Virus record (IMG/VR): IMGVR_UViG_3300030116_007754
Coordinates: 5,052-69,051 of that record
Origin: a virus
Direction: 5' to 3' (one strand)
Length of the DNA stretch: 64,000 nt
The notes beneath the pieces were generated by a model. That model worked only from the letters and a program-made list of their open reading frames with translations. It did not search any database and was not told the origin of the DNA. Below, one piece after another: positions 1-64,000 of the stretch. The number at the start of each line of letters is the position of its first letter. The stretch's first letter is position 1. Both the position numbers and the translations under genes were made by a program.

Positions 1-777
1 TGTATTTCCACTTGTATCATCTCCAAACGCTGAGTTTGTTCCAAACTCTAATCTGAACCCATTTGTACCATATGTAATACCACTTAATGTCTTAGGGATC
101 CATCTTCCAGTTGAAGTATCTGTAATACCAAATGTATCTGGACCATAGCTTTGACCATCAGTAAAATTTACTTCTGCCAAATAACCATCCAAATATCTTG
201 AATTATTATAATTATATCTACCAATGACCATTGGTCTAGATGTCTGACTAGTTCCAAACTCTGCATTCAAAGCAGGATAATTTGTTGTTTGCAATGTTTG
301 TTCAGTTCCATCTACATAAATTTTTGATCTGTCGCTATCAGTTGATTGGGTAGTGTCCATTCTCACAACGATATGATACCATTTTGATGTATCTTCGAAA
401 GTTGAATTTGTTCGAATACTTAAATCTAAACTACTACCACTATCATTACCTTGTACATATATGGTACCGTCACTATAATGCATTATATAAAATAAACTTG
501 CAGCATTTCCACTTGCAGAATTACCAAACAAATCTTTTGATGCACCTAATTTCGAAGGTTTAAACCAACAACTAAATGTAAATATTTTAGCATTACCATT
601 TGAACTCGGTGTTCTACTGAGATATTCACTATTCCCACTATCAAACAAACAACTCTTAGCTATAGTACCATTATCAGTATATGGTACAAATTTACCTACA
701 CGTTGTCCAGTACCATTACCTTCATAAACTATAGGAAAACAATGTAGTTGTCCATTTGTAACTGTTGGTATTGCCAT
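1..777 (-). CDS. LamG/ConA-like virion fibre protein, cassette 4 gene C (runs off window, 3' end missing)
   Basis: Not in ORF track. ATG at 777 overlaps the upstream TAA (TAATG). Translates MAIPTVTNGQLHCFPIVYEGNGTGQRVGKFVPYTDNGTIAKSCLFD...DTSKWYHIV...TSTGRWIPKTLSGITYGTNGF, paralogous to 2916-5399, 16898-19252 and 21820-24216. Confidence 0.85.
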   Translation of the reverse strand, partial: MAIPTVTNGQLHCFPIVYEGNGTGQRVGKFVPYTDNGTIAKSCLFDSGNSEYLSRTPSSNGNAKIFTFSCWFKPSKLGASKDLFGNSASGNAASLFYIMHYSDGTIYVQGNDSGSSLDLSIRTNSTFEDTSKWYHIVVRMDTTQSTDSDRSKIYVDGTEQTLQTTNYPALNAEFGTSQTSRPMVIGRYNYNNSRYLDGYLAEVNFTDGQSYGPDTFGITDTSTGRWIPKTLSGITYGTNGFRLEFGTNSAFGDDTSGNT

Positions 778-2237
778 TACACTAATCCTGTTATTATGTT
801 TCTAGTACAAATTGCTAAAGCACCTGTTGGTGGTTGTTTTTTAAAGTTTCCTAATCCGTTTGCATCTGTGTGTGTATTTCCAGCAAGTTGTCCACCAAAT
901 GTACTATCTTGCCCAAAATTAACTCTAGCTACAAAATTAGCTGTATATCCAGTTTGTAAAGGAGCAACACCTTGTTCTGATCCAACTGTGTTTGTACTAA
1001 TAAATGGTAACCATCCTGAATATGTAGAAGCTATAGATACAGCTGAACCTATAGTTGATCCATCTTCGTAGAACTGTACTGTATAATTATCTAAATCTAT
1101 CATTATTCCTGTAACTTCATTAGTAGTAGGAGTGCCTCCAAGAAGTTCAACTGAAGGACCGTCTTTAAATATACGATTACCCCATCTCCCTACAGTGGAT
1201 CCTCCACTATTAGGAACATTTGTTGGTGTATGTTTGCGATTAGTAACATTTTGAGTTTTGAATCCAGCATATCCACCATATATGTTTGCAGCAATGACTA
1301 TTTGTTCCCAGTACCATTTTCCAGAATTAGGTACCATTAAAGTTCCAGAACCTCCATCATTATATTGATTACTATAATAATTGTGTCCAAGACCACCATT
1401 AAAAATACCTATACTTGGTGTTTTATTAACTGTACTAAGAACACACCAATTGTTAGTTGGTGAGTCAGGCATTTGATCATGAGCTGCAAGTCCACTAGTT
1501 GTAAAATCATTATTGTTTCCACTTGAATCATTTCCTAAATCAGAAGAGTCTTCCCCTTTTATACTAAATCCATTAGTACCATAACTTCCATCATACTCTT
1601 TAGGGATCCAAATATTAGAACTGTTGAATTCTCCAAAGTATTCCGGACCATATGCATAGCCATCTAAAAAATAAATTTCAGCTAGGTAACCATCTAAGTA
1701 TTGATTAGAACTTCCTCGTTGGATAGCCCCTATTTCATGAGATAAATTATTATTCCATTGACCTTCATAATTTAAAGATGGGTAAGTTTCAACATCAAAA
1801 TTAGTTATTCTTTGACCATTAATATACATTCGAAGCCTTTCAGCTGATATTGCATTTGTAGTATCCATTGAAAAAACTAAATGGTACCAAGCTGATGGAT
1901 CCATTAAAAGTTGTGTTGACTGCAATCTCCAATTGGTTGCTCCATTTGTATAATCAAAAATATCTAATTCATTTTGTGGGTTAAACCTTATAACCCCATA
2001 AGTTCCAGAACCACTATTACTTGTTTGCGGTCCAAAAATATTTTGATTAGTACTTAAATTACTTCTTTTTACCCAGCAACTAAATGTGAGTGTTCTACGA
2101 TTACTTGCAGTGAAGGTCCTTGACATGTATGCAGTATCATCATCATTAAATCTTATAGATTTTTCAACCTCATAAACATCTTCACCTTGATTAGCAGATG
2201 CTCCAAATCTAAATGAATGGTCCTTAAAAACAGGCAT
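777..2237 (-). CDS. LamG + SPRY/B30.2-like virion fibre protein, cassette 4 gene B
   Basis: SIRFN..TFSCWVKRS..DPSAWYHLV..YLDGYLAEIYFLDG (LamG-like); SGKWYWE..GIMIDLDN..NFGQD (SPRY-like). Confidence 0.75.
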   Translation of the reverse strand: MPVFKDHSFRFGASANQGEDVYEVEKSIRFNDDDTAYMSRTFTASNRRTLTFSCWVKRSNLSTNQNIFGPQTSNSGSGTYGVIRFNPQNELDIFDYTNGATNWRLQSTQLLMDPSAWYHLVFSMDTTNAISAERLRMYINGQRITNFDVETYPSLNYEGQWNNNLSHEIGAIQRGSSNQYLDGYLAEIYFLDGYAYGPEYFGEFNSSNIWIPKEYDGSYGTNGFSIKGEDSSDLGNDSSGNNNDFTTSGLAAHDQMPDSPTNNWCVLSTVNKTPSIGIFNGGLGHNYYSNQYNDGGSGTLMVPNSGKWYWEQIVIAANIYGGYAGFKTQNVTNRKHTPTNVPNSGGSTVGRWGNRIFKDGPSVELLGGTPTTNEVTGIMIDLDNYTVQFYEDGSTIGSAVSIASTYSGWLPFISTNTVGSEQGVAPLQTGYTANFVARVNFGQDSTFGGQLAGNTHTDANGLGNFKKQPPTGALAICTRNIITGLV

Positions 2238-2240
2238 AAA

Positions 2241-2888
2241 TTATCCCATATTCAATGTAGCTACAGCATGGATTGCATTAGCTGCAACTACGTAGTAATC
2301 AATACGATCCTCTGCACTTGCTGTTGTGGTTAATGTTGGGGCAGTTCCTCCTGGAAACTCCCATGCACTAGCATAGCTCAGTGTTCTGGATCCAGTACCA
2401 TCTTGTTTGACTACAATTGTTCCTGCCTGTCCAACTGTTGGATTAGATGGTAAGTTTAGATGTGTATTAATACCTAGTGTTAAATTAAACATATTAGCAT
2501 TTGCAAAATTAAGCTGTACATTAGCTGCACCTACTGTTACAGATTCAACTCTTCCAGCTTGAGCTTTTTGAAAAGTATGAGTATTATGAGTAAATACTCC
2601 GTTTGCTGTAGCTATATCTCCTGCTACTGCATTTGCATTTAGTTCTGAGGATCCAATTGCATTGCTTTGTATTTTTGCACTACTTACTGAGTCAGCTGCT
2701 AAGTTAACAGCTGTAATAACTCCAGAACCAATCTTTGTGTTTGCTGATACAGCTCCTGTAGCTATTTCTGTTGGTCCTACTGCTCCTGTAGCAATAAGAT
2801 CTGCAGTTATAACACCAGAAGATAAAACTGTGTTAGCGTTGATAGCTCCTGCACCTATAAAACCTGTGTTAATTTTTGTTTGAGACAT
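2241..2888 (-). CDS. Short tail-fibre-like protein, cassette 4 gene A
   Basis: ~10-aa GAVTAxxIA-type repeats followed by the conserved C-terminal domain QDGTGSRTLSY..WEFPGGTAPTLTTTA..DRIDY. Confidence 0.7.
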   Translation of the reverse strand: MSQTKINTGFIGAGAINANTVLSSGVITADLIATGAVGPTEIATGAVSANTKIGSGVITAVNLAADSVSSAKIQSNAIGSSELNANAVAGDIATANGVFTHNTHTFQKAQAGRVESVTVGAANVQLNFANANMFNLTLGINTHLNLPSNPTVGQAGTIVVKQDGTGSRTLSYASAWEFPGGTAPTLTTTASAEDRIDYYVVAANAIHAVATLNMG

Positions 2889-2904
2889 ACTTTACCTTTT
2901 TATC

Positions 2905-2912
2905 TATTTATA
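2905..2912 (-). promoter_or_regulatory. T4-type late promoter TATAAATA
   Basis: Exact TATAAATA on the minus strand just upstream of cassette 4. Confidence 0.7.
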
Positions 2913-2915
2913 TGT

Positions 2916-5399
2916 TTACTTAGCAGTTACTGGATTTGTTCCGTCACCAATGAATGGGTGTTCAGCGAACGCTATATAAATAAACACTTCTCCAGATCTG
3001 TTACTACCTGCATTGTTACTTCTTAATTTAAATCCATTTGATAAAAAATCTATTTGTTCTGATCCTGTTGTTTCAGCGTTAGTTAAGTCTGGATAAACAA
3101 CACCATCCATTTGATTGAAAGGTGTACGTTTATTATCATACAAATACCAACTTGTTGCTCTTTGACGATTTCTAAGTAACAACCATGACGGCTTAAACCC
3201 AGTGTATATAAATGGACCATTTGAGTTTGCATTTCCCTTGTATGATCCAAATTTTGAAAAACCTTCTACTTCATGAAAAGCATACGTAACATAAGATTCT
3301 CCATTGCCATTAATAATTGCTGATGTTCCTAAAGTAATAACTGTGGATGATGGTGCCGTTGAATTGGTATAAGATGTGGATTGTATTTGTTGTTCAGCAT
3401 TATTTAAGTCTACAAAATATGAGCCGTCTGTTAATTTATGATGCCAAACCATCCAATCTCTATTATTAGTACTTGTATTTTTTGTTATTAGAAAAGTAGG
3501 TGCTTGTGATAGTCCGTGTCCAATAGTGGCTCCATTGGTACCATTACCAGTATGTTGAATTATGGAAAACCCAGCAGTTGAATTAACTTGAACGGTCGAA
3601 TCAATTGATCCTGTATCATTAGTTGAAGTAGTTCCTCCGTTACATACCCAATTCCAACTAACATATTTTTCATCTTGTGTATTAATAGATACATCATCTT
3701 CTATTTGAAATCCACCTTTTAAAAACTTTTGTAATCCATCTGTTGTTGTACTTTCTTGAGTTGTAGATATATTTAAATCTTTTTGTGGACCTCTATTACT
3801 ATCATAAATTTGATGAGCGTCAGAAGCATCTCTGTTTTTAATCCAAACCCAATCTGGTTGATCTTTATTGGTTTCTGCCATATTATCTTGTCGTAACATT
3901 TTAAAACCACTTGGAACACTATGATAAAAGTTTCCATTACCATCTCCATCTGAATTACCACCTGCTGTTTCATTACCATCAAAAGTAGGATTATCACCAA
4001 AGTTCCAATTAAAAGTATCACTGGATGTGACTGCCATAGCTGTAAACATAATTCTGCCTGGTCGCAGTATAGAAGCACTTCCAAGTGAACTTCCACTATT
4101 TGAATACCAAGTGACTAAAGAATTATCTACATCAACTGCGATACCAATTACATCACCAGCAGCAAGAGCAGTTCCAGTTAAATTTGTTTGAACTGACGAA
4201 GATAAAGTTGAACTTGTAAGCCATCTATTACCATCATTTCTTATTTGCATGCCAACACCACAACCATCACCATTTGACAATTGTCCTCCTGGATAAAAGT
4301 TATATGTGTTATCCCAATAGTGCATATCTTCTTGGATGTAAATACCAAATGTTATGACATTACCACCTCCATTACTAGATATTCGTGCTTCTGCATACCA
4401 TTTTCCGGAATTTGGTCTTAGTGTTGAACACATAGGATAACCAGCATTAGTTCCTGTAGGTGTGTATTGTAAATTACCTTTTCTTTGTGTAGTGACGTAA
4501 CTAGGGTTGTATGGTCTCATTGTAGGTAGATTATTTGTAGGTGTGTCACTTCGTTGGTCTGAAGTAGTTAAATTTGAAGATGCATAATCATTAGTATTTC
4601 CACTTGTGTCATCTCCCAGAGATGAACTATCTTGGAACTTCATTCTAAACCCATTTGTACCATATGTAATACCACTTAATGTCTTAGGAATCCATCTGCC
4701 AGTTGAAGTGTCAGTTAAACCAAAGGTTGTAGGAGCAACTATACTTCCATCAACTAAATTAAATTCAGCTAAATATCCATCAAGATTGTTTGAAGTGGCT
4801 CCAGTAAATCTACCAACATTATGCAATACAGTTGAATTTACTAATGTATCAAAATCTTGACTTGGTGCATTAGACCTATACCAACTTGTTACTTGATCAC
4901 CGTCAATGTAAAGTTTTATTCTGTCAGTTGAATTAGATTGAGTCGTGTCTACTTGTAATAAAATATGATACCATTTACTCGTATCTTCGAATGTTCTATT
5001 TGTCCAATATTCTATTTGTTCAGCACTACTTGAATATTCTCTTATATGTAATCTGTTTGCACCCTCCGTATCTCCACTTCCTGACCATTTAATATCAAAA
5101 AAAGAACTTCCACTTGAACCAGCATTAAAAATTCTTTGACCATAAGTATTGTTACCTACAGCATCACCTAATAGAGATCTTTTTGCCCATACTGAAACAG
5201 TAAATGTTTTTCTATTACCAGCACTACTTGGTGTTCTAGTTAGCGAAACATTTGAAGAAGAATCAAACATACAACTTTTATCAATTGTACCATTATCGGT
5301 ATATGGTAAGAATGTACCTACTCTTTGACCCTGACCATTACCTGAGTATATAGTTGTAAAGAAATACTCTTCTCCTCTAATGATTGCAGGGATAGGCAT
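2916..5399 (-). CDS. LamG + SPRY virion fibre protein, cassette 3 gene C
   Basis: YFFTTIYSGNG start, LamG, SPRY (SGKWYAE), then PDWVWIKNRD..AGFSII..HGLSQAP..GFSKFGSYKGN..YIAFAEHPF C-terminal domain. Confidence 0.75.
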   Translation of the reverse strand: MPIPAIIRGEEYFFTTIYSGNGQGQRVGTFLPYTDNGTIDKSCMFDSSSNVSLTRTPSSAGNRKTFTVSVWAKRSLLGDAVGNNTYGQRIFNAGSSGSSFFDIKWSGSGDTEGANRLHIREYSSSAEQIEYWTNRTFEDTSKWYHILLQVDTTQSNSTDRIKLYIDGDQVTSWYRSNAPSQDFDTLVNSTVLHNVGRFTGATSNNLDGYLAEFNLVDGSIVAPTTFGLTDTSTGRWIPKTLSGITYGTNGFRMKFQDSSSLGDDTSGNTNDYASSNLTTSDQRSDTPTNNLPTMRPYNPSYVTTQRKGNLQYTPTGTNAGYPMCSTLRPNSGKWYAEARISSNGGGNVITFGIYIQEDMHYWDNTYNFYPGGQLSNGDGCGVGMQIRNDGNRWLTSSTLSSSVQTNLTGTALAAGDVIGIAVDVDNSLVTWYSNSGSSLGSASILRPGRIMFTAMAVTSSDTFNWNFGDNPTFDGNETAGGNSDGDGNGNFYHSVPSGFKMLRQDNMAETNKDQPDWVWIKNRDASDAHQIYDSNRGPQKDLNISTTQESTTTDGLQKFLKGGFQIEDDVSINTQDEKYVSWNWVCNGGTTSTNDTGSIDSTVQVNSTAGFSIIQHTGNGTNGATIGHGLSQAPTFLITKNTSTNNRDWMVWHHKLTDGSYFVDLNNAEQQIQSTSYTNSTAPSSTVITLGTSAIINGNGESYVTYAFHEVEGFSKFGSYKGNANSNGPFIYTGFKPSWLLLRNRQRATSWYLYDNKRTPFNQMDGVVYPDLTNAETTGSEQIDFLSNGFKLRSNNAGSNRSGEVFIYIAFAEHPFIGDGTNPVTAK

Positions 5400-6751
5400 T
5401 ATGCTGCTCCTAAGTTAATTGAATTTATTGCATTAGACTCAGTAATACCAGATGGAGTTTGAGTCCATTCATTATACGCAAATCTAGCTGTACCATTTCT
5501 AGTACCATACAATAAAATATATGGACTTACAAATCCTGACGGTCCAGCATTAAATGCTTCACTTAAATTACCTTGACTTACTCCATTTTTATAAAATGTT
5601 ACATTGTTAGTTGAAGTATCTGTATCTATTTTACAACCTATAACATCTCCTGTTGTATATGTAGCTCCATAACTAACTGTTGAAGAAGCATTATTATAAG
5701 TTTTTCCATTAATTGCGTATGTGACCCAACCTTCTGTGTCACCATAACTATTATCATCAGTCACACTTCTACTGGACTCAGACCAACCTATACTAAACTG
5801 GCCACTACTTGAACCTGCTGAATCAACATATAATTCATAATACCAAATACCACTATTAAGAGGAACTTGAATAGTTGTAAAACCACCTTTCCATGCAGAA
5901 CTAGAAGTTGCAGCGTTTAGGTTACCATTAGAATAAACTTGTGCTGAACCTGTAATAGGGTTCCATGTACAATGATTATTTGTAGGAGAGTCAGTTTTTT
6001 GATCATTAGCAGCTAGGTTAGATGCACTAAAATCATTATCATTTCCAGACTCATCATCTCCTAAATCAGAACTATCTCTACCATCAATTTTAAATCCATT
6101 AGTTCCATACGATCCAGAATATTCTTTTGGTATCCATATACCATTATTGTTTGTTTCACCAAAGTATTCGGGACCATAACCATAACCATCAATAAAATGT
6201 ATCTCCGCCAAATAGCTATCAAGTCTATTTGTAGATGTATTTGCACCACCAATATAATGAGCTTGGTTATTATTGAAATAACCTGAAGCATAATTTTCAG
6301 ATGGATAATTTATAGTAGAAAAACTTGTTTGTCTTTCACCATTTACATAAAATCTCAATCTTTCAGTTGATACTGCTTGAGTTGAATCATGAACAAGTAC
6401 AAAATGATACCATGCAGAATGATCTCTAAAAACTCGGTTTGTAATCATCATGTTTCCTGTTGGTTGATTCCAAACATAAAATTTATCAGCATAAAAATAA
6501 ATGTAATCAGCAGAATTTCCAAATGCAAGGTCTGTTCCAAATATAATTTCAGTTGAACTACCAGTTACTCCTCCTCGTTTTAGCCACCAACTAAAAGTAT
6601 ATGTTTTTCTATCACCAGCACCACTAAATGTTTTTGACAAATAAGCGTTATCATTTCGATTAAATCTAATTGATTGGTCTATTGTGTAAGTTGCTACAGC
6701 TGTACTACCACTTGCTCCTTGTCTAATTAAGCCATCTTTGAATATCGACAT
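5399..6751 (-). CDS. LamG + SPRY virion fibre protein, cassette 3 gene B
   Basis: Paralog of 777-2237; DHSAWYHFV, SGIWYYE, GDVIGCKID motifs. Confidence 0.75.
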   Translation of the reverse strand: MSIFKDGLIRQGASGSTAVATYTIDQSIRFNRNDNAYLSKTFSGAGDRKTYTFSWWLKRGGVTGSSTEIIFGTDLAFGNSADYIYFYADKFYVWNQPTGNMMITNRVFRDHSAWYHFVLVHDSTQAVSTERLRFYVNGERQTSFSTINYPSENYASGYFNNNQAHYIGGANTSTNRLDSYLAEIHFIDGYGYGPEYFGETNNNGIWIPKEYSGSYGTNGFKIDGRDSSDLGDDESGNDNDFSASNLAANDQKTDSPTNNHCTWNPITGSAQVYSNGNLNAATSSSAWKGGFTTIQVPLNSGIWYYELYVDSAGSSSGQFSIGWSESSRSVTDDNSYGDTEGWVTYAINGKTYNNASSTVSYGATYTTGDVIGCKIDTDTSTNNVTFYKNGVSQGNLSEAFNAGPSGFVSPYILLYGTRNGTARFAYNEWTQTPSGITESNAINSINLGAA

Positions 6752-6764
6752 TCAATAGACTCCA

Positions 6765-7379
6765 TTATGTTACATTAAGTGACGCTACAGCATGAATAGC
6801 ATTTGCAGCAACTACAAGATAATCTATTCTATCTTGAGCATTAGCTGTTGTTGTAAGAGTTGGAGCGGTACCTCCTGGAAACTCCCATGCACCAGCATAG
6901 CTTAATGTTCTAGATCCAGTTCCGTCCTGAGTTACTATAATACTTCCACCCTGTCCAACAGTTGGGTTAGATGGTAAGTTTAAATGAGTATTAATATTTA
7001 ATGTCAAGTTAAATATATTTGCATTGGCAAAGTTAAGTTGTACATTAGCTGCACCAACTGTTACTGATTCTACTCTACCAGATTGTGCTTTCTGATATGT
7101 ATGGGTATTGTGTGTAAATACTCCATTTGAAGAGGCTATATCTCCAACAACTGCATTTGCATTTAGTTGTATAGCACCAACTGCATTACCTCTTATCTTA
7201 GCAGATGTAACAGCATTGGAAGTTATTTTTGAATCTGTAATTGATAAATTTGCTATTTCTGATGTTCCAACATTTCCTGTAGCAATGAGATCTGCAGTTA
7301 TAACACCAGAAGATAAAACTGTGTTAGCAGTTATTGCTCCTGCTCCTATTCCCGCTGTTCCTATTTTTGATAAAGCCAT
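6765..7379 (-). CDS. Short tail-fibre-like protein, cassette 3 gene A
   Basis: Close paralog of 2241-2888. Confidence 0.7.
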   Translation of the reverse strand: MALSKIGTAGIGAGAITANTVLSSGVITADLIATGNVGTSEIANLSITDSKITSNAVTSAKIRGNAVGAIQLNANAVVGDIASSNGVFTHNTHTYQKAQSGRVESVTVGAANVQLNFANANIFNLTLNINTHLNLPSNPTVGQGGSIIVTQDGTGSRTLSYAGAWEFPGGTAPTLTTTANAQDRIDYLVVAANAIHAVASLNVT

Positions 7380-7393
7380 ATTTAATCCTCTTA

Positions 7394-9013
7394 TTATTTA
7401 TCTTCAATTTCTGGATTTGCATATTTAGTCATGTTATCAACTAGAGATTTTTCTTCTTCTGAAATAGTGTTTGCAGCTACAAAACTTTCTTGTTGTTCTT
7501 GTTCATTATCTTGCTGCTCATCACCTGACACATCATCTTCTGGTTCTTGTCTTTCTTCAACATCCATTTGTTTATCTTCATCTGCAATCTCATCCTCTGT
7601 CATTCTAAGTACATGAGATCTAACATACTGTTTACTAAAATATTTTCCTACAAATGAATCTACTTCTCCTAACAATCTTAATCTATCGCCCATAATCTCA
7701 CTATACTTTAATTCTGCAAAATGGTTATCTTCTAAGAAATCATAATGAATATGTTCTCTCATTTCTTTCCATTCTGATCTTGAAGTAACACCAGTAAGAA
7801 TTAGTTGAGTTTCAAGAATATTATCAAATAGTTGTGTAAATCTATTTCTTAATCTAGCAACAAACTTTGTAAACTTTAACTCATCTCTAGTTATTTCAGA
7901 TGCTCTACCTAAATTAAAATTACTTTCAGGTTCCATTCTACTAATAGGAACATTTAACGCTTTATATAACTTCTTTTTAAAATATTCTACATCTTCCATT
8001 TCACCCAAGTTTTGTCCACCAGGTAAAGTTGTAATCTCAGTACTTCTACCACCTTCTCTTCTTGGTAACCAAAAGTCTTCCAACATAGTCATAAATTTTC
8101 TGTCATCTCTTACTTCACCAGTTTGAGCATCATAAACTAATTTATTTTTATGTTTAACCATCATATCTCTAAGATATTGTTCTGCTTTCATCTTAGGTAA
8201 GTTTCCAACATCAATATAAAATATTCTTCTTTCAGGTGCTCTTGCTAATCTATAGATAACAGTTGCATCTTCTAACATTCTTAACTGATTTAATGGTTTG
8301 ATAGCTTTATGTAAATGACCAAGTATCATAGCCATTCTGTTATCTAATAATCCTGTATGACAGAATATTATACTATCTTTACTAATCTTTAATCCTTGAT
8401 TACTTCTATTAATACCTCTTGGATGGTAGATATAATATTCAAGATAACCTTTTGTAAGGATGGCATTCATTTTATCATCCTTAGATTTAATAGGCTGTTT
8501 AACTTTTCTTATTTTTCTTGGATCAACTTGTCTAAGTTCTTGAATACCATCTCTTGGATTTTTTTCATCAATAACTACATGATAATATAATCTTCCATCT
8601 ATATACCATCTTCTAAATAAATCATAAGCATTGGTGGTAAAATGTAACAATCTTAATACTTTATCAAATTCTTCTCTTATTCTATTTTTAATTCCAACAC
8701 TTGCTTTAAGATCATCCAACACTATACTTACGGCTGGATCCTTTTCATTGTAAACTATAGCTTCATTTACTATATCATCAATAGCCAGATCAGCTTCTGG
8801 TTGTGTTGACATCTCTCTATATCTGGTAACAAGCTCTGCTTCAGACTTGGCAGTGCCTTCTAAATCTACATATGTTCCGTAAACACCACCGGGCGCTATC
8901 TCTAGCGCACCGTCATTATCCTGTGGTGGAACAAACGACTTGAAATTATCGTTTTTTAATTTTTCTATCTCTGCTTTTCGGCCTATGGTAAAGCCAAATA
9001 AATCTATTGCCAT
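7394..9013 (-). CDS. gp20: Portal vertex protein (T4 gp20)
   Basis: YRLARAPERRIFYIDVGNLPKMKAEQYLRD..EDFWLPRREGGRSTEITTLPGGQNLG signature. Confidence 0.97.
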   Translation of the reverse strand: MAIDLFGFTIGRKAEIEKLKNDNFKSFVPPQDNDGALEIAPGGVYGTYVDLEGTAKSEAELVTRYREMSTQPEADLAIDDIVNEAIVYNEKDPAVSIVLDDLKASVGIKNRIREEFDKVLRLLHFTTNAYDLFRRWYIDGRLYYHVVIDEKNPRDGIQELRQVDPRKIRKVKQPIKSKDDKMNAILTKGYLEYYIYHPRGINRSNQGLKISKDSIIFCHTGLLDNRMAMILGHLHKAIKPLNQLRMLEDATVIYRLARAPERRIFYIDVGNLPKMKAEQYLRDMMVKHKNKLVYDAQTGEVRDDRKFMTMLEDFWLPRREGGRSTEITTLPGGQNLGEMEDVEYFKKKLYKALNVPISRMEPESNFNLGRASEITRDELKFTKFVARLRNRFTQLFDNILETQLILTGVTSRSEWKEMREHIHYDFLEDNHFAELKYSEIMGDRLRLLGEVDSFVGKYFSKQYVRSHVLRMTEDEIADEDKQMDVEERQEPEDDVSGDEQQDNEQEQQESFVAANTISEEEKSLVDNMTKYANPEIEDK

Positions 9014-9027
9014 GACTACCCTTTAGT

Positions 9028-9056
9028 ATTGTACTATAATACTATTTATAGGTCAA
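9028..9056 (-). promoter_or_regulatory. Composite promoter: sigma70 TTGACC-N17-TACAAT with late TATAAATA in the spacer
   Basis: -35 at 9051-9056, -10 at 9028-9033, TATAAATA at 9043-9050; upstream of gp20. Confidence 0.65.
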
Positions 9057-9077
9057 TACCTTTTTCAATCAATATTA

Positions 9078-9626
9078 CTAGTTGCCGCCAGCGTTACCAG
9101 TAACTCCACCAGAAACTTCCCAATAATCATATGTGAAAGTAACTGTGAACTCACTAATAGCATCAGCAGCCCAATCCATTTCAATAGCAGCAACTTCTGT
9201 TGGAAAAATACCTACAAAGTTGTATACTCTTAATGGAACACCAGTTTTACTGAACTGAGTCACTTGAGCATTTGACTTATAAAGTGTTGGTGACGAAGCA
9301 CCAAAGTTTCTAAGGTTTCCTTGAAAACTATTAATAGTATTAGACCACTGTTCCATTGCATTTCTTATTGCAAAGTCTTCATCATTGATAACTGTAACCG
9401 TCCAGTCAGCAAATGTTCTATTTCCAGCTATTCTTAACTGTCTACCAAAATAAGGAACATCATTAATACCTAAGGTAGCAGCTGGAATCTGAGCAGCTCT
9501 ACACAATAATGGTGTTTGGATATCTGCAGCAGCATTAGCCGGGTTAGTAATGTTGACTTGAAATAAGGATGGTCTAGCACCACCAAATTTAAGAGCACCT
9601 GCGAATAAGTTTATGTTGAATGCCAT
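9078..9626 (-). CDS. gp19: Tail tube protein (T4 gp19)
   Basis: GGARPSLFQV..VPYFGRQLRIAGNRTFADWTVTVINDEDF..FTVTFTYDYW. Confidence 0.95.
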   Translation of the reverse strand: MAFNINLFAGALKFGGARPSLFQVNITNPANAAADIQTPLLCRAAQIPAATLGINDVPYFGRQLRIAGNRTFADWTVTVINDEDFAIRNAMEQWSNTINSFQGNLRNFGASSPTLYKSNAQVTQFSKTGVPLRVYNFVGIFPTEVAAIEMDWAADAISEFTVTFTYDYWEVSGGVTGNAGGN

Positions 9627-9645
9627 TTGTTTTTTCTCCTACTCT

Positions 9646-9653
9646 TATTTATA
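9646..9653 (-). promoter_or_regulatory. Late promoter TATAAATA
   Basis: Exact match upstream of the gp19 RBS (AGGAG). Confidence 0.75.
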
Positions 9654-9654
9654 C

Positions 9655-11616
9655 TTATACTTGACCAACTATTTCACTAAACTCTACTCCAGATCTTACT
9701 GCAACAAAATTAAGTTGAATAAAATTAATTGCTCTACTTGGTTTGATGAAAATATCTCCTACAAACTCATTTCGATCAATTATTTCTGGTGTATTGTTTG
9801 TTTCATCACAGACTACTCTAAAGTCTTGGACACCTCTTCTTGCTTGTACATCTCTCAAGAAAGGATCTACCAAATTAACAAACTGTGATCTTGTGAAAGC
9901 ATCATTGAACTCAAATAGAGTAAATTTAGCAGCAGTAGATATTGCTTTTTCTAAAACAATAAACAATCTTCTGACATTTATTCTATCAAATGCACTTGGT
10001 TTAGCTAATAATGTTTTATCACCAAATAAAACTGTTCCTTGACCTGGGAATGTAACAACTGGGTTGATACCATTCTTATAAAGTAGATCTCTTTCAGCTT
10101 TATTAGGATTAAATGCTAATCTAGTAACATTCTTCATGACACCTCTGTTAAATCCAGCTGGTGAATACCAAGGATCTCTTGTAAGATCTGATCTTACCAT
10201 TATCCCTGCTGTATCTCCATTTGCTGGAACATATCTTTGGATATCGTTAAACTTATCATACTGATACTTCCATCCACTATCCATTACTACATAACTTGAA
10301 GATGTTAAAGTATCTCTAAATGATATTATATCTTCAGCTTGTTTTCCTGAAAAACTATCATTTCCTACTACATCACCTCTTTCAGGTGACATAACTGCTA
10401 TACAATCTTTTCTAGATTCAACAATGTTACCAATAATATGTTCTAGTACAGTTCCGTTATTATCACCACCTAAAACAATAGAAATATCAACGTCTTCTGC
10501 ACTTTTAAATTTATTGTATCCATTAATGTGATCTGTATTTCTAGGTGCAGCACCATCTCTACCATAAATTAAACTATCTGTAGCTGGAAGCGGTGCACCA
10601 CTAAATGATGATCCTTTTTTAGAACCTGAATTAGTATGAGCAGAGTTATGAGCAGCCCACCAAACATACTTAGAGTTGTTGTTAATTACATCTACATAGT
10701 AATTGGTTGAACCGTCTTCGTTTTTAGCATCAGATGCTAAACTTACTCTTTCATATTTTTCTAATACAGTATTAAGTGTACCAGTCCATTCTCCGTCTTC
10801 ATCAGCAACAACAATGTGTGCTTCATCACCATTTCCTCCAGCTGTGTTAGCTGAATCAGATGTTCCTGGTGCTTTATCAAAGAAACCATGATATTCCCAT
10901 CTTCTTTCTGGTGTAACAACAGAAGCATTATGTGAACTGTTTGAAGAAGCAGCACCAACTGAATTACCTGTATATTTTTCAGTTAGTGTTAGTGAAGTAT
11001 TACTTGCAATTGAAGCAACTTTTCTAAGTTCTTTATCAGGACCTAGAACTAAGATATCACCAACAGCTACTTGTGTTTGGAATAATGTTCCTAAACCAGC
11101 TAGTGTTTTAGAACCATTTACTGGTTGTACGTTACCAGTTAATGTTGAACTAAATGCATTTGAACTTGCACATACACTTACCTTTAAACTGTTTCCTAAC
11201 TCTCCTGGAAATCTTCCAATCCAATTACCAACACCACTTATTCCTGATGAATAGTTATCATCATAATCTTGATCATTTTTAATCAAAGTATTTTTAGTGT
11301 TAGCAGCATTACTTATTGAATTTCTTGCAGCATCTGCACTATTAGATCCTGTCTCGTTAATAACCCTTACAGTAAATAAAGCATTACCATAAGCTAAAAA
11401 ATTTGATGCAACAAAGAAATCTGTTGCTGTGTTACTTGTTAATGGTTTTTGAAAATTACTTATTAAATCGTCTTCTGATGTAATTAATACTCTTTCTCCT
11501 ACTGGTCCCCATCTAAAATGGCCTGCGTAACCAGCCTCTGTAGTAGAGACAGCAGGGATTACAGTAGTAAGATCAACTTCTGATACATTAACACCTGGTG
11601 AAACTTGAAACGCCAT
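9655..11616 (-). CDS. gp18: Tail sheath protein (T4 gp18)
   Basis: SPGVNVSEVDLT..WGP..PWYSPAGFNRG..AFDRINVRRLF..FVGDIFIKPSRAINFIQLNF. Confidence 0.97.
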   Translation of the reverse strand: MAFQVSPGVNVSEVDLTTVIPAVSTTEAGYAGHFRWGPVGERVLITSEDDLISNFQKPLTSNTATDFFVASNFLAYGNALFTVRVINETGSNSADAARNSISNAANTKNTLIKNDQDYDDNYSSGISGVGNWIGRFPGELGNSLKVSVCASSNAFSSTLTGNVQPVNGSKTLAGLGTLFQTQVAVGDILVLGPDKELRKVASIASNTSLTLTEKYTGNSVGAASSNSSHNASVVTPERRWEYHGFFDKAPGTSDSANTAGGNGDEAHIVVADEDGEWTGTLNTVLEKYERVSLASDAKNEDGSTNYYVDVINNNSKYVWWAAHNSAHTNSGSKKGSSFSGAPLPATDSLIYGRDGAAPRNTDHINGYNKFKSAEDVDISIVLGGDNNGTVLEHIIGNIVESRKDCIAVMSPERGDVVGNDSFSGKQAEDIISFRDTLTSSSYVVMDSGWKYQYDKFNDIQRYVPANGDTAGIMVRSDLTRDPWYSPAGFNRGVMKNVTRLAFNPNKAERDLLYKNGINPVVTFPGQGTVLFGDKTLLAKPSAFDRINVRRLFIVLEKAISTAAKFTLFEFNDAFTRSQFVNLVDPFLRDVQARRGVQDFRVVCDETNNTPEIIDRNEFVGDIFIKPSRAINFIQLNFVAVRSGVEFSEIVGQV

Positions 11617-11667
11617 TTTTTAATTCTCCTACTAAATTTTAGTTTTATAATGAACTCTTTTATGAAT

Positions 11668-11675
11668 TATTTATA
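11668..11675 (-). promoter_or_regulatory. Late promoter TATAAATA
   Basis: Exact match upstream of gp18. Confidence 0.75.
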
Positions 11676-11686
11676 ATTTTTTAGAT

Positions 11687-13330
11687 TTAACTAAAATTGT
11701 CTATTTTTACACTAACCCAACGATCATGTGGATTTTGTAATGAATCATCCTTATCTAAAACTTCACTTTCACCATCTTCTCTAAAACCAAATGGTAACAT
11801 TTGATCTTCGATCATTTTCATCTTTTCCTTATATAGTTTTTCTCTAATATCAGTATCTGTAATTTCTTTGAAATATTCTTGTCTTGCTATCCAACTGAAC
11901 AATACTGTACACATAACTAAGTCATCATGTTGTCCATCTTCAGCTTCAAAACTAGCTCCTTTACCAACAAAACTACTTAATTCACTAATAAGATCAAAGT
12001 CTGGTATAATTAACTGATCATTTTCTATAAGATCTTTTAAGTTACTACATCCTATCCTTTTTACTTGTTTTGTTGTTTTAACTCCTAATGTTCTACCACT
12101 ATGACTACCAAATCCACTTGATACTTGTTGTCCAGCTCTACCCATATGAACAGTAGACATTAAATTTTCATATAACAAATCATTATGTAATATATCCACT
12201 ACTTGTTGACCTATATCGTTTGTTTCAACTAATATGAATGCATTATTGTAATGTTTACCAGTATTCTCAATAGTATTTGGATATAATAATGGACTTACAG
12301 TCTTATCCCTAAACTTAGCAACTACTTTAAATGGTTGTTTAGTTACATCAAATACTACAAATGCACTGTAATCTAATCCAACACCTCTTGCAACATCAAC
12401 TGTAATAACATATGTATGTCCAGGTTTAGATTCTTCATATATACTCATAGTTTCTGTTGTTTTGATAGGATAGTCAAACCTCATTGCTCTTAGTTTGGTT
12501 GAACTAATAAGAGTATTCATAGATCCTATAAATTCACATTCAAACTCTTGCCTAAATTGTTCTTCACTTGTATTGCTTATAGTTTGTTGTTTCCATTTTT
12601 CATCTCTACCTGGTATTTCATTCCATCCAACTTCTATAGGAGTATAACCATTTTTTTTATCTATAGCATCAGACCATAATTTGTAGAAGTGGTTTAATCC
12701 ATTAGGTGTACTAACTATGAATACTTTGGTTGTTTTACCAGATGATATTGTAGGATAAACTGATGCAAAGAAGTTTGTTGCTATATTGTTACTAACAAAT
12801 GCAAACTCATCTAAGAAAATTAAGTTGTATGATCCACCTCTTATTGCACTACTACTCGTTGCACTAGCTACTATTTTGGATCCATTCTCTAATTCAATAT
12901 TACCTTTATTCCAAACTATAATTCCTTGTTGTAACCATTTTGGTAAATGCTCATATGCTAGTTGAATCTTTCCTAATAAATCTCTGGCTAATGAACCTTT
13001 GTTTGCTAATATAGCTATACTTTGATTATCTGTAAATAAAACTAACCATAACATATAAGCTGTTACAGTAGTTGATTTACCAGACTGTCTTGGAAGTTTA
13101 TTTACAACAAATCTATCTTTGTTGAATGTATTGACCATTTTAGTTTGAAAGTCATACATTTTAAAAGGTACTAGACCTTTATCAACATTTACTATTTTTA
13201 TATATTTTTCAATGAAATATACAGAATCTTTTGCACATTTGATATATTCTTCTATCTGATCAGGAGAATATTCAATGTTAACATTGCCTCTCTTTAGATT
13301 AGGATTACCTAAGTAATTTTCACTATTCAC
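11687..13330 (-). CDS. gp17: Terminase large subunit (T4 gp17)
   Basis: YLGNPNLK, Walker A PRQSGKS, Walker B IFLDEFAF, VSTPNG, DVARG, HDDLVM. Confidence 0.97.
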   Translation of the reverse strand: MNSENYLGNPNLKRGNVNIEYSPDQIEEYIKCAKDSVYFIEKYIKIVNVDKGLVPFKMYDFQTKMVNTFNKDRFVVNKLPRQSGKSTTVTAYMLWLVLFTDNQSIAILANKGSLARDLLGKIQLAYEHLPKWLQQGIIVWNKGNIELENGSKIVASATSSSAIRGGSYNLIFLDEFAFVSNNIATNFFASVYPTISSGKTTKVFIVSTPNGLNHFYKLWSDAIDKKNGYTPIEVGWNEIPGRDEKWKQQTISNTSEEQFRQEFECEFIGSMNTLISSTKLRAMRFDYPIKTTETMSIYEESKPGHTYVITVDVARGVGLDYSAFVVFDVTKQPFKVVAKFRDKTVSPLLYPNTIENTGKHYNNAFILVETNDIGQQVVDILHNDLLYENLMSTVHMGRAGQQVSSGFGSHSGRTLGVKTTKQVKRIGCSNLKDLIENDQLIIPDFDLISELSSFVGKGASFEAEDGQHDDLVMCTVLFSWIARQEYFKEITDTDIREKLYKEKMKMIEDQMLPFGFREDGESEVLDKDDSLQNPHDRWVSVKIDNFS

Positions 13331-13736
13331 TGTTTTTTCTTTTGTTTATAAATTTTTGTAAATCAGCTGTATTTCCTACATACAGTGAGTTGTTAACAGT
13401 TTTAGGTCCTTCTTGTATATCTTTATTAATAACTTTTATTTTTTTTTGTAACTCTAATAAATCTTTATTTGTATCACTTAATGTTTTTACTAGTTGACTT
13501 ACCACTTCAAATGCTCTAGGATGTTGTGATTGCTGAGCAACATCTACTAATGTATTCAATGATTCTTGTCCTTTTTCAATTATAGTATATAAATTTTCTC
13601 TTGCATATTTGTAATCAATATCTGCTTCACTTTCTTCTTTATTTGTGTCAACTTTTTTTGGTATTGTTACTTCAGTTTCTTTTTTTGTTTCTGGTAAGTT
13701 AAAAATACCTTCCATATTTTTTTCAAATTGAGTCAT
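13323..13736 (-). CDS. gp16: Terminase small subunit (T4 gp16)
   Basis: DYKYARENLY..HPRAFEV..YVGNTADLQK; adjacent to gp17. Confidence 0.9.
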   Translation of the reverse strand: MTQFEKNMEGIFNLPETKKETEVTIPKKVDTNKEESEADIDYKYARENLYTIIEKGQESLNTLVDVAQQSQHPRAFEVVSQLVKTLSDTNKDLLELQKKIKVINKDIQEGPKTVNNSLYVGNTADLQKFINKRKNSE

Positions 13737-14569
13737 TATTCTTCTCCATCCAGATCAGTCTCAAAGTCTATTGCAAAACCATAGTTGTCGTTTGCACTTA
13801 TATTATCTATACTGATACTTTGTGAACTATTAGCAGTTGGATTTCCATTAGCATCTAATCCAGGAGTTACAGTAATTTTTTCAATTCTTTTACCTTGCTG
13901 TAACTCAGTGTTAGCTGAATTAATAAAATCAACCATAGTTCTTTTAATAATACCAGATTTCTTAACAGGACCATAGATATATCCTTTAACTAAAAAATCT
14001 AAGTTATATATCAAACTTCTTCTAGTCTCAAAATCACCTTCATAAGCATCTTCTGTTGTAACACTTTGTAATACAGTAGGTACATCATGTTTAATATTCA
14101 TCTCTGGAATTATTTTAAGTGTTGTTGTCCATTCTGGTGTAAAGAACGGAAGTATCTGTTCTAATATTTGTACACCATCATCAGCATTCTTAACAAATAC
14201 ACTAAGACTAAAATTAAAGTCATAAGGCACAGGAGTGTAAACTGTTTTGATACTATTATTAGAACCAGTAGTACCAATTGTATTTACTCTTCGTTGTGTA
14301 CTACTTAATTTTCTTTCTGGCATGTATGACATACCAGTCATTTCAAAACCCATTCTTGGTAAACTAATTTGTGATTGATTTGTAAGTTCTGGATCTTGAG
14401 TTATTCTAACTAAGAATTTTTCTTTAGGTCCATACGCTATTGGAACTTTAAGAGCTTGTATTCTTTGTCCAGCTTTGTTAAATCTTTGTACAATAATATC
14501 GTTAAATAATGTACCAAACATTACAACATATCTTCTTATTACTTGGTTATAATACTGATGTCCAAACAT
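13736..14569 (-). CDS. gp15: Tail sheath stabiliser/terminator (T4 gp15)
   Basis: FGTLFNDI..VPIAYGPKEKFL..LPRMGFE..QILEQILPFFTP. Confidence 0.93.
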   Translation of the reverse strand: MFGHQYYNQVIRRYVVMFGTLFNDIIVQRFNKAGQRIQALKVPIAYGPKEKFLVRITQDPELTNQSQISLPRMGFEMTGMSYMPERKLSSTQRRVNTIGTTGSNNSIKTVYTPVPYDFNFSLSVFVKNADDGVQILEQILPFFTPEWTTTLKIIPEMNIKHDVPTVLQSVTTEDAYEGDFETRRSLIYNLDFLVKGYIYGPVKKSGIIKRTMVDFINSANTELQQGKRIEKITVTPGLDANGNPTANSSQSISIDNISANDNYGFAIDFETDLDGEE

Positions 14570-15435
14570 TAATACCTATCTACTTCTGAGAATGGATTAC
14601 CTTCACTAAAGTCAATAATACTATCTCCTTCAAACTGAAAGAATGAGTTATTAGCAGATACATCAGTTGTTTCAACTGTAAACTCTTGTAATAAACTACC
14701 ACCACCTTCAATTAATAACATATTGTCATCTTCAAGTTTAAATTGATAAGCAAGAGTACTAAGACTTTGTTTTGTTTCAATACTATCTATTTCAGTATTA
14801 CCAGTTCTAATTCTTTCACTACTATATTTGAATAATTCGCATCTAAGATCATAAGTTTGTAATCTACCAGTTTGGTAAAATATTTGTTCATGCTCAACAA
14901 ACTTAATTTCAAATAATTTATTTACTAACGGAAAGAATATAAGATCTCCTTCTTGAGGTCGTTCACTTGATATTTGATAATTGTTAACTCCAGTTGTTCC
15001 TGTTTCTAATATAATAGATTCTGTATTACTTGCTGCTGTGTTAGATAGAAACTGTCTTGATGGAGCATCTGTATTTGCTGATTCTTGTAGATAATTATAA
15101 CCTACTTCAGTAGTTAATTTTTCTGTCTTTATTTGATCAAATCTTTTTCTTGCAACTGTAAGTGTAAGTTGATCATTTATTTGCAAACCAAACTTACTCA
15201 TGAAATCTCCTTCACCTTCAAACCCTTCAACATTCTTAACATACATTTCAATATCAGCTGCAGTTTCATATTTAAGTAGTTTATCTTCTCCAAAGAGATG
15301 ATCTATCTCTTGGATACTCTTTGGCATATACTTTACGTTATGACCATATATTTTAATTGATTCGATTGTAAGATCTTCTACTAGATCTTGTTCTCTTGCG
15401 TATGCGAAGTTGTTAAAATATACATTAGTTGCCAC
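14569..15435 (-). CDS. gp14: Neck protein (T4 gp14)
   Basis: EQDLVEDLTIESIKIYG..SKFGLQI..RPQEGDLIFFP..FEIKFVEHE..NPFSE. Confidence 0.93.
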   Translation of the reverse strand: MATNVYFNNFAYAREQDLVEDLTIESIKIYGHNVKYMPKSIQEIDHLFGEDKLLKYETAADIEMYVKNVEGFEGEGDFMSKFGLQINDQLTLTVARKRFDQIKTEKLTTEVGYNYLQESANTDAPSRQFLSNTAASNTESIILETGTTGVNNYQISSERPQEGDLIFFPLVNKLFEIKFVEHEQIFYQTGRLQTYDLRCELFKYSSERIRTGNTEIDSIETKQSLSTLAYQFKLEDDNMLLIEGGGSLLQEFTVETTDVSANNSFFQFEGDSIIDFSEGNPFSEVDRY

Positions 15436-15436
15436 A

Positions 15437-16186
15437 CTATCCCTCCATATCCATTACTGGAAGTGAATAGCTTGATATTACTTCTTCTTCTAATTTTCTT
15501 TGTTCTTCTGTTGCTTCTTCCCATATTTTTTGACCATTGAATGTCAAACCACCTGGAAGTTGTATTCCTTCAAACTTTTTTAAGTTTTCACCCCATTGTC
15601 TTTTTATTAAACAAGTTGCATATCTTCTTAACCACCAATCATTCCACATATCAGTATGAACATCTGGGTCTATAACTGCATAAGCATCCATTAATACAAA
15701 CTCTCCAACAACTAAATCTTCTTTAGCTATATCAATGTTTACTTTATTCTTATGTCTGTTAAATCTTATAGGCTGACTACCTACAAATATTTCTTCCAAA
15801 TTTTCTACGTGTCTCATTGCTGTAACATAAGGAAGATATGTAGTTGATGTAAAGTCAAATAAATCGTTTAGATGAATTTGATATCTTATGTTAAATAAAT
15901 TACTTGACTGTGTACTATCTCCAATATCAAATAATCTTGTTACACCAATTATTTCTGGATCTTCATTAGTTAAATCTATTTGTTTATTATCTTTGATTGT
16001 TTGAGTTATTTCTATTGGTTTAATAACTCTTTCTGTACCATCAAAATGGTAATCTCTATAATATGCTAAAGCATCATCAATTCTATCTTCAACCTGTGTA
16101 TCATCAATATTAATATCAACTACAGGTTTACCTAATGATCTCAGACAATACTCTTTGAATGTGTTTCTAGAATTTGGAACGGCCAT
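15437..16186 (-). CDS. gp13: Neck protein (T4 gp13)
   Basis: YCLRSLGKPVVDIN..QVEDRIDDAL..KRQWGENLKKFEGIQLPGG. Confidence 0.93.
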   Translation of the reverse strand: MAVPNSRNTFKEYCLRSLGKPVVDINIDDTQVEDRIDDALAYYRDYHFDGTERVIKPIEITQTIKDNKQIDLTNEDPEIIGVTRLFDIGDSTQSSNLFNIRYQIHLNDLFDFTSTTYLPYVTAMRHVENLEEIFVGSQPIRFNRHKNKVNIDIAKEDLVVGEFVLMDAYAVIDPDVHTDMWNDWWLRRYATCLIKRQWGENLKKFEGIQLPGGLTFNGQKIWEEATEEQRKLEEEVISSYSLPVMDMEG

Positions 16187-16204
16187 AGTATCTCCTATTG
16201 ATAC

Positions 16205-16212
16205 TATTTATA
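16205..16212 (-). promoter_or_regulatory. Late promoter TATAAATA
   Basis: Exact match upstream of the gp13 RBS (AGGAG). Confidence 0.75.
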
Positions 16213-16217
16213 AACAA

Positions 16218-16844
16218 TTAATCGTTTGGATCCGTTGGCCACTTTTGTAGATCAGCCTCATAGTTTATATCACCATTTGCATGATATGTAGAAGTATTTA
16301 ACGATATCAAAGCATCTACATCTGAAGCAGAATTAATTTTGGCTTCCATTATCCCTGAATTTGCTCTTACTGAGTTAATATAAGTATTAACAGTTTTTGG
16401 AATAGCGGTTCCAGCTTGTGCTAACCTCAGAGTATACCAATCATATTTTGATATCAAATTTTGAGCTGTTTCTTTTATTTGATTCTTCCAAAGTGATTTA
16501 AGACCTAATGATTTAACATCTCCAACATCTTTTCCTTCTGGGATAACTCCATCTGTTTTGTCTTGACTAGTGTATGTTGAATCAGCCAAATCTTTAGCAG
16601 TTGATGAATAAGTGCCTACTACTGTCCCTGCACTATCATTTACTGTATAAGAGATACCACCCATGTTATAATAGAATGTATCTTTTTGACCAGTTTCTGA
16701 ATATGAATATAGTCCTATTGCTTTTAGTGCTGCAGGTGTCCAAATTCTAAAAATAGATGCTGGATACTGCGTTCCGTTAATAGTCATAGCCTTTGGACCA
16801 TTAATGATCTCTATTACTTGACTTGCTTTAACTCTTGCCCACAT
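16218..16844 (-). CDS. Putative tail-fibre assembly/chaperone-like protein
   Basis: Follows the fibre cassette; QYPASIF..W..LKAIG and DWYTLR..IP..YINSVR..WP motifs typical of fibre-associated proteins; TATAAATA at 16867-16874. Confidence 0.5.
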   Translation of the reverse strand: MWARVKASQVIEIINGPKAMTINGTQYPASIFRIWTPAALKAIGLYSYSETGQKDTFYYNMGGISYTVNDSAGTVVGTYSSTAKDLADSTYTSQDKTDGVIPEGKDVGDVKSLGLKSLWKNQIKETAQNLISKYDWYTLRLAQAGTAIPKTVNTYINSVRANSGIMEAKINSASDVDALISLNTSTYHANGDINYEADLQKWPTDPND

Positions 16845-16897
16845 GTTTATATCTCCTTATGTTATTTATTTATAAAAGTTTTTGTTTAATCCATTAA

Positions 16898-19252
16898 TTA
16901 TCTTGCTGTTGGGATTGTAATACCATCTGCTCCATGAAATGGGTGTTCTGCAAACGCCATGTAGACGTAAGTACCACCACTTCTGTTAATTTGAGAATTA
17001 GTTGTTCTGCATTTAAATCCATTTGATACAACATCTAAATCGATTGATGAACCATTATCTCCTTGAGTTAAATCAGCAAACAAAGAATTATTTGTAGGAT
17101 TACGTGTGAACCTGGAATTATCCCATATTGGCCAATTGTTTGAAGAACTGTTTTCTTTGATCATAATCCATGCCGGCTTGAACCCGGTAAAGATAAAAGT
17201 ACCATCCGCATTTCCATTTCCCGTGTATGATCCAAATTTTGAGAATCCTTCAACACTTCTCCAGACATATGCAACCACATCAGACCCATTATTATTACTA
17301 TTAGAATTACTACCAAGTTGAATATACGTACTACTAACACCAGTAAATTGTGTAGTAGCTGCACCAGAATCAACCATAGCATCAGGTTCATTTAAATGTA
17401 AATATTTATTAATACCATTATACACATGATATACCGAGGTAGCTGCTCCAGCACCCGCATCCAATCTTTTTACAATAAACCATTCAGGAGTAGCTGATAA
17501 TCCATGAGCAAATCTTAATGTACTCCCTGTTCCTTGAAATCTACAAATACTAAAACCAGCTGTATCATTTGCTTGGACAGTAGTTGCAACTGTTGCACCT
17601 GATCCGTCTGTATTGGCAACTTCAGTACCACTATTACCAACCCAATTCCATGCAACATAACTTTCACCATTAGTATTAAGAGCATCATTATCTTCAGTTG
17701 CAAATCCACCTATCAAAAATTTTTGTAATCCATCAGTTACAGTAGCTTCATTTGATTCAGAATTTTCCCATTCTTTTTGTGGTCCTCTTGATGAGTCATA
17801 GAAAGCATGAGCATCTGAAGCATCTCTATTTTTGATCCAAACAAAATCTGAGAGTCCTGCTTTTGTTGACGTAGGAAGGTTGTCTTGTTGTAAAGCCACA
17901 AAGCCAGTTGGTGGGGTGTAGCTGAAAGATTTTTGACCAAAGTTTGCTGTCCAACCACCATTATAACCAGTTGCTCCATCACCAACTGCAAAAGTATAAT
18001 TACTATTAGGTATACTTAATGTACCTTGACTTGCGTTATTTTTAAAAAACTGAACAGTAAGATTATCTAAATCCAAAGCTATTCCAATAACATCATTTGT
18101 TGTATATGTTGCATAAGTTACATCATAACTATTACTGGAATTGTAATACACTCTTCCGTTATATCCATAATACATATATCCTGCTAAACTTCCATCAGGT
18201 GGTTCAGGTAATCGTGTTGAGTTTGATCCGTATGGAAGTAATAAAGTAGAAGCTACTCCAACTTCAGCACGAGAAGCAACATCAACTGTAAATTCAGCAT
18301 AATATTTACCACTACTTGGTTTAAGTGTAGCATTATGATGTGAGAAATCAGAATTACCAGTAACAAGTTTTAAGTTACCCTCACTTAAAGTACCACCAGT
18401 TCCTTCTAATGTAGCATGATTCTGAGTAGGACTGTCTGTTACAATATCACTAGCAACTAAATTTGTAACTGTAAAATCATTTCCATTACCACTAGTATCA
18501 TCACCTATTGTTTGTCCTGCTGTGTTAGCAAATTGCATTCTATATCCGTTTGTACCATATGTGATTCCGGTTAATGTTTTTGGTATCCATCTTCCTGTTG
18601 AAGTATCAGTTAGACCAAAGGTTGAAGGTGTTAATGCTGTACCATCAACAAAATTAAATTCTGCAATATAAGCACCTATAAAGGCATTTGTTGTACTCGT
18701 GGTTGTTTGTCCTCCAATGTTATGTTTTATTTGTGTATTAATAATTGAATTTGTAGGCACACTTGACCTATTATCAGTAGCAAATGAAGTTATTTGATCT
18801 CCATCAACATATAGCTTTATCTTATCAGTTCCACTTTGCGAGGAATCATTAGCAACTAAAATATGATAAAACTTAGATGTATCTTCAAAAGTTCTATTTG
18901 TTGTAAAAATACTTGTACCACTACTATAAAATCTAAGTTTAAAATCTTCCATAAAAAGCCCAGCACTTGATGCTGAGTTCCATGCATCATCAGAAGAACT
19001 AGCATATAACAAAATTCCATAATTTGACGTTGTTGGTTTAAACCATAGTGAGATAGTAAAGACACCCTTATTACCATCACTAGATGGAGTTCTTATTAAT
19101 GATCCTGTGCTCGATTTATCAAATATACAACTCTTTGCAATGGTACCATCATCATCAAAAGGTACAAACTTACCAACACGTTGACCTTTTCCATTACCTT
19201 CGTATATGGTTGTAAAGAAATGATCGGATCCTCTTATAATAGTTGCTGCCAC
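16898..19252 (-). CDS. LamG + SPRY virion fibre protein, cassette 2 gene C
   Basis: Paralog of 2916-5399; GTG start. Confidence 0.75.
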   Translation of the reverse strand: MAATIIRGSDHFFTTIYEGNGKGQRVGKFVPFDDDGTIAKSCIFDKSSTGSLIRTPSSDGNKGVFTISLWFKPTTSNYGILLYASSSDDAWNSASSAGLFMEDFKLRFYSSGTSIFTTNRTFEDTSKFYHILVANDSSQSGTDKIKLYVDGDQITSFATDNRSSVPTNSIINTQIKHNIGGQTTTSTTNAFIGAYIAEFNFVDGTALTPSTFGLTDTSTGRWIPKTLTGITYGTNGYRMQFANTAGQTIGDDTSGNGNDFTVTNLVASDIVTDSPTQNHATLEGTGGTLSEGNLKLVTGNSDFSHHNATLKPSSGKYYAEFTVDVASRAEVGVASTLLLPYGSNSTRLPEPPDGSLAGYMYYGYNGRVYYNSSNSYDVTYATYTTNDVIGIALDLDNLTVQFFKNNASQGTLSIPNSNYTFAVGDGATGYNGGWTANFGQKSFSYTPPTGFVALQQDNLPTSTKAGLSDFVWIKNRDASDAHAFYDSSRGPQKEWENSESNEATVTDGLQKFLIGGFATEDNDALNTNGESYVAWNWVGNSGTEVANTDGSGATVATTVQANDTAGFSICRFQGTGSTLRFAHGLSATPEWFIVKRLDAGAGAATSVYHVYNGINKYLHLNEPDAMVDSGAATTQFTGVSSTYIQLGSNSNSNNNGSDVVAYVWRSVEGFSKFGSYTGNGNADGTFIFTGFKPAWIMIKENSSSNNWPIWDNSRFTRNPTNNSLFADLTQGDNGSSIDLDVVSNGFKCRTTNSQINRSGGTYVYMAFAEHPFHGADGITIPTAR

Positions 19253-19253
19253 A

Positions 19254-20780
19254 TTAAGCTCCTAAATTTTGTGAACAGATTGCTAAATATCCTGATAAAG
19301 GCGTATAATAGAATTTGCCTAATCCGTTACTATCAGATGCAGCGTTACTACCTGAAGTTTTATTACCATTAAAAGAATCATCCTGACCAAAATTGACATT
19401 TATTTTTGCAACTTGATCATTTGCAAGTGTAAATCTTGGTACCCAATCTATTCCTTCTAGTGTTAAATTATCTGTTGGTGAAGTTGAATCAAAATCAACT
19501 GAACCATACAAAGATCCATCTACATAAACTTTAAACTCATTATTATCAAAATCTGTATAAACTCCTATAATTTTACCATTCTGAAAAGGTGTCAATCCAG
19601 TTGCAACACTACTACTTGTACCCCAAAACCATGTTGAATACGCGCTTCCAGTATGTCTCTGATTTAATCCAAAATCTCTAGTTGGAGAAGCGGTAGCTGT
19701 AGCACAATCTTCTACATCAGCATATCCTAAACCAAATGCTTCAGTAGAAGGATAAGTTGTTGTATACAATTCATAATACCACTTACCAGTTTTAACTGTC
19801 ATATTACCAGCTCCAAAACCGTTTTGGTTTCCAGCAGGTTTAGAAACAAAAGATAATCCTTGATCTCTAACTCCTCTTACTGTCTGACCACTATCATAAG
19901 AATATTTGTCAAGGGAATTAAGAATACAAAAATTATTTGTTGGAGTATCTTTTACAATATCATGACTATCCATGTTGTTACCAGTAAAATTATTTCCATT
20001 ACCACTCTGATCATCAGTAGGTGTTCCAGATGCTCCATTAAGATAAACCCCTGGAGTTCCAAAACTTATAGAACTTGTATCAATTTCAATAGGTCTCCAT
20101 ATTCCGTTAGAATCAAATTCTCCAAATGTTTCAGGTCCATATGCTGTACCAGAAATAAGACATATGTCTGACATATACCCATCAAAATAAAAGTTTTGTG
20201 CGTAACTATTTACACTACTATAAGCTCCAAATGCATATGTACATCCTGTACCACCAAACCAATAAGTTCTATCTTTAGATCCTGGAGTAAATGAAGAAAA
20301 ATCTTCTTCTCTTTCTCCGTTGATATACAGTCTAACTCTTTCATTTGCTTCGTCTTGTGTTGTATCATGTACTAGAACTAAATGATACCATGCACTAATA
20401 TCTCTAAATGAACGATTAGTTTTAAATACTAACACATAAGATGGTGATGGAGATATAGATGTACTTGCACCATTTAATTGTGCATAATATTGTAACTTAC
20501 CATCTGTGGTAAAGGTCACTGAACCATATCTACCATTACTTCCATAAAAAGCTCCGAACATATAATTTGTAGTACCAGCACCAATAGCATAACCACCTAG
20601 TTTAAACCACATACTGATTGTAGAAGTAGTAACTCCAGCAGAACTTCCTGGAACGCTCCTATGCATAAGAGATTTAGCTTCTTGATTAAATCTAATTGAT
20701 TGTGATACTTGATGAGCTGCATCAGCTGTTCCAGCTCCTGAAGCTCCGGATAAAATACTTGATTCAGATAATGAAGACAT
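19254..20780 (-). CDS. LamG + SPRY virion fibre protein, cassette 2 gene B
   Basis: SIRFN, DISAWYHLV, TGKWYYE, NFGQD, GYLAICSQNL. Confidence 0.75.
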   Translation of the reverse strand: MSSLSESSILSGASGAGTADAAHQVSQSIRFNQEAKSLMHRSVPGSSAGVTTSTISMWFKLGGYAIGAGTTNYMFGAFYGSNGRYGSVTFTTDGKLQYYAQLNGASTSISPSPSYVLVFKTNRSFRDISAWYHLVLVHDTTQDEANERVRLYINGEREEDFSSFTPGSKDRTYWFGGTGCTYAFGAYSSVNSYAQNFYFDGYMSDICLISGTAYGPETFGEFDSNGIWRPIEIDTSSISFGTPGVYLNGASGTPTDDQSGNGNNFTGNNMDSHDIVKDTPTNNFCILNSLDKYSYDSGQTVRGVRDQGLSFVSKPAGNQNGFGAGNMTVKTGKWYYELYTTTYPSTEAFGLGYADVEDCATATASPTRDFGLNQRHTGSAYSTWFWGTSSSVATGLTPFQNGKIIGVYTDFDNNEFKVYVDGSLYGSVDFDSTSPTDNLTLEGIDWVPRFTLANDQVAKINVNFGQDDSFNGNKTSGSNAASDSNGLGKFYYTPLSGYLAICSQNLGA

Positions 20781-20789
20781 TATAAACTC

Positions 20790-21770
20790 CTATGAAACAT
20801 TTAATGAAGCAACGGCATGGATTGCGTTACTAGCCCTCACTATGTAATCAATTCTGTCTTCTGCAGATGCTGTTGTTGATAGAGTTGGAGCAGTACCTCC
20901 TGGAAACTCCCATGCTCCTGCATAACTTAATGTACGTGATCCTGTACCATCCTGAACTACAAAGATACTTCCTGTTTGACCTGCAACTAAATTAGTTGGT
21001 AAATTTAAATGACTATTGTTAGCTAATGTAACTGCAAAATGGTTGTTGAGTGAAAAGTCAAGACTAATGTTAGCTGCTAAAATAGTTGATGAAGTAATAG
21101 ATCCTCTTTGTGCTTTAGTAAAAGTTTGATTTTCTCCTGTAAATACAACACCTTCTCCTTGAACACTTGTCTTGTTTAACTCAGCCGCTCCAACTGCATT
21201 AGTTTGTATATGAACATTACTTACTGAATCAGCGGCAAGGTTAACAGCTGTTATAGCACCAGAACCTATTTTTGTATTTGCACTAACAGCACCAGTAGCT
21301 AATTCTGTTGGACCTACTGCACCTGTAGCTATAAGATCAGCAGTAATAGATCCTGTAGATACTATTACATTAGCACTAATAGCACCATTGGCTATAGCAT
21401 GTCTTGTAATAACACCAGTTCCAAATAAAGTGTTTGAATTGATAGCACCAGTTTTAAGATGTCTACCTTCTATACTTGCTGTAGATGGAACTAATCCGTT
21501 AAATGTTTCTCCTAGTAGTATAGCAAAAAACGAAGCACCATTAGGAGGTGCTGAAGTAAAAACTATTTGATTTTGTCTTACTTCATAATCTTTTTCTGGT
21601 TCTTGTAATACACCACCAACACTTACTAATACTTGGGCAGCAGAAGCTATATTTGGTTGATCTGAACCAATACTAAATGTAAAAGTATTAGCAGAGCCAT
21701 TAAAACCTGAACTTATATCATCTAATTTAGCAAATCTTCCGGCTGCTGGTATTCTACCTAAATATCCCAT
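20790..21770 (-). CDS. Tail-fibre-like protein, cassette 2 gene A
   Basis: N-terminal LDDISSGFNG..VSVGGVLQEP..FTSAP virion module, GAIT repeats and the shared C-terminal domain. Confidence 0.7.
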   Translation of the reverse strand: MGYLGRIPAAGRFAKLDDISSGFNGSANTFTFSIGSDQPNIASAAQVLVSVGGVLQEPEKDYEVRQNQIVFTSAPPNGASFFAILLGETFNGLVPSTASIEGRHLKTGAINSNTLFGTGVITRHAIANGAISANVIVSTGSITADLIATGAVGPTELATGAVSANTKIGSGAITAVNLAADSVSNVHIQTNAVGAAELNKTSVQGEGVVFTGENQTFTKAQRGSITSSTILAANISLDFSLNNHFAVTLANNSHLNLPTNLVAGQTGSIFVVQDGTGSRTLSYAGAWEFPGGTAPTLSTTASAEDRIDYIVRASNAIHAVASLNVS

Positions 21771-21786
21771 TTTTTATCCTTAATCC

Positions 21787-21817
21787 TATTTATACAATAT
21801 CCTTAAAGTTTTGTCAA
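21787..21817 (-). promoter_or_regulatory. Composite promoter TTGACA-N17-TATAAA(TA)
   Basis: -35 TTGACA at 21812-21817; the -10 position coincides with late TATAAATA at 21787-21794. Confidence 0.65.
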
Positions 21818-21819
21818 CT

Positions 21820-24216
21820 CTAGATACTAGTTGCTAATGAAGTTCCATCATGTATTGGATGTTCTGCAAACGCCATATAAATATGAGTTCCATTGTTAAT
21901 ATCTGTTGAAGTCATTCTTAATTTAAATCCACTAGCTAAAAAATCACACTGTACAGTTGATTCAACAGCATTTGATTCCCATCTAACATAATTTTTATTA
22001 GTAGTATTGTTAACATTTCTTTCTCTATCCATCACTAACCATTTACCAGTGCTACTTATTCTCTTAATCATCAGAAATTTTGGTTTGAACCCAGTAAAAA
22101 TGTAAGGACCATCAGCATTTGCATTTCCCGTATAGGATCCAATATGTGAATAGCCAGGAACACTATGCCAGCAATATGCAATAGCATCTCTATTATTAAT
22201 AGTTGTTAAATTTTTTGCAAATGTAGTGGAAGTAATACTTCCCCATAAATTAGAACTATAGTTTGTTTGTGCATTAGTTAAATTTAATGTTAAATAATAA
22301 TTTACTGATGTTAAATCTTTGTGCCAAACAAACCAATTGTTATTGTTAGGTGAAATTTCCTTATAGATAATAAATTCTGGAGTCTGAGATAATCCATGTG
22401 CTAATGATCCGTCAAAATATTTACCTGTTACAATACTAAAACCAGCTGTTTGATTAGCTTGTATTGAAGAGGCTTGTGTCGCTCCAGAACCATCAGTGTT
22501 AGCAGAAGTAGTTCCTCCATTAGCTACCCAGTTCCAAGATATATACGATTCATTTACTGAATTAATTGAAGCATCATCTTCAATTGAAACACCACCTTTC
22601 AAAAACTTTTGTACACCATCAGGAATATCTTGTGAAATACTCATTTGACTAGATTGTAAATTTTTCCTTACTCCTCTTGAACTATCATACAACTGAGGAT
22701 GATCAGTTGCATCTCTATTTTTAACCCAGAATAAATCTGGTATACCTTTTCCGGTCTCAGGCAAGTTGTCTTGTTGCATTGCATTATATCCTGTTGGAGG
22801 AGTATATGCAAATGTTTTTTGACCAAAGTTATAAGTCAATGTTGTTCCATTATGTGTATATTGTAATGGTACAAGTGGTCCTGGCATTCCAAATCTAAGT
22901 GCTTTAGAAACATCTGAATTAGCTATTTCTGATGCAGTAGCTGAGTTCATCCAAGTTCCATTTTTTGAAAACCATACTGCTCCTTTATCAGCATCTATAG
23001 CAAAACCTATAACATCATTTGTTGTAAATGAACTTCCATAAGTACCAGGAGAATAAGTACCAACATCACCTACAGTTGTATATCCTTGACCAGTATCACT
23101 TCTTATATAAGCTCCTTCTATTTTTTGAAGTGGGTTGTCTTGAGTGTAATGGTCTCTATAATCTGATTCTTTTCCAACACCTATAAGAAATAGTGTTGGA
23201 CCAGCTGTTGTTATAGTTATTTCACAATAATATTTTCCTGAAGATAATGGCATATTTGAAGCTATAGAATTACCTTGAGATCCTCCTGTTTGGGCTGCTT
23301 TTAGATTACCTTCAGAAGTTTGTATATATGTGTTTTTGATAACATTGTGTAAAGTTGCATGGTTTTGAGTAGGGCTATCTGTAGTAACATCGTTACCATC
23401 TAAATTTGTAACTGTAAAATCATTTCCATTACCACTTGTATCATCACCAATAGTTAAACCAGCAGTATTTGCAAATGTTAATCTGTATCCTTGTGAACCA
23501 TATGTAATCCCAGATAAAGTTTTAGGAACCCATCTTCCAGTCGAAGTGTCTGTTTGACCAAAAGTGTCAGGTGTTAATGCAGCTCCATCAACCATATTTA
23601 CTTCTGCCAAATAACCAAGACCTCTTACAATACTTGCTTGATTCGTATTTCCTAAAGTATTTTCAAAGGTTGTCTGGTTCCAATAACCAGTTTTATTAGA
23701 ACCGGCTTGGGTTGGTGTTGAATTCCAAGTTGTTACTCTTTCTCCGTCAACATAAATTTTAATTCTATCAGCTTGAGTTGAATCAGTTGTATCTCTTACT
23801 ACCATAATATGGTACCACTTACTAGTATCTTCAAATGTTCTACTTGTTTGATAACTCCAATCATACGAACCTGGAGAAGATTTGATACAGTAATAATATA
23901 ACTGATCACCAGTAGTAAATTCAAGTGCCTCTCCAACTGAAGAATAGTTATTACATATTAGGATTTGTCTTATTGTGCCTCCAGTAACACCTCTTTTAAC
24001 CCAACATGAGAAACTTAATGTTGTATCATTTCCATTTGATCCTGGTGTTCTACCTAACCTAGCTTGAGCAGTGTTATGATTAATAATAACACTCTTATCT
24101 ATAGTACCACTATCTGTGAATGGAACAAAGTTTCCAACTCTTTGTCCAGTACCAGTACCTTCGTACTTGTTTACAAAAAAATGTTCTTCTGGTTTTACTA
24201 TAGTCGGTGTACCCAT
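21820..24216 (-). CDS. LamG + SPRY virion fibre protein, cassette 1 gene C
   Basis: Paralog of 2916-5399 and 16898-19252. Confidence 0.75.
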   Translation of the reverse strand: MGTPTIVKPEEHFFVNKYEGTGTGQRVGNFVPFTDSGTIDKSVIINHNTAQARLGRTPGSNGNDTTLSFSCWVKRGVTGGTIRQILICNNYSSVGEALEFTTGDQLYYYCIKSSPGSYDWSYQTSRTFEDTSKWYHIMVVRDTTDSTQADRIKIYVDGERVTTWNSTPTQAGSNKTGYWNQTTFENTLGNTNQASIVRGLGYLAEVNMVDGAALTPDTFGQTDTSTGRWVPKTLSGITYGSQGYRLTFANTAGLTIGDDTSGNGNDFTVTNLDGNDVTTDSPTQNHATLHNVIKNTYIQTSEGNLKAAQTGGSQGNSIASNMPLSSGKYYCEITITTAGPTLFLIGVGKESDYRDHYTQDNPLQKIEGAYIRSDTGQGYTTVGDVGTYSPGTYGSSFTTNDVIGFAIDADKGAVWFSKNGTWMNSATASEIANSDVSKALRFGMPGPLVPLQYTHNGTTLTYNFGQKTFAYTPPTGYNAMQQDNLPETGKGIPDLFWVKNRDATDHPQLYDSSRGVRKNLQSSQMSISQDIPDGVQKFLKGGVSIEDDASINSVNESYISWNWVANGGTTSANTDGSGATQASSIQANQTAGFSIVTGKYFDGSLAHGLSQTPEFIIYKEISPNNNNWFVWHKDLTSVNYYLTLNLTNAQTNYSSNLWGSITSTTFAKNLTTINNRDAIAYCWHSVPGYSHIGSYTGNANADGPYIFTGFKPKFLMIKRISSTGKWLVMDRERNVNNTTNKNYVRWESNAVESTVQCDFLASGFKLRMTSTDINNGTHIYMAFAEHPIHDGTSLATSI

Positions 24217-24225
24217 ATTTTTTTC

Positions 24226-25704
24226 CTAAAAAAGATTTTTTGTCCTTAATGCTTTGAATCCTGAAGGGACTGAATACTTAAAGTTACCATTACCATCTCC
24301 ATCAGTATTGTTTCCAGCTGTAACATTACCTGCGAAAGTTCCTTCTTGTCCAAAATTTATTATTGTTGTTGCATGTGTATAGTTTCCAATAAATGGTACA
24401 AAAAAACCAGTTGAAGGCGATCTAGAGCTAAAATCAAATCCTTGATTTCCAGCTTCAACCTCTGATTGATCGATTGTAGCACCACTTGCTTGGTTAGCTC
24501 TATACCACTGTCCATTTTTTGACCACCAGATTAATTGATTATCAATATCAACAGCAACTCCAACTATATCTCCATTATTAGAAATAAAAGCATCATTTCC
24601 AGAGTTGCTATCATCTAAATGTATTGTAGCAGCCGTATCTCCAACTACTAAAGCAACTGCTTTTTCTGCATATCCAGTTGCTGAAACACCACCATCTTGT
24701 ACACCAAGATAAGCATAGTCTTCATCTTCAATATATACTTCCCAATACCATTTACCAGAACTCATTCCTATAGTTCCTGTTACATTATCATATGTTGCAA
24801 CTCCAGCATATCTTAAATCTCCATTTGATAATATTCCACTGCCTCGTTCATCTAATGGATTTAGTGTGCAAAAATTATCTGTTGGAGTGTCTGTAACTTG
24901 ATCATGAGCCGCAAGTCCACTAGATGCAAACGCACCAAAAGTATTTGCTGTTGCTTCATTTTTACCAAGATTACTAGAATCAGAGCCAGTAATATAAAAA
25001 CCATTGGTTCCATATGACCCAGAATATCGTTTAGGAATCCAGATTCCATTAGAGTTAAATTCTCCATAGTATTCAGGTCCGTAATCATATCCATCTATAT
25101 GGTTTATTTCAGTCATGTATCCATCAAATCTTGTATTTGTATTTCCACCTCTACTACCTATATAATGTGTTACACTTGTTGAATTATTCCAAACTGGTTC
25201 AACACCAGAGCTTGGATAAGTAGCTGAACCAAAATCTGTTACTCTTAATCCATTAATAAATAATCTAAATCTATTTGATGCTATATCATTATCAGTATCT
25301 GATACTACAACAAAGTGATACCACGCTGTTGGATCTCTAAATAGTTGACTTGTTCTAAGATCCCAACATGCAGCTCCTCCTGTAGTTGTACTATATGTCC
25401 TGAATGTATGAACAACACCACTTGCTCTTGCTGCTGATTGAATAGAAAAATCAGTTTGATATCCACTACTGTGATATGCTATAAAAAACATTTGGCTTTC
25501 TGAAGTAGCATTGATTGTTCTAAAACTTAGCTTTGTCCACCAACTTAAACTAAATTTTTTTGGAGAACCTTTACTAGCAAACGTTTTACTTAGATATGGA
25601 TTATCTAATGCATTAAATCTTATTGATTGAGGTATAGAATATGTTGTATCCCCTGTTTGTCCAGATGCTCCAGCTATAGGTAAAAAGTCTTTTGAAACAG
25701 ACAT
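24226..25704 (-). CDS. LamG + SPRY virion fibre protein, cassette 1 gene B
   Basis: SIRFN, DPTAWYHFV, SGKWYWE, NFGQE, PSGFKAL. Confidence 0.75.
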   Translation of the reverse strand: MSVSKDFLPIAGASGQTGDTTYSIPQSIRFNALDNPYLSKTFASKGSPKKFSLSWWTKLSFRTINATSESQMFFIAYHSSGYQTDFSIQSAARASGVVHTFRTYSTTTGGAACWDLRTSQLFRDPTAWYHFVVVSDTDNDIASNRFRLFINGLRVTDFGSATYPSSGVEPVWNNSTSVTHYIGSRGGNTNTRFDGYMTEINHIDGYDYGPEYYGEFNSNGIWIPKRYSGSYGTNGFYITGSDSSNLGKNEATANTFGAFASSGLAAHDQVTDTPTDNFCTLNPLDERGSGILSNGDLRYAGVATYDNVTGTIGMSSGKWYWEVYIEDEDYAYLGVQDGGVSATGYAEKAVALVVGDTAATIHLDDSNSGNDAFISNNGDIVGVAVDIDNQLIWWSKNGQWYRANQASGATIDQSEVEAGNQGFDFSSRSPSTGFFVPFIGNYTHATTIINFGQEGTFAGNVTAGNNTDGDGNGNFKYSVPSGFKALRTKNLF

Positions 25705-25710
25705 AAGTAC

Positions 25711-26754
25711 CTACCCGTAGTTTAGTGTAGCCACCGCATGAATTGCATTTGCTGCCACCACAACGTAATCAATTCTATCTTCAGCGCTTGCAGTTGTTGT
25801 TAATGTTGGAGCTGTACCTGATGGAAATTCCCAAGCACCAGCGTAACTAAGTGTTCTTGATCCTGTACCATCTTGTTTAACAATAATGGTTCCTGCTTGA
25901 CCAGCAGTCACGTTACTAGGTAGATTCAAATGAGTATTAATATTTAATGTTAGATTAAATATGTTAGCATTAGCAAAGTTAAGAGTTACATTTGCTGCAG
26001 CAACAGTTACAGATTCAACTCTTGCTCTTTGTGCCTTTTGAAATGTATGATTATTATGTGTAAACACACCATTTGATGAAGCTATATCACCAACAACTGC
26101 GTTAGCATTTAACTGTAATGCTCCAACTGCATTTCCTTCAATTTCAGTCGTACCTACTGCTCCTGTAGCTATTGCATGTGCAGTTACAACACCAGCATTC
26201 AATTGTGTATTTGCAGTTACTCCTGAAAAAGCAGTTATAGCTGATCCGTCATCCTTGATAGATCCAATTACATTTATACCTGAACTATTTGCATCTAATA
26301 CTACTGTACCACCAACTTTAAGTTGAACATTGGTTGCATTAGCAGAAAACATATCTTTACCATTTTGAGTTAAGGCAACTGTATTAGAAGCAGGAAAATA
26401 TAATCCTGTGTTGATTTGTCTATCTCTAAAAAGAGAAGGTGCACCTGATACACCATCTTTTAAACTTATATTTTGTCTTGGTGGTACTTCAGTTGTATTG
26501 ATTGCTCCACCAATATAAACAACATAAATGTTTCCAGTACCTGTTGGAGGTGTACCAGTAAAAGTTAATGTGTTTCCAGAAACTGTATAGGCACTGTGAG
26601 GATCTTGTCTAACATTCTCAACAAAAACTTCTATATGTTCTGGTTGACTAACTTTATGTCGTAATGTAAATTGAGTGTTAGAGTTATTTCCATTGAAACT
26701 CTGTTTATCAATTTTACTGAAACCAGTTCCTTCTAAGTTACCTAGATATGCCAT
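25711..26754 (-). CDS. Tail-fibre-like protein, cassette 1 gene A
   Basis: MAYLGN..FNGNNSNTQFTL..VFVENVRQDP..AYTVSG..PPTGTGNIYV virion module plus the shared C-terminal domain. Confidence 0.7.
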   Translation of the reverse strand: MAYLGNLEGTGFSKIDKQSFNGNNSNTQFTLRHKVSQPEHIEVFVENVRQDPHSAYTVSGNTLTFTGTPPTGTGNIYVVYIGGAINTTEVPPRQNISLKDGVSGAPSLFRDRQINTGLYFPASNTVALTQNGKDMFSANATNVQLKVGGTVVLDANSSGINVIGSIKDDGSAITAFSGVTANTQLNAGVVTAHAIATGAVGTTEIEGNAVGALQLNANAVVGDIASSNGVFTHNNHTFQKAQRARVESVTVAAANVTLNFANANIFNLTLNINTHLNLPSNVTAGQAGTIIVKQDGTGSRTLSYAGAWEFPSGTAPTLTTTASAEDRIDYVVVAANAIHAVATLNYG

Positions 26755-26755
26755 T

Positions 26756-27100
26756 CTATGACACCTCTAAAACTGACATTACTGCATCAACAGAACTTGC
26801 TGTATTAGAACTAACAAAAATGCTATGTAAGTTAGCTAACACAACTTTTTGATCACCACCTACAATCACTAATGATGATCCAGCTGGGATTGGAGCGTTC
26901 TTAATTAAGTGAGTATTTGCTCCTCCTGTACCAGCAGCATCATTATGAAATGCAGATACAGTGATGGCTGTATTAGTAACATTAGCTAATGTTAATCCAA
27001 TAACAGTAGTTGCGACTCCAGCTCCTGGTGCATAAGAACCAATCTTGGTAGCTGTAAGTCCAATTGCTCTTGATGTTTTTACTGTAAATGTACTTGCCAT
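26756..27100 (-). CDS. Small conserved virion structural protein
   Basis: TTVIGLTLAN..LIKNAPIPAGSSL..GGDQKVVL..SVDAVMSVLE motif common beside marine phage fibre genes. Confidence 0.6.
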   Translation of the reverse strand: MASTFTVKTSRAIGLTATKIGSYAPGAGVATTVIGLTLANVTNTAITVSAFHNDAAGTGGANTHLIKNAPIPAGSSLVIVGGDQKVVLANLHSIFVSSNTASSVDAVMSVLEVS

Positions 27101-27106
27101 ATCTCC

Positions 27107-27463
27107 TTATCCTAACGCTATTGAAAATGCTAATATATTATCATTCGTTTCATTTATTGCAGCAGCAACAGTATTCGCTGTTGTTCCTGTAAGTCCATTT
27201 AACTCTATTGTTCCACTATGAAAAGTATTAGCTGTGATTAATAGTTTACCTCCAGTAATATTTGTATTAGTAGAACTCAATGTGGTCAAACCTGTACTAA
27301 TTAAATTACCTGATGCTGTAAAAGAAACATTACTAACTATAACATTTGCTGATAACTGACTAGTGTTGTTAGCAAAATTATTAAGCCTTTTTATAACATC
27401 ATTAAGTCTTCTTCTTTGACCATTAAATGTATCTGTTAATTCTACATTAGCAATAGCAGGCAT
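27107..27463 (-). CDS. Putative fibre/structural protein
   Basis: ANVELTDTFNGQRRRLN N-terminus and AFSIALG C-terminus typical of T4-like fibre proteins. Confidence 0.55.
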   Translation of the reverse strand: MPAIANVELTDTFNGQRRRLNDVIKRLNNFANNTSQLSANVIVSNVSFTASGNLISTGLTTLSSTNTNITGGKLLITANTFHSGTIELNGLTGTTANTVAAAINETNDNILAFSIALG

Positions 27464-27669
27464 TACTTATCCTTTAAAATTCTAGTTAATAATGATTTAA
27501 TCTCTTGCATATCTTCCTTTAACTTATTTATCTCTTCAACGTGAGTAGTCATTTGTCTTCTATTTTTATATGCTGTTAAACCAGCATTATCAATGTTTAA
27601 GATAGCACCTGTCTCTGGATCTCTTGCAAAAGACTCATCTTCTTTAACTTTACTTAATTTAGTTTTCAT
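27463..27669 (-). CDS. Conserved small T4-like hypothetical protein
   Basis: Likely start MKTKL at 27669; RDPETGAILNID..EINKLKEDMQEIKSLL motif usually found after VrlC-like genes. Confidence 0.6.
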   Translation of the reverse strand: MKTKLSKVKEDESFARDPETGAILNIDNAGLTAYKNRRQMTTHVEEINKLKEDMQEIKSLLTRILKDK

Positions 27670-27670
27670 A

Positions 27671-30600
27671 TTACCTCTGTAATGCAAGTACTCTTAGATC
27701 TCTAACCCTAGGTGGATTACTTGGATCAGTTGTTAGTAATACTATTTTTATTTTAAACTTCTTAAACCCTGTAAATGTTACTCCGTTTGAGTTAGTGTAT
27801 TGAATTGAACTATTGATACCTGTCATAACATCATTAGTTGGTGTATATTGATATTCTTTAAAATCGTTTTGATTTTCAGAACTACTATAAACTGTTGATA
27901 CAGTATTCTGTGACATTTGAACATAACTTACATCTAGTGCTAAAGAATCTTCATCATCTGCATGTAGTATTTTATAATATACATTTATATTAGCTGTTTC
28001 AGGTTTGTAAGCATCAAATATAACTCTAATATCTTCTGCATCTTGTCCTTCGTTTAGTTCTACAGTTTTAGTAATATATCTTGCATCTGCTCCTCCACCT
28101 TGAACTAATGTTTCTCCAGTAGAATCATTATTAATAATATTTTCCATTGCACAGAAGTTTCCTAATTGTAAATCTATAGCTGGGCTCATTCTTTTGTCTG
28201 AGCTGTTAGACATAGCATATCTAATCTCAACTGATTTTTGACCACTTAGATTAGAAACTTCTCTTGATCTACTAAACACAAACTTTCTATCTCCTAATCT
28301 TGTTAGTTCGTTAACCTCATAATCAGAAAATTCTGAATCTAATGTTGTTTCTGTAGTACCCATTTTACCAGTAGCTGAAATAGAACATCCTGGTAGATCC
28401 ATTTGAGTACTTTGTAAGAATTGAATATCACTTGGTACTACTTGAATCTCATCTATATGTCCTTTAATATTTCCATTTGTTGAGATAAAGAATGTATTGG
28501 CTCTAAAGTCACCAGTACTATTGTTTAACACTAAAATTCTACTGTTAGCACTTGTAAACTCATCTAAGTTGTAAACAGTACCAATAGGAGTTGTAAATGA
28601 ACTTGTATTAACTGTACTTGTATTGCCTATAATAGTTCCAGTTAATGAGTCTCCACTTCTGAATCTTAAAAATTTACCAGAACCCATTCTTGCAAAAGGT
28701 GGTCTTGGTGGAACTACGTCTATACTATCTAACTGAATTGAAATAGTTTTAGAAGAAGTGTTTACTGATCTTACTTTACCAGTTTCTCTAATAGTTAGCG
28801 AGTTTGTAACATCAGCTAAGTTAGTTAATGGATTGTATCTAAAATTACCAATACTTCTGTTAGAATCAACTTCAACATTAGCAAAGAAATTCCTAGCTGG
28901 ATCAACAAGTAGTTTTGTATTAGCAAGAGTTCCATATGTTACAACTGTTTCTCCATAACATGCATCCTGTAAGTTAATAAACCTTGAAGTTGTATTAGAA
29001 ACCTTAAAGTATTCAACATCTTTATTTTTAAGTACAGCAGTACCACTCTGATTAGTTCCAAAATCAGCAACATACAGATTCATTTTTAAATCTTCTTCTT
29101 GTTGTTGTCTCCAAGTTAGTTCGTTTGCTGAAACAAAAAGTATTCCATTATGTGGTTGTGTTGTAATTCTTGATTCTGTTTTTCTATCAAGTTCACCAAG
29201 CCTAGCAGTCCAAACTTTACAATCTAAGTTTCTAGGTTCAGGTCTAACTACTAAACAATAAGAATAATTAGTTTTTAAGAATATAGGTGTATCAAAAAAT
29301 ACTGGAGTTGGTATAGATCCATCACTACTAGTATTGATTTCATATGGATCTAATGTAACTGTACTATGAGGTACAACATCTTGTGTAGGTTGATTAGTAG
29401 AAGGATCCATTACTCTTATTTCAACATCAACTGTATGAGTAGGTGATTTTGTTTCAAAATAAATTTCAGCTTTTGTTAAGAAAACACCTGGAGAACTTAT
29501 TTCTTCTGTAATTAAGTCGTTTCCTATAACATCCTTTTCAATAAAGAAAGACTGTGCTAATGGATCAACCCAAGTTCTTCTTCTAGTCTCAACTCTTCTA
29601 TTTGATTGTTGACTAACTCCTATAGATCTAGTACTTAATGTAGTAGCAGATTTAGTAACTGTTAAACCAGATGCTTGCAATGTTGCTTCTGCAGATGAGT
29701 TAACTATTCCAAGTTCGTTTGAATTTGTTGAAGAATCAGTAATCCTTAATGGTATTCTACTACCAGTTCTAAATCTAAGTTCATCAGTAGCTGGTAAATG
29801 GAATGAGAAGTTCATATCTCCATTTGCAGAAGTTACCATTGAATGTGGACTTCCTCTTGATGTTACATTTGCAAAACAAAATCCTCCATTAGCATGTAAT
29901 GTATCAGGATCAATTTTTGAAATATATTCAGATACATCTGTACCATCAAAGAATGCAAAATGTTTAGTTCTTGGTTTTAATCCGTGTACAGCTACATCAA
30001 TTCTAGCAGCTTTTATAAATGGTTGTATACTAACATCCTGAACCATATCAAAAGTACTTTCTTGTGTTTCACCAAAATCAAAATCTGTAACAGTAGTATC
30101 AATCTGTCTTGTTACAGTATCAGTGATAGCTCTACCTCTTCTTTCTCTTGTTGAGCTTAAAATTGTTACATCAGTAACATTAGAATATCCATTTCTTGTA
30201 TTTGGATGTAATCTTCTAAGTTCAGCGTCTATATGTCTTATAGCTTCAATAGCTCCATTATCTAAATCTATTCTAACTTCAGGACCTAAATTTTGATCTG
30301 CCCAAATCAATCTATCTGGGTTAAGTGTCATAGTTCCAACATAGTTATGAGATAAACCTTGAGCATTTCTTCCTTGAGATGCATAAGGTTGACTAATTAT
30401 TAATTCATCACTATAAGGTAATGTTAATAAATGTCCAATTGGTCTTAATCCTAAACCAGGAAAGTTTCCACCTTGTTGGTTATGAGGTACTCCATGTGTT
30501 TCAGCTTGTTGTCTTGAATATAAATATGATCCTCTGTATCTGTTAAAAAATAGACGTTGCCAAAAACTAAGACTACCATATCTCACAACTGTGCTTCTAG

Positions 30601-33600
30601 TAACTCCTGATGTTCCACCAGTAATAGTTACATTGTTAGCTATGGATACAGATCCATTCCAGTCTCTAATGTATAATTTTTGATTGTTATTGTTGTCTCC
30701 ATTAATAGTGTTTGAAGTTCCTGTAATTTTATGGATTATTCCTGAGGCCGAACCAATAGATACTGTTTCTCCTTCTATAAAATTATCAACACTACCATTA
30801 ATTCCAACTACAATATTTTTAGATCTAGCAGTTACATTTGAACTATTTGAAAAAGCCCAGTTTAACTCCATATTCTTCATTGCAACTTTAGGTGAAAGCT
30901 CATGTGCTTCTTGATCAATACCAATATTATAATCAGCATTTCTTACATCTCCAACATTATGTGTTTGGAAATTATCAACCAAGAAACCATTTTTAAATCT
31001 AGCAAAACCTGTATCATCTTTTACATCAAACTGACGTGCTTTAGCTTCTAATAATGATAAAGAAGTATAATACTCTAAAGTTCTAATTCTATCATCTAAC
31101 ACACCGATATCAGCCATAGTATATCTTCTTGTTGCAACTTCTCTTATTTCACTAGCTAAATCAGGTCTTTTAAATCTGAGTGCTGATTGAAAAGGTAATG
31201 ATGGATATGGTTTTTGTGTTATATAAGCTAATGGCATCATATCCGGATTGAATGTGTTTGGAAAGAATGGTCTTTCTCTAGGAACACCTTTATCAACTCT
31301 TAAATCTCCATTACCATCTATCAATACTATATCTCTTCTTCCAAGATAAATTTGAAGATCAACATCAAAGTTACTTGCTGGAATAGGATAGTGTAATCCA
31401 CCTGATGTTTCAACTATAGTTGTTCTTGTAGATGGATTAGTTGTTGCACTTGCTAGTGCTGTTGTATCTGTAGCTGAATCTTGAATTCTAGGACGAACAT
31501 CAATATGACCTCTCAAATCATATTGTCTTCCAGTTACTGGTGAAGTATATACTGGAATCTCAGCTGTTGCTATTGCAACATTACTTGAAGTATTAGCATC
31601 ATTAATAGGATAACTATCAACTGAAAAATAACCTGTTCCTTGAGAACTATCATGTGCAAAATAATCTAAACTAACTAAAAGATGATCAGTATTAGATATT
31701 TGCAATGCAGAATCTGGAGCTTTTTTAATTTTACCATGATCATAAAAATTATCTCTTTGTCCAAAATCTAATAAAAAGTCAGATGTTACATCAGTTCCTT
31801 GAGTTGCAGATGTAAAAGCTGATGAACTTTTTCTAATAAAATTAATATTAAATACATCTGAAAATCCTAAATTGTATGGACCTTCAAAATTATTGGATCC
31901 ACTAGCAGTGTTAGCTAATGCATTGTTTCCAACAAATATTTTGACTAATCTTTTGGTTCTTAATAATTTAGATTTTTCTTTACCATTTTGTTTTCTTAAT
32001 TTAGTAGTAATTCTAGCATTAACAGAAGTTCTTAATTCTTCCTTCAAAGCAAAATTAACTGATGTTGAAGATGCTACTGTTGCAGTTCTATCTGCTCCAG
32101 CACTAGAACCATTGTTAGCTCCTTTACCACTTAAATTAATTACAGTGCCTGCTGGAAATACTTTTTCATAACCTCTGGCTGAAATAGTTCCACTTGAAGT
32201 TTCTAATGTTTTAATAGTTGTTGAATTTGTTATTTCACTTACTGTAAATATATCGGTTTGACCAAAAGGTCTAATTTTATCTCCAATTGCAAACATTGTA
32301 TCAAAACTAGTACCAGTACCATTTAATGTATTTGAAGTTCCTGTTACTGATACTTGTCCAGTAAGTCCACCTGTGTTAGCTCCAGAATCTAGAACTACAT
32401 GAAAATTTTGTTGTTTTTGTGTTGTACTTAAAGCACCAGTTCCTAAAATAAATGTTTCATCTGCATCAGATGATACTGAAAAAGTTCCATCTGTTCCAAT
32501 AGTTGCTGTAAATGTTTTGTAGAAATCAAACTCAGTATCAACTGATCCTGATGAATCTCTAACAGTTTTTATGAACATTGATGGTAGTTCAAAAACACCT
32601 CTATTGAAACCAGAATCTGTAAGTACTGTATTTGAATTTACTTGAACTGCATCAGCTTTAGCTATTGGTCCTGATCCTGTTGGCGGATCATAATAAAAAC
32701 TTTTAACATTGTTAAATGTGTTTGCAGTCATTTTGATATCATAAAGATACATTTTATACAATGCGTTTTGTGAACCTCTTAATCCAGATGAATGTTCTAA
32801 ACCTCTTATTCTTGCTTCACCAATTTTATTTCCTTCTTTTCCTGTAACACCTAATGAAGTATTAGATACACTATGTTGAACTTTGTCATATAATTCAACT
32901 CTATCATGACCACTAACATCCCAAGAACCACTTAACTCTCTTACATTTACAAAGTTACCATAGTTTGCAGATACTAGTACATCATCTTTTTGTTTATGTG
33001 TGATAGCTTTATCAAGTGCTAAGTGTTTAGTAACTATATCTTCATTTCTAAATCCTGCAACATAAGAAACACCAGATGTCTTTTCAATAGCTACTTGCTG
33101 AGTATTACCACCAGCTGATGAAGTTAAAAATCCTTGGTTATTTCCTTCTCTAAGATGTTCTTTGAGTGTAATTTTATTACCAGTAATATTATAGTTACCA
33201 CTCTCTTCATGAGTCCTTTCAGCCATTGCATCACCAAGCTCATTATATCTTGGTTCATTGCCTAACATAGTCATGTAGCCATTTTTAAATCTAACTAATT
33301 CAACAAAGTCTGATGCAGTTTCACTATCTAAATATTTAACTAACGAAGGAGTAATAGTTAATCTGTTAGCACCTGGAGCTGTATAGTTATATGCTCCTTG
33401 AGCTGGATCTAATAATGTTGTATCTGTATTACTTGTAGTAATACTTTCTGTTAATTTAAATCCTACTCTAAAATTAGCTGTATTAGAATTATACTCACCA
33501 ACCACTATAGAAGTAGCAGGAACAGCTATGAAATGATCTTTAGCAAATATAACACCTTGTCCAAAAGTAACTCTACTACCAAAACCATCTGCTGCTGATG

Positions 33601-34102
33601 CTAAAACTCTAGCTGTCTGTCCTGTATTAGAAGTTAAAACTTCACCAGCTGTAAAAGTAGTTTGTGTTGTTGTATTACCACCATCTGTGTATTGTAAATA
33701 AAGTGTTTTTGTACCTGGAGTATTTGCTTCACTACCAAACTTTGTATCAACTACTAACGCTTTAACACCACTAGTATTACCAGTAACTTCAGTATTAAGT
33801 AATAAACTTAAATTAGCTACACCACCAGTTGCATTATTATCTCTAATTCTAATAAATGGTACTCTTTCATCATAAGCAACTTCAACTCCTCTTACTACTG
33901 ATCCTTCTTTAAATACATGTTCTGCAAATCTATCAATTTGATTCTGTAATAGAGTTTGCATCTGAGTTAGCTCTCTAGCTTGTACAGCTAATCCAGGTCT
34001 AAATAAAAGTCTATAAAAATTCTTATCTTCTTTGAAATCGTCGTAATATGGATCTACATTTAGACTTGTTCTTAATGATTGTGTGTTACTTATTCCTACC
34101 AT
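27671..34102 (-). CDS. Large virion structural protein, VrlC/DUF4815-like
   Basis: PYYDDF..LFRPGLAVQARELTQMQT..APGANRL..RTHEESGNY..LEYYTSLSLLE..RFKNGFLVDNF..DPLAQSF..PRVRDLRVLAL. Confidence 0.85.
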   Translation of the reverse strand: MVGISNTQSLRTSLNVDPYYDDFKEDKNFYRLLFRPGLAVQARELTQMQTLLQNQIDRFAEHVFKEGSVVRGVEVAYDERVPFIRIRDNNATGGVANLSLLLNTEVTGNTSGVKALVVDTKFGSEANTPGTKTLYLQYTDGGNTTTQTTFTAGEVLTSNTGQTARVLASAADGFGSRVTFGQGVIFAKDHFIAVPATSIVVGEYNSNTANFRVGFKLTESITTSNTDTTLLDPAQGAYNYTAPGANRLTITPSLVKYLDSETASDFVELVRFKNGYMTMLGNEPRYNELGDAMAERTHEESGNYNITGNKITLKEHLREGNNQGFLTSSAGGNTQQVAIEKTSGVSYVAGFRNEDIVTKHLALDKAITHKQKDDVLVSANYGNFVNVRELSGSWDVSGHDRVELYDKVQHSVSNTSLGVTGKEGNKIGEARIRGLEHSSGLRGSQNALYKMYLYDIKMTANTFNNVKSFYYDPPTGSGPIAKADAVQVNSNTVLTDSGFNRGVFELPSMFIKTVRDSSGSVDTEFDFYKTFTATIGTDGTFSVSSDADETFILGTGALSTTQKQQNFHVVLDSGANTGGLTGQVSVTGTSNTLNGTGTSFDTMFAIGDKIRPFGQTDIFTVSEITNSTTIKTLETSSGTISARGYEKVFPAGTVINLSGKGANNGSSAGADRTATVASSTSVNFALKEELRTSVNARITTKLRKQNGKEKSKLLRTKRLVKIFVGNNALANTASGSNNFEGPYNLGFSDVFNINFIRKSSSAFTSATQGTDVTSDFLLDFGQRDNFYDHGKIKKAPDSALQISNTDHLLVSLDYFAHDSSQGTGYFSVDSYPINDANTSSNVAIATAEIPVYTSPVTGRQYDLRGHIDVRPRIQDSATDTTALASATTNPSTRTTIVETSGGLHYPIPASNFDVDLQIYLGRRDIVLIDGNGDLRVDKGVPRERPFFPNTFNPDMMPLAYITQKPYPSLPFQSALRFKRPDLASEIREVATRRYTMADIGVLDDRIRTLEYYTSLSLLEAKARQFDVKDDTGFARFKNGFLVDNFQTHNVGDVRNADYNIGIDQEAHELSPKVAMKNMELNWAFSNSSNVTARSKNIVVGINGSVDNFIEGETVSIGSASGIIHKITGTSNTINGDNNNNQKLYIRDWNGSVSIANNVTITGGTSGVTRSTVVRYGSLSFWQRLFFNRYRGSYLYSRQQAETHGVPHNQQGGNFPGLGLRPIGHLLTLPYSDELIISQPYASQGRNAQGLSHNYVGTMTLNPDRLIWADQNLGPEVRIDLDNGAIEAIRHIDAELRRLHPNTRNGYSNVTDVTILSSTRERRGRAITDTVTRQIDTTVTDFDFGETQESTFDMVQDVSIQPFIKAARIDVAVHGLKPRTKHFAFFDGTDVSEYISKIDPDTLHANGGFCFANVTSRGSPHSMVTSANGDMNFSFHLPATDELRFRTGSRIPLRITDSSTNSNELGIVNSSAEATLQASGLTVTKSATTLSTRSIGVSQQSNRRVETRRRTWVDPLAQSFFIEKDVIGNDLITEEISSPGVFLTKAEIYFETKSPTHTVDVEIRVMDPSTNQPTQDVVPHSTVTLDPYEINTSSDGSIPTPVFFDTPIFLKTNYSYCLVVRPEPRNLDCKVWTARLGELDRKTESRITTQPHNGILFVSANELTWRQQQEEDLKMNLYVADFGTNQSGTAVLKNKDVEYFKVSNTTSRFINLQDACYGETVVTYGTLANTKLLVDPARNFFANVEVDSNRSIGNFRYNPLTNLADVTNSLTIRETGKVRSVNTSSKTISIQLDSIDVVPPRPPFARMGSGKFLRFRSGDSLTGTIIGNTSTVNTSSFTTPIGTVYNLDEFTSANSRILVLNNSTGDFRANTFFISTNGNIKGHIDEIQVVPSDIQFLQSTQMDLPGCSISATGKMGTTETTLDSEFSDYEVNELTRLGDRKFVFSRSREVSNLSGQKSVEIRYAMSNSSDKRMSPAIDLQLGNFCAMENIINNDSTGETLVQGGGADARYITKTVELNEGQDAEDIRVIFDAYKPETANINVYYKILHADDEDSLALDVSYVQMSQNTVSTVYSSSENQNDFKEYQYTPTNDVMTGINSSIQYTNSNGVTFTGFKKFKIKIVLLTTDPSNPPRVRDLRVLALQR

Positions 34103-35647
34103 TTAAAATCCCATTATTATTTTAAAGTTTTCAATTTGTTCAGTTGCTCTAGTTATTGGCGTTCTGTTCTCAACATATAATACATCTCCATTGTAAAATA
34201 ATAAATCACTATTAGAAGACGGTCTTATAGTTGCAGTTTTGCCAGAAGTAGATCCAGTTATTTGTTCATTATTCTGAAACCTTCCTGTTATATTTATCAC
34301 TCTAAGCGTGCCTGCTGTGTTAGCTGCATTACTATTTGCAAAACTAACTACATTTCCTGTAGCACCACTTGTTCCACCAGTAATTAATTCATCTGCATTA
34401 AAATCTCCAGTTGCACCAGAAAGTGTCATTCTGGTTGTCATATCAAAGTTAATTGTGTTAGCAACGGATCCGTTAGCTAATATTGGATCCTTAATTAAAC
34501 CAAAAGTTCTAATATTATTCTCTAAAGGTAGTGTACCTGATTCAGTTCCACTAAATTCTGAAGTAAGCATAACAAAACTTCCTCCTAATTCCTCTCTTGC
34601 ATTTTTTCCATGTCCATTTCTTGGACTAATAATCGCTCTTCCTGTTGCACTATTACCATGGTTAGTATTAGCAGAAATAGTTACAGTTGCATTAGAATAA
34701 TTAACTCCTGAATTAATAATGTTAATGTAATTAACTGCTCCATTACTAGCTACAACATTAGAATAAGCAAGTGTTCCTGATCCATCACCAGATACAGTCA
34801 CTTTTGGACTTACAATGTATCCACTTGAAGTGTTAGGAGCAGTTGTAAATGCATTATTAACAGTAACTGTTCTAGATACACCCTCGTATCTAACAACATC
34901 TCTAATGAGTCCAGCACCTTTACCAGATGTAATATAAATTGAACTTCCAACATATACTGAATCATTAGCACTTGCAGTGTTAGCTAATGAAAATGAAGTA
35001 CCATTTGCAATACTAGCAAACTGTCCATTAGTGGTAAAGTAACCTCTACCTCCAGCTGTTACCTTTATAATGTTTATTGCACCATTAACAGACGCTTGTT
35101 GTGTTGAAAACTGAGCAGATCCATCATTAGCTGTCAATACTTTAACTGGAATGAATTGATCTGTAACAAACTTACCATTATCTGCACCTGATACTGTATA
35201 CATATACTTCCATTGATAACCATCAGCTGTTTCTATAATTCCAGTTGATGTACCTGTAGGTTGTACTGTTGAATTTGCATTTTTGTTATTGAATAAACAT
35301 TTGTATACGTTTCTATCAGTAGTATAAACATAAAAAGTATTTGCATACAAATTAGAGTCTTCATTATCATATGCAGCATATAATACATTATTAGACCAGT
35401 TGTATCTTTTTAGTGCATATGTGATATCGGTTGTAGCTAACTTTTTAGCAGCTAACATTTGTTTGTAAATATTATAATCGTTATTCTGTGTATCGTTTAT
35501 TGGTGCTGTAACTATAGAATCGTTTGCATAAGGACCAGGTCTTCCAACAAACATGTAAAGTCTTGATGGTGATGTCTCACTAACTGATTCGAATACTTGA
35601 TCTGCAAGGTAATAAGCAAATCTTTTTGTCACATGCGCAGTCGTCAT
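34103..35647 (-). CDS. gp8: Baseplate wedge subunit (T4 gp8-like)
   Basis: LYMFVGRP..RYNW..FYVYT..VYKCLFN..DGYQWKYMY..GDVLYVENRTPITR..QIENFKII. Confidence 0.88.
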   Translation of the reverse strand: MTTAHVTKRFAYYLADQVFESVSETSPSRLYMFVGRPGPYANDSIVTAPINDTQNNDYNIYKQMLAAKKLATTDITYALKRYNWSNNVLYAAYDNEDSNLYANTFYVYTTDRNVYKCLFNNKNANSTVQPTGTSTGIIETADGYQWKYMYTVSGADNGKFVTDQFIPVKVLTANDGSAQFSTQQASVNGAINIIKVTAGGRGYFTTNGQFASIANGTSFSLANTASANDSVYVGSSIYITSGKGAGLIRDVVRYEGVSRTVTVNNAFTTAPNTSSGYIVSPKVTVSGDGSGTLAYSNVVASNGAVNYINIINSGVNYSNATVTISANTNHGNSATGRAIISPRNGHGKNAREELGGSFVMLTSEFSGTESGTLPLENNIRTFGLIKDPILANGSVANTINFDMTTRMTLSGATGDFNADELITGGTSGATGNVVSFANSNAANTAGTLRVINITGRFQNNEQITGSTSGKTATIRPSSNSDLLFYNGDVLYVENRTPITRATEQIENFKIIMGF

Positions 35648-35656
35648 TTAATCTCC

Positions 35657-36535
35657 TTAGATGGCGCCACTATCTTTAATATTAACATTACCATACATTG
35701 CACCTGCATGTGAAGAACAATAATATTGATAAGAGTCTCTTCCAGAAGAAACTATATCATGTGGTATTTGCCAATATAAAACTCCAGTATTCTTACCTTG
35801 AGCACTTGCACCAGTACTTATTGTACCATCAACTGCAACATGGATCAACGTATTTGAAAAATTATTTGTACCAGAGTTACCACTTCTTATATGAAAAGGA
35901 TGAGCTCCAGCTAAACCATTTAAATCAAATGCAATTGTAGTTTCATTTCTTACAGTAAGCTCAGGATTATTAAATGCAGCTCCACCTTTACCAAAACCCA
36001 TATTAGAAACAATATAAGCACTGGATCCATTTGCAGATATATCATATGTTACTGCTGCACCATAGTTTGGTACTGTTGAATAACTTTTACCACTACTGAA
36101 TACAGAAAATACATTTGATACTTGAGTTCTATCTGAAACTAATGTTCTTATAGCATTATTTGTTTGTACTAAGTTCGTGTTTATTAATGTTAATCTTGAG
36201 TTGGTATTAGCTAGTGCTGCTAAACTAACAACGTTTGCTACTTGTGCTCGTTGAGCAATAGCACTATTAGTATTTGCTAAAGCAGCCAAAGAAGCAACGT
36301 TTGCTACTTTTGCGTATAAATTTAATCTTGTATTGATAGCAGAATTAGCTGCATATGTAGCTATTGCATAAGCATTTGAAACTAAAGTTCCTGTATTGGC
36401 AGCTATGGTTGTTCCATCACCTAATGCGTTATAAACTTCTGTAAAATTATCGTTGACTTTATCACCACCAGCACGTAATGTATCACCACTTCCATCATTA
36501 GCACTTGATCCTAGTCCAATTGATTGTTTTGCCAT
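35657..36535 (-). CDS. Baseplate/fibre protein with gp9/gp10-like N-terminus and cupredoxin-like C-terminus
   Basis: MAKQSIGLGSSANDGSGDTLRAGGDKVNDNFTEVY; C-terminal HPFHI..YYCSSHAGAM. Confidence 0.65.
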   Translation of the reverse strand: MAKQSIGLGSSANDGSGDTLRAGGDKVNDNFTEVYNALGDGTTIAANTGTLVSNAYAIATYAANSAINTRLNLYAKVANVASLAALANTNSAIAQRAQVANVVSLAALANTNSRLTLINTNLVQTNNAIRTLVSDRTQVSNVFSVFSSGKSYSTVPNYGAAVTYDISANGSSAYIVSNMGFGKGGAAFNNPELTVRNETTIAFDLNGLAGAHPFHIRSGNSGTNNFSNTLIHVAVDGTISTGASAQGKNTGVLYWQIPHDIVSSGRDSYQYYCSSHAGAMYGNVNIKDSGAI

Positions 36536-36551
36536 CTCTTATCCTTAATCC

Positions 36552-36559
36552 TATTTATA
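36552..36559 (-). promoter_or_regulatory. Late promoter TATAAATA
   Basis: Exact match; continues as TATAAATAGGATTAAGGATAA, identical to the leader at about 21774-21794. Confidence 0.7.
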
Positions 36560-38263
36560 TTAAATTGCATCAAAACTTGTATTAGCTGAGTCAAAGGTTA
36601 ATGTTGTACTATCAAAGTTTACAACTGCACTTGAAGTTGTTGTAACATTACTACTTAGAGCTGTAACCTGAGAAATAATACTTTTTTGACTAACTTCTCC
36701 AAATAATTTAGTTCCAACAGGATGTACTAAATCATCAACAAACTGTTTATATTGTCTTACCATATTATTGGATCTTATAACATAACTATACACCTGATAA
36801 AAGAAGTTATCTTGTAATCTGTTATTCCATGATAAGAAACCTTTTGTATCTATATACTTACCTTCATATGATCTTAAACCAGTAATCTCAGCTGTACCAG
36901 TTGCATTAGCTGTAGGCACTCTACTATTATTAAATATGTTCAACACTTCATACTTGTTAAAACCAGAACCTTTATTGGATCCAACTGTTACTCTCCTTAT
37001 ACCACCAGGTATATGTTGAACTGTAAATACTGCATTTTCACCTTTTATACCACCAGCACCATCAGATATTCTTGCACTAGCTACATCTCTATTGAAAGCT
37101 GATACAGATGGTAAAGGATTATAATTATAACCATATGATGTTTGATAAATTGAATTGATTGTTCCAACTGTAACATTTGCAAAAGTTAATGCATCTACTA
37201 ATCTACTAAAACAGTTAGCTTGAGCTAAGTTAGCATTTAATGATGTAGTATTTCCTCCTAGTGCTGCAAAAGCGGTATTAGTAGTAGAATTAGAAACTCC
37301 ACCTGTCACATTTAGTGGAACATCTTTTAATGAATTTATTTTTTCTGTATTAATACTTAATACTTCAGTATCTTTAATAGTTTGTACATAAGCACCTGCA
37401 CCAACACCCCCAGATGCTGTATTAGGTGATACTGATATTGGAGTGTTTGCAAAGTAACCTGATCCTCCATTAGCTAGATTAATCTGTATTGCACTAAAAT
37501 TATCTGTTTCTGAAACAATACCTTCAGCATCAGTTAAGTTAACTGGACTGGTTAATCTAACATTATCACCTAACTGATAACCAGCTCCTTTATTTAAAAC
37601 TTCAACAGAAACTAATGGACCTGTTACGTTATAAATTGTAGCATTAACTGAGTTAGCTGTATTTCTTACTAATTCTAAATCTTCAAATGTTCCATCAATA
37701 TTACTAAGAAACATTTCTTTAACTAAAAAACCAGATTCAAACGTCTGTGTAATTCTTTCTACTTTAGCTGTTGCACCTGATGATATACCTGTAATATTTT
37801 GTCCTAATAATAATTCAGTATTACCTACTACTGGATCACCAACTCTAATGCTGTTTTCTTGGATCCATCTACCATCAGAAGCTCTAAGAATACTATCACC
37901 TGGATCATAAATTGTAATATCTTCATTATATAATGCTCTAAATAAAAGTTGATAACTTTTTTCACTTCCTCTTGATCTATAGAAATCTTTAGCTCTTTTA
38001 ACTAATATTTTTTGATCTGCAGTTAAAGTTTTTGGAAAAGATGGTAATAATTCTCTTTTAATATATTCAATATATTTTTGAACTGAAGTATCAATATCTT
38101 GATAACTTTCAAGACTTCTTGTAACTTGAATAACATTATTACCTTGCTCTAAAAACTCGTAATAACCTTCAACAAATTTTTGAAATAAAGGAGCATCTTC
38201 CCTGATAAAATCAGGTAGTTGAGTCTTTACTAATGGTGAGACTTTTTTTGAGATAGAAGACAT
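36560..38263 (-). CDS. Baseplate wedge protein (gp7-like)
   Basis: QLPDFIRED..FVEGYYEFLE..FYRSRGSEKS..LFRALY..LQDNFFYQVYSYVI..LVHPVGTKLFG. Confidence 0.75.
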   Translation of the reverse strand: MSSISKKVSPLVKTQLPDFIREDAPLFQKFVEGYYEFLEQGNNVIQVTRSLESYQDIDTSVQKYIEYIKRELLPSFPKTLTADQKILVKRAKDFYRSRGSEKSYQLLFRALYNEDITIYDPGDSILRASDGRWIQENSIRVGDPVVGNTELLLGQNITGISSGATAKVERITQTFESGFLVKEMFLSNIDGTFEDLELVRNTANSVNATIYNVTGPLVSVEVLNKGAGYQLGDNVRLTSPVNLTDAEGIVSETDNFSAIQINLANGGSGYFANTPISVSPNTASGGVGAGAYVQTIKDTEVLSINTEKINSLKDVPLNVTGGVSNSTTNTAFAALGGNTTSLNANLAQANCFSRLVDALTFANVTVGTINSIYQTSYGYNYNPLPSVSAFNRDVASARISDGAGGIKGENAVFTVQHIPGGIRRVTVGSNKGSGFNKYEVLNIFNNSRVPTANATGTAEITGLRSYEGKYIDTKGFLSWNNRLQDNFFYQVYSYVIRSNNMVRQYKQFVDDLVHPVGTKLFGEVSQKSIISQVTALSSNVTTTSSAVVNFDSTTLTFDSANTSFDAI

Positions 38264-40143
38264 TAGTAGTATGTTCCTGATACACCTGAAGTTGTTCCTG
38301 TTTGAGTTGTTCCTGTGTAAGATGTAGTAATAGTTGTAGTTGATCCTGAAGTAGTAACAGAAGACTGTCTACTCTCTACTGCTCCAGTTTCATTATTTAC
38401 TACAGTAACACTTGTTCCTGATAATAATAAAATATTATTTCTCACTGTATTAATATCATTGATAGCTGGCTTAGCTGTCAATTCAATACTTGATGTACTT
38501 GTAATATTAACATTACTTAATGTAATTAATCCTGTTGCATAATTTACAGTTCCTGCATCATTGCTAACATATTGTCTAATATTATTATCACCAAGATAGT
38601 ATAATCTTAAAATTCCAAATCCATCATCATCAATAAATGTTGTTTGTCCGTTGAATGTAAAACCTGTACTACTAATCGCATATAAATGACCAGAATGAGG
38701 ATGGTGAATAGCATTGTTAAATGCAAAGTTATATGTTGTTGCTGTACCACTGTTAGGTGTAAATCTCTTCATCATAGTAAAGGTTGTTCTGGTACTAACT
38801 ATACTAACATCAGCATCTGTTATGGATTTTACAAAAGTACTTTCTCTGAAGTTTTTGTCAAACAAACTAAGTTGACTATTTTCAAAGTTATTAACTGCTG
38901 TAATAACTCTGTTACTTATAGCACCAGCATCTAATGAAGTTAATGCTTTGTCATAACTTACATTGATAGTTGGAACTACATATAAGAAAGTAGCATCAAC
39001 AAATTCAGGTTCAACTGAAACCATGTTTCTTGTTCTTAAAATATCTTTTAGTTCATTCTTTCTTTGATCTGATAATAAATTACCTTCTGTTGGTTTTGCT
39101 GCTATGTAGACTTTACCATAGATTGGTGGATTGTTTTCTTCACCTCCCCAAACACTAACAGCTTGAAGGTCAGGTGCTTCAGCTAATAATAATCTTGAAT
39201 AATCAGCTTTTACTACAGCTCTTCCTTGTCTTTGATAATTTTTTGGAGCATTAAATTTAATACTTTCAATATTTTCAGCATTGGATCCTTGTCTAGCTGC
39301 TGTAGCAACTGTGACACTAAAATTAGTTTGTCCTCCTAATGTTGAAGGTGAAGTAAAATTATTTGCACCATTTGTAATTGAACCATTAACTACTCTATAA
39401 TTAACAATAACAATATTACCATTATCTAACTGTTTACCAAGTACATTATCTCCAAAAAGTAATTCATATCTACCATCTTCATTTTCTTGTATAAAATAAA
39501 CTAAACTTGTAGCTGAAACATCTGTTAAATCACTTGCCTGAGCAAATGTTCTTAATGATGAATTTGAGCTACTTGTCTGTATACTAACTTTTAAACTATT
39601 AGTGTCTATATTATCATTACCTAAAATAAATCTTTGATTAACAGAAGTATCAACTGCTATCCTTTCTTGTACTGGCTCACCTTCTTTAATTACAATATTG
39701 TTTGCTTGATATCCTTCAGATTGTAGAAGTGTATAAGCTCTATCTGTTGTAAACTTATAATCTATTCCATCTAAAGAAGAAACAAATAAAGTGTTTGAAG
39801 AAATAGTAACACTTGCTACGTTTGTAGATGGTGTTATAGTTACATCTAAAGTAGCTTCTGCACCTTTAGCAGAAGTTGGAGTATAACCTAACATTTTAGC
39901 TCTAGCTACAACATTATTTCTTATTTGTGCACTATCTAAAAACATTTCATTAGTTGTCATGTTAGTATAGACAGCATTATAGTATGTATTATAAGCAAGA
40001 AGATCAACTAAATGATTCAATGCACTACCTTCGAAATCATAATCAGCAAATTCAGGTTTAGCTTTCATAAAAGTAATTAAGTTACTTTTGATTGTGTTAA
40101 AATTTAATTCAGTAGCTCTTAAAACACTATTTGCAACTGCCAT
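38263..40143 (-). CDS. gp6: Baseplate wedge subunit (T4 gp6)
   Basis: LNFNTIKSNL..DYDFEGS..LLAYNTYYN..EMFLDSA..SIKFNAP..RAV..WGGEEN.PP.YGKV. Confidence 0.95.
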   Translation of the reverse strand: MAVANSVLRATELNFNTIKSNLITFMKAKPEFADYDFEGSALNHLVDLLAYNTYYNAVYTNMTTNEMFLDSAQIRNNVVARAKMLGYTPTSAKGAEATLDVTITPSTNVASVTISSNTLFVSSLDGIDYKFTTDRAYTLLQSEGYQANNIVIKEGEPVQERIAVDTSVNQRFILGNDNIDTNSLKVSIQTSSSNSSLRTFAQASDLTDVSATSLVYFIQENEDGRYELLFGDNVLGKQLDNGNIVIVNYRVVNGSITNGANNFTSPSTLGGQTNFSVTVATAARQGSNAENIESIKFNAPKNYQRQGRAVVKADYSRLLLAEAPDLQAVSVWGGEENNPPIYGKVYIAAKPTEGNLLSDQRKNELKDILRTRNMVSVEPEFVDATFLYVVPTINVSYDKALTSLDAGAISNRVITAVNNFENSQLSLFDKNFRESTFVKSITDADVSIVSTRTTFTMMKRFTPNSGTATTYNFAFNNAIHHPHSGHLYAISSTGFTFNGQTTFIDDDGFGILRLYYLGDNNIRQYVSNDAGTVNYATGLITLSNVNITSTSSIELTAKPAINDINTVRNNILLLSGTSVTVVNNETGAVESRQSSVTTSGSTTTITTSYTGTTQTGTTSGVSGTYY

Positions 40144-40538
40144 TATCTTACTCTTTCTATGAATAATTCAAGCTGATCAACATCAACTTGATTTCTTGCT
40201 CTAAATTTAATTGTTATTGTAATTCCATGTTGTTCTGGAACTTCTCTTACTAATACATCAATAAGTTGAACTCTAGGTTCAAAGTTAGCTACTGCAAACT
40301 CTATATCATTAGCTATATCATCAGCAATATTAGTATCAAATTGTTCAAACAATCTTGATTTAATATCACTTCCAAAATTAGGACTATATGCTCTTTCAAA
40401 CTTATTAGTAAGTATTATGTTCTTTAAGGACCTTTTGACTGCATCATTATTAGTAAGTGTATTTAACTTTCTAGTCACTGGGTGTCTATCGAAAATTATA
40501 TCAAAGTCTTTATAAACTACACTTTTTGGTAATGGCAT
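40143..40538 (-). CDS. gp25: Baseplate wedge subunit (T4 gp25)
   Basis: YKDFD..HPVT..AVKRSLKNIILT..ER..P.FGS..FEPRV. Confidence 0.92.
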   Translation of the reverse strand: MPLPKSVVYKDFDIIFDRHPVTRKLNTLTNNDAVKRSLKNIILTNKFERAYSPNFGSDIKSRLFEQFDTNIADDIANDIEFAVANFEPRVQLIDVLVREVPEQHGITITIKFRARNQVDVDQLELFIERVR

Positions 40539-40564
40539 TTTTGTTCCTCTTAACTATTTATGAG

Positions 40565-40732
40565 CTATTTTTTCAATTCTTGTAGCTCTTTACGTCTTTC
40601 CTTACACAATTTAGATATTTCACTAAGTGCCTTTCTAGCTCTTGTACCAGCACTTTTATTTCCTGATACTGCTTTCTCATTTTCGTTTGTGTAAGTATTA
40701 AAAAGACTTGTCAAAGTTTCATGTATATCCAT
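40565..40732 (-). CDS. Small basic protein, histone H1-like (Hc1-type) family
   Basis: Not in ORF track. 55 aa MDIHETLTSLFNTYTNENEKAVSGNKSAGTRARKALSEISKLCKERRKELQELKK; GNKSAGTRARKAL motif; RBS AAGGA. Confidence 0.65.
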   Translation of the reverse strand: MDIHETLTSLFNTYTNENEKAVSGNKSAGTRARKALSEISKLCKERRKELQELKK

Positions 40733-40741
40733 TTTATATCC

Positions 40742-40891
40742 TTATTTTAATTTAATATCACATTTACCTAAACATTCAATATGATCGTGATTAGGTAAGT
40801 CTTTGTATTCGTCATTGGACATTAATGATGAGCAACTAGATAATATAAGTGCTAGTGCTGTAAGTAATCCTAATAAAAATCCTTTAATCAT
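40742..40891 (-). CDS. Small predicted lipoprotein
   Basis: Not in ORF track. 49 aa MIKGFLLGLLTALALILSSCSSLMSNDEYKDLPNHDHIECLGKCDIKLK; lipobox LSSC; RBS AGGAG; CATAAATA late-like box at 40908-40915. Confidence 0.65.
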   Translation of the reverse strand: MIKGFLLGLLTALALILSSCSSLMSNDEYKDLPNHDHIECLGKCDIKLK

Positions 40892-40917
40892 TTTTTCTCC
40901 TTTCTGTTATTTATGTG

Positions 40918-41208
40918 TTAACCGGCAAAAACGTTAGTACTACCTTGAGCAATAGAAGTACATTTCACTAATCCATCACCTACTCTTCCAGCTCCTCTGC
41001 CGTTAATAAAAACTGAACTTGATCCAGATTTAACTGCACCAACGTGTGGTGGACATTTATCTCCTTTTGGAAATACATGAACTGTGTTTATATCTCCTTT
41101 CCTTACAGCAGGCCTTGTATTAACAAAAACATCTGAAGACCCTGTAGCTCTAACCATACCACTACAATGTGGTACATCTAAATCTCCTATTCTTGATATT
41201 GCTGGCAT
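40918..41208 (-). CDS. PAAR spike-tip protein (T4 gp5.4-like)
   Basis: MPAISRIGD..GSSDVFVN.RPAVR.GD..H..CPPH..GSSSVFING..GRVGD..GSTNVFAG. Confidence 0.9.
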   Translation of the reverse strand: MPAISRIGDLDVPHCSGMVRATGSSDVFVNTRPAVRKGDINTVHVFPKGDKCPPHVGAVKSGSSSVFINGRGAGRVGDGLVKCTSIAQGSTNVFAG

Positions 41209-41217
41209 TTTATTCTC

Positions 41218-41757
41218 CTATGCTGTGTTACTAAAAAATGGTCTATTTTCATAATATTGTTGAACAAAAACTCTCATTCTTTCAAAATCATTTATAATAT
41301 CTTGTTCAACTACAAATACAAAACTATTAGAATATGCTAGTGATGCATTGCCACTTGGAGCAGTATTTGTATAATTAACAGTTACTTTATATTCTTTTGT
41401 AACTTTTTCTCTTAAATCTTGAACCAAATCAAAAAAATCTTGGTCTCTTGGTAAAAGGGTAGTGCCTACAATTGACTTAGCACTTTCATAATTTGTACTT
41501 CTTCCTCTATTTACATATTGAAAAATATCTGTAAAAGGAGTTACATATACTCCATTAGCTTGACATTGATTAGATGATAAACCAAAGAAACCACTGTTTG
41601 CTAAAAATACTGACTTAGTATTAGCTGATATAACTTCGATAGTAGTGTTTGATATATTGATAGATCCATTTGCACCTGATGCAGTTATTACTTGTGAAAA
41701 AGTTACATCAGGAAATACATTTGGAAGTTTGTCTGGAGAGAGAACAACATCAGCCAT
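41218..41757 (-). CDS. Hypothetical baseplate-region protein
   Basis: ORF coupled between gp5 and PAAR. Confidence 0.5.
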   Translation of the reverse strand: MADVVLSPDKLPNVFPDVTFSQVITASGANGSINISNTTIEVISANTKSVFLANSGFFGLSSNQCQANGVYVTPFTDIFQYVNRGRSTNYESAKSIVGTTLLPRDQDFFDLVQDLREKVTKEYKVTVNYTNTAPSGNASLAYSNSFVFVVEQDIINDFERMRVFVQQYYENRPFFSNTA

Positions 41758-41969
41758 TATTTTTTCTCTCTTTTCATTAGTTCTTGAAATACTGTATTAA
41801 ATGAGTCATGATATTTATGAACTTCATCAGTGTGTGGTCCTTCTAACCAATCCGGTTGGAAAAGTATCATATTATCAAACTCAGGTGGTATATCTTTCCA
41901 ATTTGAATATGTTTTAACCTCAGTTCCAATTAAAACTTTATATGTTCCTTTCCCCTCAACAATAGACAT
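41757..41969 (-). CDS. Conserved small hypothetical protein
   Basis: DIPPEFDNMILFQP..GPHTDEVH motif seen near gp5 in T4-like phages. Confidence 0.55.
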   Translation of the reverse strand: MSIVEGKGTYKVLIGTEVKTYSNWKDIPPEFDNMILFQPDWLEGPHTDEVHKYHDSFNTVFQELMKREKK

Positions 41970-44189
41970 CTAAGTTCCATTCTTATCAGCAGCTCTTGCT
42001 ATTTCAAGGAAGTCTGCAATTCCTTCTCTAATATTACTTGGTGTGATTGGAGTTCCATCTGTTCTAGTCAATCCTGTTCTAAATACTTCAACTGTTTGTT
42101 TGTCACGAGTTGTAAATAAACCATCTGTTGTATTGATAGGCGATACTCTTTCTGTTGCAGCTTTAAGTGTATCTAGTGCTGTACCATTATTAGTAACTCC
42201 TTGAATAAGGTCAGGAGTATCTACACTTCTTATACTATTGAATACTCTATTTTCCAAATCAAATAATGTTTCTTGTTTTAAACCATCAACTGAAAGTAGT
42301 TGTTTAGAAGAAAAAGATTCTAAAAAACCTTCTTGACTTCCTATTGTTGCTTCAACAATATTATCCAATTCTAAAGCACTTGAAATTTTATCTGTGAGTT
42401 CCAAGTTTCCAAAACTAGGATCAGCTACAGATTTTAGTAAAGATTGTGCATTAAATAAACCTTGAACTGAAACATCAAACTGTTTATTTAATAAGTTTTG
42501 TGGTACTAAATTACTATCTCCAAGTAATGACTGTGTAACGCCACTTAATGTTTTACCTTCAAAAATATCTTTAGTAAAACCATTTAAGTCACTTGCTGGA
42601 TCAAAAACATCACCAATAGCTTTACTAATAGACTCAGCACCTACACTTCCTAAGATATTATTAACATTAAAATTACTAGTTAATTGATTTTGAAAATCTC
42701 CAATACTATCAAAAGTTTTATTAAGGTCTCCCGTAAGAGTGCTAGAAAGCTCACCTGGTAAATTACCTAAAAAATTACTTGGATCAATATTTGAAGCAGC
42801 AGCTCCTATCACAGAAGTAAGCGCTCCTTTGACTGGATTTAAGATATCTGCTCCTCTAGTTAAAGTGGAGAAAGCTGTTTCTGTTAAATTTGAAACAGCG
42901 CTTGGTACAACTGACGACAATGTACTTTTTAACGCACCACCAAGATCAAAACCTTTTGATAGTGCACCTCCAATATCAAAACCTCCAACACTACCACCAG
43001 TAACTACACCTCCTAAGGCTCCACCAAAAGATGTTAAAGATCTGCCAGCACCTTTCATAAAATCAGCTGTTCCAGGTATGAAACCAGTTCCGTCACCTAA
43101 TTCACTTAATGCATCAACACTAACAACATCTCCTAAATTACCAAGACTTTCCATTAAACTTCCACCAAGATTACTAAGAAGATTTCCAGCAGCAAAACCA
43201 GCTAACCCACCAACTAAGCCTCCAAATAGACCACCCTCACCTTTGTTTAAATCTATTCTAGCTCCTAACATATCCATGTTGCCACCAGCTTTCATGTTAG
43301 CATCACCACCAGTTGTTAATTCTAAATCTTCTCCAATTTGTTCAGTTAAATTTCCACCAATAATTTCTTTTTTGTATCCACCAACGTAGATATCCCAGTC
43401 ACCTTCTATATGAGTATGACAGTTACCATCAACAGTTAAGTTAGCATCACCTTTTACATATATTGAATTCTTACCTAAAATAATTTCAAAGTTATCACCA
43501 ACTATTCTTTGATGATGATTACCAACTGCATTATATTCAGAAAAACTTCCTGATGGATGATAGTGATGTATTCTTTCATTACCTGGTGTGTTGTCATATT
43601 CCCTGATTACTCCACCCGATCCTTCATAAACATCATTCTTAGGATACTCTGCACTATATGCAGATGAAGGTTCATCCCAAGTTGTTCCTTTGTTAGCTAT
43701 CTTAACACCAGTTTTTTTAGATTCATCTTTAGTTTTAACATTTGGATGTTTATACTCTTCTTTTTCATCATTTCTAGCTAACCTATTTGTATCTGGTTGT
43801 TGTGGGAGTGTTGGATATGTTCCATCTGGATCATTAAAACCAAGTTTTGGATTTGCATCTGACATTGGTATACCTGGAATTGTTCCCATAACCATTGGAC
43901 GTTGTCCATGTTTTCCATCTAAGAAAAATCCTACTACCCAACTACCATTTTGTATACCTGTAGGTGATTGTCCAACACCTGAATTACTTGAACTATTTAC
44001 TGGCATCATAACTTGAGCCCAAGGTAAGTCGTCTGTTGGAACTAAATTTTTATCTTCTGAATGCCATTCTAAACATCTTACCTTAATACGTCCTGCTTTA
44101 AGTGGATCATTGTTATCTTCAACAACTCCCATCCACCATACGAATCCATTAAAACCAAGATATTCATTATTGTAAGTATTGCTTGACAT
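41970..44189 (-). CDS. gp5: Baseplate hub/needle protein (T4 gp5-like, no lysozyme domain) with long C-terminal extension
   Basis: WWMGVVED..DP..GRIKVR..LPWA..VVGFFLDG (OB fold), YP.N.V..EYDNTPGNERIH.YH.SG, beta-helix repeats ending GARIDLN, then about 420 extra residues. Confidence 0.88.
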   Translation of the reverse strand: MSSNTYNNEYLGFNGFVWWMGVVEDNNDPLKAGRIKVRCLEWHSEDKNLVPTDDLPWAQVMMPVNSSSNSGVGQSPTGIQNGSWVVGFFLDGKHGQRPMVMGTIPGIPMSDANPKLGFNDPDGTYPTLPQQPDTNRLARNDEKEEYKHPNVKTKDESKKTGVKIANKGTTWDEPSSAYSAEYPKNDVYEGSGGVIREYDNTPGNERIHHYHPSGSFSEYNAVGNHHQRIVGDNFEIILGKNSIYVKGDANLTVDGNCHTHIEGDWDIYVGGYKKEIIGGNLTEQIGEDLELTTGGDANMKAGGNMDMLGARIDLNKGEGGLFGGLVGGLAGFAAGNLLSNLGGSLMESLGNLGDVVSVDALSELGDGTGFIPGTADFMKGAGRSLTSFGGALGGVVTGGSVGGFDIGGALSKGFDLGGALKSTLSSVVPSAVSNLTETAFSTLTRGADILNPVKGALTSVIGAAASNIDPSNFLGNLPGELSSTLTGDLNKTFDSIGDFQNQLTSNFNVNNILGSVGAESISKAIGDVFDPASDLNGFTKDIFEGKTLSGVTQSLLGDSNLVPQNLLNKQFDVSVQGLFNAQSLLKSVADPSFGNLELTDKISSALELDNIVEATIGSQEGFLESFSSKQLLSVDGLKQETLFDLENRVFNSIRSVDTPDLIQGVTNNGTALDTLKAATERVSPINTTDGLFTTRDKQTVEVFRTGLTRTDGTPITPSNIREGIADFLEIARAADKNGT

Positions 44190-45709
44190 TATTGCATATC
44201 TCCTTTAGATTTTGCATAGACCTTTTCAGGTTTTTGTGCATATGAATCTTTCATTAATTCTAATCCTGTTTGGTAGTTTTGTGTTTCATTATCATAATTT
44301 TGTCTTACAGCAGTAACTAAAAATCTTGGTGTAAATCTTTTATCTTCTTCACTTTGACCAAAAAATAAATTAAAATTAAATTTATTACTTTCTGTAGAAG
44401 TTGTTTGAGGAACATAAATTTCAACCATATCACCAGGTTTTATAACACTATTGCCAGGAATAAGAGCATCTAATATTATTGCATCCATTGTTGCTCTTTC
44501 AGCTATTCTTAATCCAAGTTTTCTTTGTTTGATTTGTGGATTACTTACTAATGGATCTTTGGATATTAAAGTTTGTTTGTCAACTTCATTGATATATGGA
44601 TGATCCATATAACTACTAACATCACCATGTGCAATCCCATTACTAAATTGACCTGGTCTTGGAGAAAAGGCTGGTGGTATTGATGTATTTAAACTTGTAG
44701 TATTCAACTCAGCTGCAAAATATCTAGTATGAGTTGAGCTATCAACAAATCTGTATTGACTTTCTTCAGTAATAACTCTACCTCCAAATTCATGAATTTT
44801 ATTTAATAATCCAAATTCATTATAGTATATAAAGGTTCTAGAGTCAAATTTTTTTGTTAATGGATCAACAACTGCTATTCTATTTCTAAATAAACCAGTT
44901 CCTAAATCTTGAATCCTATCAAATGATTTTTTAGCTTTAAGTTCTGTTATGATCTGTGATTCTCCAAACTCTGCTTCATCTTTAACAAATGCTTGATCAC
45001 CAAGTAAGAATTTTTGACTAGTATCTTGATCCTTCAACTCTTTCATAGTAGTAAAATGAAATCCATTATAATCTTCAAAAAACACATAATCTGAATTATT
45101 ATTTTTAACAGGATGTCTACATTCATCCATTAGATATTTGATACATTCAAAAGGTGTTATTCCAGGAGGTATAAAACTTGTTGTAGATTCAGATTCAACT
45201 ATACTATCTTTATTCAGACCATATAAGATTTTTGCTCCAAGTATAGAAGCACCATCTGCTCCACCTGTAGCTCTAAAACCATTAGCAAACGCATCTTGTA
45301 TAGCATCAGAAGTTTTTCTACCTTTAAAACTTTTATCTATACTTCTCATTTCATTAAAAATAGAATATTCACTTATACCATGAATAAGATAGTTCTCTTG
45401 TCTTTGAGCTCCTTCTACTCTTTTACCAATCTTATAAATCTTAAATGATCTTGAAACAATTTTATCTGAAGTACTAGATCTGTAAGTAATAATAATATGC
45501 TCATCACCAACAAGAGGTAATCTTTGTGTAAAACCAACAGCATCTGAAATAATTATATCACAACTATTTGTCATTGAAAAAAGATTTTCGTAAATATTCA
45601 TAGCACTAACAACAGGTGTTACCTCTGTCAATTCACCAAAAAAGTTTCTAAGGTAAACTTTATAATCTATTATCTGTTGTGGATTTTTTTTGGATTCTGG
45701 TTCAGCCAT
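44189..45709 (-). CDS. Baseplate hub protein (gp27-like)
   Basis: Synteny gp53-X-gp5; MNIYENLF..LPLVGDE..YVFFED..GFHF..IPGNS...PGD motifs. Confidence 0.65.
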   Translation of the reverse strand: MAEPESKKNPQQIIDYKVYLRNFFGELTEVTPVVSAMNIYENLFSMTNSCDIIISDAVGFTQRLPLVGDEHIIITYRSSTSDKIVSRSFKIYKIGKRVEGAQRQENYLIHGISEYSIFNEMRSIDKSFKGRKTSDAIQDAFANGFRATGGADGASILGAKILYGLNKDSIVESESTTSFIPPGITPFECIKYLMDECRHPVKNNNSDYVFFEDYNGFHFTTMKELKDQDTSQKFLLGDQAFVKDEAEFGESQIITELKAKKSFDRIQDLGTGLFRNRIAVVDPLTKKFDSRTFIYYNEFGLLNKIHEFGGRVITEESQYRFVDSSTHTRYFAAELNTTSLNTSIPPAFSPRPGQFSNGIAHGDVSSYMDHPYINEVDKQTLISKDPLVSNPQIKQRKLGLRIAERATMDAIILDALIPGNSVIKPGDMVEIYVPQTTSTESNKFNFNLFFGQSEEDKRFTPRFLVTAVRQNYDNETQNYQTGLELMKDSYAQKPEKVYAKSKGDMQ

Positions 45710-45710
45710 T

Positions 45711-46286
45711 TTAATCTAAGTCACTAAAAATAAGATCAACCTCTCTTACTAATGTAGAAACAAATTGTTTATCTAGTATTTTAATTTTTCTTTTTTCAGC
45801 ATTTTGTTCAAAATAATAGTCATATGCAGTAATCTGTTCTCTATCTGTGGCTACTAAACTATTATATGTGTTTTCATCAACAACAACAGTTCTTTTAGGA
45901 ACAATCTTTCCATCAAATCTTACTGATTGGTTATTAATAATTTTTCTATATTCATATATTGTAGTTTTAGCTTTAGCAGTACTTCCATACAATGTTCTCA
46001 TATAACTATCAAAACTTTCATCATTTAATGGCCAATCATAATATGGATCAACTATATCATTTACTAAAAATATAATCCAATCTAGAGTTGGATCATCATA
46101 ATATTTTGAAGCAATTATATCTGGTCTATCACTATCTTTAACTACATAGTCGAAATAAATTGCAGTTCTATTTTTTATTATATCTCTTACTTTAAACCTT
46201 AATGTGATATTAGTCAACAGTTCGAAGTTTTTATTTTTTTTGAGACTATAGTTTACTTGAGGAAAAGATCTAAACAAATAAGGCAT
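45711..46286 (-). CDS. gp53: Baseplate wedge component (T4 gp53)
   Basis: YVVKDSDRPDIIASKYYDD..WIIFLVNDIVDPYYDWPL..NAEKRKIKIL. Confidence 0.92.
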   Translation of the reverse strand: MPYLFRSFPQVNYSLKKNKNFELLTNITLRFKVRDIIKNRTAIYFDYVVKDSDRPDIIASKYYDDPTLDWIIFLVNDIVDPYYDWPLNDESFDSYMRTLYGSTAKAKTTIYEYRKIINNQSVRFDGKIVPKRTVVVDENTYNSLVATDREQITAYDYYFEQNAEKRKIKILDKQFVSTLVREVDLIFSDLD

Positions 46287-47374
46287 TACATACCATCCTC
46301 AATATCACGTTTAGTAAGAATTTTAGTTTCTGTAAATGTAAGATCTAATTTAACTGCTGCAGGTGCTTTCTGCGAATTTCCTTTTCCTCCTGTATCGTAA
46401 TATAGTGGTGTTCCTTCACCATGATACTCAACATTCATATTTGTTAATACTAAACTTCTTGTTCTAAATAAAAATCCGTCTTTCTTAAATCTTATACCCA
46501 TTTGTTCTGGATAATTAAAAAAATGTTCTTTATTAGTTTTTTCTGGATGAGAATGAAACTTTAACTTATGAATTATCTCATTAATAATTAAACTTTCTCT
46601 TTGATTTTTAGGTTTAAGATCAAATGAGAATTGAAAGTTTCTAAAGTTTGGAGCTTCAAATAAAACAGCCATATGAGGATTTCTAGCTATACCAGCAGCT
46701 GCAGTTGCTCCTTGAACTACTTTACTTAATGAATCTCCAACTACTGCACCAGCTATTCCACTTATCTGTGCTCCAACTACTCCAGCAACATCATCAGATA
46801 TTCCTAAACCAAGTGCAGCAAGACCTTCTACTCCAACTCTTTTAGATACCTTGTCTAAAGCATTCAATAAAGTTTCTCCTGATGGTCTATTTCCTGCTGC
46901 TATATCTTTAGCAAGACCAGATACTTCAGCTGCAGCAGCAGCTCCAATTGGTCCTAACCCTTCTTGCTTGTAACCTTGAGCATAAGCAGTTTGTAATGAT
47001 GAAGGTAATGGAAGTTTGATGGTTAATAATTTTTCTCTATTTTTTTTTCTTTGTACACCAAGTGCAGCTTCAAATATTCTTTCTTTGAATATGTCTATAT
47101 TCATAAAATTTCCAACACTTTCAATCTTTTCTGGAAAGGAAAAGGTTTTAAGACCAGATGAGCCAGCACCTTCTTCTAATTCTTTTAAAGGACCAGATAC
47201 ATCTACATTATTTAAATCAATTCCAATAGCAGCTCCTGCTCTTCCTACAAGATCTTGAACAGTCATATCAAGATATCCAGATGCAGCTAGTTGACCTCTA
47301 ACATTTTCAATCTCATCAATTAATGGATTGGATCCATTAAAGTTAAAATTAGGAATTTTAGGAAATGCTACCAT
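46286..47374 (-). CDS. gp48: Baseplate tail-tube cap (T4 gp48-like)
   Basis: IKLPLP..NPHMAVLFEAPNFRNFQFSFDLKPKNQRES..LDLTFTETKILT. Confidence 0.8.
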   Translation of the reverse strand: MVAFPKIPNFNFNGSNPLIDEIENVRGQLAASGYLDMTVQDLVGRAGAAIGIDLNNVDVSGPLKELEEGAGSSGLKTFSFPEKIESVGNFMNIDIFKERIFEAALGVQRKKNREKLLTIKLPLPSSLQTAYAQGYKQEGLGPIGAAAAAEVSGLAKDIAAGNRPSGETLLNALDKVSKRVGVEGLAALGLGISDDVAGVVGAQISGIAGAVVGDSLSKVVQGATAAAGIARNPHMAVLFEAPNFRNFQFSFDLKPKNQRESLIINEIIHKLKFHSHPEKTNKEHFFNYPEQMGIRFKKDGFLFRTRSLVLTNMNVEYHGEGTPLYYDTGGKGNSQKAPAAVKLDLTFTETKILTKRDIEDGM

Positions 47375-47402
47375 TGACTTTTTACTTTCTTTAACGTATA
47401 AT
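47374..47402 (+). promoter_or_regulatory. Consensus sigma70 promoter TTGACT-N17-TATAAT for gp4 (probably leaderless)
   Basis: -35 at 47374-47379, -10 at 47397-47402, ATG at 47410 after a 7-nt gap, no SD. Confidence 0.7.
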
Positions 47403-47409
47403 TAGTAAT

Positions 47410-47862
47410 ATGATCTTTTCCAAGTATAAGGGTTTATTTAAACCTATAAACCCAAAAAAATATAAAGGTGATCCTACTAATATTATTTATCGTAGTTCGT
47501 GGGAAAAACAGTGCATGATATACTTTGATAACAAAGATGAAATATATCAATGGCAAAGTGAAGAGTTGTATATACCGTATAAACACCCAATTGATGGTAA
47601 ATATCATAGATATTATCCAGATTTCAAGATATGGAGTAGAACTAAAGAGGGAAAAGAAGAAGTTTCTATTATTGAAGTTAAACCTTACAAACAAACACAA
47701 GAACCAGCTGTACAAACAAGAAAGACTCGTAAGTATATTAATGAAGTTAAAACTTATGCAATAAATACTTATAAATGGAAATTTGCCAAACAATATTGTG
47801 AAGATAGAAACTGGCGATTCATTATTATAACAGAAAAAGAGTTAGGAATTAGAAGTTGGTAG
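47410..47862 (+). CDS. gp4: Head completion nuclease (T4 gp4)
   Basis: KYKGDPTNIIYRSSWE..WQSEE..IPY..HRYYPDF..IIEVKP.KQT..KWKFA. Confidence 0.93.
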   Translation: MIFSKYKGLFKPINPKKYKGDPTNIIYRSSWEKQCMIYFDNKDEIYQWQSEELYIPYKHPIDGKYHRYYPDFKIWSRTKEGKEEVSIIEVKPYKQTQEPAVQTRKTRKYINEVKTYAINTYKWKFAKQYCEDRNWRFIIITEKELGIRSW

Positions 47863-48479
47863 CTTACATATTTAATCAAATGCTTGATGAAGGTGTTAAA
47901 GCAGGAAAAGTTCCTGCTTTAACTAGAACTTCAAGAAATTGGTTTAGGGATCTTGCTAGAAATAAAAGATCAGTAACTCCTCAAAAAATTATTTCAACTG
48001 CTCCAAAAGCTCAATTGACAAGATTTCCTCAAATAGGTTTTATGTATCATTTTTTTTATAATCCTAAGACAAAAGATAAGTTACCATATTATGATACCTT
48101 TCCATTAATCTTTCCACTACAAAATGTATTTAATAGAAAAAGAGCTACTAGTGGTGGTAAGTTTTATGGAATTAATTTACATTATCTTCATCCAAGATTA
48201 AGAGCAAGATTAATGGATGCATTATATACTGTAACTACTGATCGTAATTATGATGAAGAGACTAGAATAAAAGCTGGGTTTAAACTACTAAATAGGGCTA
48301 GCAAGTTTAGATTTTTTAAACCATGTGTTAAGAGTTATTTGATGACTAATGTAAGAGGTAGACTTGTTAAGATTAATGCTAATGCTTGGGACTTAGCTTT
48401 ATTCTTACCAACAGAGAGATTTAGAAAGGCAACTAAACAAAAAGTGTTTAGAGAGAGTAGGAAACAGATCCGTGTTTAA
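47856..48479 (+). CDS. gp2: DNA end protector (T4 gp2)
   Basis: Y.PKTKDKLPYYDTFPL..GINLHYL..KPCVKSYL..ALFLPTERF. Confidence 0.9.
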   Translation: MVAYIFNQMLDEGVKAGKVPALTRTSRNWFRDLARNKRSVTPQKIISTAPKAQLTRFPQIGFMYHFFYNPKTKDKLPYYDTFPLIFPLQNVFNRKRATSGGKFYGINLHYLHPRLRARLMDALYTVTTDRNYDEETRIKAGFKLLNRASKFRFFKPCVKSYLMTNVRGRLVKINANAWDLALFLPTERFRKATKQKVFRESRKQIRV

Positions 48480-49428
48480 TATAGAAAACTTTTCAGCTTC
48501 AATTGGAAGAACAGGAGTAGCTAGAGCTTCTCACTTTATGTTTATTATTAATGTACCTTCAAATCAAAATAAATCATTATTAACACAGAATTTAATTGGA
48601 CAAACTTTTTTACAAGAAGTTAGAAAACTTGGAACTGCTTGGGAAAATTATGGAACTACTCATTTAGCATTTAGATGTGATAGAGTTAGTATGCCTGGTA
48701 GAATTGTTATTAGTTCACCATACAAAGAAGCTAACTATGGATTAATTAGAGAATATCCTACTAATGTAGTTTATCAACCAGTAGATGCCTCATTTATACT
48801 TTCTAAAAATTTACAAGAGAAAGTATTTTTTGAATTGTGGCAAGACCTTATAGTTGGTCACCACAGAACCAAAGGTGATGAAAATGATGCAGGTGAACAT
48901 ACTAAAGATTTAAATTATCTTTCTAATTTTACTACTAGTTGTACAATAATGCAGTTTGAAGAATTACCAAGATCAGAAGCAAGTGGATCTGGTGGAGATG
49001 CAACTGGATTGAATCCTATCTATTCTCAAGAGTTAGTTGAAGTTTATCCAAGAACTATTCAAGATATGCAAGCAGATTGGGGTTCACAAGAAATACAAAG
49101 ATTAAATGTAGTGTTTGATTACAAGTATTATAAAGATAAAATTCATTATGAAGTTGATAAAAGATTTGCTACTGATGGAAGAAGAAGATTTGGAAGAGCA
49201 ACTGTTAGAACTGGTATAGAGCAAGGAGCTGCTGTATTGGCTGGTCAAGTTGCAGCAAGATCTGGATTAACACAAAGACAACAAGCATTTTTAACTGGAG
49301 CTACTACAGCTGCTTTAAATATATTTAAGGTTGGTGGTAACTTAGCAGGTGGTGGTGGAGCAGTTAGTAGATCTAAAATTACCAGAGATATTATCAACCA
49401 AAACAAAGTTGACGTTTTTACAATTTAA
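48472..49428 (+). CDS. Tail-tube-like baseplate protein (gp54/gp19 family)
   Basis: FRCDRVSMPGR..FFELWQD..EVYPRTI..LNVVFDYKY; synteny gp2-X-gp26. Confidence 0.65.
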   Translation: MFNIENFSASIGRTGVARASHFMFIINVPSNQNKSLLTQNLIGQTFLQEVRKLGTAWENYGTTHLAFRCDRVSMPGRIVISSPYKEANYGLIREYPTNVVYQPVDASFILSKNLQEKVFFELWQDLIVGHHRTKGDENDAGEHTKDLNYLSNFTTSCTIMQFEELPRSEASGSGGDATGLNPIYSQELVEVYPRTIQDMQADWGSQEIQRLNVVFDYKYYKDKIHYEVDKRFATDGRRRFGRATVRTGIEQGAAVLAGQVAARSGLTQRQQAFLTGATTAALNIFKVGGNLAGGGGAVSRSKITRDIINQNKVDVFTI

Positions 49429-49455
49429 ACTTATATATAATAGTAGGATTTTATT

Positions 49456-50163
49456 ATGGCTTTACCAAATATTGTAACACCTGAATTTGAAACTAAACTT
49501 CCTTCAAATAATCAGACAGTTAAATTTAGACCATTCTTAGTCAAAGAAGAAAAAGTACTTCTTATGGCTGGTGAAGGAAAAGATCAAAAAGAAATTTTAG
49601 CAACAGTTATTAATATACTTCAAAATTGTATAGTTTCATCTAATGTTAATGTTTTAACTTTACCATTATTTGATATAGAATGGTTATTTTTACAACTAAG
49701 AGCAAAAAGCGTTGGAGAAGTTATTGAGTTAAGAATGAGACATATCCAAGATCCAGACTGTAAAGGTGAAACTGATATTCAGATTAATGTTGAAGATATA
49801 GAAGTTACAAAACATAAAGATCATAATACAGTTATTAATATTGATAGTAATATTGGCATTACTATGAAATATCCTTCTCTAGCTGAAGTTGGAAATAATT
49901 TAGAAAATGTTACTGCTGAACAAACATTTGAAATAATTGAGAAATGTGTTAAGAATGTATTCGATAGTAACAAAGTTTATAATGATTTTACACCTAATGA
50001 ATTGAAAGAATTTATTGGTAAATTAGATCAAAAACAATTTAAAAAGATTATAGAATTTTTTAATACTTTTCCCAAACTTGAACACAAGGTCAAGTATAAA
50101 TGTGCCAAATGTGGCAAAGAAGTTGAATATACATTAACAGGGTTGATGGATTTTTTTTTATAA
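49456..50163 (+). CDS. gp26: Baseplate hub subunit (T4 gp26)
   Basis: MALP..KFRPFLVKEEKVLLMA..FDIEWLFLQLRAKSVGE..CAKC..GLMDFF. Confidence 0.9.
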   Translation: MALPNIVTPEFETKLPSNNQTVKFRPFLVKEEKVLLMAGEGKDQKEILATVINILQNCIVSSNVNVLTLPLFDIEWLFLQLRAKSVGEVIELRMRHIQDPDCKGETDIQINVEDIEVTKHKDHNTVINIDSNIGITMKYPSLAEVGNNLENVTAEQTFEIIEKCVKNVFDSNKVYNDFTPNELKEFIGKLDQKQFKKIIEFFNTFPKLEHKVKYKCAKCGKEVEYTLTGLMDFFL

Positions 50164-50165
50164 GC

Positions 50166-50366
50166 ATGTCCCATGACACGCTAAAAAACTATTACACAAC
50201 TAACTTTGCACTGATCCAACACCATAAATATTCATTAGAAGAGCTTGAAAATATGATTCGCTTTGAAAGAGACATTTATATTTCTTTATTAGCAGAACAT
50301 ATTGAAAAAGAAAATGAAAAAATAAGGCAACAAAATGCCAAAAGTCAAATGAGGAAACATGGATAA
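50166..50366 (+). CDS. gp51: Baseplate hub assembly catalyst (T4 gp51)
   Basis: NYYTTNFALIQHHKYSLEELENMI.FERDIY. Confidence 0.88.
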   Translation: MSHDTLKNYYTTNFALIQHHKYSLEELENMIRFERDIYISLLAEHIEKENEKIRQQNAKSQMRKHG

Positions 50367-50598
50367 AAATAGATTTGATTGGTTAATAGATTTAGCAAAA
50401 GCAGTTGACTCTTGGAGAATCTTTCCGAGAATATTCATAACAGTGTATATTGTATTACTATACCAAGTAGTACATTGGTTTATGAGTTTAAGTGATCCAA
50501 ATACTCAACAAGCTGGATTAGTAAGTATTGTTGTAGGTGCTGGTGCAGCATGGTTTGGATTGTATACTGGATCAAGTAAGAAGTTCGATAAAAAATGA
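50359..50598 (+). CDS. Small two-TM membrane protein (holin-like candidate)
   Basis: DSWRIFPR followed by two hydrophobic helices. Confidence 0.5.
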   Translation: MDKNRFDWLIDLAKAVDSWRIFPRIFITVYIVLLYQVVHWFMSLSDPNTQQAGLVSIVVGAGAAWFGLYTGSSKKFDKK

Positions 50599-52178
50599 GT
50601 TTAGGAGAGTTACAAGTTCAAACATCAGGTCCACCAGTTGGATTAAACACGTTAAGTGGTGAAGATAAAGGATCCATTTTAATGCAAGCATTAACTGATG
50701 CTTTTATGAACGCTATCTCTCCATTACAAAATTCTTTACAACAAATGGTTGGTTTACTTCAAGGAATACTTGATGTAAATGTTGAACATCTTAATGTTAT
50801 CAAAGGTCAGATAGAAGGAAATGAAGCACGAGCAGCTGAAGCTGCTGCAGAAGGAGCTAGATCAGCTAGTACTAGTGCTACTGGTTTACCTGAAGAAGAA
50901 GGGTTTGATTTTGCTGGAGCAGTTAAAAGTAGTGGTTTTTTGAAATTGATTGGTGTTGGTTTATTAGCAGCAGCAACTGCATTTCAAGATCAAATACAAG
51001 GATTAATTAGATCTGTTAAACTACCAGCTATCTTCAGAGGATTATCTAAAACTATAAAATTTTTTACATTAGGTTTTGTAAACATAGGTAAGACTTTAAA
51101 AGATATTACAACAGCTGGTTTTATGAGTAAAGCATCACCAATACAAAAGTTTTTTCAAAGTATAAGAAACTTCTTTGGTAAGTTTGCTAATCTTATTAAA
51201 CCAATAGTTCCAGCTCTTAAATTTATTGCATTGCCTATTACTGTATTATTTGGAATAATAGATGCTATCAAAGGTTTTGCTGAAGGTTATAAAGATGGTG
51301 GTATTATAGATGGTGTACTAACTGCACTAGGAAATGTACTTGGAGGTCTAATTGGAGCACCATTAGACTTGTTAAAAAATATAGCTGCTTTTGTAATGGA
51401 AAAACTTGGTTTTGAAGGTATAGCTGAAACATTGAGAGACTTTAGTTTTAAAGACTTAATTAAAAATGCGTTTGGAGGCATTGTACAATTTTTCGAGAAT
51501 CTACCTAATATAATAAATTCAGCTTTGAGAGCTTTACCAGGAGGAGACTTTATAGCAGATAAATTAGGACTAGGTACTGAAGAGCAAAAGAGAGAAGCTA
51601 TTACTGGTGAAGAAGGTCAAGCAGATATTAGGGAAGAAGCAATCAAACAAATGACAAAAGAAGGTACAGTTGAAAAAGAAGGATTTTTAAACAGAAAAGA
51701 ATATGAAGATTTGACACCAAATGAAAAAAGAAATGTCGATCTTAGAGTTGAAGAATTAACTAGAAAAAAATTAGAAGCAGCAGGATTAACAGAAACTGAA
51801 AAAGCAGTAGTTCCAACTGATAGAAGTATTCCAGGTGAAACAACTACAGAACAAGTAAAAGAACTTATTAAACAAGGTGTAGTACCTCCTAGTGGAGAAC
51901 TAGCTGTTGAAAAAGAAATAGTTGATGGTAAAGTTGCAACTGTATCTGCTAAAGGTGATGTTGTAATTCCAGAAAAAAAATTAGGTGATTTATTAAATCA
52001 AGAAGGAGCTCAAAGCGTAGCTCCAGTTGTTGCTCCAACAATAAACAAAGGTGGTGATAATAACAGCACTACTAATATTACTAATGTAAATGGAGGATCC
52101 GGTGGTGGAGGAGATTTCTCCATGCACAACCAAGATCCTTCATCATTCAGACTACAATCTGCTCAAGCCGAGCTTTAA
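50595..52178 (+). CDS. Hypothetical helical protein (possible tape-measure/hub gp29-like)
   Basis: Amphipathic Gly/Ala/Phe-rich helices, position after gp26/gp51, low-complexity NNSTTNITN tail. Confidence 0.45.
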   Translation: MSLGELQVQTSGPPVGLNTLSGEDKGSILMQALTDAFMNAISPLQNSLQQMVGLLQGILDVNVEHLNVIKGQIEGNEARAAEAAAEGARSASTSATGLPEEEGFDFAGAVKSSGFLKLIGVGLLAAATAFQDQIQGLIRSVKLPAIFRGLSKTIKFFTLGFVNIGKTLKDITTAGFMSKASPIQKFFQSIRNFFGKFANLIKPIVPALKFIALPITVLFGIIDAIKGFAEGYKDGGIIDGVLTALGNVLGGLIGAPLDLLKNIAAFVMEKLGFEGIAETLRDFSFKDLIKNAFGGIVQFFENLPNIINSALRALPGGDFIADKLGLGTEEQKREAITGEEGQADIREEAIKQMTKEGTVEKEGFLNRKEYEDLTPNEKRNVDLRVEELTRKKLEAAGLTETEKAVVPTDRSIPGETTTEQVKELIKQGVVPPSGELAVEKEIVDGKVATVSAKGDVVIPEKKLGDLLNQEGAQSVAPVVAPTINKGGDNNSTTNITNVNGGSGGGGDFSMHNQDPSSFRLQSAQAEL

Positions 52179-53065
52179 TCTTCGTCTGCTAACTTCTGAA
52201 AGAAGTCTAAGTTATCATCTTCATCTGCTTTAGGTGGAGGAGATGATTTTCCTGCACTTGGTGCTGGTGCTGTATCTAATTGAGTAGTTTCAGCTGTTGA
52301 AGAAGGCTGACTGCCCCCGGATAAAGCTAACACTTTATCTAGTTTTTCTTTAAGTTCATCATACGTTTTAAACTTAGATGGATCAGAAAATTCTTGCAAC
52401 TTATACTCACTATTCCAGATACCTTCTAACTTACTGTCATCAGTAAGCAATGGTCCTGCTTCACCAAAGACACTCTTGTCATAGTTTCTATAACCATCAA
52501 CATTACGTATCTTTAGAATAAAACTAGCACCTTCCCATAAATCAAATGGATTCAAAGGCTTCTCATCTTCAAACTCAGGATTCATAGCTTCATTAAGTTT
52601 ATCAAATATCTTTTTACCATATCTGAATAATTTTACTTGACCTTCATTTTCAGGATGAGCTTTGTCTTGTATAATATAAACATTACTAATGTATAGTAAT
52701 CTTCTTTTCTGTTTACGAGCTTGTTCTTTACCAGCATCATCACCTCTGTTCCATAACATACTATTATATTCTGAAACTGGATCCTTTTTATTTAATGTTG
52801 TTAAAGAGTTCTCAATATACCAACCACCTGGACCTTGAAAGCCATGGTTGAATATTCTAACCCAAGGAATATCTTCTCCTTTTGGAGCAGGCAAGAATCT
52901 AATGATAGCTTGACCAGCACCTGATTTATCTACTTCAGGTTGCCAGAACCTAGCATCAGCTCCACCTTTATTATTCTCGTTACTTGTTAGTTTATTTGTC
53001 TCTTTGAGTAAAGCATCAAGACTCGTTGTTGTTGAGCGTTTAAGCTCAGCGAATGATTGCGACAT
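52175..53065 (-). CDS. gp32: Single-stranded DNA-binding protein (T4 gp32)
   Basis: DARFWQPEVDKSG..AIIRFLPAP..HGFQGPGGWYIENSLTT..HPENEGQV.L..YGKKIFDK; acidic tail DFFQKLADED. Confidence 0.96.
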   Translation of the reverse strand: MSQSFAELKRSTTTSLDALLKETNKLTSNENNKGGADARFWQPEVDKSGAGQAIIRFLPAPKGEDIPWVRIFNHGFQGPGGWYIENSLTTLNKKDPVSEYNSMLWNRGDDAGKEQARKQKRRLLYISNVYIIQDKAHPENEGQVKLFRYGKKIFDKLNEAMNPEFEDEKPLNPFDLWEGASFILKIRNVDGYRNYDKSVFGEAGPLLTDDSKLEGIWNSEYKLQEFSDPSKFKTYDELKEKLDKVLALSGGSQPSSTAETTQLDTAPAPSAGKSSPPPKADEDDNLDFFQKLADED

Positions 53066-53125
53066 TGTATCTCCTTGTATTGCAATGTATTATTATTGTC
53101 CACAAAATGCATAATATAAAAACTT

Positions 53126-53154
53126 AGTATATCTTATTTAGCTGTTTCAGTCAA
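53126..53154 (-). promoter_or_regulatory. sigma70-type promoter TTGACT-N17-TATACT for gp32, with late-like CTAAATA in the spacer
   Basis: -35 at 53149-53154, -10 at 53126-53131. Confidence 0.65.
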
Positions 53155-53271
53155 CAGTCTTTTATTTTCGTTTACAGTAGTTTGGAGCTCGTTAATAATC
53201 CTTTTTTGTTTCTTAACTAAAGCTCTCAACTCCTGCAACTCGCCCACATAGGCTTCCACTTCATTATTCAT
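53134..53271 (-). CDS. Small coiled-coil hypothetical protein
   Basis: Not in ORF track. 45 aa MNNEVEAYVGELQELRALVKKQKRIINELQTTVNENKRLLTETAK; fills the pstS-gp32 gap. Confidence 0.5.
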   Translation of the reverse strand: MNNEVEAYVGELQELRALVKKQKRIINELQTTVNENKRLLTETAK

Positions 53272-53274
53272 TGA

Positions 53275-54321
53275 TTATTTTTCCTTCTTTAACCAATTTG
53301 GATCAAACTTAGTAAGTTCTTTTCCATGTTTGAAGTATTTAGCCTGTTCAGCTGATGGTAATGGAATTAATCCTTTTGAGACCAAATAACCATCTTCACC
53401 AGTAGCTCTATTTGATGTGAATTCCAGTACATACTCTTTTATTCCTGGTATCACAGCAGCGTGGACATTCTTTACATAAAACCATAATGATCTTGAAACT
53501 GGATATGTACCATTACTAATTAATTCAAATTCTGGTAACACACCATTAACAGTTGATGCTTTTACTTTATCTCTATTTTCATCTAAAAATGAATAACCAA
53601 ATATACCTAATGAGTTAGGATTTGTTATCAATTTTTCGATTATTAAATTATCATTCTCACCAGCTTCTATATAAGGACCATCTGTTCTTATTGAACGACA
53701 TTCTGCTTTATATAATTTCTTATTATTTTCTTTAAGTTTTTTTCTACCTGGATAACTTTTACAACCTTTTTCTATAGCAAGTTCATTAAGTGCATCTCTA
53801 GTACCTGATGTTGGTGGAGGACCATAAACAAGAATAGGTAAATCTGGGTATGTAGGATTTATTTCATTCCATTTTTTATATGGATTTGGTTTTACAGTTT
53901 TACCAGTTGGATCCGCTGGTACATCTTTTGCAAGTGCAAGATATAAATCTCTTGTTGATAAATGAAAGTCAACACCTTTTTTAGAATTTGCAACAACTAT
54001 ACCATCATAACCTATTTTTACTTCTGTAATATCTTCTATACCATTTTTTTTACAATTGTTTACTTCAGTTTGTTTTATTCTTCTTGAAGCATTTGTAATA
54101 TCAGGATGTTCTGTACCAACACCTGCACAAAACAATTTCAATCCACCACCTGAACCAGTTGATTCTATTACTGGTGTCTTATAACCACTTGTTTTACCAA
54201 ATCGTTCTGCTACTACTGTTGCAAATGGATATACAGTTGAACTACCAACTACTTTAATTTGATCTCTTGCAAATACTGAACCTGCAAAAAGTATTGTAAA
54301 TAAAAAACATATTTTCTTCAT
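53275..54321 (-). CDS. pstS: Phosphate ABC transporter substrate-binding protein (AMG)
   Basis: Signal peptide, RDQIKVVGSSTVYPF..ESTGSGGG.KLFC.G..NASRRIK..GPPPTSGTRD..YPVSR.LWFYVK. Confidence 0.93.
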   Translation of the reverse strand: MKKICFLFTILFAGSVFARDQIKVVGSSTVYPFATVVAERFGKTSGYKTPVIESTGSGGGLKLFCAGVGTEHPDITNASRRIKQTEVNNCKKNGIEDITEVKIGYDGIVVANSKKGVDFHLSTRDLYLALAKDVPADPTGKTVKPNPYKKWNEINPTYPDLPILVYGPPPTSGTRDALNELAIEKGCKSYPGRKKLKENNKKLYKAECRSIRTDGPYIEAGENDNLIIEKLITNPNSLGIFGYSFLDENRDKVKASTVNGVLPEFELISNGTYPVSRSLWFYVKNVHAAVIPGIKEYVLEFTSNRATGEDGYLVSKGLIPLPSAEQAKYFKHGKELTKFDPNWLKKEK

Positions 54322-54396
54322 TCAATTCTCCTTAAAATTTTTATTTATTTTACAAAAATTAAAGTTCATAAAAACTTCATAATTATCTGTACATCT

Positions 54397-54930
54397 TTAT
54401 TTTTCTTTATAATCTTCACCTTTAAGATAACTTAAAATGTTCTGAGGTGATGTAACTCCATATGGATCACCAGGACAGTTATCTTCTCTTCCAGGTTCTT
54501 CAAATATCTTTTCAACACTACCAGCTGAAATAACAGCTGCATATCTCCAAGATCTTTTACCAAAACCTAGATTGGACTTTTCAACTAACATTCCCATACC
54601 AGAAGTAAATTCACAATTACCATCAGGTAAAACTTTTACATTTTGAATATTATGATGTTTAGCCCAAGCATTCATAACAAAAGAATCATTTACTGAAATA
54701 CAATAAATGTTATCAATACCTTCATTCTTAAACTGATCATACAATCTGTTAAAATCAGGTAATTGATATGTTGAACAAGTTGGAGTAAATGCTCCAGGTA
54801 AAGAAAACAATATATGTTTTCCCTTACCAAAATAATAATCAGTAGATCGTTCAACCCATTTAAAAGGATTATCGCCCTCTATGTTATCGTCTCTCTCTCT
54901 GACTTTAAATATTACGTGTGGTAAAATCAT
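54397..54930 (-). CDS. Peroxiredoxin, Prx5/redoxin type (AMG)
   Basis: FSLPGAFTPTCS..CISVNDSFVMNAW..LPDGN..GFGKRSWRYA. Confidence 0.92.
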   Translation of the reverse strand: MILPHVIFKVRERDDNIEGDNPFKWVERSTDYYFGKGKHILFSLPGAFTPTCSTYQLPDFNRLYDQFKNEGIDNIYCISVNDSFVMNAWAKHHNIQNVKVLPDGNCEFTSGMGMLVEKSNLGFGKRSWRYAAVISAGSVEKIFEEPGREDNCPGDPYGVTSPQNILSYLKGEDYKEK

Positions 54931-55532
54931 AAGAATACCTTTCTTAATATTTCCTTTCCTTTTTTGGGATCAAAGTTTACAAAAGGACGATATTTTTCCA
55001 TCCTTTTTTTAAATTCAATCCAAACTGGATCTGTTAAAACTTTGTTCCATTTCTTTGTATAATTTAGTACGCTATCTACAATAACCATAGTTTCAACATA
55101 GATATCATTTCTTAAAACACACTGTAAGAGAATCGGATGTCCGTTCTCCATAACAAATAGACTTTGAAAATTAAGTTTTCTTTCATCATAATAATCTTTT
55201 AAAAATAAAAGATCTTGCTCAAAGATATAACTTAGACTCTCTTGTCTTTTTTTCCAATTATTATACACCTCTTCTGCTTTCAAAGTCAACACATTTCCTA
55301 CCCAGAAATCTTCACCATCAGCAAAGTTTGATACAAATAATTCTCTTATTTGATCAGGTGTATATTTTCTTTCAAGTTTATTAAAGAAAAACTTATCTCT
55401 TCTCTTTAAAAAACTATCAGTTTTTGCATTCACTTTACCATTATATTTAAAATAATCATACGAAGTTGTAAAGTGATTCTTTACAGCAAGATATGTCTTA
55501 TAAGCATTGAATCCTTCGTATATATTATTCAT
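54927..55532 (-). CDS. gp59: Helicase loader (T4 gp59)
   Basis: AYKTYLAVKNHFT..YDYFKYNGK..FLKRRDKFFF..HPILL..KY.PF. Confidence 0.9.
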   Translation of the reverse strand: MNNIYEGFNAYKTYLAVKNHFTTSYDYFKYNGKVNAKTDSFLKRRDKFFFNKLERKYTPDQIRELFVSNFADGEDFWVGNVLTLKAEEVYNNWKKRQESLSYIFEQDLLFLKDYYDERKLNFQSLFVMENGHPILLQCVLRNDIYVETMVIVDSVLNYTKKWNKVLTDPVWIEFKKRMEKYRPFVNFDPKKGKEILRKVFL

Positions 55533-55734
55533 TGGCTTTTATTAACTTTAACTCTCTTGCTTCTTCTTTCAATCTTGTTTTTATTTTTTGATTAACTAAT
55601 TTAGCTGCTGATTCAATCTCTAAATTATTCTTTTGACAATAATCAGTTATAGCATCTAAATAAGAAATCTCTTTTGTTTCTACTACTTCAATAATTATCT
55701 TACTAAACTTAGCAGTTGTTAATATATTAATCAT
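55525..55734 (-). CDS. gp33: Late transcription coactivator (T4 gp33)
   Basis: FS..I..V..ISYLDAITDYC..N.LEIE..KL...IK..LKEEA..L. Confidence 0.85.
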   Translation of the reverse strand: MINILTTAKFSKIIIEVVETKEISYLDAITDYCQKNNLEIESAAKLVNQKIKTRLKEEARELKLIKANE

Positions 55735-56078
55735 TTGTTCATTTTCCCAACACTCTTTCTTTGAATATCTTCAGACAAAAGCTCGGGCCAATAAATCTCA
55801 AAAGCGATAGTATCTTTATTAGCTTTAAATAAATGATACTCTCCAGGTTTAACTGACATAAAATCTCCTGGTCCTAAAACCGTCTTGTCAATTAAATCAT
55901 AGTCGTTCTTTATTACATGGATTTCAAGTTCTCCTTCTTCTACAAAAAATCCATTCCACTTATGTGAATGTTTATGTGTACTACATTCACCACCTTTATT
56001 AACTTCTATTCGGTGAAACTCTACTACAGGATTTTGTAGTAGAGATTCCGTTACTCCCCATACTTTACCAGCTTTCAA
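55731..56078 (-). CDS. Cupin-domain protein
   Basis: Likely TTG start (MKAGKVWG, RBS AAGGA) at 56078 rather than 56183; CSTHKHSHKWNGFFVEEG..PGEYHLF..AFEIYW. Confidence 0.8.
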   Translation of the reverse strand: MKAGKVWGVTESLLQNPVVEFHRIEVNKGGECSTHKHSHKWNGFFVEEGELEIHVIKNDYDLIDKTVLGPGDFMSVKPGEYHLFKANKDTIAFEIYWPELLSEDIQRKSVGKMNK

Positions 56079-56079
56079 T

Positions 56080-56748
56080 TTAGTTCCTTTCTGTATAAAA
56101 AATATGGTCTTCATGTTTAACTGTATACAACTTTTCTTTAGCCCAATAAGGTCTAACATAAGTTGCATGATACCATAAAGCACCTTTTGTTACATCAACC
56201 ATATCATACCCCGATAAAACTTGATGGGCAACAGCTAATGCTAATTCGTAAGCATCTTGGTCTCTAATGATATCAGCTTTACCATCACAGTACCAACTAA
56301 ACTGACATCTATCTTTTAGCGGTACTTCTTTGTTTAATTTTTCCTTGTACCATTTACTTAATTGTGCCTCATACACAACACCACAAACAGTGTTAGGAAA
56401 GTCTTCATGTTGTACTCTATTCATTACAACTTGACTTACAGCTATTTGAGAAAGTATAGATTGATTTCTAGCTTCAAAGTAAGCATTCTTTGCTAAACAA
56501 ACAACACTTTCAATATCTTTCTCAGCAGTTTTGTCTCCAGAATAATATTCATTCATTATTCTAAGACGAGTTTCAAGGCCCATTCCAGGTTTGTGAACCT
56601 CTTCCCAGTCTGTCAACAGCCTAGGTGGACCTTCGTCTAATTTCTCTTTTACCTCTTCAGGTGTATCCAATGTAGCAATTGAAAAGATTATATAACAAAA
56701 TCCTACAATCAAAAACCACGTTGGGATTCTAAAGTTTGGTAATCTCAT
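56080..56748 (-). CDS. Cell-wall hydrolase, SleB/Hydrolase_2 family
   Basis: CLAKNAYFEARNQ..AVSQVVMNRV..FPNTVCGVV..CQFSWYCDG..GALWYHATYV.P.W..HIFY; N-terminal TM anchor. Confidence 0.92.
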   Translation of the reverse strand: MRLPNFRIPTWFLIVGFCYIIFSIATLDTPEEVKEKLDEGPPRLLTDWEEVHKPGMGLETRLRIMNEYYSGDKTAEKDIESVVCLAKNAYFEARNQSILSQIAVSQVVMNRVQHEDFPNTVCGVVYEAQLSKWYKEKLNKEVPLKDRCQFSWYCDGKADIIRDQDAYELALAVAHQVLSGYDMVDVTKGALWYHATYVRPYWAKEKLYTVKHEDHIFYTERN

Positions 56749-56778
56749 AAAACCTCCTTTATTAGACGTTAAATATAA

Positions 56779-56807
56779 ATTATAATGGAATGTTTAAAAT
56801 AAGTCAA
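56779..56807 (-). promoter_or_regulatory. Consensus sigma70 promoter TTGACT-N17-TATAAT
   Basis: -35 at 56802-56807, -10 at 56779-56784; upstream of the SleB gene (RBS AAGGAGG). Confidence 0.75.
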
Positions 56808-56848
56808 CTAACTTTTAAATTTGAAAAACGCACGAATATTTATGATAT

Positions 56849-57241
56849 CTACTCTTTGCAACTACACTTTACTTCATAATCTTTGATCGCAGCTTTGATA
56901 GCGTCTTCTGCAAGAACAGAACAATGGATTTTAACTGGTGGTAACGCCAAAGTTGTTGCAATGTCAGTATTCCTAATTTTCGTTGCTTCATCTGTATTTT
57001 TTCCTTTTACCATTTCAGTTATAAGTGAACTAGATGCGATAGCTGAACCACATCCAAATGTTTTAAATTTAGCATCAGTAATAGTTTTAGTTTCTGGATC
57101 CACTTTTATCTGTAGTTTCATAACATCACCACAAGCTGGTGCACCTACTAATCCTGTTCCAACATTTGGATCCTCTTTATCCATAGACCCAACGTTTCTT
57201 GGATTCTCATAATGATCTATTAATTGTTTACTATATGCCAT
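56849..57241 (-). CDS. iscU: Fe-S cluster scaffold protein IscU (AMG)
   Basis: MAYS..IDHYENPRNVG..GAPACGDVMKLQI..FKTFGCGSAIASSS..LPPVKIHCSVLAEDAIKAA. Confidence 0.96.
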   Translation of the reverse strand: MAYSKQLIDHYENPRNVGSMDKEDPNVGTGLVGAPACGDVMKLQIKVDPETKTITDAKFKTFGCGSAIASSSLITEMVKGKNTDEATKIRNTDIATTLALPPVKIHCSVLAEDAIKAAIKDYEVKCSCKE

Positions 57242-57246
57242 ACTAA

Positions 57247-57254
57247 TATTTATA
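57247..57254 (-). promoter_or_regulatory. Late promoter TATAAATA directly before iscU
   Basis: TATAAATA-ttagt-ATG. Confidence 0.65.
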
Positions 57255-58188
57255 TAACTTTGAGCTCTTCAGTTATTCTCTTTATATAATGATCTCTAAC
57301 CATATCACCTTCGTGAACAAATAACATACAAGAGCAATATGCACAGTTTCTTCCTTGTAAAAGATACTCTAATATAATATGTTTATAATCCTTTATTTTA
57401 TTATTATGTTTAATCAATGGAATAGTATCAATATTATTCCTATCTAATAATTCAACTGAATTATATATAAAGTCTGTTGTATCTTCATGTTTCAAATTAT
57501 TTAACTTTAAAAAATTAGCATATTTTATTTTATCTCTATTATATAAACTAAACAATAAAGAATATACTGTACCAAATTGATGTTTCAATTCATCAGACTC
57601 AAATAGATCAGCTGTATCACTTATCAATCCATCAGGAGTAACATCACTAATAGCTGCCTTATCCCACAAGAAGTTCCATTCACTATCTAACATATATTCT
57701 AATAATTCTGTTAACTTTTTTGGATCACCGTTGTCTTCAATGTATTCTTTTCGATTACATTTGTAATCCATTTTAAAATAATACTGTTTGTTGAAAGGAT
57801 CATAATTAATTACATCTATTATATCAACTGAAGATCTTTTAAATATTCTAGAATTATCAACTATAGTTTTTTCTTTAACACTACATCCACCAATATAGTC
57901 AGGAAAAAAAGGTTGATATCTTGACTGAAAAATTCCTGTTTTATTCTTCCATACTTTTTTAGTTACTTGGTAACCCATATAAAAGATATCTGTCTTTATA
58001 ATATCTTCATAGTCGTTATCATTTTCAACATCTAATATATGATGAAATTTATAAGGTATGCCTGTACCTTTATAATAATGTTTGGATCCTTTCCATACAC
58101 GACCTCTAACATAAGTCAGATCATCATCTATAACTATTTGATTTGTTTTGTTACCTTGTTGATTATAGATTGGTACGATAGTAGTCAT
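57250..58188 (-). CDS. Hypothetical protein (312 aa, C-terminal CAYCSC)
   Basis: Long ORF between pqqA and iscU with its own promoter; family not recognised. Confidence 0.6.
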   Translation of the reverse strand: MTTIVPIYNQQGNKTNQIVIDDDLTYVRGRVWKGSKHYYKGTGIPYKFHHILDVENDNDYEDIIKTDIFYMGYQVTKKVWKNKTGIFQSRYQPFFPDYIGGCSVKEKTIVDNSRIFKRSSVDIIDVINYDPFNKQYYFKMDYKCNRKEYIEDNGDPKKLTELLEYMLDSEWNFLWDKAAISDVTPDGLISDTADLFESDELKHQFGTVYSLLFSLYNRDKIKYANFLKLNNLKHEDTTDFIYNSVELLDRNNIDTIPLIKHNNKIKDYKHIILEYLLQGRNCAYCSCMLFVHEGDMVRDHYIKRITEELKVI

Positions 58189-58193
58189 AATAC

Positions 58194-58222
58194 ATTGTAC
58201 CTTAGTTGAGAAAAAAAGTCAA
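58194..58222 (-). promoter_or_regulatory. sigma70 promoter TTGACT-N17-TACAAT (leaderless mRNA for 57250-58188)
   Basis: -35 at 58217-58222, -10 at 58194-58199, ATG after a 5-nt gap. Confidence 0.65.
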
Positions 58223-58253
58223 TGGGCTAGTTTCTATGAAAGACTTAGCCCAT
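58211..58253 (-). terminator. Intrinsic terminator downstream of pqqA
   Basis: Minus strand ATGGGCTAAG..loop..CTAGCCCAT followed by TGAC-TTTTTTT. Confidence 0.65.
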
Positions 58254-58264
58254 GACAAAAGAAA

Positions 58265-58342
58265 TTACTTCTCTGCGCAAGCGTAAGAGTTAATTTCAAG
58301 ACCTACAGAGATTTCTGTAATTTGAGGTTTTGTCCAAGACAT
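58265..58342 (-). CDS. pqqA: Pyrroloquinoline quinone precursor peptide PqqA
   Basis: Not in ORF track. MSWTKPQITEISVGLEINSYACAEK (25 aa): W-x-x-P leader, G-x-E-I-N-x-Y core with the E-xxx-Y pair that forms PQQ; strong RBS AAGGAG 5 nt before ATG; terminator after the stop. Confidence 0.9.
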   Translation of the reverse strand: MSWTKPQITEISVGLEINSYACAEK

Positions 58343-58373
58343 GTTTGCTCCTTATATTAATATTAATATTTGT

Positions 58374-58417
58374 TTGAGCCGGTTGCCGAACGACCGCGGT
58401 CCTCATACATTATTTAG
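58374..58417 (-). promoter_or_regulatory. Late-like promoter box CTAAATA and GC-rich 5' leader hairpin of pqqA
   Basis: CTAAATA at 58411-58417, then UGAG-GACCG-CGGU-CGUUCGGCA-ACCG-G-CUCA stem-loop in AT-rich surroundings. Confidence 0.5.
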
Positions 58418-58505
58418 AATACCATACTACATTGTATCTGAACCTACGATTAACAACTCGTTAAGAAAACTATATTTTTTGATTTTTTTTTATAATAATA
58501 ATCAA

Positions 58506-58649
58506 TTAGAAGTATTCACGAATCTTATCGAGAGGTTTTTTAAGTGGCTTATATACACTCATTATAAGTTCTACATGATTGTCTAACTTTTTTTCTATCC
58601 TATCAATTTGTTTTTGAATTTTGTCAAGTTTTTTTTCAAGATCAGACAC
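58506..58649 (-). CDS. Small coiled-coil hypothetical protein
   Basis: Not in ORF track. GTG start overlapping the iscA stop; 47 aa MSDLEKKLDKIQKQIDRIEKKLDNHVELIMSVYKPLKKPLDKIREYF. Confidence 0.55.
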   Translation of the reverse strand: MSDLEKKLDKIQKQIDRIEKKLDNHVELIMSVYKPLKKPLDKIREYF

Positions 58650-58965
58650 TGAAAGATTCTCCACAACCACAAGATGATTTAGTAAGTGGATTATTTATTT
58701 TAAGAAAACTTCCCATAAGTTCTTGAACATAATCAATCTCACTTCCCATAATATACATTTCTGCAACCTTATCTATAGCAAGTACAACATTATCTCTAAT
58801 TGGGTATATAGAGTGAGAATTATCGTAACTATCAAGATAATCCCACTTATAACTGAATCCAGCACATCCTCCTCCTGAAACTCCAAATGATATTATATCT
58901 TTGTTATTTTTCTTAGCAATAGAATACAAATATTCTTTTGCACTATCTGTTACTGTAACTATCAT
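58642..58965 (-). CDS. iscA: A-type Fe-S carrier, IscA/HesB family (AMG)
   Basis: VTDSAKEY..GVSGGGCAGFSY..GSEIDYV..GS...NP..SSCGCGESFSV. Confidence 0.93.
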   Translation of the reverse strand: MIVTVTDSAKEYLYSIAKKNNKDIISFGVSGGGCAGFSYKWDYLDSYDNSHSIYPIRDNVVLAIDKVAEMYIMGSEIDYVQELMGSFLKINNPLTKSSCGCGESFSV

Positions 58966-59713
58966 AAGTAAACATATTTCCTAAATTATCTGTTGCTTCT
59001 ATATAAACTTCTTTGTTAGAAGTATTTATTGGCATCATAAAAAATACATCTTGAGCAATACCAATAGTTCCATTATATTCCCAAACAAGTTTTTTATCAA
59101 CCCACATTTTTACATTATCAATATATTCAGCTGGAATCTCACTTCTGGTTAATTGATTGAATTGCATTCCTGAAAAGTTTGGATGCCATATTTTTATTTT
59201 AGTCCAACCATTTGTTTGTAGTAAGTTGATAGTTCCAAAAACCTTATCTGTTATATTCAATGGAGGTGCTGAACAACCTCCTGCAGCTTTAATAAATTGT
59301 TTGTTATATCTTTTATTACCGTAACTATCTTCTGATACTAAGGTCAAGTAAGTGTATGCATTTACTCTAACATTAGTCATTACAAATGGTTCTATATTGT
59401 GAAATTCAAACTCAGCACAACATGGTGATGGGTTGTCATCTATAATTAAAGTTAACTTTGTGAAGTATTGTATTCCTGTTCCAGCATCTCTAAGTGTAAC
59501 TTCTACACCAGCTGGATCTATTGCTCTATATGGTGCTTGGATTTGTACACTATCATCATAAAATAAATATTCATTTCCAAATATATCTTCCTTTAACCAT
59601 TCATCCCAAGTAGAAGTCTTAGCATATGTTGCAGAAGCTAACCATATAATTAATCCAAAGACTATCATCATTACATAAAAAAACCATTTTAAAAACCAAT
59701 CTGGATCCCTCAT
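58943..59713 (-). CDS. Fused SoxY/SoxZ-like carrier, quinoprotein-dehydrogenase-associated type
   Basis: N-terminal TM/signal; APYRA.D..V..LIIDDNPSP..F..TNVRVNAYT..KAAGGCSAPP (SoxY-like swinging arm) followed by HPNFSGMQ..Q..IPA.YI (SoxZ-like). Confidence 0.8.
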   Translation of the reverse strand: MRDPDWFLKWFFYVMMIVFGLIIWLASATYAKTSTWDEWLKEDIFGNEYLFYDDSVQIQAPYRAIDPAGVEVTLRDAGTGIQYFTKLTLIIDDNPSPCCAEFEFHNIEPFVMTNVRVNAYTYLTLVSEDSYGNKRYNKQFIKAAGGCSAPPLNITDKVFGTINLLQTNGWTKIKIWHPNFSGMQFNQLTRSEIPAEYIDNVKMWVDKKLVWEYNGTIGIAQDVFFMMPINTSNKEVYIEATDNLGNMFTYDSYSNR

Positions 59714-60051
59714 CTATTTCTCCAATCTCTTTTGTCGCCTCTCGGCTGTGTTACTGTTTTGACACATATGTGGTTACTATGTGTAGTTATTACAAATTCA
59801 TCTCTCACTTCTTTATAATCCTGACATCTATAATGACACTTAACAGAGTCATCACCAAAGAAAGGTTCTACTCTTTTTTCTTTTACTAATCTACAAGAGA
59901 CAAAGTATTGATTTCTTTGATCATATAATCTACCTTTACCACTCCACTTGTAGTTATTAACTAATGTAGGATGTACACAATTAGGTGTATGTATATGACT
60001 TATTGTCAATGTAGGATAAAACAAAATTATTAGTATTAAAAATATTCTCAT
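59710..60051 (-). CDS. Secreted Cys-containing hypothetical protein
   Basis: Signal-like N-terminus, five Cys; ATGA-coupled to the SoxYZ-like gene. Confidence 0.55.
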   Translation of the reverse strand: MRIFLILIILFYPTLTISHIHTPNCVHPTLVNNYKWSGKGRLYDQRNQYFVSCRLVKEKRVEPFFGDDSVKCHYRCQDYKEVRDEFVITTHSNHICVKTVTQPRGDKRDWRNR

Positions 60052-60090
60052 AGAACAATATACCTTATTATTATATAGAAGACAACTGTT

Positions 60091-60246
60091 TTAGCTTTTG
60101 ATAAAGTCTATGAATGTTACTATTCCAAATAAAATTATAACAAACAAATATATCCAAAACCAGTGACTTCTCATCAATTTTTGAGTTATATCCATTTGTT
60201 GCTTAACTCTTTTTTCCTCAGCTGCTGCTTTTTTATTAGGTATCAT
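60091..60246 (-). CDS. Small single-TM membrane protein
   Basis: Not in ORF track. 51 aa MIPNKKAAAEEKRVKQQMDITQKLMRSHWFWIYLFVIILFGIVTFIDFIKS; ATGA overlap with the upstream gene. Confidence 0.55.
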   Translation of the reverse strand: MIPNKKAAAEEKRVKQQMDITQKLMRSHWFWIYLFVIILFGIVTFIDFIKS

Positions 60247-60443
60247 TCTATTGCTCCTATAGATCTAAGTGGCAATGGCTTACCAAATTTATCACAAACA
60301 AGTTCACCATCTACAGAACCAGTTATCATTTTTTTAAATTTATTATTATAATAAAGAACTGGTTTTACTTCTTTACCATCTAACATTCTTTTACGATTTA
60401 CAACTTTTTCTTTTGCAAATCTATTTCTATTATTACGAGCCAT
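60243..60443 (-). CDS. Small basic hypothetical protein
   Basis: DGKEVKPVLY..G.VDGELV.D..GKPLP; coupled by TAATG. Confidence 0.6.
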   Translation of the reverse strand: MARNNRNRFAKEKVVNRKRMLDGKEVKPVLYYNNKFKKMITGSVDGELVCDKFGKPLPLRSIGAIE

Positions 60444-60889
60444 TAGTTACCTAGTGCTTTCCATATAACATAAAATACAACCCAAATTGAACATAACCCT
60501 CCAACTGCTACTAGTGTCCACATTATCATTTCTTCTCTTTTTTTCTTAGCAGCTATTATTGCTTCTTTTCTTCTTCTTCTAATATCAGCTTGAATTCTCA
60601 ATACTTCATTCCAAGCTGATGGACCATGAGATAAATTAATAAATGTTCTTAACTCATCTTCCATAGCTTTTACCTTTTTCTGGTGAGCAAATATTTCGAG
60701 TGCTTCTTCCTCAACACTCATTCCTTTACTTTTAGCTGTTTTAGCTTCTTTGTTGACAGTTTCAACTGAAGACATCCATCTACCTATGTCACCATACATA
60801 GACTCTATATCTCTACCAACTTCAAAGCCTTTTTTGATAGCATTAAATGCGGCTGTTGCTCCCGCTATAGCTGTGATTGGATCTACCAT
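60443..60889 (-). CDS. Conserved phage hypothetical protein with C-terminal TM
   Basis: MVDPITAIAGATAAFNAIKKG..GRDIESM..SVEEEAL; RBS GGGAG; CATAAATA at 60908-60915. Confidence 0.7.
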   Translation of the reverse strand: MVDPITAIAGATAAFNAIKKGFEVGRDIESMYGDIGRWMSSVETVNKEAKTAKSKGMSVEEEALEIFAHQKKVKAMEDELRTFINLSHGPSAWNEVLRIQADIRRRRKEAIIAAKKKREEMIMWTLVAVGGLCSIWVVFYVIWKALGN

Positions 60890-60948
60890 TTATTCTCCCT
60901 CTAACTATATTTATGTTAAAATAAATTAACTTTTTTTTGTTTTGCCTG

Positions 60949-60977
60949 TTGACCTCAGAACATTTCTATAGTACAAT
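60949..60977 (+). promoter_or_regulatory. Early sigma70 promoter TTGACC-N17-TACAAT
   Basis: -35 at 60949-60954, -10 at 60972-60977, T-rich UP element. Confidence 0.7.
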
Positions 60978-61018
60978 AGTAAAATAGAGAGATATAAATT
61001 ATTAACATAGGAGTGATT

Positions 61019-61318
61019 ATGATAAATTATATTACAAAACAAACTTATACTGGTAAGAACTGGGATATTCTAGGTTCTGCAGGTTATGACGAATCTTGTT
61101 ATTTCGTTACTTTTAAACAAGCTATTAGATTTCTTGAAGGAGTTTCTGGAAAGACTATGAAAGGTCTTACTAAAGCTGCTACTCTTTATAGATATAAGAA
61201 AGAGAAGAATGAAGAAACCGGTAAGGTTGAATTGAAACCTATTCCATTCTCAGTTTTTGATCTTGATGATATTACTAAGAAACTAGGTAAAAGACCTTCT
61301 ATTAAGGAGGTCAAGTAA
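61019..61318 (+). CDS. ArdC-like N-terminal ssDNA-binding domain protein (putative anti-restriction)
   Basis: N..T...Y.G.N..IL..F.TFKQA..VF pattern; RBS AGGAG supports ATG at 61019. Confidence 0.5.
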   Translation: MINYITKQTYTGKNWDILGSAGYDESCYFVTFKQAIRFLEGVSGKTMKGLTKAATLYRYKKEKNEETGKVELKPIPFSVFDLDDITKKLGKRPSIKEVK

Positions 61319-61533
61319 TGAGTTTAGAAAAAGTTGGAATTACATTATCATTAGATGACTTAAAAGAAGTCAAAACTAATAAAGAACTTGCTATAGAAAA
61401 TATAGAAACTATTGTTAAGTATATGAAAAATAAATGTTCAAATCAATCAAGTTATAATGTTAGTAATCAATCTAAAAGTTGGTTGTTACATTATGCCGAA
61501 ATGATAGAAATAGAAGTTAATAAGTTAAAATAG
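61318..61533 (+). CDS. Hypothetical early protein
   Basis: ORF with AAGGAGG RBS, TAATG coupling. Confidence 0.6.
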   Translation: MSLEKVGITLSLDDLKEVKTNKELAIENIETIVKYMKNKCSNQSSYNVSNQSKSWLLHYAEMIEIEVNKLK

Positions 61534-61536
61534 CTG

Positions 61537-61568
61537 TTGACTTTATTTTGATAATATGAGACTATAAT
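61537..61568 (+). promoter_or_regulatory. Early promoter (repeat unit) TTGACT-N17-GACTAT(AAT)
   Basis: CTGTTGACTTTATTT..TG.GACTATAATAATA, near-identical to 63292-63331. Confidence 0.65.
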
Positions 61569-61599
61569 AATATAATATTAATTTAAACAGGAGTGAGAT

Positions 61600-61848
61600 A
61601 TGAATTATATTAGAACAATCAATATGGATGGACCAGCTGGTAATGCTATGAACTTAATGGCTACTGCTAAACGTATGGCTAAAGACCATGGTGAGAATGG
61701 ATCTAAGATAGTAAAAGAAATGATGGATACTGGTGAGTATGATATACTTGTTCAAACTTTTCTTTTTTATTTTGGTGATTATGTAAGATTAGTTAACAGT
61801 AGTGGTAAGGATATCACATACGATTATATAAGGGAAGATAATGGTTAA
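61600..61848 (+). CDS. Conserved phage hypothetical protein
   Basis: I..DGP.GNA..LM..A..IV.EM..G.Y..LV..F motif; RBS AGGAG. Confidence 0.65.
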   Translation: MNYIRTINMDGPAGNAMNLMATAKRMAKDHGENGSKIVKEMMDTGEYDILVQTFLFYFGDYVRLVNSSGKDITYDYIREDNG

Positions 61849-62089
61849 AGAATCGATCTTTGTAGTAACTATCATCATACAAACTTTTGGTGGTGAGAAG
61901 TTACCTGTTCAAGTTGAGACAGTTACTGATGAGATAACTTGTCAAGAACAACTTGAACAATTTAATCCTGTTAAAATGAAGATGATGGGTGCTACTATGG
62001 AAGCTACTGCTGAATGTATTCCGTTGACTGATGAAGAGAAAGATAGTATAATAATTTTAGATTTAGAAAATGAGGAGATTGAATTATGA
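61841..62089 (+). CDS. Hypothetical early protein
   Basis: Coupled ORF. Confidence 0.55.
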   Translation: MVKESIFVVTIIIQTFGGEKLPVQVETVTDEITCQEQLEQFNPVKMKMMGATMEATAECIPLTDEEKDSIIILDLENEEIEL

Positions 62090-62328
62090 TTAAATTTGAC
62101 CATAAAAAATTAGCTAAGGCTACTAATATACACTTTGTTGCTCAAGTCAAACAATATTTGAAAGATGCTAAAGATTGTATGATCGAAGAGTTTGAAACTG
62201 AGCAAGATCCAAAGAGAAAGAAAGAACTAGAAGAAGGTTCATATTATATCGAAAGACTTCAAGAAAGTTTATGTGAAAAGTTAAGTAAGCCTGAGTTTAG
62301 TTTCAAGTCTAGTGATCTAGGTTTATGA
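62086..62328 (+). CDS. Hypothetical early protein
   Basis: RBS GAGGAG, ATGA overlap. Confidence 0.6.
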   Translation: MIKFDHKKLAKATNIHFVAQVKQYLKDAKDCMIEEFETEQDPKRKKELEEGSYYIERLQESLCEKLSKPEFSFKSSDLGL

Positions 62329-62474
62329 TTTTATCTCCTTGCAAGAAAGTTTGCAAGTTAAATGAAGATAATACTCATTGTATAATATGTAAAAGAACTG
62401 TTGAACATATTACTAATTGGAAGTATTATACTAATGAAGAACGTAAAAAAATAATGGAGAAACTTAATGACTGA
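62325..62474 (+). CDS. DUF1289 (YdhL-like) small Cys-rich putative Fe-S protein
   Basis: Not in ORF track. 49 aa MILSPCKKVCKLNEDNTHCIICKRTVEHITNWKYYTNEERKKIMEKLND matches the SPC..VC..C..C.RT..I..W..ER..I pattern. Confidence 0.8.
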   Translation: MILSPCKKVCKLNEDNTHCIICKRTVEHITNWKYYTNEERKKIMEKLND

Positions 62475-63012
62475 AGTACCTGCTCACTTAGGTGGACAAA
62501 ATGGAAGATGTTGGGATGACGAAGGTTGTCTTGATTGGGCTATCAAAACATTTGATGTTAAAAGTATGTTAGATATTGGATGTGGTTATGGTTGTCAGGT
62601 TAAATTAGCTAGAAGTAAAGGTTTGAAATCAATTGGATTAGAGGGTGACGTTACAGTCTTTAGAGAGGATCTTCAAGAAGAAATAGATTTTACAAAAACA
62701 AAATACTTATCTGAAATAGAATATGATCTAATATGGAGTGTTGAATTCTTAGAGCATGTTGAAGAAAAATACATAGATAATTATATAGAGGCATTTAAAT
62801 CAGGCAAGTATGTTATATGTACTCATGCACAACCAGGTCAAGCTGGTCACCATCATGTTAACTGTAAACCAAAATCATATTGGATCGATTTGTTTGCAAA
62901 ACATGGTTTATTCTACAGTGAAGAGTTTACAAATCAAATGAAGGAATCAAGCACTATGGGTAAACCATTCATTAAGCGTAATGGTTTATTCTTTAAACAA
63001 TGGCCTTCCTAA
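62467..63012 (+). CDS. Class I SAM-dependent methyltransferase
   Basis: MLDIGCGYG motif I; YDLIWSVEFLEHV; PGQ.G.HHVN....YW. Confidence 0.85.
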   Translation: MTEVPAHLGGQNGRCWDDEGCLDWAIKTFDVKSMLDIGCGYGCQVKLARSKGLKSIGLEGDVTVFREDLQEEIDFTKTKYLSEIEYDLIWSVEFLEHVEEKYIDNYIEAFKSGKYVICTHAQPGQAGHHHVNCKPKSYWIDLFAKHGLFYSEEFTNQMKESSTMGKPFIKRNGLFFKQWPS

Positions 63013-63031
63013 ACTTTTTTTTATTTAACTG

Positions 63032-63060
63032 TTGACCTTTATTCGTTATTGTGAGATAAT
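63032..63060 (+). promoter_or_regulatory. Early promoter TTGACC-N17-GATAAT
   Basis: -35 at 63032-63037, extended TG, -10 at 63055-63060. Confidence 0.6.
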
Positions 63061-63085
63061 AGTATAATAAGAGAAGGAGTTTATT

Positions 63086-63286
63086 ATGCAATGGTGCTTT
63101 AACGAACATAAAGATGTCCCAAGGGACATTAGAGACTTTGTTGACAACGCTTCTGGCGGTCAATTTAACAATCTATCAATCGAAGAAATCAATGATTTCT
63201 TAACAAGCTATGACGCTTTCTGTAACCAGGATATGGCTTATCCTGACGAATGTGTTGTAACTGGTGAACAGCCTAAATTATTTTAA
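63086..63286 (+). CDS. Hypothetical early protein
   Basis: RBS AAGGAG; own promoter. Confidence 0.6.
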   Translation: MQWCFNEHKDVPRDIRDFVDNASGGQFNNLSIEEINDFLTSYDAFCNQDMAYPDECVVTGEQPKLF

Positions 63287-63294
63287 TTTAGCTG

Positions 63295-63326
63295 TTGACT
63301 TTATTTCGATATTGTGGGACTATAAT
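63295..63326 (+). promoter_or_regulatory. Early promoter (repeat unit) TTGACT-N17-GACTAT(AAT)
   Basis: Near-identical to 61537-61568. Confidence 0.65.
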
Positions 63327-63368
63327 AATATAACATTAAATATTAATAATTAACTAAGGAGTGAGAAT

Positions 63369-63563
63369 ATGATGTTAAAACCTTATACTGTTTATGAAAT
63401 AGCAGAAAGAATAGAAGAATGTGTGGACAATGCTAGAGATAGCAAAGGTCATGGAGTGGATAGTGCTCTTGATGATCTTATGAGTCTTGTAGGAGATCTA
63501 TATGAGCATAAAGCTCAAGTATTAAAATTAATTAACAATAAGAAAGGAGTGAATAATGTTTAA
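63369..63563 (+). CDS. Hypothetical early protein
   Basis: RBS AAGGAG; own promoter. Confidence 0.6.
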   Translation: MMLKPYTVYEIAERIEECVDNARDSKGHGVDSALDDLMSLVGDLYEHKAQVLKLINNKKGVNNV

Positions 63564-63753
63564 GATGCTTATTGTTTTATTTGCTGTAGTTGGATTATCC
63601 AGCTGTGGTACTGTTGCTGGCTTTGGTGATGATATCAAGTCAGTAGCTAAATGGTCAGAAAAGAAAATGACCGAAGAAGAGAAGTCTGAAGAATTACAGG
63701 ACGAAGGCTTTTCTGGAGTTGAAACTATTCCTGTAGAGAAGGAGGAACTATAA
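63556..63753 (+). CDS. Entericidin EcnA/B-like lipoprotein
   Basis: Signal peptide with lipobox LSSC followed by GTVAGFGDDIKS. Confidence 0.7.
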   Translation: MFKMLIVLFAVVGLSSCGTVAGFGDDIKSVAKWSEKKMTEEEKSEELQDEGFSGVETIPVEKEEL

Positions 63754-64000
63754 TGGTTGCTGCTGTTGAAACTATGGCTTATGCTGGTGAACTTCCTTGG
63801 CATGGATTAGGCAAGAAAGTTCCACAAGACTTATCTACTGATGAGTTTATTAAACAAGCAGGACTTGATTGGACTGTTTCTAAGAAACCTTTATTCTTTA
63901 TGAATAAAGAAAGTAAACCTATTAGTACAGGAATGAATGCTTTAGTTAGAGATACAGATGATAAGATTCTTACTCATGTATCTTCTAAATGGAATCCTGT
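63753..64000 (+). CDS. DUF932/DUF945 (LGT_TIGR03299-like) phage/plasmid protein, partial
   Basis: Not in ORF track. MVAAVETMAYAGELPWHGLGKKV..AGLDWTVSK; runs off the window. Confidence 0.8.
   Translation, partial: MVAAVETMAYAGELPWHGLGKKVPQDLSTDEFIKQAGLDWTVSKKPLFFMNKESKPISTGMNALVRDTDDKILTHVSSKWNP

Follow-up and report, generated by a model that had tools for sequence, protein, structure and literature searches.

A pqqA gene beside a SoxYZ-like carrier and Fe-S genes in a marine T4-like phage

Gene content of the locus

The analysed DNA (the window, 64,000 nucleotides) belongs to a 69,051 bp contig of a T4-like phage, and the phages with the gene set described below are marine T4-like phages. 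An initial annotation of the window had drawn attention to six co-oriented genes: a SoxYZ-like carrier, iscA, a small ORF, pqqA, a gene for a 312-aa protein and iscU. All six were genuine and, like every feature located below, they lie on the minus strand. Immediately upstream lies orf113 (59710..60051), encoding an exported small protein of 113 aa and absent from the first gene list; its stop overlaps the carrier start by 4 nt. The SoxYZ-like gene (58943..59713, 256 aa) overlaps the A-type Fe-S carrier gene labelled iscA (58642..58965, 107 aa) by 23 nt, and the latter overlaps the small ORF (58506..58670) by 29 nt, or by 8 nt if a later GTG start is used. The small ORF had been given as 47 aa; this form starts at the GTG at position 58649, and a longer version of 54 aa, also with a GTG start, occupies the full interval. 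The minus-strand coordinates confirmed the co-orientation and the overlapping junctions from the SoxYZ-like gene to the small ORF, which suggest co-translation. Further downstream, as first described, were pqqA (58265..58342, 25 aa), the 312-aa ORF (57250..58188) and iscU (56849..57241). A Shine-Dalgarno-like AAGGAG (58348..58353), read in the sequence, stands 5 nt ahead of the start codon of pqqA, and an intrinsic-terminator-like hairpin with a run of seven U (58211..58256), predicted by RNA folding, comes directly after the gene. The gene order was conserved in related IMG/VR contigs. The accessory island also carries pstS, peroxiredoxin, cupin and cell-wall hydrolase genes (Pfam), and no tRNA gene was present in the window. 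The absence of pqqBCDE and of a dehydrogenase gene, first reported for the window, extended to the entire 69,051 bp contig, itself part of the phage genome, in which tblastn with candidate-host proteins gave no match. A search of 1.03 Mb of viral DNA likewise yielded no dehydrogenase.

The four gene identities proposed at the outset were borne out by scores above curated cut-offs. The carrier matched Pfam SoxY and SoxZ. Its score against TIGR04557, 143.2 bits, was only 3 bits above the cut-off of 140, and this model also fired in a Thermus control genome; the models of true SoxY and true SoxZ gave 30.5 bits (cut-off 125) and 29.2 bits (cut-off 76), respectively. By these scores the protein is classified in the quinoprotein-associated family TIGR04557 and not as a true SoxY or SoxZ. 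Its N-terminus forms a hydrophobic helix, either an export signal or an anchor, and it has a reactive-cysteine motif, GGCSAP (Cys147). The residues G145-G146-C147-S148 and a Cys98-Cys99 pair were invariant in the carrier alignment, and Cys147 was aligned to the sulfur-binding cysteine of solved SoxY chains. The structural model (mean pLDDT 76) showed a helix at residues 6–31, two beta-sandwich domains and a cysteine loop of low confidence. With Foldseek its best specific match was SoxY of the SoxB-SoxYZ complex (chain 4uwq_K, target-normalised TM 0.66). In bacteria, as the initial annotation had stated for fused carriers of the GGCSAP type, PQQ-pathway families adjoined the carrier at 6 of 8 sampled loci, and pqqA lay within 38 of 80 carrier loci. 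A literature search found no experimental test of the function of this carrier family.

The pqqA product scored 39.6 bits against TIGR02107 (cut-off 20) and 35.1 bits against PF08042 (cut-off 21.1). The 25-residue peptide has the Glu-x3-Tyr core (EINSY), whose Glu and Tyr are the residues cross-linked in PQQ synthesis. Among the phage copies, the core including these two residues was invariant and positions 2, 4, 7, 12 and 25 varied. The gene is under strong purifying selection, with a pN/pS of 0.11 overall and of 0.009 for codons 8–24 (23 distinct sequences). Across 90 distinct viral copies of pqqA, 86 had a Shine-Dalgarno-like motif in the 20 nt upstream. The hairpin following the gene had a folding energy of −16.4 kcal/mol (z −3.69), and none of 200 shuffled sequences folded as well, although it was not among the sites listed by a consensus terminator scanner. 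By our own criterion, a comparable hairpin and T run followed 37 of the 90 viral copies and 6 of 7 host copies. Together with the purifying selection, the Shine-Dalgarno motif and the hairpin with its U run after the stop mark pqqA as a gene apparently built for expression.

The A-type carrier matched PF01521 and scored 85.8 bits against TIGR00049 (cut-off 58.8), remaining below the cut-off of each of the IscA, ErpA and SufA equivalog models. It is accordingly annotated as a predicted A-type Fe-S cluster carrier of the IscA/ErpA/SufA class, and its translation shows cysteines in GGGCAGF and SSCGCGESF. IscU matched PF01592, scored 215.7 bits against TIGR01999 (cut-off 192.4) and matched phrog_8429, a NifU-like auxiliary metabolic gene family in PHROGs. 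The three cluster cysteines are legible in its translation (GAPACGD, FGCGSAIASSS and LPPVKIHC), as is the chaperone-binding motif LPPVK.

The product of orf113, which matched nothing in Pfam, NCBIfam or PHROGs, contains four cysteines (C53, C72, C76 and C96) invariant in alignment A2. All its atlas clusters were viral, and in a further set of 80 viral loci orf113 adjoined pqqA 12 times. It is an exported four-cysteine protein, so far found only in viruses, and is unrelated to the four-cysteine companion protein of bacteria (hhalign probability 0.6%). The small ORF was kept in 10 of 12 related loci at 54–87% identity; its matches in Pfam, NCBIfam and PHROGs were all below threshold and of coiled-coil type, and it probably encodes a coiled coil. 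The two are conserved companions of the gene set. The 312-aa ORF, which the initial annotation had listed in the island, is an optional, mobile-looking passenger insert outside the conserved set: it lay between pqqA and iscU in just 3 of the 11 related loci reaching that far, and pqqA was joined to iscU without it in contigs from both DNA and RNA libraries. In other clades it sits after gp59, and Synechococcus phage S-CREM1 encodes, among tRNA genes, a hypothetical protein with 44% identity to it. It had no match in Pfam, NCBIfam or PHROGs; its one lead, a weak one, was to HNH (atlas score 0.77).

Related phages and candidate host

Among the related phages pqqA is the constant element. It was present in all 11 loci of the window's clade that reach its position. 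Two divergent SoxYZ clades carried it at 29 of their 45 loci, the remaining 16 being loci whose sequence stops within 2.8 kb past SoxYZ. It was found in every related clade, including one without SoxYZ, and at least 120 IMG/VR contigs matched the core PqqA pattern. SoxYZ and pqqA co-occurred in three clades, with carriers 42–52% identical to that of the window. In the divergent clades 2.5–4.3 kb of other genes separate the two; phoH-like and peptidase-like ORFs could be read among them from the translations. The distribution of the Fe-S genes was narrower. Both iscA and iscU were absent from all 45 divergent-clade loci, one clade retained pqqA-iscU without SoxYZ or iscA, and at 49 of another 80 viral loci pqqA had no partner within 2 kb. 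In a second arrangement (loci L169, L198 and L212), iscA-iscU converge on pqqA. The four genes thus form a partly coherent set and no single fixed module: of the coherence first proposed, the association of SoxYZ with pqqA held in three clades, but that of the isc genes did not extend to two of them.

Judged by sequence similarity, the best host candidate is a family of marine Alphaproteobacteria, represented by 42 genomes of small size and low GC. Of 801 scorable genomes sampled from two classes, the Alphaproteobacteria and the Gammaproteobacteria, this family ranked first on both PqqA and PstS. For PqqA, the three best of the 401 Alphaproteobacteria were genomes G332, G202 and G017. This peptide was 88% identical to that of the phage over all 25 residues, with the same length, C-terminus and core, and differed at positions 7 and 9. 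The same genomes were the top three for PstS (71–73% identity, 566–572 bits), compared with 62% and 461 bits for the next best in the alphaproteobacterial sample and 62% and 465 bits for the best of 400 scored Gammaproteobacteria. For IscU they ranked 2nd, 4th and 6th of 401. The G+C content of the sampled host loci was 28–34%, against about 32% for the phage.

The expectation of a host able to make and use PQQ was upheld, the best candidate having pqqABCDE and a PQQ methanol/ethanol-family dehydrogenase. Within the family, pqqA was present in 39 of the 42 genomes, the TIGR04557 carrier in 32, pqqE in 28 and the dehydrogenase in 25; SoxB was above the cut-off in none of the 42. The host pqqA copies number up to five per genome and are separately terminated, and this multiplication points to precursor demand. 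One island of G332 contains the carrier, a dehydrogenase, a cytochrome c, a MoxJ-like protein and pqqEDCBA, the carrier homologue lying beside xoxF. The phage and host carriers are 37% identical, and the host protein is without the Cys-Cys pair. In a quick tree the phage carriers formed one group (SH-aLRT 100), and the first bacterial branch alongside was that of the candidate-host carriers.

Possible roles of the gene set

The PQQ pathway consumes one PqqA peptide per PQQ molecule. As an explanation of the whole we propose, with a little better than even confidence, a PQQ-centred set of host-derived auxiliary genes. In the host's periplasm a PQQ-dependent, XoxF-like dehydrogenase would oxidise methanol or other alcohols, using PQQ made by pqqABCDE. 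Preceded by a ribosome-binding site of its own and followed by a terminator-like hairpin, the phage pqqA would supply the precursor once host expression fails. Phage PqqA would then be processed by host PqqB-E, and the quinoprotein and its electron flow would be sustained for phage replication. The exported carrier may use its conserved cysteine to work with the quinoprotein system of the periplasm, rather than in thiosulfate oxidation by Sox. The two Fe-S proteins, IscU and the A-type carrier, would be a lineage-specific add-on that builds and delivers Fe-S clusters. PqqE is a radical-SAM enzyme with several Fe-S clusters, and is a plausible client.

It is also possible, though we judge it distinctly less probable, that the genes have no joint function. 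The locus would then be a hypervariable island of independent host-derived genes, their adjacency reflecting the parking of accessory genes in T4-like phages. In such an island pqqA would feed PQQ, IscU and IscA would answer a general Fe-S demand of phage or host, and the carrier would be unrelated. The partly independent assortment across clades speaks for this possibility, and part of the co-location may stem from a common hypervariable island flanked by sleB and gp59. The distance between SoxYZ and pqqA in the divergent clades and the presence of pstS, peroxiredoxin, cupin and hydrolase genes in the island are on the same side. IscU-type genes also occur in unrelated phages, and one relative carries an Fe-S subunit which, from its translation, resembles that of succinate dehydrogenase and fits a general Fe-S role. 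NifU and IscA are common near many viral sulfur genes in the accessible text of Kieft et al. (2021, PMC8190135). However, SoxYZ-like and pqqA genes are linked in bacteria too, so position alone is unlikely to explain why deeply diverged phages retain both. The two different arrangements in which pqqA adjoins the isc genes, and the overlapping junctions in the window, also argue for a joint role.

A role in sulfur metabolism appears improbable. The fused soxYZ would be a thiosulfate-oxidation gene for sulfur-oxidising, SUP05/Thioglobus-like Gammaproteobacteria, with sulfur-linked Fe-S genes and an unrelated neighbour in pqqA. The gene has been reported from marine contigs of T4-like phages, where it shows ggCs and CC motifs, is under purifying selection and is represented among transcripts; proteobacterial sulfur oxidisers were the favoured hosts (Roux et al. 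2016, bioRxiv 10.1101/053090, and Kieft et al. 2021, as far as their accessible text goes). The alignment of the SoxY half with solved SoxY chains and its closest structure agree with such a role. Against it, the carrier falls far below the true SoxY and SoxZ models and passes the quinoprotein-associated one, and its cysteine is internal (GGCSAP) and not in a GGCGG at the C-terminus. In three phage clades pqqA accompanies the carrier, and the best-matching host family, without SoxB, has its own carrier beside xoxF and pqq genes. The phage PstS is far nearer to this alphaproteobacterial family than to any scored gammaproteobacterium. The position of pqqA beside the SoxYZ-like and Fe-S genes suggests alcohol or methanol oxidation rather than sulfur oxidation, and a viral gene long read as serving the latter may instead support the former in a streamlined marine host. 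Finally, it is very improbable that the peptide is a decoy or inhibitor occupying host PqqD/PqqE, or the precursor of a different product, since for all its variable positions and the lack of any pqqB-E in these phages, its core, length and C-terminus are those of the host peptide, of which the host itself multiplies the gene.

Comparison with known systems

The bacterial TIGR04557 carriers share the fused SoxY-SoxZ build and the internal GGCS cysteine, and their genes are likewise linked with pqqA-E and with those of PQQ-dependent dehydrogenases. They differ in scoring 222–270 bits, against 143 for the phage protein, with 28–38% identity. The phage carrier has the Cys98-Cys99 pair, and the phages are without the zinc metallohydrolase (TIGR04559) and the exported four-cysteine companion. 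Other phages carry an IscU-type scaffold (phrog_8429; Acinetobacter phage MD-2021a, Phage C48C1), whereas here iscU lies directly beside pqqA, in two different arrangements. Cyanophages with psbA carry a rapidly consumed component of the host energy system. The proposed logic would be the same, an energy system kept running after host expression stops, except that PqqA is a consumed substrate peptide and not a protein subunit.

The phage carrier probably belongs to the same gene family as the viral soxYZ of Roux et al. and Kieft et al., to which we liken it from their descriptions. The ggCs and CC motifs of that gene correspond to the invariant G145-G146-C147-S148 and C98-C99, and the neighbours described there, which include PhoH and Fe-S biosynthesis genes, NifU or IscA, agree with those seen here. 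The differences here are the TIGR04557 score, the pqqA partner and a best host candidate without SoxB; neither pqqA nor PQQ occurs in the accessible text of Kieft et al. or in the passages on soxYZ in Roux et al. With viral soxYZ and its Fe-S neighbours already published (read as sulfur genes), the present neighbourhood is less unprecedented than first supposed. The nearest precedent for pqqA, in the accessible text of Coutinho et al. (2020, PMC7678222), is that of T4-like viruses from Lake Baikal, in which it is an auxiliary gene supporting quinoprotein methanol oxidation. Those viruses are from freshwater, encode a methanol dehydrogenase and have predicted hosts in the betaproteobacterial Methylophilaceae; ours are marine, with an alphaproteobacterial prediction. 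The SoxYZ-like carrier and Fe-S genes are added here (SoxY and IscU had no occurrence in that paper), and the 1.03 Mb of viral DNA contained no dehydrogenase. New in the present work are the occurrence of pqqA, under purifying selection, across all related clades and the contigs matching its core pattern, the assignment of the phage carrier to TIGR04557, and a candidate host family with PQQ genes and no SoxB above its cut-off.

Gene set of the window and its phage

The source contig was a single sequence of 69,051 bp, of which the window covers positions 5052–69051. PHROG scans identified a T4-like myovirus (portal, sheath, tube, terminase, baseplate, gp32 and gp59) with a G+C content of approximately 32% and no tRNA gene in the window. 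The nearest deposited phages were cyanomyoviruses and the Pelagibacter phage Mosig, with less than 60% identity for the portal and approximately 53% for gp32, and the phage was therefore placed in a deep uncultured marine lineage. Positions 777–26754 (minus strand) contained at least seven large paralogous genes (450–827 aa) interleaved with smaller fibre-like genes; the large genes matched the same PHROGs (phrog_19943/phrog_27411, virion structural or tail-fibre protein). In the baseplate gene block (40918–41757, minus strand), a PAAR-motif gene was followed by a 179-aa ORF matching phrog_23903, labelled 'toxin' (E 4e-12). A pstS gene adjoined a peroxiredoxin gene (53275–54930, minus strand); at this position some relatives had only one of the two, some had both and some had none.

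The gene set studied here was located on the minus strand, within a stretch of accessory genes lying upstream of sleB, a cupin gene and gp59. In the order of transcription it began with orf113 (59710–60051), absent from the list of the initial annotation, which overlaps the start of the gene for a fused SoxY-SoxZ-like carrier (58943–59713). The gene for an A-type Fe-S carrier ("iscA", 58642–58965), a small ORF of 54 or 47 codons (58506–58670, no family), pqqA (58265–58342, 25 codons), a 312-aa ORF (57250–58188, no family) and iscU (56849–57241) came next. The genes and overlapping junctions proposed by the initial annotation were confirmed at these coordinates, with family scores above the cut-offs for the carrier (TIGR04557, the quinoprotein dehydrogenase-associated SoxYZ-like carrier family, 143.2 versus 140, a narrow margin), the A-type carrier (TIGR00049, 85.8 versus 58.8), PqqA (TIGR02107, 39.6 versus 20) and IscU (TIGR01999, 215.7 versus 192.4).

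PqqA is expected to have about 20–30 residues with a conserved Glu-x3-Tyr, the two residues being cross-linked. The phage peptide, 25 residues with ...GLEINSY..., also matched PF08042 (35.1 bits versus 21.1). Its Glu-x3-Tyr core was invariant in 52 viral loci and identical to that of the PqqA of the candidate-host family, and the variable positions of the viral copies were confined to 2, 4, 7, 12 and 25. An AAGGAG motif was present 5 nt upstream of the ATG. Directly 3' of the stop codon, sequence reading and folding located a hairpin (−16.4 kcal/mol, z −3.69, matched by 0 of 200 shuffles) followed by seven U; a consensus terminator scan of 56700–60300 listed no terminator. For the T4-like contigs, whose 25-codon copies comprised 23 distinct sequences, the pN/pS ratio was 0.11 overall and 0.009 in codons 8–24. 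These features argue that pqqA is a working mini-gene. A G+C-rich patch in the AT-rich spacer upstream of it (approximately 58375–58401, minus strand) was considered as a structured element and rejected, as its fold did not exceed that of shuffles (z −0.48).

The three cluster cysteines and the LPPVK motif of IscU, as well as the three conserved cysteines of the A-type carrier, were readable in the translations. The latter scored below the cut-offs of the IscA (65.8 versus 150.6 and 54.9 versus 181), ErpA (77.5 versus 117) and SufA (70.7 versus 136.2) equivalog models, and "iscA" is therefore only a convenient label. The 312-aa gene, of which copies were also located at 6001–6951 in locus L001 and 8870–9799 in locus L113, was found after gp59 in other clades, and a homologue with 44% identity lies among the tRNA genes of Synechococcus phage S-CREM1. 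Contigs of one DNA run and one RNA library skipped it. Because of these shifting locations and of the contigs devoid of it, the 312-aa gene appears to be a passenger that moves about; an atlas lead towards an HNH endonuclease (0.77) was weak, under the level that counts. The orf113 product, known from viruses only, is predicted to be exported, with approximately 80 mature residues and four invariant cysteines. A homologue directly follows pqqA in 12 of 80 other phage loci (2092–2337 in L174 and 1697–1942 in L156 among them), and orf113 may itself belong to the PQQ-linked set.

Distribution of pqqA and its neighbours in viral contigs

The window clade comprised 12 IMG/VR contigs, with carriers 64–86% identical to that of the window and the order carrier, iscA, small ORF, pqqA, iscU, sleB, cupin, orf69, gp59. 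Both pqqA and iscU were present in all 11 loci reaching past iscA, and the 312-aa gene was inserted between them in only 3 of these 11. In two distant clades, with carriers 42–52% identical to that of the window, the order was sleB, carrier, an intervening 2.5–4.3 kb (with phoH-like and peptidase-like ORFs among its genes, as judged from translations), pqqA, orf69, gp59. There pqqA was found in 29 of 45 loci, the sequence of the other 16 ending at most 2.8 kb after the carrier; iscA or iscU was found in 0 of the 45. A search seeded with gp59 yielded a further clade (gp59 77% identical) with pqqA followed by iscU, and neither carrier nor iscA was found in it (4.7 kb upstream in one locus; one 62-kb contig). 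One related T4-like contig with pqqA-iscU and without SoxYZ, L150, encodes at 1271–2026 (plus strand) a 251-aa protein resembling, from its sequence, the Fe-S subunit of succinate dehydrogenase/fumarate reductase.

A scan of IMG/VR with the pqqA core detected at least 120 viral contigs, of which 80 loci were fetched. No window gene was present within 2 kb of pqqA in 49 of the 80. In 39 of the 80, pqqA was inside the structural module, flanked by the portal gene and by an ORF judged GroES-like from its sequence (for example 1983–2108, minus strand, in L199). The portals of Pelagibacter phages HTVC023P/027P and Roseobacter phages CRP-901/902 shared approximately 40% identity with that of this group, which points to a different, podovirus-like marine lineage. 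A second PqqA peptide type (...KEISVGLEINCYACAEI/L) also occurred among the fetched copies. In three loci of the 80 (L169, L198 and L212), with quite different neighbours, overlapping iscA-iscU genes were convergent on pqqA (in L169, iscA-iscU at 793–1508, plus strand, and pqqA near 1986–2054, minus strand). No PqqA match at E <= 1 was obtained in the 50,697 records of GenBank phages; the 25-codon gene was probably overlooked by routine annotation of these contigs.

It follows from the clade survey that pqqA is the constant element, and that the carrier and pqqA have been jointly kept across deep divergence. Two arrangements place isc genes with pqqA, but these genes are not obligatory. The coherent module suggested by the initial annotation thus holds in part: the carrier and pqqA stay together, and iscA and iscU, found in none of the 45 distant-clade loci, and the 312-aa gene are not fixed members. 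This loose assortment is what independent accessory genes merely sharing an island would display, and the joint retention of carrier and pqqA speaks against such an origin, which we regard as rather unlikely. A common role centred on PQQ seems to us slightly better than an even bet.

The RNA libraries were covered as assembled contigs, which cannot show transcription. SoxYZ, the small ORF (orf54) and the 312-aa gene had little or no cover in them. In one 639-nt contig a pqqA of phage type was linked to iscU, the 312-aa gene being absent between them. High-depth pqqA pieces were also present, and because their flanks resemble the pqqA terminator region of the candidate host, they are probably host transcripts.

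Carrier family, bacterial context and candidate host

The phage carrier is a single chain with the Pfam SoxY domain at residues 42–147 and SoxZ at 172–250. It scored 30.5 with the true SoxY model (cut-off 125) and 29.2 with the true SoxZ model (cut-off 76). Its cysteine is in an internal GGCSAP, of which GGCSA was invariant among phage carriers, and not in a C-terminal GGCGG. The scores far under the cut-offs and the internal cysteine speak against its identification as a true SoxYZ of thiosulfate oxidation. Solved SoxY chains could be aligned with the SoxY half, sulfur-binding cysteine included. The predicted structure (mean pLDDT 76) consists of two beta-sandwich domains preceded by an N-terminal helix, and confidence was low for the loop at Cys147. 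Foldseek matches in the PDB were for the most part generic tandem Ig-like folds, the only specific one being SoxY 4uwq_K. The 50,697 GenBank phage records contained no match to the carrier, and the nucleotide search matched iscU only.

Bacterial homologues (80 loci from a contig search, 28–38% identity) came mostly from soil Alphaproteobacteria. In 6 of 8 sampled loci the carrier adjoined the TIGR04559 zinc metallohydrolase, its usual partner, and in 6 of 8 PQQ-pathway families were present, counted as pqqE or pqqBCE, as a PQQ methanol/ethanol-family dehydrogenase with cytochrome c and a MoxJ-like protein, or as a PQQ-system ABC transporter. Of the 80 loci, 38 also contained pqqA, in most cases in the same orientation and upstream. 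The statement that fused GGCSAP carriers stand beside PQQ dehydrogenase clusters thus held in the loci tested, and the context in bacteria and in the candidate host was as expected for TIGR04557. Near the phage carrier, pqqA was the only gene of this context, with no dehydrogenase and no TIGR04559 hydrolase. A small exported four-cysteine protein without NCBIfam match was encoded convergently to the carrier in 66 of 110 bacterial loci (a set with some duplicates), candidate host included, for example at 10821–11180 (minus strand) in L069 and 18678–19007 (minus strand) in L293. Kinship of orf113 with this protein was rejected, tblastn being null in both directions and the hhalign probability 0.6%.

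An even sample of 401 Alphaproteobacteria was searched, since alphaproteobacterial PqqA peptides resemble that of the phage; with 400 Gammaproteobacteria as control, 801 genomes of two classes were scored. PqqA matches were found in 62 of the 401, and the top three were G332, G202 and G017, genomes of 1.4–1.6 Mb whose fetched loci had 28–34% G+C, with 88% identity over all 25 residues. The same three were the best matches of the phage PstS (71–73% identity, 566–572 bits), the next best alphaproteobacterial match reaching 62% and 461 bits and the best gammaproteobacterial one 62% and 465 bits. The unpublished genomes G755 and G588 were among the 31 weaker PstS matches of the gammaproteobacterial control and were not relied on here. 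IscU, which discriminates poorly, ranked the three genomes 2nd, 4th and 6th of 401.

The GTDB family of these genomes counts 42 genomes of 0.8–2.0 Mb. Phage-like pqqA was present in 39 of them and, over cut-off, the TIGR04557 carrier in 32, pqqE in 28 and a PQQ methanol/ethanol-family dehydrogenase in 25. The pqqA copies, up to five per 1–2 Mb genome, were dispersed (L291–L296), several of them far from pqqBCDE, and 6 of 7 copies inspected were followed by a hairpin and a T run according to our own criterion. G332 possesses an island with the carrier, dehydrogenase, cytochrome c, MoxJ-like protein, pqqE-D-C-B-A and PQQ-system ABC genes. The G332 and phage carriers share 37% identity, and only the phage protein has the Cys-Cys pair. 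In a quick tree, the 18 phage carriers grouped together on a long branch (SH-aLRT 100) and the candidate-host pair was the first bacterial branch beside it, a result limited by composition bias (midpoint root, composition warnings). A host devoid of pqqBCDE and PQQ enzymes would have spoken against the initial annotation; the candidate host, called by similarity, has both. The family may correspond to 'Clade X', the unplaced alphaproteobacterial source of the most highly expressed marine xoxF5 genes according to a 2025 paper (PMC11996626).

When the host-island proteins were searched by tblastn in 153 viral sequences (1.03 Mb, whole contig included), only the carrier was found, and no dehydrogenase, cytochrome, MoxJ, pqqB-E or hydrolase. 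The lack of pqqBCDE and dehydrogenase genes noted for the window thus extends to the whole contig and related viral DNA, and PqqB–E would have to come from the host, the candidate having them.

Published work favours a boost of sulfur oxidation. Roux 2016 (bioRxiv 10.1101/053090) describes the gene in contigs of the T4 superfamily, where PhoH and 'Fe-S biosyn' are neighbours, and its transcripts in three metatranscriptomes, and reads it in this way. SoxB, the Sox partner looked for, was over cut-off in 0 of the 42 genomes of the putative host family, and we consider the sulfur-oxidation reading improbable.

Proposed role and comparison with known systems

PqqA is the consumed precursor of PQQ. 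The radical-SAM enzyme PqqE contains several Fe-S clusters, and such clusters are built and delivered by IscU and A-type proteins. We propose that the role of the gene set is centred on PQQ: phage PqqA would feed the host PqqB–E when host expression fails, the exported carrier would act with the periplasmic quinoprotein system and not with Sox, and the phage Fe-S genes might help PqqE among other clients. The quinoprotein-support interpretation of the initial annotation is in part sustained by the gene identities, conservation and selection, and the host gene content; the fixed module is not, and the link to PqqE is conjectural. That PqqA would be a decoy or serve another use is hardly credible beside its invariant cross-linking core shared with the host peptide.

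In a wider and more tentative proposal, to which we give somewhat less than an even chance, the fused soxYZ of surface-ocean T4-like phages would be one of the two parts of a viral kit supporting PQQ and quinoproteins. Lanthanide/PQQ-dependent methanol or alcohol oxidation in an alphaproteobacterial family that is abundant, uncultured and streamlined would be sustained during infection by its phages, through PqqA and a periplasmic cysteine carrier, and here also through Fe-S proteins for the radical-SAM step. If true, fused soxYZ, widely cited for virus-driven sulfur oxidation, would have another role, and pqqA, present in at least three phage lineages, would rank among the commoner metabolic genes of marine viruses. 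Published estimates of how much viruses contribute to marine sulfur oxidation build on viral soxYZ; should the gene be part of the PQQ/XoxF system, its sulfur function is misassigned, and viral influence would shift to the oxidation of methanol and other alcohols and to lanthanide-dependent metabolism. The phage peptide with host PqqD/PqqE and the phage carrier with host XoxF are concrete pairs for experiment, and the phage data provide independent genomic evidence on the putative function of the bacterial SoxYZ-like carrier family.

Several components have been described. Kieft 2021 (PMC8190135) reports ggCs and CC motifs in soxYZ, dN/dS <1, frequent NifU, IscA and PhoH neighbours, SUP05/Thioglobus and possibly Methylophilaceae as presumed hosts, and a phage:total soxYZ gene ratio of 34% in Tara samples; the paper contains 0 occurrences of PQQ or pqqA, and the soxYZ passages of Roux 2016 are likewise silent on both. 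Coutinho 2020 (PMC7678222) describes viral pqqA and methanol dehydrogenase in T4-like viruses of Lake Baikal, with SoxY and IscU unmentioned in the paper. A full-text search for 'SoxYZ-like carrier' returned no article about phages; literature on pelagimyophages and PQQ gave no lead, PQQ being only a medium supplement in the Melnitz paper, and nothing of use came from literature on pqqB in marine clades. The combination of the carrier/Fe-S neighbourhood with pqqA, the assignment of the carrier to its family, the wide occurrence of pqqA in marine viruses and the present host were not found in the literature searched. The neighbourhood of carrier and Fe-S genes and viral pqqA were already known, each separately. 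The gene set is a variant of viral auxiliary metabolism and not a system of a new kind, and it may re-assign a well-known viral 'sulfur' gene.

Follow-up and report, generated by a model that had tools for sequence, protein, structure and literature searches.

RESULTS

A stand-alone pqqA gene in the host-like gene island of a T4-like phage

The window, by which we mean the whole 64,000-nucleotide stretch of DNA analyzed here, comprises bases 5052 to 69051 of a 69,051-base IMG/VR record. CheckV places the record at ~40% completeness, so the rest of the phage genome could hold further pqq genes. The GC content of the window is 32.3%, and the contig encodes T4-type portal, tail sheath, large terminase, and baseplate wedge and hub proteins, together with gp32 and gp59. 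The closest relatives of the portal protein are those of T4-like cyanophages (59% identity). The contig belongs to a marine myophage of the T4-like kind that is as yet uncultivated.

Host-like genes on the minus strand form an island that is flanked on both sides by T4-type genes (Table 1). Read in the direction of transcription, the island begins with a 113-amino-acid (aa) Cys-rich ORF, a SoxY/SoxZ-like fusion gene, an IscA/ErpA-like gene, a 54-aa ORF, and pqqA; these are followed by the gene for a 312-aa protein, iscU, and genes encoding a cell-wall hydrolase, a cupin, gp59, a peroxiredoxin, PstS, and gp32. The location of pqqA in a phage, as proposed in the initial annotation of this DNA, is therefore borne out by the T4-type structural and replication genes on the same contig.

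Table 1. Features at and around pqqA (window coordinates)
Feature	Position	Strand	Details
IscU Fe-S scaffold	56849..57241	-	TIGR01999, 215.7 bits (cut-off, 192.4)
312-aa protein, 3′ of pqqA	57250..58188	-	No family match
Predicted intrinsic-terminator-like hairpin (58256-58218) and U7 tract (58217-58211)	58211..58256	-	MFE folding
pqqA, MSWTKPQITEISVGLEINSYACAEK	58265..58342	-	ATG start, 25 codons, E16 and Y20 (E-I-N-S-Y)
Shine-Dalgarno sequence AAGGAG	58348..58353	-	5 nt 5′ of the pqqA ATG
GC-rich conserved 5′ element in the pqqA leader (GACCGCGGTC..GGCAACCGGC)	58376..58402	-	Alignment
54-aa coiled-coil ORF, between the IscA-like gene and pqqA	58506..58670	-	No family above cut-off
IscA/ErpA-like Fe-S cluster assembly accessory protein	58642..58965	-	PF01521, 49.6 bits; TIGR00049, 85.8 bits (cut-off, 58.8)
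Fused SoxY/SoxZ-like periplasmic carrier, 256 aa, quinoprotein-dehydrogenase-associated type	58943..59713	-	TIGR04557, 143.2 bits
113-aa ORF, secreted and Cys-rich; overlaps the 5′ end of the SoxYZ-like gene	59710..60051	-	No family match

PqqA peptides carry a Glu and a Tyr three residues apart, the pair that is cross-linked by PqqE, and the peptide is consumed, one for each PQQ cofactor. The 25-codon minus-strand ORF that had been called as pqqA was present as claimed, with an ATG start and the product MSWTKPQITEISVGLEINSYACAEK. This product scored 35.1 bits against PF08042 (cut-off, 21.1) and 39.6 bits against TIGR02107 (cut-off, 20; E = 3e-10), and 37.5 bits against TIGR02107 in a six-frame search. 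TIGR02107 rose above its cut-off in none of 14 control genomes, so the match is beyond chance, and by these profiles the ORF is a member of the PqqA family. It shares with bacterial PqqA its size, a W-x-K/T-P leader, the E-x-x-x-Y core, a hairpin 3′ of the gene, and scores above both cut-offs, and it is a stand-alone ORF with its own ribosome-binding site, as is typical for PqqA. Unlike the bacterial genes, it is encoded by a virus and is unaccompanied by pqqB to pqqE in the phage DNA examined. When we searched 50,697 deposited phage records with the peptide (tblastn), pqqA was found only in two contigs titled "Acinetobacter phage MD-2021a." The one that we examined carried fur, ppk, pqqB to pqqE, and a true pqqA upstream of pqqB; it is thus bacterial DNA and served as an unplanned positive control.

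Signals flanking pqqA

The claimed AAGGAG ribosome-binding site does precede the ATG (Table 1), and an AGGAG-type purine-rich block was found ahead of the ATG in 14 of 14 aligned sequences. A downstream terminator had also been noted, and folding of nucleotides 58264 to 58205 supported it (-16.4 kcal/mol; z, -4.59; none of 200 shuffled sequences folded as well). A simple consensus scan of nucleotides 57900 to 58900 reported no terminators, having missed this one because its loop is longer than the 8-nt limit of the scan. In each of four relatives that we folded, a hairpin and a T run occupied the same place 3′ of the stop codon, with unrelated stems and z values of -1.4 for locus L007 and -3.3 to -4.6 for the others. 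We regard the hairpin and U7 tract as a predicted Rho-independent terminator, confirmed by folding.

The promoter-like box claimed upstream did not hold up. A scan of the minus strand from 58343 to 58505 gave no sigma-70-like site, and of the nine T4-type late promoters (TATAAATA) found on the minus strand, eight precede structural genes and the ninth, at 57254 to 57247, lies 13 nt 5′ of the iscU ATG; none precedes pqqA. The suggestion that pqqA is laid out as its own transcription unit consequently stands at the 3′ end alone, where the hairpin and U7 tract are present; the promoter scans at the 5′ end were empty.

The GC-rich element in the pqqA leader aligns with sequence at or just past the 3′ end of a tmRNA gene in a distant clade of related phages, in which the tmRNA precedes pqqA. 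This tmRNA is of the alphaproteobacterial permuted type (ARAGORN; RF01849, 107 to 116 bits) and lies just 5′ of pqqA, its gene ending 8 nt (ARAGORN) to 65 nt (Rfam) ahead of the ATG. Neither program found a tmRNA in the window or in the related loci L003 to L005. Judged by eye, the leader element shows apparent compensatory changes. An Rfam search of nucleotides 57900 to 58900 returned only chance-level matches to snoRNA and epsilon families (E, 0.4 to 0.8); the leader element has no Rfam match.

Conservation and spread of pqqA among phages

Using the 312-aa neighbor as bait, we fetched 38 related IMG/VR loci, all of which contain this gene because they were chosen by it. pqqA was present in 32 of them, one copy being clipped by the contig end, and the other six loci end before its place. 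We then compared the codons of 32 coding sequences, 31 from these loci and that of the window. Among their 13 DNA alleles, residues 13 to 24 (VGLEINSYACAE) were invariant, with synonymous variants in 11 of the 12 codons, and replacements were limited to positions 2 to 12 and 25. Conservation of the E-xxx-Y pair in related phages was therefore complete, E16-I-N-S-Y20 being unchanged in 32 of 32 coding sequences, a pattern of purifying selection. The 312-aa neighbor protein is only ~60% identical between two phage clades, and the combination of such divergence with a core that changes synonymously alone is strong evidence that the peptide is selected rather than the RNA. By this comparison, strong purifying selection acts on the pqqA peptide across many lineages of phages. 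The gene thus has the marks of an auxiliary metabolic gene (AMG): it is of host type, is flanked by viral genes, and is kept across clades with synonymous-only change in its core.

A scan of IMG/VR with a degenerate DNA pattern representing nine PqqA core residues revealed at least 120 further loci that carry the pqqA core, with GC contents of 30 to 42%. Among the 120 loci listed we counted 78 different peptides, which fall into an ...EINSYACAEK type and an ...EINCYACAEI type. Because the core was fixed by the search pattern, these loci are uninformative on core conservation; the VGL that comes before the core lies outside the pattern and was kept in nearly all of the listed viral variants, and the W-x-K/T-P leader likewise lies outside it. 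The flanks of the 120 listed loci are phage genes in several synteny types, with ORF clusters that include Cpn10, a gp33-like late-transcription coactivator, gp59, a 2OG-Fe(II) oxygenase, a cupin, a holin, the small terminase, and DUF1353. A homologue of PqqB, PqqC, PqqE, or the dehydrogenase lay within 2 kb of pqqA in none of the 120 viral loci among the matches listed. The window, the remaining 5 kb of its record, and the 38 loci together amount to 317 kb of phage DNA, and in these we found no PqqB, PqqC, PqqD, PqqE, dehydrogenase, or MoxJ-like protein either (best E value, 0.34).

Three further ORFs of the island were followed in the same way. The 3′ end of the 54-aa ORF is kept in loci L003 to L005 (alignment). 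The only homologue of the 312-aa protein among isolates was in Synechococcus phage S-CREM1 (43.6% identity). As a PQQ-linked gene the 312-aa ORF was rejected, since it lay within 2 kb of pqqA in just 2 of the 120 loci among the matches listed. For the 113-aa Cys-rich ORF, 17 of the 120 viral loci among the matches listed had a homologue no more than 2 kb away from pqqA. We rejected it as a host PQQ-cluster gene, its sole match there being a weak one (E, 0.0026) beside an orphan pqqA in one of five candidate host genomes (G005).

A SoxYZ-like carrier of the quinoprotein-associated type beside pqqA

The SoxYZ-like gene lies 0.6 kb upstream of pqqA. Its product has an N-terminal hydrophobic segment, an AAGGCSAP cysteine motif, and, in Pfam, both a SoxY and a SoxZ domain (PF13501 and PF08770). 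It matched the whole of TIGR04557 (model positions 1 to 226) with a score that is marginal against the cut-off of 140 (Table 1). A true thiosulfate-oxidation SoxY or SoxZ was rejected, because the protein failed both curated cut-offs, scoring 30.5 bits against TIGR04488 for SoxY (cut-off, 125) and 29.2 bits against TIGR04490 for SoxZ (cut-off, 76). Eleven further viral homologues behaved alike, with 135.8 to 142.6 bits for TIGR04557, 27 to 38 for true SoxY, and 24 to 34 for true SoxZ; counting the window protein, 8 of the 12 reach 140 on TIGR04557 and 4 fall at 135.8 to 139.6. In 11 of the 12 viral carrier loci, pqqA follows on the same strand 0.5 to 0.9 kb downstream, and the twelfth has 208 bp left. 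The protein was found in none of the deposited phage genomes.

We looked for the carrier in 301 genomes sampled evenly across the class, and 18 had a match. The best three, G014, G001, and G011 (37 to 38% identity), all belong to the group of the pqqA-matching genome G001. Host homologues scored 225 to 237 bits against TIGR04557, with 236.6 for the G001 copy, which lies ~0.5 kb from a TIGR03075 dehydrogenase gene; the phage copy has no dehydrogenase nearby, and it is followed by pqqA. SoxB was not found in any of the five candidate host genomes, which are incomplete.

Candidate hosts

To look for hosts, the core pattern was compared with one genome per prokaryote species and matched at least 122 loci. 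Nearly all of the loci among the matches listed were titled Alphaproteobacteria, in agreement with the earlier description of the peptide as alphaproteobacterial in type. The most similar cellular peptides among the matches listed were identical at 20 to 22 of 25 residues, and all came from loci with a GC content of 26 to 35%. These best loci are titled as single-cell genomes or metagenome-assembled genomes of uncultured marine Alphaproteobacteria and, in one case, as "Rickettsiales bacterium." The core of the phage peptide is identical to that of the candidate hosts' operon-linked copies. The EINCY-type viral peptide mirrors a second set of AT-rich genomes, in which PqqE was found in five of five.

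The five candidate host genomes G001 to G005 are AT rich and 1.3 to 2.0 Mb in size. PqqE was above its cut-off in all five, and all five had a match to a PQQ-dependent dehydrogenase of the methanol/ethanol family, above the cut-off and 2 to 3 kb from pqqE in four of them. In G001, the gene order is pqqA (MAWTKPMISEISVGLEINSYACAEK), pqqB, pqqC, pqqD, pqqE, a MoxJ-like binding protein gene, a 203-aa ORF, and the dehydrogenase gene, every named gene scoring above its NCBIfam cut-off and the dehydrogenase reaching 665.9 bits against TIGR03075. The dehydrogenase has a DEWDYDGVN motif and vicinal Cys-Cys residues, and we take its D-Y-D to be the signature of lanthanide-dependent XoxF-type enzymes. 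The likely hosts thus hold pqqBCDE and a methanol/ethanol-family enzyme, as the idea of a phage contribution to host PQQ output had presupposed.

Extra pqqA copies proved to be normal in the likely hosts, again as anticipated. G001 has a second, orphan pqqA elsewhere, between DNA-repair genes, and 18 of 31 G001 relatives had matches above the cut-off, from one to five each. Such orphan copies indicate that linkage to pqqBCDE is usual for PqqA and not required. A methylotroph with five pqqA copies that differ in expression has been described (PMC9851590).

From the likeness of the peptides, the GC contents, and the 37 to 38% identical match of the SoxYZ-like protein, we infer that the host belongs to the marine AT-rich alphaproteobacteria. 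Against this assignment, the tmRNA tag of the distant-clade phages is ANDNFASQDFALAA, compared with ANDN[T/E]MALAA in the candidate hosts. The portal and the 312-aa protein, with their nearest counterparts in cyanophages and a Synechococcus phage, likewise point elsewhere. In Tara Oceans data, the xoxF5 genes with the highest expression belong to alphaproteobacteria called "Clade X" (PMC11996626), and the shared label, habitat, and enzyme suggest that the candidate hosts may be the same group. Our literature searches found no report on PQQ in AEGEAN-169, and for PQQ together with pelagiphages the available texts mentioned PQQ as a medium ingredient alone and did not name a host.

Presence in metagenomes and RNA libraries

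At least half of the words of a 3-kb stretch were found in 17 runs from five studies of marine or seawater metagenomes, of which one may be the origin of the record. Three metatranscriptome runs from two studies contain small parts of the same stretch. In these RNA libraries, contigs of 90% likeness cover the pqqA core (58262 to 58321) at mean word depths of 80 to 400, and most of them continue into sequence unlike the window (a share of 0.97 in run X18). Logan contigs such as these carry no information on strand, transcript ends, or level. They show that such pqqA genes are transcribed but are not assignable to the window phage, and the contigs that continue into unlike sequence could derive from the pqqA of a host or of another phage.

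Two low-depth contigs alone reach phage-like flanks, at 90 to 95% likeness. The first (216 nt; depth, 2.4) contains pqqA and its leader as far as 58470, with 14 differences. The second (639 nt; depth, 4.07) joins iscU to pqqA and skips the 312-aa gene; because a joint like it is also present in a DNA run, this contig represents a variant phage. In the three RNA runs, the 312-aa gene and the greater part of the SoxYZ-like gene were left uncovered by any contig, but gaps in Logan contigs prove nothing.

DISCUSSION

We consider it likely, with good confidence, that the ORF functions as pqqA and that the T4-like myophage carries it as an AMG. That a phage supplies PqqA in support of host PQQ synthesis was the proposal of the initial annotation, and we judge it the best explanation on the grounds of family, phage context, selection, and host pathway: the PqqA models match, the gene is located in a phage, the peptide is of the alphaproteobacterial type with an invariant E-xxx-Y, and the candidate hosts have pqqBCDE, a dehydrogenase, and extra pqqA copies.

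During infection, pqqA would be transcribed from the phage genome as far as the predicted terminator formed by the hairpin and U7 tract. Its transcripts may arise by readthrough from the SoxYZ-like and IscA-like genes or, in the distant clade, from the tmRNA gene. The 25-residue peptide would be bound by host PqqD and cross-linked between E16 and Y20 by the radical-SAM enzyme PqqE, and host PqqB, PqqC, and a protease would complete PQQ, which would be exported to the periplasm and loaded into an XoxF-type dehydrogenase. Each PQQ molecule costs one peptide, whereas the enzymes serve again and again, so a phage that silences transcription of the host would need to replace this consumable alone. 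PqqA may be the dose-limiting substrate of the pathway, and by providing it the phage probably keeps host methanol or alcohol oxidation going during infection. The SoxYZ-like carrier, IscU, and IscA-like genes would fit the same aim, given that PqqE requires Fe-S clusters. Cyanophages replace the fast-turnover D1 protein by means of psbA, and the resemblance is one of logic only: a rapidly consumed part of a host energy system would be encoded by the phage while the rest persists. The two differ in that D1 is a protein subunit, whereas the PqqA peptide is itself turned into a cofactor, a small molecule.

Other explanations can be weighed against the same evidence. The peptide might be made and yet serve as a competitor or regulator, occupying PqqD or PqqE, for example, to throttle PQQ synthesis, or it might have some other peptide role. 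We think this unlikely. The phage does have the peptide gene without the pathway enzymes, and leader residues 2 to 12 do differ among phage lineages, but a decoy would not need cross-linked residues, and indeed a whole core, that are invariant and the same as in the hosts' operon copies, and the accompanying carrier and Fe-S genes suggest support of the pathway rather than a block. It is quite improbable that the host is instead a cyanobacterium or a SAR11 lineage without pqqBCDE, in which pqqA would be a useless relic or would work in only part of the host range. The cyanophage-like portal, the PstS and peroxiredoxin AMGs in the island, the 312-aa homologue in a Synechococcus phage, and phage tmRNA tags unlike those of the candidate hosts are all compatible with such a host. 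A useless gene, however, would not keep a core with synonymous-only change across clades whose neighbor protein has diverged so far; moreover, the tmRNA of the relatives is of the alphaproteobacterial permuted type, and for two of the phage genes the closest cellular sequences come from one and the same group of AT-rich alphaproteobacteria.

That pqqA is recently acquired host DNA, a functionless passenger not yet lost, seems highly doubtful. Its identity to host peptides is strong and its site is a variable AMG island, but no related locus long enough to include it lacks it, it occurs in two clades whose neighboring genes differ, at least 120 additional contigs with several kinds of gene order carry it, and its substitution pattern is one of selection within phages. 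Scarcely credible, finally, is the notion that the functional element is a noncoding RNA, perhaps related to tmRNA, with the ORF incidental. The proximity of the distant-clade tmRNA to the pqqA ATG and the GC-rich leader element common to both clades bring it to mind. Against it, variation falls at third codon positions, frame, start, stop, and ribosome-binding site are kept in 32 of 32 coding sequences, the HMM that matches describes a family of proteins, and no Rfam family covers the ORF.

We therefore return to PqqA as an AMG product, which is already known in kind. The initial annotation had supposed a cofactor-precursor peptide acting as an AMG to be undescribed. For VP_266, a virus population from Lake Baikal, Coutinho et al. 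(2020; PMC7678222) reported PqqA and proposed the same role for it, namely, to raise PQQ for a PQQ-dependent methanol dehydrogenase. A 2026 article (PMC13188868) lists viral pqqA, pqqE, and pqqD. Compared by description, VP_266 comes from fresh water, has a predicted methylotroph host, and carries a methanol dehydrogenase gene, whereas the window phage is marine and T4-like, encodes a peptide of the alphaproteobacterial type, has no dehydrogenase in the DNA seen, and has genes for a SoxYZ-like carrier and for Fe-S scaffolds adjoining pqqA. In the literature that we searched (pqqA with phage or AMG, PQQ with pelagiphages, and soxYZ with PQQ), the marine T4-like pqqA lineage and its breadth in IMG/VR were not reported, and neither were hosts among the alphaproteobacteria, the link between pqqA and a quinoprotein-associated carrier, or the position of pqqA beside tmRNA. 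These aspects thus appear to be new. Because pqqA is too short for gene callers, a widespread viral gene, present on at least 120 IMG/VR contigs, has gone almost unnoticed.

Viral soxYZ has a literature of its own. Roux et al. (2016; bioRxiv 10.1101/053090) described contigs of the T4 superfamily in which soxYZ adjoins a gene for Fe-S biosynthesis, found viral homologues expressed in metatranscriptomes, and proposed a role in sulfur oxidation; Kieft et al. (2021; PMC8190135) extended the thiosulfate-oxidation reading. The available text of the former does not contain the word "methanol," nor that of the latter the word "quinoprotein." By their descriptions, those genes share with ours a SoxY-SoxZ fusion (PF13501 and PF08770) with a GGC cysteine motif, T4-like contigs, and an adjoining Fe-S gene. 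They differ in having been read as thiosulfate oxidation genes, whereas the window protein fits TIGR04557 and adjoins pqqA. We hypothesize that the quinoprotein-associated reading could extend to the published contigs. A bolder version, which we hold tentatively and lean against for now, is that the "soxYZ" of abundant open-ocean T4-like phages does not serve sulfur oxidation but is half of a module of carrier and pqqA, often with an Fe-S scaffold gene, that sustains the lanthanide-type PQQ methanol dehydrogenase of the host during infection, the hosts being the AT-rich, formerly "Rickettsiales"-labeled "Clade X" as characterized in PMC11996626.

As a gene pqqA is real, and as a candidate AMG it is sound; follow-up of viral soxYZ adds to its value. 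A phage that gives its host a consumable cofactor precursor, and not an enzyme, would be following an unusual AMG strategy, one that links marine T4-like phages to PQQ-dependent and probably lanthanide-dependent alcohol oxidation. The viral "soxYZ" AMG, which global analyses have counted as viral sulfur oxidation, may need re-examination. Should the module reading prove true, viral infection would act directly on marine methanol oxidation.

Promoters near pqqA and iscU

A T4-type late promoter, TATAAATA, precedes the Fe-S scaffold gene iscU, as it does eight structural genes, and iscU therefore looks like a late gene. A motif scan of the window found no such late promoter motif at pqqA. A sigma-70-like match, kept in three related viral loci (L003 to L005), shares its first bases with the last part of the pqqA terminator, and its −10 box ends just 5 nt upstream of the ATG of the 312-aa gene.

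Features of the window and of related loci
Feature	Location	Strand	Remark
T4-type late promoter	57247-57254	-	13 nt upstream of iscU start
T4-type late promoter, eight further sites	2912, 9050, 9653, 11675, 16212, 16874, 21794, 36559		24-59 nt before structural genes
TTGACT-17-TACAAT, sigma-70-like	58194-58222	-	
GC-rich element	58376-58402		
PstS, peroxiredoxin, cupin, SleB-like cell-wall hydrolase	53275-56748	-	host-like; between gp32 and iscU
Seven large paralogous ORFs, 450-827 aa	777-25704	-	all match phrog_19943 and phrog_27411
2143-aa ORF	27671-34102		
113-aa secreted Cys-rich ORF	59710-60051	-	precedes SoxYZ-like gene
tmRNA, alphaproteobacterial permuted	L032 1947-2273; L007 2664-2965; also L011, L036		distant-clade relatives
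Extra alpha-type tmRNA matches	L300 (G004:C5:23775-24128); G004:C3:12903-13251		candidate host G004
101-aa secreted Cys-rich ORF	L312 1456-1761	-	candidate host G005
"Acinetobacter phage MD-2021a" locus	L002, CAKLQF020000010.1 103204-113263		

tmRNA genes beside pqqA

Relatives in the distant clade carry a tmRNA gene, with tags ANDNFASQDFALAA and ANDNFANEEYALAA, whose 3′ end lies 8 to 65 nt upstream of pqqA. No tmRNA was present in the window; its GC-rich element aligns at or just beyond the 3′ end of the distant-clade tmRNA and, read by eye, shows apparent compensatory changes. Two additional tmRNA matches in candidate host G004 scored 108 to 110 bits, similar to the phage copies, and the host's own tmRNA scored 185.5 bits. 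One of the two has an unusual tag, ANRKALGFADLTVGMSKMRLAA. These extra matches may be phage-derived.

Neighboring genes and related records

Among the 120 viral loci compared (at least 120 loci have the pqqA core), 17 have a homologue of the 113-aa ORF no more than 2 kb from pqqA. In candidate host G005, the 101-aa ORF sits directly upstream of an orphan pqqA and is weakly similar to the 113-aa ORF (E 0.0026). The phrog matches of the seven paralogous ORFs are virion structural or tail-fibre-like, and these ORFs form an expanded receptor-binding gene family. In the phage collection, the MD-2021a records look mislabelled, since they hold ordinary bacterial chromosome genes (fur, ppk, and pqqB-E).

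A variant arrangement

Contigs from one DNA run and one RNA-library run joined iscU straight to pqqA (window 57241-58264), a jump of about 1.0 kb that leaves out the 312-aa gene. Since both skip this gene, there is a variant phage in which pqqA adjoins iscU.
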